Notes: generated by a model not told the origin, from the sequence alone. Shown: positions 1-19,420, numbered from the stretch's first letter. The stretch is DNA of 19,420 nucleotides from an uncultured Deinococcales bacterium (GCA_964247135.1 CAXTTL010000075.1:1-19420), one strand, 5' to 3'. Program-made: numbers and translations.

Positions 1-46
1 TCTTCAGAAACCTCAAAACGTGCTCGAGGTTTATTGGTCAGGTCAC

Positions 47-583
47 TCACGACTCTGACCGTAAGGTTTTACGTTTTCCTTTGGGCAGCAGGGCAGGGTG
101 CGGAGTCGAGCCTCTCCGTTTACGCGTCTTCATGGTGCGCCCAACAAATTCAACCGAACCAAAAGGCACCAAATTCAAAGGTGTTTGTTTATGTTGAACA
201 TCGACTGCCCAGTACGGATTTGTGCTTGCAACCGAAGGCTTGGATTCAACTGCGTTCTCAAAGTGAAACAATCCCGAACTGGCAACAGCAACAAAAACCA
301 GCAAAAGGCGCAAAAGAAAATTTGACTTGAGTCGCACGAGTATTGGGTATCTCAAGACCCTGCGAATTCGGCACAACAACACCCAACGCCCCAACAGCGC
401 TTGATGTTCAAACCCCAACCGTTCAGCCTCGAGCCAACCACTGTTAGAAGGCGTTTTAAGTACGTTTTGAAAAGCACACTCAACCTGGTCTCTTGACTTC
501 ACCACCATTTCGGCAGTCAACAACCGCGACGCAATGCCCGTGGCAACATAAACAAAGACCAAAAGAATCAAAATTAAAATCAT
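47..583 (-). CDS. Hypothetical membrane protein (178 aa)
   Basis: ATG preceded by AAAGGAAAGCC; hydrophobic N-terminus (MILILILLVFVYVATGIA) and a second hydrophobic stretch (FLLRLLLVFVAVASSGLF); basic C-terminus. Confidence 0.6.
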   Translation of the reverse strand: MILILILLVFVYVATGIASRLLTAEMVVKSRDQVECAFQNVLKTPSNSGWLEAERLGFEHQALLGRWVLLCRIRRVLRYPILVRLKSNFLLRLLLVFVAVASSGLFHFENAVESKPSVASTNPYWAVDVQHKQTPLNLVPFGSVEFVGRTMKTRKRRGSTPHPALLPKGKRKTLRSES

Positions 584-610
584 GGCTTTCCTTTCAGCAC
601 CGTGAGAAAC

Positions 611-898
611 TCAATTTCGTTTCAAGCTGTAACCAAAATCGGCAAGCGCCGCCTTCAGAACTTCAAAAGCCGGACTTGTACTGGGACACATCACGTCAGC
701 CCCCAGCACCCGACCCGAATTCTGCCCAAACGCGTAAACTCGAGTTTCATCCGCATGAAACGAACGAAACGCCTTCAACCCATTCAACTCGGCATCCTGC
801 CCGCGAGCTGCAACGTCAAGGGCAACTTGCAATTTTGCAGGCAAATCAGCGTCGTCCAGGTGGTCATTCAAAACCACCATCACCGTCATGTACCCCAT
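611..898 (-). CDS. Hypothetical protein (95 aa), phage/plasmid-like
   Basis: Start moved from the ORF-track 1153 to ATG 898, preceded by AAAGGGGTTTTC; MGYMTVMVVLNDHLDD...FHADETRV reads as a globular protein. Confidence 0.7.
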   Translation of the reverse strand: MGYMTVMVVLNDHLDDADLPAKLQVALDVAARGQDAELNGLKAFRSFHADETRVYAFGQNSGRVLGADVMCPSTSPAFEVLKAALADFGYSLKRN

Positions 899-925
899 GA
901 AAACCCCTTTCTGAAACCAACGAAA

Positions 926-947
926 GGGACTCGAGAGTCCGAGTCCC
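926..947 (-). repeat. Intergenic hairpin GGGACTCG-N6-CGAGTCCC
   Basis: Perfect 8-bp inverted repeat, followed by TTT on the minus strand; shares CCGAGTCCCAAA with the hairpin at 1622-1648. Confidence 0.7.
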
Positions 948-1023
948 AAACGCCTGTCGAAACACCAATTGCCGAAACATAACCTTTGAGCAACCATTAA
1001 ACCCAGAGTTTCAGTCCAAAAGC

Positions 1024-1260
1024 TCAAACCATTGAACTCGCTCGAGCCAACCAAGCCTCGAGCAACCACCACGCCCGAACCCACGGGGTTACAACCTGAC
1101 ACTGATCCCAACACGCGAACATCAACTCGCCCGTTGAAACCAAAGCCTGACAAAGAACCACCAGTTCACCAAAAACAGGCTCGATCAATTCACGACCAGC
1201 CCGCCACTGAGAAAACCAGACGTCAACACAAATTTCAATCGCATCAAATTTTGTTTTCAT
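1024..1260 (-). CDS. Hypothetical protein (78 aa), Trp/Cys-rich
   Basis: AAGG-N8-ATGAAA start at 1260, directly downstream of the 32-bp motif; co-oriented with its neighbours. Confidence 0.5.
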   Translation of the reverse strand: MKTKFDAIEICVDVWFSQWRAGRELIEPVFGELVVLCQALVSTGELMFACWDQCQVVTPWVRAWWLLEAWLARASSMV

Positions 1261-1268
1261 GCCATTCA

Positions 1269-1300
1269 CCTTGCTCGAGCAGCCTTACCGCTCGAGCTAC
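1269..1300 (-). repeat. 32-bp double-GCTCGAGC motif, copy 1
   Basis: CCTTGCTCGAGCAG-N6-CGCTCGAGCTAC; 28/32 identical to 2066-2097. Confidence 0.85.
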
Positions 1301-1344
1301 TGCTTTGGCATCTCAAAGCGATCAACGGCGTTTATGACCGAAGA

Positions 1345-1596
1345 TCAATTTTTAACCTGCGGAATCTCCAGCCTGTGAGCGCGCCAATCAACAGGCAAAG
1401 TCTCGAGTGACCTGGTTTGAGCCACGACAACTCGAGCGGGAACATCCAAATCAAAACCGTACTTGTCTTTGATCTCTGCCTTCAAACGTCGACGTTCTGC
1501 ACGAAGAAGCCGAATGAAATGCAACTCGGCAAAGACCACACCCAGTACCACCAACGCAAAACACAAACCGACCGTCCAATAATTTTGAGCACACAT
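1345..1596 (-). CDS. Hypothetical single-pass membrane protein (83 aa)
   Basis: GGGAGG-N5-ATG at 1596; TM segment WTVGLCFALVVLGVVFA followed by a charged helical segment. Confidence 0.65.
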   Translation of the reverse strand: MCAQNYWTVGLCFALVVLGVVFAELHFIRLLRAERRRLKAEIKDKYGFDLDVPARVVVAQTRSLETLPVDWRAHRLEIPQVKN

Positions 1597-1610
1597 AAGA
1601 ACCTCCCAAG

Positions 1611-1645
1611 AAAAGAAAAAAGGACCCGAGCGAATCCCGAGTCCC
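1611..1645 (-). terminator. Intrinsic-terminator-like hairpin downstream of the DUF4326 gene
   Basis: Minus strand reads GGACTCGGG-ATTCG-CTCGGGTCC-TTTTTTCTTTT: a 9-bp stem with two G-U pairs and a U tract. Confidence 0.65.
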
Positions 1646-1664
1646 AAAACGAAAACAAGTTTGA

Positions 1665-2057
1665 TTAAATTACAAAATACTCAGCATCAAAACGTTCCTT
1701 CAACACGCCAGCCACCACATCAGCATGACAAGCCTTTGGCGCACACCAACACGCTAACTTCAACACCCCTTCAGCAATCAGAATTTGATACAAACGTTCG
1801 AGTTCAATCAGCACCGCATTGCCCGTGCAATCCCCAGCCAACCAAGCATCCGCTTGCTTTCGCAAATATAGATCGAAACGGTCAATCACCTGCTTGCGCT
1901 GAACATCATTGTTGGCATCAGCGAGATAAAAAGGATTGCCGAGCGGACTTGCAGGCAAATCACCCTGCGCCCGACCCAAATACACAACCTTACCTGCCAA
2001 AGCCAAGAGACGAACGCCAGGATTGCGAATGTTTACCACTTCAATAATTGGTTTCAT
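1665..2057 (-). CDS. DUF4326 domain protein
   Basis: Family motifs VYLGR, SPLGNPF and LACWCAPKACHADV; start ATG 2057 (AAGG-N8-ATG), alternative 2063. Confidence 0.88.
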   Translation of the reverse strand: MKPIIEVVNIRNPGVRLLALAGKVVYLGRAQGDLPASPLGNPFYLADANNDVQRKQVIDRFDLYLRKQADAWLAGDCTGNAVLIELERLYQILIAEGVLKLACWCAPKACHADVVAGVLKERFDAEYFVI

Positions 2058-2065
2058 GTCCATGC

Positions 2066-2097
2066 CCTTGCTCGAGCAGGGTCATCGCTCGAGCTAC
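2066..2097 (-). repeat. 32-bp double-GCTCGAGC motif, copy 2
   Basis: CCTTGCTCGAGCAG-GGTCAT-CGCTCGAGCTAC, at the same offset to ATGAAA as copy 1. Confidence 0.85.
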
Positions 2098-2118
2098 GTT
2101 GTTCACCCAAAACCCGAA

Positions 2119-2529
2119 TCACAAAATCGTCATTGGATTCCAAGCATTGTACTCAGCCATCAAAACGAGCATCCAATTGCGCAACCGTTCCTCCTGGTCA
2201 TCGACACCCGCTCGCTGCAGTTGAACATGCAACGCCAACGAATAACCAAGCAAATACGTTAAACCATCAAACGCAATACAGTTCGTGCTAGGTACTTGCT
2301 CATCATGGCAAACTTTTCCCACAAGCTCAGCCAACAAACCCTGAGCTTCTGGATTCACAAACGCATCAACCCAATCAGACTCAATCAAAACATGCCCCAT
2401 TTGAACAAGGTCTTCAATCGCCCCCGCACTCTGCACCGCACTGCGTTGAACCACACTTAACCTTTGATCATGATGTGACAACACTGTAACCACAAAAGTT
2501 TCGTTTTCGTGAACTTTAAATAAATACAT
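2119..2529 (-). CDS. Hypothetical protein (about 136 aa)
   Basis: Open frame co-oriented with neighbours; ATG 2529 (MYLFKVHENE) preferred because the longer version runs through the 2563-2584 palindrome. Start uncertain. Confidence 0.6.
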   Translation of the reverse strand: MYLFKVHENETFVVTVLSHHDQRLSVVQRSAVQSAGAIEDLVQMGHVLIESDWVDAFVNPEAQGLLAELVGKVCHDEQVPSTNCIAFDGLTYLLGYSLALHVQLQRAGVDDQEERLRNWMLVLMAEYNAWNPMTIL

Positions 2530-2562
2530 ACAACTTCTTATGACCCGCAGACCAAAATAAAA

Positions 2563-2584
2563 GCTCGAGTTTTTAAACTCGAGC
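2563..2584. repeat. Intergenic inverted repeat GCTCGAGTTT-TT-AAACTCGAGC
   Basis: Perfect 10-bp arms with a 2-nt spacer. Confidence 0.8.
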
Positions 2585-2606
2585 CTCAAAACCAAATTCA
2601 AAAGCG

Positions 2607-3107
2607 CTAATGAATCAAATACTCAAGATCAAAACGCGAGATCAGGGCATCGTCCAAACGATCACACAACGCATCATGCTCCTCGTCAGAAAACTTTTTG
2701 TTCAAACAAACCAACACATCTTTGAACGGAATGTTCGCTCGAGCTTCGTACTTCCAATACTCGAGCTTCGCCCCGAACTCCTCAGCGTCAAAGCCCCAAG
2801 GGATTGGTCTAGGATTCTCAAACAACCAATCCGCCGAAAACAACAACACAGCCAGCTCGAGCAAGGACTCAAAACCAAAGCCGGGCAAAAACTCCAACCA
2901 ATAACTCACATTTGTATTGACATGATCGTTACGGCCAAGAACCCAACGATCCAACTTCGCAAGCCAACGCCCTTGAACCACATTGTCATGATCCAACATC
3001 AAAACATAGGCTTTGTCCTGGGGTTTACGATCACGCTCAGCAACCCAACGCGAGAACGGAACCTCAAACAAATTCGGGTCCACCCTGGCACCAAAAGGAA
3101 TTTGCAT
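2607..3107 (-). CDS. Hypothetical protein (166 aa)
   Basis: GGAGG upstream of ATG 3107 (MQIPFGARVDPNL); several CTCGAG sites fall in frame as Leu-Glu. Confidence 0.7.
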   Translation of the reverse strand: MQIPFGARVDPNLFEVPFSRWVAERDRKPQDKAYVLMLDHDNVVQGRWLAKLDRWVLGRNDHVNTNVSYWLEFLPGFGFESLLELAVLLFSADWLFENPRPIPWGFDAEEFGAKLEYWKYEARANIPFKDVLVCLNKKFSDEEHDALCDRLDDALISRFDLEYLIH

Positions 3108-3145
3108 TAAAGACCAACCTCCAATTTCAATTTTGCAAACGAAAA

Positions 3146-3490
3146 CTAATGCCAATACAAAACCACGGCATCGTTTGGATTAAGCAAATTAAGATACGCC
3201 CAAACTGCCTGGCTCAACACGCCCCAACAAATATCAGCCCGCTCTGCCACCCCAATCAAATCACAAACGGACACCTGTTTCAAATCTGCATCATAACGAT
3301 CACAATTCAAAACCCCATAACCACGAAATCCAAAACCAACGAAATTCTCAGCAACCAAAACACCAACCCGATCTTGTAAACCCAACACTTAAACCGTCAA
3401 AACCGCATCAGACCCGCAATGCAACCTCGAGTGAGAATAAACCTCCGAACCTGCCACGGTTACCGGCAACAACGACAATTCAACAGCCAT
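3146..3490 (-). pseudogene. Possible 114-codon gene interrupted by an in-frame TAA at 3389-3391
   Basis: AGGGGG-preceded ATG at 3490 reads MAVELSLL...AVLTV, then TAA, then continues in frame into the 3146-3388 ORF (VLGLQDRVG...). Confidence 0.35.
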
Positions 3491-3524
3491 CATCTACCCC
3501 CTAAAACGATCAAGATATTGCTGA

Positions 3525-3551
3525 CCTTGCTCGAGCGAACTTCTCGAGCTA
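3525..3551 (-). repeat. Degenerate copy 3 of the double-CTCGAG motif
   Basis: CCTTGCTCGAGC-GAACTT-CTCGAGCTA: same flanks, shorter spacer. Confidence 0.7.
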
Positions 3552-3569
3552 GTTTTTGAAATAAAGAAT

Positions 3570-4313
3570 CTAATTTTTTTGAACCCTCAAAATATTCTTA
3601 CCCTTCACCTTCACAACCCCACCAACCTCAACATCCAAACCAACCCGCTTAAACAACTCCGGCAAATTCTTCTTAAACCAACGCTCCCGAAACTGAACCT
3701 GAGACATCAACCAACCCGACTTCTCATCAGCACTCGCCGCACTCGCGCAAGCCGCCAACAACTCAAACTTAAAACTCAAAACCCGAAGACCCACCGCCTC
3801 CACCCGACGACCAAAACCACCCACCCGATCATTCAACCGCACCAACTCTCCACGCAAAACCCCAACGTCAGCCTCCGCCCTCAACGCTCGAGCCTCCACC
3901 GCCCCAAGCCGAACTAACAAAGCCGCAACATCAACAGGTGCCACAACCTCGAGATGTTGAACATCCTCGACCTCAGCGACCTCAACCACCTCAGTAACAT
4001 CAACCACCTCAACAGCAACCACAGACTCAAACGCCTCGCCCTCGAGCACCCCGACCCCGCCCGCCTCAAACACCGGCAACTCAGACTTCACCAACGCCAA
4101 CGCCCCAGCAAAAGACAAACCAGGCGTCCCCTCAGCCCTCAACATCAACACCGCACGCTCAATCCGCCCAGCCACCAACAACGGAACCTTACGCTCCGTC
4201 ACCCCAACCACCTCACCAAACAAACCCACATAACAATCCAAATACCGCTTAAACGTCTTGGGCGTCAAACCCAAACGATTCCGAAACTCCAAACGATCCA
4301 CCAACTCATCCAT
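3570..4313 (-). CDS. HTH (MerR-like) plus coiled-coil DNA-binding protein (about 247 aa)
   Basis: N-terminal LVDRLEFRNRLGLTPKTFKRY HTH-like motif, acidic Val/Glu linker, heptad-like segment VEARALRAEADVGVLRGELVRLNDRV; ATG 4313 preferred over TTG 4349. Confidence 0.65.
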   Translation of the reverse strand: MDELVDRLEFRNRLGLTPKTFKRYLDCYVGLFGEVVGVTERKVPLLVAGRIERAVLMLRAEGTPGLSFAGALALVKSELPVFEAGGVGVLEGEAFESVVAVEVVDVTEVVEVAEVEDVQHLEVVAPVDVAALLVRLGAVEARALRAEADVGVLRGELVRLNDRVGGFGRRVEAVGLRVLSFKFELLAACASAASADEKSGWLMSQVQFRERWFKKNLPELFKRVGLDVEVGGVVKVKGKNILRVQKN

Positions 4314-4388
4314 ACAACCCCAATCCAAACTCGAGAAACCAAAATTCAAAAGCGCAATTGAAAAAAGACATAATTCAAACCTCGAGAC

Positions 4389-4790
4389 TCAACCCCCAGA
4401 CATCAACCGATCCAATTTTTTTTCAACCCGCAACAACCCCACCCGGTAAAACTCCACATCCCGAACCAAACCCCGCAACAAACGAGACAACTCGAGCAAC
4501 ACAAACCCATCACCCGAATCCCGCCGCAACAACTCCAAAAAAGCCTCACGCAAACCCAACCCAGGACTGACCCGCAACTCATCACGAACCGCCCCAAACA
4601 ACCACAACACCCCCACCGGCAACAAACGCTCACCACGAGAACCAACCAAAAACTTCCGACCCGTCAGCTCAGACCACACCAACGAATACTTCCGCACCGA
4701 AACCACAGACATCGCCAACAACTCCGCAGCCTCCGTCGCCGAACACAAACCCGCCTCGAGATTCAAATTCTTAAGTTTGCTCACCACCAC
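4389..4790 (-). CDS. HTH (MerR-like) DNA-binding protein (about 133 aa)
   Basis: CSATEAAELLAMSVVSVRKY HTH, GSRGERLLP wing-like motif, C-terminal leucine heptads; three tandem GTG starts (4790/4787/4784). Confidence 0.7.
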   Translation of the reverse strand: MVVSKLKNLNLEAGLCSATEAAELLAMSVVSVRKYSLVWSELTGRKFLVGSRGERLLPVGVLWLFGAVRDELRVSPGLGLREAFLELLRRDSGDGFVLLELSRLLRGLVRDVEFYRVGLLRVEKKLDRLMSGG

Positions 4791-4838
4791 AACCTAAAAC
4801 AAAACCAAAAACGCAACGAGGAAAAACGACAAAAACCC

Positions 4839-5281
4839 AGTAAGCACCCACGAAAACCCTCTCACGCACAACGATTGCTCACAACACCCAAAAACATCAG
4901 ACCTGCACAACAAAAACCCCAGTAAGCACCCCCCCAAAAAACCATCCCCCAACCCTTTCCAACCAAAACCACCCTGCCTTCGCGAGTAAGCACCCCCCGA
5001 CAACCACGTACCACACAACAAAAATACCACCACCTGCCTACTCAAACTCGAGCAACCAACCCCAGTACGCACCCTGCCTACTCAAGCAAAAACCAGACAA
5101 AACACCTGCCTACTCGAGTAAGCACTCCACAACAACCACGCACCAGACAGCTTAAAGATCACTGAGAACTTTGGATTAACCCAAAACCAAAGGCTCAATA
5201 GGCAAAAGCCTAAAATACCCCTTGTCATACCCTAGAGACGAAAGGGGTGCGTACTAAAAAATCGGTGTTTTGAGTACGCAC
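4839..5281. repeat. Array of AGTANGCA boxes (iteron/centromere/operator-like)
   Basis: Forward copies at 4839, 4921, 4985, 5064, 5117 and 5273; reverse copies (TGCNTACT) at 5035, 5075, 5107 and 5248. Confidence 0.85.
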
Positions 5282-5286
5282 CCCTT
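5242..5286. repeat. 14-bp perfect inverted repeat (candidate oriV/oriT element)
   Basis: AAGGGGTGCGTACT (5242-5255) and AGTACGCACCCCTT (5273-5286), with 4 more A-T pairs inside after one mismatch. The structure is certain; the function is inferred. Confidence 0.8.
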
Positions 5287-5362
5287 GAAAATGGTTCGTC
5301 ACTTGCAGACGTTCGAGTCACGACAACGACTTAAGTTTTACAGTCACTTGGTTGTCTAACGG

Positions 5363-5563
5363 TCACTCAACCCCTTTAAAATTCGAGTTTGAAGCCTCGA
5401 GCAGTACCGCACAGACCTCGCCGTACAAACGCGTCCTGGAAGCGCCTTGTCCGGTTTCTACGGCGTACAAGAAGTACAAGAAGTTGTCGAGATTTTCACG
5501 AGTTTGATCTCTCGATTTTCTACAAGGGTTCTGAAGTTCCGACAAAAGCAAGTTCGTTTGCAT
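5363..5563 (-). CDS. Small hypothetical protein (uncertain)
   Basis: 66-aa ORF with in-frame CTCGAG (LLEA); no recognisable motif or strong RBS. Confidence 0.3.
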   Translation of the reverse strand: MQTNLLLSELQNPCRKSRDQTRENLDNFLYFLYAVETGQGASRTRLYGEVCAVLLEASNSNFKGVE

Positions 5564-5662
5564 CTTCAATAGTCAAACCTTTGCCAAGTACGAAGCTGTA
5601 AAGCAATTTTACCTGATCGTGCCGAGGTTCGGAGTCTACTTGCTGGTCGTTAGTTGCAACTT

Positions 5663-5703
5663 CTTGTTTAAATCAACACCATTTTTTGATACTTGTTTAA
5701 ATC
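5663..5703. repeat. 12-bp direct repeat CTTGTTTAAATC x2
   Basis: Copies at 5663-5674 and 5692-5703 in an AT-rich intergenic gap. Confidence 0.7.
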
Positions 5704-5718
5704 TTCTACGCGTTTTAT

Positions 5719-6051
5719 TTATTCCTCTCTTGCCCCGAGCAGGTTAAGCAGCTCGAGGGCAGTTTTTAGAATTCTAAATAAGCCTTGGGTCATTGTTTTG
5801 GTTTGCATGGCAGAAAGTTCAAATTTAAAGTGCAATTGAGTTGGGCGCGGTATTGCTTTGATGTTGCCAGCTAGAGTGAACGGCTTGCCCTCGAGTTTGC
5901 GGTATTCCTTCAAAGTCGTTTGCGGACGTAATTCGTCAAGCTCAAGTTTCACCAGAACTACCCTGCCCGCACCAACCCGTTCGTGCCCTGGCTTTGGCGC
6001 GTCCGTGATGTCATACTCTGGCGCATTTACGTCTGTGCTGTGACAGATCAT
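5719..6051 (-). CDS. Hypothetical protein (110 aa)
   Basis: Open frame with both CTCGAG sites in frame as LE (KLEG, ALEL); divergent from the beta-barrel gene. Confidence 0.5.
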   Translation of the reverse strand: MICHSTDVNAPEYDITDAPKPGHERVGAGRVVLVKLELDELRPQTTLKEYRKLEGKPFTLAGNIKAIPRPTQLHFKFELSAMQTKTMTQGLFRILKTALELLNLLGAREE

Positions 6052-6122
6052 GGCGTTGCCGTTGTTTGTGTACTTGTGTTAAACCCTCAACCCGAACTTC
6101 AGATTTCGCTAGCCTGATAAGG

Positions 6123-6611
6123 ATGAAAAACAAAACCACAACACTGGTGCTACTCGCTCTCGCCTGGTCCACCGTCTGCCTGCCAGCAAACGCCGAAACG
6201 TTCGTTGGCGTGAATTACGGTTATCCTTATTCGGTCGGAATTTCGATCGGCACCAATATTGAAACCGGGATTGTCTTGCAGGGGAATTTCTCGAGCAACC
6301 TTTTGTTTGAATCTAAAGACCCCTCGTACTCGTTTTCGCTCGAAGCCAGTTATCAATCGGATTTGGACCTTGAGGGTTTTGTGCCATTAACACTGCGCTA
6401 CGGAATAGGTTTGAGTTTGGACCACAATCCGATTGCCTCGAGCGGTGAAAGCTTAAGCATATTGATTGGTGCCCACGCCAACTTTTGGTTGACCACAGCG
6501 TTCACGATTGACCTCAACCTTTTGATTCCCATTCGAACCATTGCCAGCAGTGTTTTCAATGGCGTTTCGCCTGGCTTGAACATCAGCCTCGGTGCCGGTT
6601 TTCACTTTTAG
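6123..6611 (+). CDS. Outer-membrane beta-barrel protein (162 aa, small barrel)
   Basis: Sec signal MKNKTTTLVLLALAWSTVCLPANA, alternating amphipathic strands, C-terminal beta-signal LGAGFHF ending in Phe. Confidence 0.85.
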   Translation: MKNKTTTLVLLALAWSTVCLPANAETFVGVNYGYPYSVGISIGTNIETGIVLQGNFSSNLLFESKDPSYSFSLEASYQSDLDLEGFVPLTLRYGIGLSLDHNPIASSGESLSILIGAHANFWLTTAFTIDLNLLIPIRTIASSVFNGVSPGLNISLGAGFHF

Positions 6612-6628
6612 AATGCATAGACCTAAAT

Positions 6629-6666
6629 TTTAATCAGCCCAGCGGCACTTTGCTGGGCTGATTAAA
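6629..6666. terminator. Bidirectional terminator-like hairpin between convergent genes
   Basis: 15-bp perfect inverted repeat TTTAATCAGCCCAGC / GCTGGGCTGATTAAA with an 8-nt loop. Confidence 0.85.
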
Positions 6667-6682
6667 TTGAATACGAAAAGAT

Positions 6683-7384
6683 TTATGGTCGGATCGTTTT
6701 GGTTATCGCTTTCGGCTTCTCGAGTTGACTGGCATCGATTGAAAAAGGCATGGATTCCAGCACCTCGACCTTGAAGTGTTGTTCAGTCAAGGCATTTTTG
6801 ATTTTCCAAATACCCTTGCCACGTTTTTTGTAGCGTAACCATTCGCAGCCTCCCGTGAAATCAAAGGTCAACGGAACGCGATTGGTAATATCTCGCCAGC
6901 CTGGTTCTGTAACCTCTTGCGTGACGACACCGCAACTGGTGATTTGGATTTGTGGTCGCCTGTTGGTCGTCCAAAGTCCAGCCATCAAAAACGGTTCATT
7001 GTTGATCAAAGAAAATTTATACGCTCGAGCTTTGGCGTTTTGTAAGATCACGGCAAAATAGGCGGTTGCTGGAATGACGCAGCGGTATTCCATGAGAAGC
7101 TGACTGACATTGCGAATATAGGTCATCCGTTCATGGCGGATGTTGTGATAGCCTTCGTGATCCGCACCGACTATACTCGTGAACGACTCTGGAACTAGAC
7201 CAAACCTCGAGCGAAATGAATTTAAGTGCAATGGAATCAATTGATCTGGTTTGGTTGCCGAGCTTTTTACGGTGATGACTTGATTGTCAATCATAAAATA
7301 CTTTTTTAAACTTAAGGTTGGTACGGGTATTCCCAACCAATCGGTGAGTTGAGATGTGGAAAGGTTCATTTCAAAAATGTTCAT
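6683..7384 (-). CDS. SRAP (YedK/HMCES)-family protein, predicted catalytically inactive
   Basis: Motifs FGLVP, HNIRHE, RCVIPATAYF, FLMAGLW, SCGVVT and ITNRVP match the SRAP motif order; the Cys2, Glu and His equivalents are absent. Confidence 0.85.
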   Translation of the reverse strand: MNIFEMNLSTSQLTDWLGIPVPTLSLKKYFMIDNQVITVKSSATKPDQLIPLHLNSFRSRFGLVPESFTSIVGADHEGYHNIRHERMTYIRNVSQLLMEYRCVIPATAYFAVILQNAKARAYKFSLINNEPFLMAGLWTTNRRPQIQITSCGVVTQEVTEPGWRDITNRVPLTFDFTGGCEWLRYKKRGKGIWKIKNALTEQHFKVEVLESMPFSIDASQLEKPKAITKTIRP

Positions 7385-7390
7385 GTTGTG

Positions 7391-7419
7391 ATTATAGACC
7401 GAAAGCCTCAACTTGAGAA
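7391..7419 (-). promoter_or_regulatory. Sigma70-type promoter for a leaderless SRAP transcript
   Basis: TTCTCA-N17-TATAAT-N6-ATG(7384); no Shine-Dalgarno sequence. Confidence 0.6.
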
Positions 7420-7479
7420 TACATATTACTTTTTGTCAAATTTGGAGACATTCGCGTCGGGATTGTTGTTTGGTCAAAA

Positions 7480-7520
7480 TAAAGTTTGAGCCACTTTCTG
7501 ATGCGATGGCTCAAACTTTA
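7480..7520 (-). terminator. Terminator of the tra operon
   Basis: 14-bp perfect inverted repeat TAAAGTTTGAGCCA / TGGCTCAAACTTTA, 15 nt past the ATPase stop, followed by TTTT on the minus strand. Confidence 0.75.
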
Positions 7521-7535
7521 AATTTTCAGATGTGA

Positions 7536-8522
7536 TTAGCTTGTCATTCTTTTGTACTCTACCGGAATCCCAATTGGTTCTCTTCCTGCAAGTAGTTCAT
7601 CTATTGCTGTATCGACGTTGGGATGAACAAGGTATTTGCCATAACCCAAAACCTCTATGGCTATATTGAATACACATTCGGCTGTGCGTTGTCGCGTTGC
7701 CATATCGATTTCACCAAGGATAATTCTATAGCGCTTGTTGTTCATCGCGCTTCGCAATGATGTACCGTGTACGGTCGCTACGATCCTTGTACCCTTTTGA
7801 CTGGCCTCTTGGGCGGTTTCGGCTTCGCTGGGATAAGCCAATTCATCCAAGACGATGGTTTTGGGACTGTAATTACCAACGATCTCGAGCATGGTCAGGT
7901 GTTGTTCTTTTCGTGACGGCACCATTTTGCGACGTGCTGGCGAGATCATGTGATGCGGCACGTCGCCGTCACCGCCGATTTCATTTGAGGTGTCACACAC
8001 CACACACTTGTCAGCTTCTTTGGGATCGGAGGCGATGATTCTCACCAGGTCGCGCAAGGTGGTGGTTTTGCCGACTGCTGGGGGTCCTATCACCAGGATG
8101 TTGTTTCGTTCAATGAATGGGCGTAAGCAGTCTGACACCCCTACAATAAACCGTCCGATTCGGATGGTGTATCCAATCACCCTATGTTGAGAATTGGTCA
8201 CCCTCGAGATTCGGTGCAGTGTTCCAGGGATGCCGATTCGTCCATCGTCTTTGGTCTTGCCGAATTTGGATTCCATCGTTTCGAGTTCTTCAGCGGTGAA
8301 GATTTTATCCACCTCGAGCATTTCACCTGACACCCAAAATTTCGGCTTGATGCCCACGTCAAGATGGATTTCATCAAGTCCAACTTCGTTTTCGATCACC
8401 ATGTTTTGAAGGTAACCGGGTAGCATTTTGACCAGCAGCTCGACCTTCTCAATTCCGAAAGCGCTGCCGCTCGAGATGGCAGGTGGGATGAGTGCTTTAT
8501 GTTGAACGCGTTCCAGGTTCAT
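7536..8522 (-). CDS. Ycf45/SpoIIIAA-like P-loop ATPase (328 aa)
   Basis: Walker A GPPAVGKTT, DTSNEIGGDGDVPH, Walker B IVLDEL, ATVHG, and N-terminal GTLHRIS and TIRIGR motifs typical of the family. Confidence 0.9.
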   Translation of the reverse strand: MNLERVQHKALIPPAISSGSAFGIEKVELLVKMLPGYLQNMVIENEVGLDEIHLDVGIKPKFWVSGEMLEVDKIFTAEELETMESKFGKTKDDGRIGIPGTLHRISRVTNSQHRVIGYTIRIGRFIVGVSDCLRPFIERNNILVIGPPAVGKTTTLRDLVRIIASDPKEADKCVVCDTSNEIGGDGDVPHHMISPARRKMVPSRKEQHLTMLEIVGNYSPKTIVLDELAYPSEAETAQEASQKGTRIVATVHGTSLRSAMNNKRYRIILGEIDMATRQRTAECVFNIAIEVLGYGKYLVHPNVDTAIDELLAGREPIGIPVEYKRMTS

Positions 8523-8845
8523 TCCTCGTTGCTCTTTTTGGTTGTCGCTTCATTGCTCTTTTTGCTGTTGAGGGCACGACGTATGTTTTGAAGTTCCGCA
8601 ACTCCCTCGCCAATGTTTTTGTTAAGTTCCCAGAACAGGTACAAGCCCTTTTCGATCGAGAACATGATCGCGGCAGTGATCCAGATCAGCACGCAACCGA
8701 GGACGCTGCCTTTGAACAGCAAGATGACTCCGACGAAAATGGCGATAACCAAGAGCATGGCTCTGGTGATCGCCCCCAGATTCCAGTACGTCCGTGGTGT
8801 AGATGTTTGGCGTGTTTTTGGTTTTGCTTGAGGGTTTGCAGTCAT
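8519..8845 (-). CDS. Small two-TM membrane protein (108 aa)
   Basis: Two hydrophobic helices then a coiled-coil-like tail; ATGA overlaps with both neighbours. Confidence 0.8.
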   Translation of the reverse strand: MTANPQAKPKTRQTSTPRTYWNLGAITRAMLLVIAIFVGVILLFKGSVLGCVLIWITAAIMFSIEKGLYLFWELNKNIGEGVAELQNIRRALNSKKSNEATTKKSNEE

Positions 8846-9354
8846 TTTAGATCCTTTGCCATTTTCCAGATTTGATTGAAGCTCGAGACTTGCGGGTACA
8901 CGCCTGGTTCGGGGATCGTGACTTGAACGCTGTTCATGGTGCTGGGCTTGTTGGTTTCAAGGTACGAGCTGGCGATCAATGTTTTGCGGTCGATGATCGC
9001 CTCCCATGCGGTAATCCGTTGCATGGTTTTGATGTAGATGTTTGGGCTGCGTTTGAGTTGCCCGAGGTATGAGTCTCGGGCTTTGAGATCGACCGCGTCC
9101 ACGATGATGAATGTCTTGACATTTTTGGCTCCCATGGCAATCAGCGCCCGAGCGACGTTGATCGATTTTAGCCCAGGGGTGATGATCAAGATTTCTTTGG
9201 TTGCCCGCGACAGCGCAGCCTCGAGTTCTGCTGGTGATTTCACTGGTTTTGGTATTCCGGTTCCAGTGGTTTGCGGGACTGGTTGTGGCGATGGTGTTTG
9301 GGCCAGCCCGATGGTGGACATCAAAATGACGGCGGGAAGGACGAACCATTTCAT
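8842..9354 (-). CDS. Secreted PLD/Nuc-fold protein lacking the HKD motif (paralog 3)
   Basis: Signal peptide; ALSRATKEILII...VARALIAM...VKTFIIVD...SYL...AIIDRKTLIASS pattern. Confidence 0.75.
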   Translation of the reverse strand: MKWFVLPAVILMSTIGLAQTPSPQPVPQTTGTGIPKPVKSPAELEAALSRATKEILIITPGLKSINVARALIAMGAKNVKTFIIVDAVDLKARDSYLGQLKRSPNIYIKTMQRITAWEAIIDRKTLIASSYLETNKPSTMNSVQVTIPEPGVYPQVSSFNQIWKMAKDLK

Positions 9355-9372
9355 GGGTAACCTCTTTGTGAC

Positions 9373-9900
9373 TTACTTGAGGCTGTTGGGGTCAAATGAA
9401 AACTTTGGGGCTTTTATCCAAATTGTTGAAAACCACTTGGTGATTCTTTGAGCCTCGAGCGTGTCGTTGATGGCGACGGTGTTGTTGACGGACAGCGGAC
9501 TTGGTGGTGAACCGAGTAGGTCGCCTTTAATCACGACGGCGTCATCGATCACCATTACGCAGTACCGTACATTTTTTGCCAGGCGTATTTCGAGGTTTTG
9601 CCACAGGCTGAGCGAAGGCGCGTAACTCGAGGGTCCTGCAGGGTTACGCGAATCCAGAATGATCATCTCTGGCACGCCTCGTTGTTGGTTGGCGTGAATC
9701 AAGGCGGTGGCGATTGGTTTGTGGCGCAACTCCGGGCAGACCAAAAGGATTTTGACGTGAGCCGAATCGATGATCGCGCTGAGTTCCGAGGCAGTGTTGA
9801 CTCGAGTGACGATGTTGTTCGCCCAAATTGGATTCGCCATTAAGCTCAGACTGATGATTGCGCTACCGAGCGCTAAGTTTTTACGGTGTGAAGTGGTCAT
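9373..9900 (-). CDS. Secreted PLD/Nuc-fold protein lacking the HKD motif (paralog 2)
   Basis: Signal peptide; IIDSAHVKILLV...IATALIHANQQRGV..MIILD...SY...VMVIDDAVVIKG pattern. Confidence 0.78.
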   Translation of the reverse strand: MTTSHRKNLALGSAIISLSLMANPIWANNIVTRVNTASELSAIIDSAHVKILLVCPELRHKPIATALIHANQQRGVPEMIILDSRNPAGPSSYAPSLSLWQNLEIRLAKNVRYCVMVIDDAVVIKGDLLGSPPSPLSVNNTVAINDTLEAQRITKWFSTIWIKAPKFSFDPNSLK

Positions 9901-10390
9901 AGGCGGTGGTTTGCAATCCTTTCAAAAACGGTTGGAAGGTCATGATGCTTTCTTGGGTGAACCTGATTTCAATTGAGCTTTGCCAAATGGCGTCGCCGCT
10001 GAACATGATGTTGGGTTTGTTGTTGATCCATAAAAAAGGTTCGAGTTTGACGTCTTGTTTGGCGATCCGTATCTCGATGTTGCGCACGAAGATGGTGGCG
10101 TTGAACAGCCTGGTGACTTCGGGTGATTTGTTGGTCATGGCTTCACGCTCGAGAAGCACAATAATTTGAGGTGCGCTGCCGGCAGCTTTGAGCAGTGCGT
10201 CGGTCAGTTGTGGGTTTTCAATGTCTGGCGCTTGGTAGAGAATGATGTTTTTGGTGTTGCCCACCATCTCGAGGTATTTGGCGGTTGGCATTGGAAGGGT
10301 CGGCAGTGATTGGATTGATCGCGCTGTGGCTTCTTGGGCAAAGGCGAACTCGAGTCCAAACATCAACACCGGCAACAGAGCCATTTTCAT
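9881..10390 (-). CDS. Secreted PLD/Nuc-fold-like protein, most diverged (paralog 1)
   Basis: Signal peptide (AFA-Q); MVGNTKNIILY...LTDALLKAA...IIVLLE...NIEIRIAK aligns with paralog 2 (NLEIRLAK). Confidence 0.68.
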   Translation of the reverse strand: MKMALLPVLMFGLEFAFAQEATARSIQSLPTLPMPTAKYLEMVGNTKNIILYQAPDIENPQLTDALLKAAGSAPQIIVLLEREAMTNKSPEVTRLFNATIFVRNIEIRIAKQDVKLEPFLWINNKPNIMFSGDAIWQSSIEIRFTQESIMTFQPFLKGLQTTAYDHFTP

Positions 10391-12723
10391 ACTGCCTCTG
10401 CTTGTTTTTCGTTGATCAGGAACATGCTTGGAACGACCGGAATGGACACCAGCATGGTTTTTTCTTGGTTCAGGTCGCGTTCGATGAGTTCATGTTTGCT
10501 GTTTTCAGCAACGAGTTTTTTGGCATTTTCGGGGCTGATGTAAACGTAAGGGAATTCAAACAAGCCGAGCGCCTTTTTGTCTGGTTTGTTGGCGGTGTGC
10601 CCAACCAGCGCTTGACGGTTGCTGTTGACCCAACGCAACAAACGGTGGTTGGAACCGTGTTGTTTGAGCGCATCCTTGTATTTTTCGATTCGTGACAGAC
10701 CGATTTTGGTGATCTTGTAGCCCTCTTCAGTCTCCTCGACCCAACTTTTGACTTTCCATTCCTCGAGTTCGCTTGGCACGTTCAGGTGGCTGATATCGAT
10801 TTTCTTGATCAGCACGGTTGAAATGCCTTTTTTGCTGACATCGATGTTCATCGGCACGATTGAGCGCAGCATCAGTTCAATCCAGGTTCTAAAACTCTCC
10901 GCGATAGGGTTTTTGATCATTGTGCTAAAGTCAATCGGGCTTTGCGGCTCGATGCGGTTATTTTCTGTTTTGGCATAATCGGTGATGGTGTATTTTTGTT
11001 TGATTTTGATGTACATCTCGTGGAACGGATGTTGTGGGTTTTCCATTGGCGTCAAATGCACCCGTGTCCACTGGGTGCCAACGAATTTGACGACGCCATC
11101 GGGAAATTCTGCCATCGCCTCCGGGCTGAGCAAAGACCGTTTGGCTTCGCGGTAATTGGTTGAATTGCTGTGCTCTCTGGTCATGAATCCACCACGTACC
11201 GATTCGCCCTCAGAGATTTCGGTCACGGTTTCAAACCCAATGTGTCCAGACCAATACTGGGCTTGCTCGAGCGAGAAGGATTTTGGAAACAAGACCATTT
11301 GCCCGAAGTTGTTGTTCATCATCGCGGCGAGCTTGGTCGAGCCGTAACGGTCTGCTACTTGTTCGGTGTTTTGCACCACGATGTGCATGGCGACGCCTCG
11401 AGAGCGTAGTGTCGCCAGGTTGCGGTCAATGTTGGGCAGTTCGCCAAAACTCGGAAATTCGTCCATGTAGAGCGAGAGGTGAACTGGCAGTTTGCCCTTG
11501 TGGGTGTTGACCACTTTTAGAATTGAGGTGTCAATGGCTCGCTTGAGGAGTTGTAACAGCGCCGAGGCGTTGCCATTTTCGATTTCGTGTTGCGGCAAGC
11601 CCATGAACAACAGCCCTGGGCGCTCGAGGAAATCTTCGATGCTGAGCGTTTCTTCGGGCAAACCTTGGCTGGTCGCACGGTTGACGTTGTCATCGGTAAA
11701 GATTTGTAAGTCACCGGCCAGACCCGTACACAAGCCGATAAAAATATCGTCTTTTAAATCGATGATGCTCGAGAGCAAACGCAGCACCTCTGGACGGTGT
11801 TTGATATAACTTCTGGTCGCAGCCGCATTGTTTAAAAGCCAATAAATCTCCGCGATCTCGCTTTTGCCCTCTTTGGCGAAACCGTAAATCAAGCCTGCCA
11901 GCAGGGCGCGTTCGTTGTTGTGATAAAAAGGCACGATTTTTTGTCTGGTTTCTTTGGGACGAAAGATGTTGGCAATATCGAACGCGTCCTTGTAGCTGTG
12001 AATGTCTTTGATCAGTGGCAAGCGCAGACTTTTGGGATGGAACGGGATGTAGACTTTCACCTCGCGTCCCCAGGCTTTGAAGAAACTGATTGAATCGAGC
12101 AGTCCTTGATCGGCGTCTGGAAATTTGAGGTCAAAGACCACGGCGCAGTGACCGCTCATCGCGTCGGCCAGGATGTTGGGTTTTAGGTACGTGCTTGTTT
12201 TACCCGCGCCGATACCGCCGACCACCAGTGTATGGGCGCAGCGCCTCGAGAGCGGGACGCGCAGTTGAACTTCATTTTGTCTGGTTTTGTCTACGAGCAC
12301 ACCGTAGTGTCCATTCAGCTTGATGTCGGGCGACCCTTCAAAATATTCCTTGAGTTCACCCATGACGGCCCAACGTCCTTCACCTGGGTTTTTGCCCGCT
12401 GGACGCTGGTTGAGTTGGCGTTTGGCGTATGCGGCGAAGACCAGCGGGATCACCATGGAGTACCAGTAATATTCTGGAACTCGAGCCATCCAAGCCTTGC
12501 CGATCATGTTGGTACAATTGGCGTTGATAAAGCATTTGAGTTTCATTACCGATTCGTTGGTGACGTTTAGATATTTACCCCAATTTTTCAGCCACATTTC
12601 GTGTGCAACGCTGTTGAAGGCGTTAAAACTCAAATATCCTACGCCAGCGATGATGGCAATGAATCCTAGAATGCCCAGCCACATCATCAGTTTGAACTTG
12701 AGGGCGTTTTTTGGCGACGACAT
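10387..12723 (-). CDS. virD4: Type IV coupling protein VirD4/TraG (778 aa)
   Basis: Two N-terminal TM segments, GEGRWA motif, Walker A GGIGAGKT, Walker B LYMDEFPSFG, ATLRSRGV..VVQNTEQ..RYG motif. Confidence 0.93.
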   Translation of the reverse strand: MSSPKNALKFKLMMWLGILGFIAIIAGVGYLSFNAFNSVAHEMWLKNWGKYLNVTNESVMKLKCFINANCTNMIGKAWMARVPEYYWYSMVIPLVFAAYAKRQLNQRPAGKNPGEGRWAVMGELKEYFEGSPDIKLNGHYGVLVDKTRQNEVQLRVPLSRRCAHTLVVGGIGAGKTSTYLKPNILADAMSGHCAVVFDLKFPDADQGLLDSISFFKAWGREVKVYIPFHPKSLRLPLIKDIHSYKDAFDIANIFRPKETRQKIVPFYHNNERALLAGLIYGFAKEGKSEIAEIYWLLNNAAATRSYIKHRPEVLRLLSSIIDLKDDIFIGLCTGLAGDLQIFTDDNVNRATSQGLPEETLSIEDFLERPGLLFMGLPQHEIENGNASALLQLLKRAIDTSILKVVNTHKGKLPVHLSLYMDEFPSFGELPNIDRNLATLRSRGVAMHIVVQNTEQVADRYGSTKLAAMMNNNFGQMVLFPKSFSLEQAQYWSGHIGFETVTEISEGESVRGGFMTREHSNSTNYREAKRSLLSPEAMAEFPDGVVKFVGTQWTRVHLTPMENPQHPFHEMYIKIKQKYTITDYAKTENNRIEPQSPIDFSTMIKNPIAESFRTWIELMLRSIVPMNIDVSKKGISTVLIKKIDISHLNVPSELEEWKVKSWVEETEEGYKITKIGLSRIEKYKDALKQHGSNHRLLRWVNSNRQALVGHTANKPDKKALGLFEFPYVYISPENAKKLVAENSKHELIERDLNQEKTMLVSIPVVPSMFLINEKQAEAV

Positions 12724-12725
12724 CG

Positions 12726-14252
12726 TTAACCTCCAAGCACTCGAGGAGGATTAGGCGTTGATCCCGTGCTGCCACCTGAGAAAGCGGGCAAGCCGCCAAC
12801 TGGGTGCGCCGTCACATCAATCACGGTGCCACCTTGTTGGGTGTTGTTCTGTTGGCTGTTGCCGCTCATACTGGTCGATTGGCTGTACGGTCCTGCTGCC
12901 AGACCAAAGCTGGTTGAGGCGGTTGAACTGCTGCTGCCAAGTGCGCCAGAGTTTGGATTGCTGACGCTGACTCCAGCGCTGTTTTGAGCGCCACTTCCGC
13001 CCCCGCCCAATGATCCAAATCCTGAAAAGGATAAGTTCGGTGTTGGCATACCGCCACGACCCATTCTTGGAGCACCCCCCGCTCGAGCAATGAGTCCTCC
13101 GAAGAACGCGGCTATGGTTTGTTGGGCGTTGTTCATCACAGCAATTGCCGCGATTAAACCCACAACCATCATGATCAAGCTGATAATAAATCCTATTAAA
13201 AGCGTTCCAATCGCCGTAAAAAATCCGCCAACGGCGTCTGCCATTTTCTTGGTGGTGGCGTCGATCAATCCCGATGCGCCTGGTGCAATACGGGGTGCTC
13301 CTGCAGTTGCAGCATCTACTGTAACCAGAACCACATCTGCGGGGTTGATCGTTTTTGCCACCTCGAGCGCTTTCAGATATTGCTGTTTAGCCTCGATAAT
13401 CTGCTCGTTAAAGTGCTTCGCGGGACCGACAAAACCGATGTTTAACGCAAGTGAAAAAAGGGCAGGGACAAAAAGCGCTACAAAATAACTCGAAAACATG
13501 ATTTTCATGTATGTGCTGATCATCTTGACGCCCATTTCTCCCTTAAAGATCATAAAGGCAACAAAAAAGGGCAACAGAACATTTCCAAACAGGACTGCCA
13601 TTCCACTGGTCATGACAATCAAAAATAGCGTTAGGATAAGTGGCAAAGTTGCCAAACCTATCCACGACAGCATGTTAGCGTAGCCATCGACTGCTGCCAT
13701 GATGGCTGCTTTGCCACCACCTTTGGCGATTTCCTTGGCGACACCTTTTTGGATGGCGGCATCGACTGCAAGCTTTCCGCCAATTTTGGCAATCATGGCA
13801 ATACCGAGTAACCCAGTTGCATATTGACCCAATGTTTCGCTTTCAACCAGTGCTTTATCAAGCGCGGGTGATGCAAATTTATTGAGCGACCATGCGTAGG
13901 TGTCGTACCAAGTTTGTTTGACGATATGAGGTAAATTTTGACGATTTGTACAGTATGTAACTTGTTGACCTGTAGTGTAATCGATTGACGTTGCATAATT
14001 GATACATTCACCCTCTGTGGTCCACGCAAACAATACGCCAACCAAAATCAAGCGCAGCATCAAACCTTTAAGTTCATCCGTTCCACCTCCAACCGCAATT
14101 CGATATCCTCCCCATATCACGCCAAAAATGATGATCAACAAACAAAATTTGTTGAATGGCTCGACGATTCCTGATGACGCGATCAAATCAACAGTTTCAG
14201 TCAAATAGGTTGTTGGGTTTGGGAATAAATTCCAGATTGTTTCAAAGACCAT
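12726..14252 (-). CDS. virB6: VirB6/TrbL-like polytopic membrane protein (508 aa)
   Basis: Many TM segments, a Gly/Ser-rich low-complexity C-terminal tail typical of TrbL, and position between the VirB5-like and VirD4 genes. Confidence 0.7.
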   Translation of the reverse strand: MVFETIWNLFPNPTTYLTETVDLIASSGIVEPFNKFCLLIIIFGVIWGGYRIAVGGGTDELKGLMLRLILVGVLFAWTTEGECINYATSIDYTTGQQVTYCTNRQNLPHIVKQTWYDTYAWSLNKFASPALDKALVESETLGQYATGLLGIAMIAKIGGKLAVDAAIQKGVAKEIAKGGGKAAIMAAVDGYANMLSWIGLATLPLILTLFLIVMTSGMAVLFGNVLLPFFVAFMIFKGEMGVKMISTYMKIMFSSYFVALFVPALFSLALNIGFVGPAKHFNEQIIEAKQQYLKALEVAKTINPADVVLVTVDAATAGAPRIAPGASGLIDATTKKMADAVGGFFTAIGTLLIGFIISLIMMVVGLIAAIAVMNNAQQTIAAFFGGLIARAGGAPRMGRGGMPTPNLSFSGFGSLGGGGSGAQNSAGVSVSNPNSGALGSSSSTASTSFGLAAGPYSQSTSMSGNSQQNNTQQGGTVIDVTAHPVGGLPAFSGGSTGSTPNPPRVLGG

Positions 14253-14284
14253 GACGTTCCTTTCTCGAGCGATAAGTGAGTCAA

Positions 14285-15301
14285 TTACCAGTTTGGAGAC
14301 ATGGCCGATGTGTCCTTTGTCTTTAGGATCAATTCGCCCAGTGTTTGGGTTTGAACTTGGATTTCGTTGCCTTTGTCTTCGGCATGTCCCGTCATCTCGG
14401 TGAGTGCCAGGTCGAAACTGCCTGCCTCTTCTTGGCTTTTGGCAACAACGTCACTGGCGATGATTCCAAGTTCCTGCGTGGTTAACGCTTGTTGTTGAAC
14501 TTGGGCTTTGATGGCACCAACCACGTTGGCATTCGTCGCTGCGTTTTCGCTGATCATCGAGGCGATCCCGCGAGTCATGGTTTGAACCGCCGATCTGGTG
14601 CTGACGGCGGTGTTTGAATCCTCGATCAGTTTTGGCGCGACACCTTTGAGTGGACCTTCGTCGATACTCATGTCCAACTGAAGTTTTTCTGCGGTGTCGT
14701 CGCCAGCCAGTTTTGCAAAACCGTCTTTAGATTGCTTCACCGCTCCGACCGCTTGAGCCGCCGCTTCAAAGTTTTGGCTTTGGGTCAGTTTGTCGTGCAA
14801 TTGCTGGTTGGTGACAATTGGATTGACGCGTACCAAGTCCCATTGATGCGCGAGCACGCTATTGGTGGGAAATGGGTTGGTTTGACCGATGATCGCGTCG
14901 ATGCCATTTTTGAGTGCCTCGGTCGCCAGCCGTGATATCTCATTTTCAAACATGTAGGGCGCACTCGAGATCGTTTTATCCACTTGATTTAGGATGTTCG
15001 ATATTTCAGATGTGTCCACCTTGCTGCCAAGGTATTGTAAACCGTTTTTTAAGAGATCGCCTCCCAAATTCTGCAAGAATGACGTGCCCTCTTTTTCGGC
15101 ATTGGTCACCCAGTATTGGACGGTGTTGTAAATGGATGTCAAGCGACAAATCCACTTCCAGTTATCACCAACATAACTGCCGATGGTGCAGCCGGTGGCG
15201 AGGATGGTTTGGAGGTCTTGGGCTTTGGCTTGGCTCGAGAATCCAAATGCGCAAAAGATCATGATGACCGCTAGAATTTTTTGGAACGATTTGGATTTCA
15301 T
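14285..15301 (-). CDS. Secreted helical T4SS component, VirB5/TrbJ-like (338 aa)
   Basis: Signal peptide (AKA-Q), Gln/Ala-rich helical composition, position between virB4 and virB6. The family call rests mainly on synteny. Confidence 0.6.
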   Translation of the reverse strand: MKSKSFQKILAVIMIFCAFGFSSQAKAQDLQTILATGCTIGSYVGDNWKWICRLTSIYNTVQYWVTNAEKEGTSFLQNLGGDLLKNGLQYLGSKVDTSEISNILNQVDKTISSAPYMFENEISRLATEALKNGIDAIIGQTNPFPTNSVLAHQWDLVRVNPIVTNQQLHDKLTQSQNFEAAAQAVGAVKQSKDGFAKLAGDDTAEKLQLDMSIDEGPLKGVAPKLIEDSNTAVSTRSAVQTMTRGIASMISENAATNANVVGAIKAQVQQQALTTQELGIIASDVVAKSQEEAGSFDLALTEMTGHAEDKGNEIQVQTQTLGELILKTKDTSAMSPNW

Positions 15302-17938
15302 TTATTCCTTTCCTGTGCTGAGCGCATGCAGCGCCCTGAGTTTGTCACCCTTAAAGTTGTCGTAGGCAATATCTCGTTTTGCCATCATGTTGGCGTTGGT
15401 GGTGAACGCCCAGAGGTCAAATTGCGTTGGTTTGACCCAGATTTTGCCGCCCTGCTTGCCGGTCAGGGTGTCGATCCAGACCAGCACCTCGCCGCGTTGA
15501 AGTGACATGAAGCTTTGGATCGCCCCGTCTGGAAGTTTCAAAATTTCCTTGACCGTGCGCACTTGGTCGTCTTGCATTTTGAGCAGAAAAAAGCTGGTGG
15601 TGTTGCTGATGATCCCCGCGCCGGCACCGATGTTGAAGTCGCCCAGCTCTTGTGAGATTGATCCGACCGCGCCGTTGTAGCGCCTGATGCGCCGGTAGAG
15701 TTCGACTAGGAACGCCGCGATTTCGGGGATTTGCAGCGCTTTCCAAGCTTCGTCGAAAATGACGATTTTCTTGCGGGCTTTGTTTTTTTGGACGATCTTC
15801 CAGATTAACCACGCCATGAGCAGGATGGCTACGCCTGGAAGTTGTTCGACGTTGTACAGTTCGTTGGTCTCAAACATCAAGACCGGGTTGTCTGATATCG
15901 GAATTTCTGTTGGTCCATCGACAAAACTGCCGAGCAAGGTTGTGCCTGTCCACATTTGCATACTGGTTTGAATGGCGTTTGCCAGTGCAATGTCATTTTC
16001 ATCCGTCGCTTTGCTACCGACCTTAGATAGTCTCCCAAGGATTTCGACGAAGTTGCTCATGTAGCACCGAGTTGGGTCAATGACTTTAACGTAGCCCCCG
16101 CCTTCAAGTGCAAATTCGTCGATTGCCGCCTGGTACATGGCTTTGACGCCACTTTCAATGATGACTTGCTTGGCACTTGGGGCGGAATCTGGCGCTGCGT
16201 CGCGGCTCATTGCTTGAAGGCTCGACACAAGCAATGCCATGTGATGGTTATCAGGTCCGAGGTTTCCGAGCGGTCCTTCTTCGTTGTCAGGGTGATCCTG
16301 CAACCGTTCGTCTGGCAAATCAAATGGGTTGATGCGTGATTTGCTGCCCGGTTGCAGGTCAACTCGAGCGCCATTGAGAACGTTAACGGTTTCTGAAAAT
16401 CCCGCACCCTTATCCACGATGATCAGGTCTGTGTTGCCATCACGGAAGTGTTCGGTCAAAAGGTACTGGGCGAAGAAGGTCTTGCCCTGTCCGCTTCCGC
16501 CGCCGATAAAAAAATTGTAATTGGCAAACTCTGGATCAAATAGGTTTATTGAGGTGAATCCCTTCCAATCGTTTTGAAAAAGGGCAACAGGTTTTTTGGC
16601 ACCCTTCCAAGGTGAGCCGATTGGAAAAAAATGCGCGGCACTTGTCTCGAACAAGCTGACCCGGTAATCGATCATGTTGCCGCTGAGTGGTGCGGATTGA
16701 ATAAATGGCTCGAGCAGCCCGAAGGTGAGCGGGCTGAACGGGTTGCCTGGCACGTTGGCTGCTGCTGAAAATGCGGAATTTATTTGTTTTTCTAGTGTTT
16801 TTGAATCGTCTCCGACGATAATAACGTTGCATCCAACCCTAAACACATGGTCGCCGGTGGCGGCGATGTGCTCGATGGCGGCTTCTGTTTCACCCAGACC
16901 AACCCTGACGTTAGGATCGACGTAAGCCTCGCTGTTTGCGGCTGCCGAATAGAATTTTCTGGCTTGACCTTTGAGCCTGGATATGGCTAGGTTTTGTTCT
17001 TCGTGTTCAAAATCGATCACCAGCCACATGTGGTGTCCGCTCGAGAGGAGCGGGTTTAACATGCCGAAAATCGTTTCGTCTGGTGCGTTGCTCAGCGAAA
17101 GCATTCGAATTTTTTTCCAACCAATTTCAAGTTCGCTCAAGCTGGCGTTGTTGAAGGCTGTTTTGGCAATTTGGCTGCGCAGTGTTGGCGGGTTGAGGTG
17201 GGGGTGTTGCTCGAGTTGGTCTTTTGGGTAAACCTGCCAGGTGGTTTTGTAGTCTGGCCATTTGACGTTGCGCATTCCGGGGTTGAAGTAGCGGCACGTC
17301 AATTCGAACATGTCTTGGGTGGTCATGGCTCTTGGACTGAGTCCGCCATTGTCCAGAAAGCTCATCAAACGTTCGCGTTGGTTGGTCGCTGCCTCGACAC
17401 GCTCATCATATTCACGCTCTGAGAACGGTACGTGGGTTCGGGTTGCCAGGGCTGGGATCAGTTTTGAGAGCACCAGCATTGGTACGCTTGGGGTGTTGTT
17501 GCCCAAACGTTGTGATCCTGCGGTCACGGTGATCCAGGCTCGCCACTCGAGGATTTGATCTTCTTGGTTGATCAGGTCTCGCATCATGGTGGCACGTGCT
17601 TGAGACATTGAGTTGGCGATTGGGTTTAGACTTTCGATCAGGGTTTCGTATTCATTGACTTTGTTGTCTTTGGCGGGTCCAACCTCGATCATCAAGCGCA
17701 TCCGTTCGCCGCCTTTGACACCTGACCTGAGTGCGCCTTTGATGCAACGGCACAAGTAGTCTAGGCCGCCGTTGGTCATAAACGTCGTGGGCGGAAAATG
17801 TACTTCCGCCCCGACCTCGCAGCGTCCATCTTCGAGAAAACTGATCCCTTCGTTCATGTGCCAGTAAGGCAATAGACCACTGAGTCCTTCGATTCTGGTT
17901 TTGGTGAAAAAATTGTTTTTCGATAGCGTTGCGGTCAT
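15302..17938 (-). CDS. virB4: VirB4 family T4SS ATPase (878 aa)
   Basis: NFFIGGGSGQGKT Walker A, IIVDKG, INPFD, Walker B IVIFDEAW, RRIRRYNGAVGSISQELGDF. Confidence 0.95.
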   Translation of the reverse strand: MTATLSKNNFFTKTRIEGLSGLLPYWHMNEGISFLEDGRCEVGAEVHFPPTTFMTNGGLDYLCRCIKGALRSGVKGGERMRLMIEVGPAKDNKVNEYETLIESLNPIANSMSQARATMMRDLINQEDQILEWRAWITVTAGSQRLGNNTPSVPMLVLSKLIPALATRTHVPFSEREYDERVEAATNQRERLMSFLDNGGLSPRAMTTQDMFELTCRYFNPGMRNVKWPDYKTTWQVYPKDQLEQHPHLNPPTLRSQIAKTAFNNASLSELEIGWKKIRMLSLSNAPDETIFGMLNPLLSSGHHMWLVIDFEHEEQNLAISRLKGQARKFYSAAANSEAYVDPNVRVGLGETEAAIEHIAATGDHVFRVGCNVIIVGDDSKTLEKQINSAFSAAANVPGNPFSPLTFGLLEPFIQSAPLSGNMIDYRVSLFETSAAHFFPIGSPWKGAKKPVALFQNDWKGFTSINLFDPEFANYNFFIGGGSGQGKTFFAQYLLTEHFRDGNTDLIIVDKGAGFSETVNVLNGARVDLQPGSKSRINPFDLPDERLQDHPDNEEGPLGNLGPDNHHMALLVSSLQAMSRDAAPDSAPSAKQVIIESGVKAMYQAAIDEFALEGGGYVKVIDPTRCYMSNFVEILGRLSKVGSKATDENDIALANAIQTSMQMWTGTTLLGSFVDGPTEIPISDNPVLMFETNELYNVEQLPGVAILLMAWLIWKIVQKNKARKKIVIFDEAWKALQIPEIAAFLVELYRRIRRYNGAVGSISQELGDFNIGAGAGIISNTTSFFLLKMQDDQVRTVKEILKLPDGAIQSFMSLQRGEVLVWIDTLTGKQGGKIWVKPTQFDLWAFTTNANMMAKRDIAYDNFKGDKLRALHALSTGKE

Positions 17939-17947
17939 TGTGTTCCT

Positions 17948-18265
17948 TTATTTTTGACGGCTTGGGAGGAGCAAAGGTACGGATTTGGTGTCTGATCTAT
18001 GAACGTAACGGTCTGATTGCAGCATCCATAGCAACAAGTGCATGGTTGCCTTTCCGGGTAATTTCGCGCCGATCATGGTCACCAATTTGAGGATGCCGAA
18101 GCCGCAAATTCCTGATGCGGCGAGTGGTGCTGCCCCGGCTGGCATGATGGTTTGAAAAAATTGCATTGCCAGCATGGCGCCGATGCCAATCACTCCGAAT
18201 TGCCAAGCTTCCAGACCTAAAAAAGTATTGGCAATCGTCAGTCGATATACCCGCATTCGCATCAT
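17948..18265 (-). CDS. virB3: VirB3-like membrane protein (105 aa)
   Basis: Two TM helices, N-terminal VYRLTIANTFLG motif, located between the pilin and virB4. Confidence 0.6.
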   Translation of the reverse strand: MMRMRVYRLTIANTFLGLEAWQFGVIGIGAMLAMQFFQTIMPAGAAPLAASGICGFGILKLVTMIGAKLPGKATMHLLLWMLQSDRYVHRSDTKSVPLLLPSRQK

Positions 18266-18300
18266 GATTTTCCAGGCTTTCTGGTAACGGAATGAATGGC

Positions 18301-18750
18301 TTAACTCAATTTGCAGGTGGTTGTCGCTGGGATGAACATCCCCGCGAGGCTCTTTGCAGCAAAAATGACACCACCACCACCGAAAGCGCCAATCATGTAC
18401 GACATCGCTTTTTTGCCGCCTACGGCAAAGCTGATCCCGCCAGCGATGACCATGAGAATGATCAACACCACTCCAATTGGTCCTTGTAACTCAACGGCTA
18501 TCGTACAGAGTGCTGTGCTGGTATTGGTTAATAGCGTTGGTGTGGTGCTAGGTGCTTGGGCGAAAGCCATTTGGCCAGCGATCAACGCGCCAATTGCTGC
18601 GCCATGCTTTGCGCCTTTGCTCATACTGCTTTTGGTTTCCGCGTCCAGGTGTGAATCGACCACTCGACCGAGGCGTTGGTTCAGTTGTTGTCCTTTGACA
18701 ACCATGTGGGCTTGAAGATTGGCGAAAATATCGGTGTGCTTGTGATTCAT
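18301..18750 (-). CDS. virB2: VirB2/TrbC-family propilin (149 aa)
   Basis: AAAGGAG RBS; long leader ending AFA-Q, LQGPIG motif, two hydrophobic helices separated by GGKK; first gene of the operon. Confidence 0.8.
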   Translation of the reverse strand: MNHKHTDIFANLQAHMVVKGQQLNQRLGRVVDSHLDAETKSSMSKGAKHGAAIGALIAGQMAFAQAPSTTPTLLTNTSTALCTIAVELQGPIGVVLIILMVIAGGISFAVGGKKAMSYMIGAFGGGGVIFAAKSLAGMFIPATTTCKLS

Positions 18751-18776
18751 GCTTTTTCTCCTTTGCAGCTCGGGGC

Positions 18777-18782
18777 TACTCT
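18777..18782 (+). promoter_or_regulatory. -10 element for a leaderless transcript
   Basis: TACTCT, 6 nt upstream of ATG 18789. Confidence 0.5.
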
Positions 18783-18788
18783 TGGAGT

Positions 18789-19420
18789 ATGAAACTGAAT
18801 GAAAATTTTATTGAGGAAATCCAGCAGAAACTTCAAATCGTCGTCCCGAACCCCAACGATGCCAAAGCGTTTGCGGTGTTTTTGAACACGATTGACAACG
18901 AGCATCCCGAGTGGAGCGATCGGGTGCAGCAGAATTTGATCGATGAAGATTTGCCAGGCATTGATCCAGAAGAACCACTCTTTTCCGATGAGGTCGCGCA
19001 CGTTGACACTCGCGCTCGATTGGCCAATCTGGTGCATAAAGCAGTCGATAAGTGGGACGCAAAACTCGGTAAATTTGTCGTCTCTCGCGCCAAAGTCAGT
19101 GCGTGGCTTGCAGGGTTTGTGTTGGTCTTTGTTTTGGTTCCGACCGTCATGAGTTCGTTTGCGGGTAAACCTGGTGTTGCAACCAAATCCGTGAAGACCA
19201 CACCTGTTCCTACTTCTTCGGTGTCTGATCCAAGCGTGGTTACCGATCCAAACTCGATATCACCTAGCGTTAATGCGAAAAGCGCAGCGCCTTTGACGCC
19301 AGCCACAGCTCAAAACCCTGCTGAAGCCTCGACTCAACCTGCGGTTGCCGGCCCTTCAGCCAACAATCCTGATTCAGCGCCAGTGGCATCGGACCCTTAC
19401 GCGTCCCAATCCCAAGTGTC
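18789..19420 (+). CDS. Bitopic membrane protein with a Pro/Ser/Thr-rich linker, VirB10/TrbI-like (3' partial)
   Basis: Manual translation MKLNENFIEEIQQKLQ... stays open to the window end: cytoplasmic N-domain, TM AWLAGFVLVFVLVPTVM, then a P/S/T/A-rich stalk. Confidence 0.75.
   Translation, partial: MKLNENFIEEIQQKLQIVVPNPNDAKAFAVFLNTIDNEHPEWSDRVQQNLIDEDLPGIDPEEPLFSDEVAHVDTRARLANLVHKAVDKWDAKLGKFVVSRAKVSAWLAGFVLVFVLVPTVMSSFAGKPGVATKSVKTTPVPTSSVSDPSVVTDPNSISPSVNAKSAAPLTPATAQNPAEASTQPAVAGPSANNPDSAPVASDPYASQSQV

What the first reader, a model, noticed from the sequence alone, without database searches (positions are those of the whole stretch)
3100..5160. Extreme, graded strand skew ending sharply at the repeat array
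Hand counts of G+T per 60-nt line on the + strand: 25 (line 601), 24 (2641), 17 (3181), 14 (4021), 12 (4201), 10 (4801), 11 (4921), 19 (5161), 29 (5341). The skew covers coding and non-coding DNA and pushes the proteins toward Val/Gly/Leu/Phe. It is not a coding-strand effect, because the tra genes are also on the minus strand and lean the other way. A G+T-rich strand with a gradient is the known signature of long single-stranded exposure (C-to-T and A-to-G deamination, as on the mitochondrial H-strand). Inference: the minus strand is displaced as ssDNA starting near 5150-5290, by strand-displacement or rolling-circle replication or by conjugative transfer.
Basis: partly seen in the sequence, partly recalled or inferred. 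Interest (0 to 1): 0.8.

Follow-up and report, generated by a model that had tools for sequence, protein, structure and literature searches.

The report
One-sided strand-composition gradient at plasmid hairpin
On a conjugative-plasmid contig of an uncultured Deinococcus/Thermus-group bacterium, one DNA strand becomes almost pure G+T at freely mutable sites beside a hairpin-and-repeat cluster and fades over several kilobases, most likely the mutational footprint of a one-directional start site for DNA copying.

Summary
All 9 of its hand counts are exact. The + strand of 3001-5000 has G+T 0.262. That is the most extreme of 8827 2-kb windows in the 5.09-Mb genome, 8 SD from the mean.

- **Site of the skew.** It is greatest at synonymous sites. 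Minus-strand G+T at four-fold sites is 0.92-0.96 in the two genes next to the repeats, against 0.476 +/- 0.057 genome-wide.
- **Type of skew.** Purine content is unchanged, so this is a pure transition-type (amino/keto) skew.
- **Shape.** It is graded (rho -0.83 over 28 bins). It ends at 5216-5245, abutting a 19-bp hairpin built from the repeat motif.
- **Not an artefact or foreign DNA.** The host's CTCGAG signature persists inside it. An independent metagenome protein, 88% identical, has the same composition.

Best reading (about 0.45): the footprint of one-directional DNA synthesis starting at the hairpin. The cause would be a proofreading-less Pol I, a long-lived displaced strand, or both. 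No initiator, relaxase or nick site was found, so oriV, oriT and R-loop readings stay open.

The scan has noted similar footprints on two other DNAs.

The parts
1..3388 (-). Graded, weaker part of the skew. It holds seven co-oriented minus-strand ORFs: 47-583, 611-1153, 1345-1647, 1665-2063 (DUF4326), 2119-2601, 2607-3155 and 3146-3388.
   Evidence: Four-fold-site G+T of the coding (minus) strand rises toward the edge: 0.64, 0.70, 0.67, 0.69, 0.79, 0.75, 0.78. For bins more than 1700 nt from position 5150, rho = -0.58, p = 0.007, n = 20. DUF4326 matches at E 6.8e-13 with its invariant motifs kept. ORF 611-1153 matches phrog_7147 at 2e-8.
3389..3569 (.). Intergenic dip where the skew steps down.
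   Evidence: Minus-strand G+T is 0.63 here. The best single step in third-position G+T falls 1895-2037 nt from position 5150 (0.92 against 0.71). The ssDNA fold is unremarkable (z = -1.0; 34 of 200 shuffles fold as well).
3570..4349 (-). ORF of 259 aa (the public gene call is 247 aa), with codon use saturated by the skew. A MerR-type helix-turn-helix followed by long helices is a lead only.
   Evidence: G+T by codon position is 0.73 / 0.59 / 0.93. At four-fold sites: A 0.02, C 0.06, G 0.46, T 0.46. It has no homolog but itself among the 8000 candidates scored and no Pfam, NCBIfam or PHROG hit. Atlas score 0.85 to MerR_1 clusters. The AF2 model is unusable (pLDDT 35.7).
4389..4790 (-). ORF of 133 aa next to the repeat array. 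A MerR-type DNA-binding protein is a lead only.
   Evidence: G+T by codon position is 0.74 / 0.66 / 0.93. At four-fold sites: A 0.00, C 0.04. P0002, from an independent 1413-bp JGI/IMG contig, is 115/130 identical and has the same composition. Atlas score 0.87 to MerR_1 clusters. AF2 pLDDT is 45.8.
4791..5221 (.). Non-coding, skewed repeat array. It holds direct copies of AGTA[A/C]GCACC(C) at 4839, 4921, 4985 and 5064, plus a one-off variant at 5117. A second motif, CCTGCCTACTC, sits at 5033, 5073 and 5105, with a variant at 4973.
   Evidence: Repeat families D1, D3 and D6. The 10-mer occurs 6 times within 4839-5282 of this contig and 7 times as singles in the other 5.07 Mb. Minus-strand G+T is 0.81 over 4791-5140.
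5216..5245 (.). Edge of the skew, and the inferred start point of the asymmetric process.
   Evidence: The maximum-likelihood change point is 5222, with a 2-lnL support interval of 5216-5245. The + strand G+T is 0.22 to the left and 0.54 to the right.
5242..5286 (.). Hairpin of 19-nt arms (95% complementary, 7-nt loop), made of two inverted copies of the repeat motif.
   Evidence: Inverted repeat I1. It dominates the ssDNA fold of 5141-5420 on the minus strand (z = -3.8; 0 of 200 shuffles fold as well).
5223..5718 (-). Unskewed non-coding stretch upstream of the edge. It holds GTCAC four times (5298, 5317, 5343, 5362) and GATTTAAACAAG twice (minus strand, 5703-5692 and 5674-5663).
   Evidence: Read from the sequence. 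The minus-strand transcript folds better than shuffles (z = -2.7; 1 of 100 as good). The plus-strand transcript does not (z = -1.2; 12 of 100). No Pfam hit for the two short ORFs inside. No Rfam match.
7536..18750 (-). Type IV secretion / conjugation genes, serving as the unskewed comparison set on the same strand. They include an ATPase (7536-8522), two PLD-like ORFs, the coupling protein (10387-12723), a VirB4/TraC-like ATPase (15302-17938) and a TrbC/VirB2 pilin (18301-18750).
   Evidence: Pfam hits. Four-fold G+T of the coding strand is 0.31-0.43. Third-position G+T is flat with no mirror gradient.

Best explanation
The hairpin and repeat cluster at about 5216-5290 marks a site where DNA synthesis repeatedly starts and runs in one direction only, toward lower coordinates. 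The most likely identity is a vegetative plasmid origin that begins with a long asymmetric phase.

In nearly every round over the first 1.7 kb, and with falling probability out to 5 kb or more, one or both of two things would happen. The new minus strand is made by the host's Taq-type Pol I, which lacks proofreading. Or the old minus strand stays displaced as single-stranded DNA (a D-loop, possibly R-loop-primed). Both give A>G and C>T changes on the minus strand.

Over evolutionary time this drove neutral sites to 92-96% G+T and dragged the two nearest proteins toward Val/Gly/Leu/Phe.

- **Shown:** the skew, its peak at synonymous sites, its transition-type nature, its gradient, its sharp edge at the hairpin, its long residence in this host, and its presence in a relative.
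- **Inferred:** that replication rather than another strand-opening process is the cause, its direction, and the roles of Pol I and ssDNA.
For: 1. **Magnitude beyond ordinary processes.** Four-fold G+T is 0.92-0.96, against a maximum of 0.653 among 1368 long ORFs of the genome. Ordinary transcription or fork asymmetry in this host does not reach this.
2. **Mutational, transition-type.** Only 28 of 394 third positions in 3570-4790 carry A or C on the minus strand, and 6 of those 28 lie in CTCGAG. Purine fraction is 0.47-0.50 in all three zones while G+T runs 0.37 / 0.235 / 0.55.
3. **One-sided and graded.** Rho = -0.83, p = 3.5e-8 over 28 bins. The exponential fit has R2 0.75, the linear 0.72 and the single step 0.70. 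The right side is flat.
4. **Edge at a structured site.** The edge is within 25 nt of a hairpin built from the clustered repeat motif.
5. **Experimental precedent.** In ColE1 copied by error-prone Pol I, the leading strand gains A>G (32 against 9 T>C) and C>T (140 against 29 G>A). Mutation frequency decays exponentially from the RNA/DNA switch, and Pol I is replaced over at least 1.3 kb (PMC3167613: abstract and sections 14-16 read).
6. **Host polymerase.** The host polA encodes 5'-3' exonuclease, Taq-exonuc (PF09281) and polymerase domains, and no PF01612 proofreading domain. That Taq-type Pol I lacks proofreading is recalled, not tested here.
7. **mtDNA analogy.** The G+T-rich strand is the one that would be displaced (PMC3269012, passages read).
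8. **Long residence.** There are 17 CTCGAG copies in 2564-5113 despite the skew, and the genome is 24.7-fold enriched for this motif. Relative P0002 shares the composition.
Against: - No replication initiator family was found in the contig. The two genes beside the repeats look like MerR-type DNA binders at best.
- There are no DnaA boxes near the edge: 4 matches in the window against 3.5 expected, none within 4700-5800.
- There is no Rfam match to plasmid primer or antisense RNAs.
- Repeat spacing of 53-82 nt is unlike classical phased iterons. The array could be an operator or a centromere.
- The direction of substitutions was not polarised, because no related DNA was available.
- The profile has a step at 3389-3569 that a transcription unit would explain as well.
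- 0 of 20 loci around homologous ATPase genes in the phylum show anything similar, and neither do the first 50 kb of the nearest complete plasmid. The feature is not a general property of this plasmid lineage.
Confidence: 0.45

Rival explanations
1. The site is a nick site: the origin of conjugative transfer, or a rolling-circle double-strand origin. The minus strand is the transferred or displaced strand, with its 5' end just left of the hairpin. The first-displaced DNA stays single-stranded longest and deaminates.
For: - A hairpin immediately 5' of the edge on the minus strand is the usual geometry of nick sites (recalled).
- The site lies between the type IV secretion genes and a run of small co-oriented genes. 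In the nearest complete plasmid, Thermus sp. NZ_CP092444, the matching run includes SSB, ArdC-like and Rad52 genes.
- Contig C176 may adjoin the left end. It carries a UvrD-type helicase and NADAR and ART-PolyVal domains, which are typical of transfer-associated regions.
- The structured minus strand upstream could be a single-strand origin.
Against: - No relaxase or HUH Rep was found in the contig. The only Replic_Relax hit in the genome is on C17.
- Exposure of a whole transferred or rolled-off strand should decline over the length of the plasmid. Here the odds of G+T fall more than five-fold within 2 kb.
- By analogy with F (recalled), early genes use the transferred strand as template. That would make the A+C-rich + strand the transferred one and place oriT elsewhere.
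- Transfer is rare compared with vegetative copying.
Confidence: 0.2
2. The cause is transcription alone. A strong promoter near the hairpin drives leftward transcription. The G-rich non-template (minus) strand forms persistent R-loops and mutates while unpaired, which reinforces the G richness. No DNA synthesis starts here.
For: - Every ORF in the skewed zone has the G+T-rich strand as sense strand.
- The skew steps down at an intergenic gap, 3389-3569.
- GC skew of about 0.5-0.6 on the non-template strand favours R-loops (general knowledge; PMC6442632 seen in a search listing only).
Against: - No gene among 1368 long ORFs exceeds 0.653, so ordinary transcription in this host does not do this.
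- The 430-nt non-coding repeat array upstream of the first gene is skewed too (0.81).
- No sigma-70-like promoter was found on the minus strand between 4790 and 5720. This is weak evidence.
- The tra genes on the same strand are unskewed.
Confidence: 0.15
3. Selection on composition rather than mutation bias. The region is kept A+C-rich on one strand and G+T-rich on the other so that either single strand, or the mRNA, is nearly free of secondary structure or of target sites for host defences.
For: Over 1221 nt, the zone-A strands fold far more weakly as ssDNA than a control of equal length from the tra region. The values are -47.6 kcal/mol (+) and -76.3 kcal/mol (-), against -153.7 kcal/mol. 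A preprint reports unexplained GC-skew variance in the leading regions of plasmids (10.1101/2025.04.03.647016, passages read).
Against: - A smooth decline over 5 kb or more with unchanged purine content is what a mutational gradient predicts. Selection gives no reason to spare purine/pyrimidine balance.
- The six-base palindrome CTCGAG is not avoided.
- The proteins pay a visible cost.
Confidence: 0.08
4. Artefact or foreign block: a chimeric assembly, damaged template, or recently inserted DNA of alien composition.
For: The contig comes from a fragmented metagenome bin: 386 contigs, 84% complete. No sequencing run could be listed to check read support.
Against: - The repeat motif occurs on both sides of the edge.
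- The host-specific CTCGAG enrichment and the host's avoided palindromes hold on both sides.
- The skew follows codon positions of real genes.
- It is graded.
- An independent JGI/IMG contig encodes an 88%-identical protein of the same composition.
Confidence: 0.02

Closest known systems
Strand-asymmetry gradient of vertebrate mitochondrial DNA (strand-displacement replication; H strand G+T-rich)
   Same: One strand is enriched in G+T through C>T and A>G-type pressure. The skew is strongest at neutral sites and depends on position relative to an origin (PMC3269012, passages read). Here this matches the four-fold-site peak, the constant purine content and the gradient.
   Different: This is a bacterial plasmid. 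The gradient is local (a plateau of about 1.7 kb with a tail to 5-10 kb) rather than genome-wide. A is depleted at least as much as C (0-2% against 4-6% at four-fold sites). No second-strand origin was identified, and single-stranded intermediates are not shown.
Pol I mutational footprint of ColE1 plasmids (Allen et al. 2011, PMC3167613)
   Same: The footprint is one-sided and starts sharply at the start of DNA synthesis. The leading strand has an excess of A>G and C>T. Decay with distance is exponential-like, on a kb scale.
   Different: That footprint was produced in the laboratory with an engineered error-prone Pol I, over a few rounds. Here it would be a natural, equilibrium composition. 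No RNA II/RNA I-like RNA was recognised, a repeat array is present, and the reach is longer.
Leading-strand G>C, T>A skew of bacterial chromosomes and theta plasmids (PMC2804667 and PMC3269012, passages read; PMC8941118, seen in a search listing only)
   Same: The sign matches: the strand running 5'>3' away from the presumed origin is G+T-rich.
   Different: The magnitude is an order larger (typical GC skew is about 2.5%, from the PMC8941118 listing abstract; here it is 50-60%). The skew is local and one-sided, with no mirror arm on the right.
Nick-initiated systems: rolling-circle plasmids and conjugative oriT with a leading region
   Same: A hairpin sits next to the start of the affected strand. 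The site lies between transfer genes and a run of small co-oriented genes.
   Different: There is no relaxase or Rep in the contig. The steep local decay is not expected from whole-strand exposure. Gene orientation is opposite to the F-type rule if the G+T strand is the transferred one (recalled).
Two earlier findings of this scan on other DNA (e1-5754986, giant plasmid-like element; e1-5741504, marine jumbo phage)
   Same: Both describe extreme local strand skew fading with distance from a repeat-filled, gene-poor site, read as a strand-opening start site.
   Different: Those are described as a mirror-image flip (giant plasmid) or a 1.2-2.2 kb G-depleted island (phage). Here the skew is strictly one-sided and of the amino/keto type. 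Neither was re-examined here.

Membership tests
mtDNA-type strand-displacement mutational gradient | Skew strongest at neutral (four-fold) sites | tested here: met
   G+T is 0.92-0.96 at four-fold sites, against 0.59-0.66 at second positions. Only 28 of 394 third positions are exceptions.
mtDNA-type strand-displacement mutational gradient | Both pyrimidine (C>T) and purine (A>G) components on the same strand, with purine content unchanged | tested here: met
   T/(T+C) is 0.88-0.90 and G/(G+A) is 0.95-1.00, against 0.33 and 0.67 genome-wide. Purine fraction is 0.47-0.50 in all zones. This is composition only; substitution direction was not polarised.
mtDNA-type strand-displacement mutational gradient | Monotonic dependence on distance from the origin | tested here: met
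   Rho = -0.83 over 28 bins. The distal part alone gives rho = -0.58, p = 0.007.
mtDNA-type strand-displacement mutational gradient | Displaced single-stranded intermediates and a defined second-strand origin | not testable with these tools
   This needs 2D gels, ssDNA mapping or 5'-end mapping. The candidate dip at 3389-3569 has no special fold.
ColE1-type (Pol I-started, RNA-primed) origin | Recognisable primer and antisense RNA genes | tested here: not met
   0 Rfam matches in the window at E <= 1. The upstream minus-strand RNA is only modestly structured (z = -2.7).
ColE1-type (Pol I-started, RNA-primed) origin | One-directional footprint starting sharply, with a leading-strand A>G and C>T excess that decays over kb | tested here: inconclusive
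   The shape and sign fit (PMC3167613). Only equilibrium composition could be read, not mutations.
ColE1-type (Pol I-started, RNA-primed) origin | Dependence on host Pol I | not testable with these tools
   The host has one family-A polymerase with a Taq-exonuc domain. Dependence needs genetics.
Iteron-plus-Rep theta origin | Cluster of directly repeated binding sites | tested here: met
   Six copies of the 10-mer lie within 4839-5282, against 7 single copies in the other 5.07 Mb. Spacing is irregular (53-82 nt).
Iteron-plus-Rep theta origin | Adjacent gene for a recognised replication initiator | tested here: not met
   No Pfam, NCBIfam or PHROG family for 3570-4349 or 4389-4790. There are only MerR-type leads. 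The contig is incomplete.
Iteron-plus-Rep theta origin | DnaA boxes at the origin | tested here: not met
   4 matches with at most 1 mismatch against 3.5 expected, none within 4700-5800. The consensus used is the E. coli one, recalled.
Conjugative oriT / rolling-circle nick site | Inverted repeat beside the nick on the displaced strand | tested here: inconclusive
   The hairpin at 5242-5286 abuts the edge. No nick was mapped, and no reference nick motif was available from a tool.
Conjugative oriT / rolling-circle nick site | Cognate relaxase or HUH Rep encoded by the element | tested here: not met
   None among the ORFs scanned. The element continues beyond the contig, so absence from the plasmid is not shown.

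The most novel reading that the evidence does not exclude
A natural bacterial plasmid carries a saturated, one-sided mutational gradient stronger than that of vertebrate mitochondrial DNA. The gradient records, in sequence alone, the start point, direction and reach of a long asymmetric phase of DNA synthesis: a plateau of about 1.7 kb and a tail to 5-10 kb. That phase would be a long D-loop, a Pol I stretch, or both, and has not been described for bacterial plasmids. With the two similar cases the scan noted on other DNA, such footprints could be a general, sequence-only marker of strand-opening start sites in mobile elements.
Probability: 0.4. Interest if true: 0.75.

Novelty: new variant of a known kind. 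Interest (0 to 1): 0.66.

Why it matters
If the reading holds, composition alone locates an origin to about 30 nt. It also gives the direction and shows how far the asymmetric phase reaches, on a plasmid of an uncultured lineage where no replication gene is recognisable.

It would be a natural counterpart of the laboratory Pol I footprint of ColE1 and of the mitochondrial gradient. It shows how far local mutation pressure can push real genes: about half of the residues in the two nearest proteins are Val, Gly, Leu, Phe, Trp or Cys.

The case also offers a test bed for two questions. How strong can strand-specific mutation become before genes are lost? And which force keeps the host's CTCGAG motif intact against that pressure?

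My five literature searches found no description of such a local, near-saturated gradient in a bacterial plasmid. Subscription journals are not covered by that library.

Tried and rejected
- **Related DNA for polarising substitutions.**
  - blastn against PLSDB found no match.
  - A DNA search of the 18 other genomes of the family found only one 38-nt match, at E 4.5e-4.
  - Protein-seeded scans of genome contigs and metagenome contigs found nothing.
  - The viral-contig scan gave one 18-residue match. I rejected it as chance: that locus has G+T 0.48-0.56 throughout.
- **Sequencing runs.** None was listed for 2600-6600, and no RNA holder was listed.
- **Structure.** AF2 models of the 259-aa ORF (pLDDT 35.7) and the 133-aa ORF (pLDDT 45.8 with a two-row alignment) were too poor to search, so no fold search was run.
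- **Long A/C-only runs as a search pattern.** Rejected, because the longest run in the contig is 26 nt and equal or longer runs occur elsewhere in the genome.
- **Circularity.** No terminal overlap of 11-200 nt was found.
- **Other skewed windows of the genome** (C10, C221, C25, C23, C200). These are short and far weaker: G+T 0.32-0.67 in 1-kb windows.
- **Protein-level polarisation with DUF4326 homologs.** This gene's composition is the highest of 18 (0.371, against 0.313 +/- 0.036). There is no site-wise bias, however. Of the 54 columns where the window's protein differs from the majority of the 17 homologs, it has 14 keto-class residues and the majority residues include 12. The test is uninformative at that distance from the edge.
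- **Enzymatic hypermutation by a DNA deaminase.** Considered and set aside. No deaminase family was hit in the ORFs scanned. A smooth 5-kb gradient with equal purine and pyrimidine components is not what a sequence-context-specific enzyme is expected to leave. It was not excluded.
- **Supplementary files and figures of the papers.** Not seen. Figure S1 of the preprint 10.1101/2025.04.03.647016 (GC skew in the first 50 kb of plasmid groups) may bear on how unusual this is.


Full report
**What the window is.** The window is a whole contig (C75, 19,420 bp) of a 386-contig, 84%-complete metagenome bin. Three results here fit that placement:
- The nearest plasmid coupling proteins are from Thermus, Deinococcus and Allomeiothermus.
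- The host Pol I carries the Taq-type exonuclease domain.
- The genome-wide CTCGAG excess is reproduced: 33,925 copies, 24.7 times expectation.

The right two-thirds of the contig carry conjugation genes, all on the minus strand. They include a TrbC/VirB2 pilin, a VirB4/TraC-like ATPase, the coupling protein, two PLD-like ORFs and a further ATPase. The left 5.2 kb hold small minus-strand ORFs, mostly without known family.

- In 300-nt windows the + strand has GC skew -0.43 to -0.64 and AT skew +0.17 to +0.64 from 3151 to 5100. Both return to about zero by 5251-5550.
- Among 8827 2-kb windows of the genome (mean G+T 0.502, sd 0.030), the six most deviant are all in this contig. The extreme is 0.262 at 3001-5000, 8 sd from the mean.
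- The weaker part of the skew extends to the left end of the contig, so the feature spans 1-5222 rather than 3100-5160.

**It is a neutral-site, transition-type skew on real genes.**
- For the two ORFs next to the repeats (3570-4349 and 4389-4790), G+T of the coding (minus) strand is 0.73-0.74 at first positions, 0.59-0.66 at second and 0.93 at third. This period-3 pattern also identifies the true frames, since stop codons are rare in all frames here.
- At four-fold sites, A is 0.00-0.02 and C is 0.04-0.06, so G+T is 0.92-0.96. For 1368 long ORFs of the genome the mean is 0.476, sd 0.057, maximum 0.653.
- Only 28 of 394 third positions carry A or C on the minus strand, and 6 of these lie in CTCGAG motifs.
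- Purine content of the + strand is 0.47-0.50 in all three zones while G+T is 0.37, 0.235 and 0.55. The asymmetry is purely amino/keto, as an excess of C>T and A>G on one strand would give.
- The 430-nt non-coding repeat array is skewed too (0.81).

**Protein composition follows.** V+G+L+F+W+C is 0.48-0.51 and K+N+T+P+Q+H is 0.09-0.135 in the two nearest proteins, against 0.32 and 0.255 genome-wide. Farther away the proteins are barely touched. The DUF4326 gene at 1665-2063 keeps every invariant motif of its family. Its composition is only the highest of 18 (0.371, against 0.313 +/- 0.036), with no site-wise bias.

**It is graded and one-sided, with a sharp edge.**
- Third-position G+T in 28 bins of 50 codons falls with distance from the edge (rho -0.83, p 3.5e-8).
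- An exponential fit (base 0.56, decay length 2.8 kb, R2 0.75) does slightly better than a line (0.72) or a single step (0.70).
- The part beyond 1.7 kb is still graded on its own (rho -0.58, p 0.007, n 20).
- The profile has a near-saturated plateau (0.84-1.00) to about 1.9 kb and a step down at the intergenic gap 3389-3569. It then declines slowly to 0.58-0.64 at the contig end.
- To the right of the edge the same strand shows 0.30-0.60 per bin, with no trend and no mirror arm.
- A change-point analysis puts the edge at 5222, with support interval 5216-5245.

**What sits at the edge.**
- A hairpin with 19-nt arms (5242-5286) abuts the edge. Each arm contains the motif GGTGCGTACT.
- The same 10-mer, allowing one variable letter, occurs four more times in direct orientation at 4839-5073. 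Only seven single copies occur in the other 5.07 Mb.
- A second motif, CCTGCCTACTC, is interleaved at 5033, 5073 and 5105.
- The minus strand of 5141-5420 folds far better than shuffles as ssDNA (z -3.8; 0 of 200 shuffles as good).
- The unskewed non-coding 5223-5718 upstream is modestly structured as a minus-strand RNA (z -2.7; 1 of 100) but not as a plus-strand RNA (z -1.2).
- It also holds four GTCAC words and a 12-nt direct repeat.
- No Rfam family, DnaA box or consensus promoter marks the site.

**Not an artefact, not foreign, not a one-off event.**
- The repeat motif spans the edge.
- The host's CTCGAG signature is kept inside the skew: 17 copies in 2564-5113, about 6.7 per kb. By my arithmetic, the local base composition alone would give about 0.1 per kb (positions).
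- The host's avoided palindromes are absent from the contig.
- A full HMMER search of 1.84 billion representatives found one true relative of the 133-aa ORF. This is P0002, on a 1413-bp JGI/IMG contig, 115 of 130 residues identical. Its composition is the same (V+G+L+F+W+C 0.508).
- The skew is therefore shared by lineages that have since diverged by 12% in protein sequence.

**How special it is.**
- Homologs of the neighbouring ATPase occur in 98 of 364 genomes of the phylum.
- I fetched up to 20 kb around 20 of those places. They were chosen from the best-scoring hits and the nearest kin, not at random.
- None has a comparable block. 1-kb windows with |G+T - 0.5| > 0.12 number 0 in 17 loci, 1 in two loci and 2 in one. 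The largest deviation is 0.17.
- The nearest complete plasmid is Thermus sp. NZ_CP092444 (coupling protein 32.7% identical). It has the same gene order, followed by a run of small same-strand genes including SSB, ArdC-like and Rad52. Its G+T stays within 0.46-0.59 over the first 50,000 of 55,957 bp.

**Mechanism.** The sign, the one-sidedness, the sharp start and the kb-scale decay are those of a process that opens the duplex at the hairpin and moves left, treating the minus strand differently. Two known processes do exactly this at a one-directional origin, and they would add up.

1. *Pol I leading-strand synthesis.* In ColE1 copied by an error-prone Pol I, the leading strand gains A>G (32 against 9 T>C) and C>T (140 against 29 G>A). 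[quoted passage not shown]
   - The host here has a single family-A polymerase with 5'-3' exonuclease, Taq-exonuc and polymerase domains, and no PF01612 proofreading domain.
   - That Taq-type Pol I lacks proofreading is recalled knowledge, not tested here.
2. *Deamination of the displaced strand.* The displaced parental strand of a D-loop has the minus-strand sequence and would deaminate (C>U, A>hypoxanthine), as in the mitochondrial model (PMC3269012, passages read).

I therefore put a one-directional replication start first, at 0.45.

A nick-initiated process (oriT or rolling circle) fits the hairpin geometry and the position between transfer genes and a leading-region-like gene run. It lacks a relaxase in the contig, and it predicts exposure that declines over the whole molecule rather than a five-fold drop in odds within 2 kb. 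I give it 0.2.

Transcription with persistent R-loops fits the gene orientation and the step at the intergenic gap. It does not explain the skewed non-coding array upstream of the first gene, or why no other gene of the genome comes near. I give it 0.15. It merges with the origin reading if the R-loop primes DNA synthesis.

Selection for structure-free strands is possible. Zone-A strands fold at -47.6 and -76.3 kcal/mol, against -153.7 for a control of equal length. It does not predict constant purine content or a smooth gradient. I give it 0.08.

**A lead on the left neighbour.**
- The first 80 nt of the contig resemble the last 80 nt of contig C176 (10,235 bp) in the same orientation. By eye they are roughly 85-90% alike, and 25-mers are shared. 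This looks like a dispersed repeat at which the assembly broke.
- C176 carries minus-strand genes for a UvrD-type helicase, a NADAR domain and an ART-PolyVal-like domain.
- The helicase gene nearest the shared end has four-fold G+T 0.67, the level at the left end of the window. The next genes have 0.49, 0.49, 0.39, 0.37, 0.31 and 0.34.
- If the two contigs are neighbours, the gradient runs almost monotonically from 0.95 to the plasmid baseline of about 0.37 over about 10 kb (rho -0.91, 61 bins). Adjacency is inferred, not shown.

**Comparison with what is known.** The closest analogues are the mitochondrial gradient, the ColE1 Pol I footprint and the ordinary leading-strand skew. This case shares their sign and logic. 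It differs in being natural, local, one-sided and near saturation in a bacterial plasmid.

Five literature searches found no such description. A preprint notes only a higher variance of GC skew in plasmid leading regions and says this has been little discussed (10.1101/2025.04.03.647016, passages read).

The scan itself has noted comparable local footprints on a giant plasmid-like element and on a jumbo phage (e1-5754986 and e1-5741504; not re-examined here). I class this finding as a new variant of a known kind.

Noticed in passing
window 2564-5113 (17 copies); whole genome: The host's hyper-abundant palindrome CTCGAG (24.7 times expectation genome-wide) keeps its full density of about 6.7 per kb inside the most skewed DNA, where G and T are scarce on the + strand. 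Whatever maintains this motif overrides the strand-specific pressure. GAGCTC (0 copies), GGGCCC (1) and CGGCCG (3) are almost absent from the 5.09-Mb genome.
   Followed up: partly
G000 contig C176 (L060) 1-10235, and window 1-80: The tail of C176 shares a similar end repeat with the window's head, in the same orientation. C176 carries UvrD-type helicase, NADAR and ART-PolyVal-like genes on the same strand. Its four-fold-site G+T continues the window's gradient down to baseline (0.67, 0.49, 0.49, 0.39, 0.37, 0.31, 0.34). It is probably the left neighbour of the window.
   Followed up: partly
window 6683-7411 (-): An SRAP (SOS-response-associated peptidase) domain ORF lies 1.5 kb to the right of the edge. 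Only profile positions 57-187 of 214 match (E 1.4e-14), and the ORF does not begin with the usual Met-Cys. SRAP proteins are known (recalled) to shield abasic sites in single-stranded DNA, which would suit an element with long-lived ssDNA.
   Followed up: no
window 5298-5366 and 5663-5703: GTCAC occurs four times at spacings of 19, 26 and 19 nt just right of the hairpin. GATTTAAACAAG occurs twice, 29 nt apart, in an A+T-rich stretch. Both lie in the unskewed non-coding DNA and are candidate protein-binding or unwinding elements.
   Followed up: no
L055 (Thermus sp. plasmid NZ_CP092444.1) 9764-39320: This plasmid has the same order of conjugation genes as the window (pilin, VirB4-like, two large unknowns, coupling protein, ATPase). 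A long run of small same-strand genes follows, including a sigma-70-domain protein, SSB, ArdC-like and Rad52. This suggests the window's left part is the equivalent establishment or leading-type region.
   Followed up: partly
window 8842-9354 and 9373-9900 (-): Two adjacent PLD-like (PLDc_2) ORFs of about 170 aa sit inside the conjugation gene cluster. Both score just below Pfam's cut-off (23.2 and 24.0 bits against 27).
   Followed up: no
G000:C33 (L059 343-3027, -): The host's only family-A DNA polymerase has the Taq-exonuc domain (PF09281, E 3e-30) in place of a recognisable 3'-5' proofreading domain.
   Followed up: yes
window 3579-4570 (+): Long + strand ORFs overlapping the real genes (for example 3579-3917, 3954-4361 and 4358-4570) come from the scarcity of T and G, which makes stop codons rare in all six frames. 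They should not be annotated as genes.
   Followed up: yes
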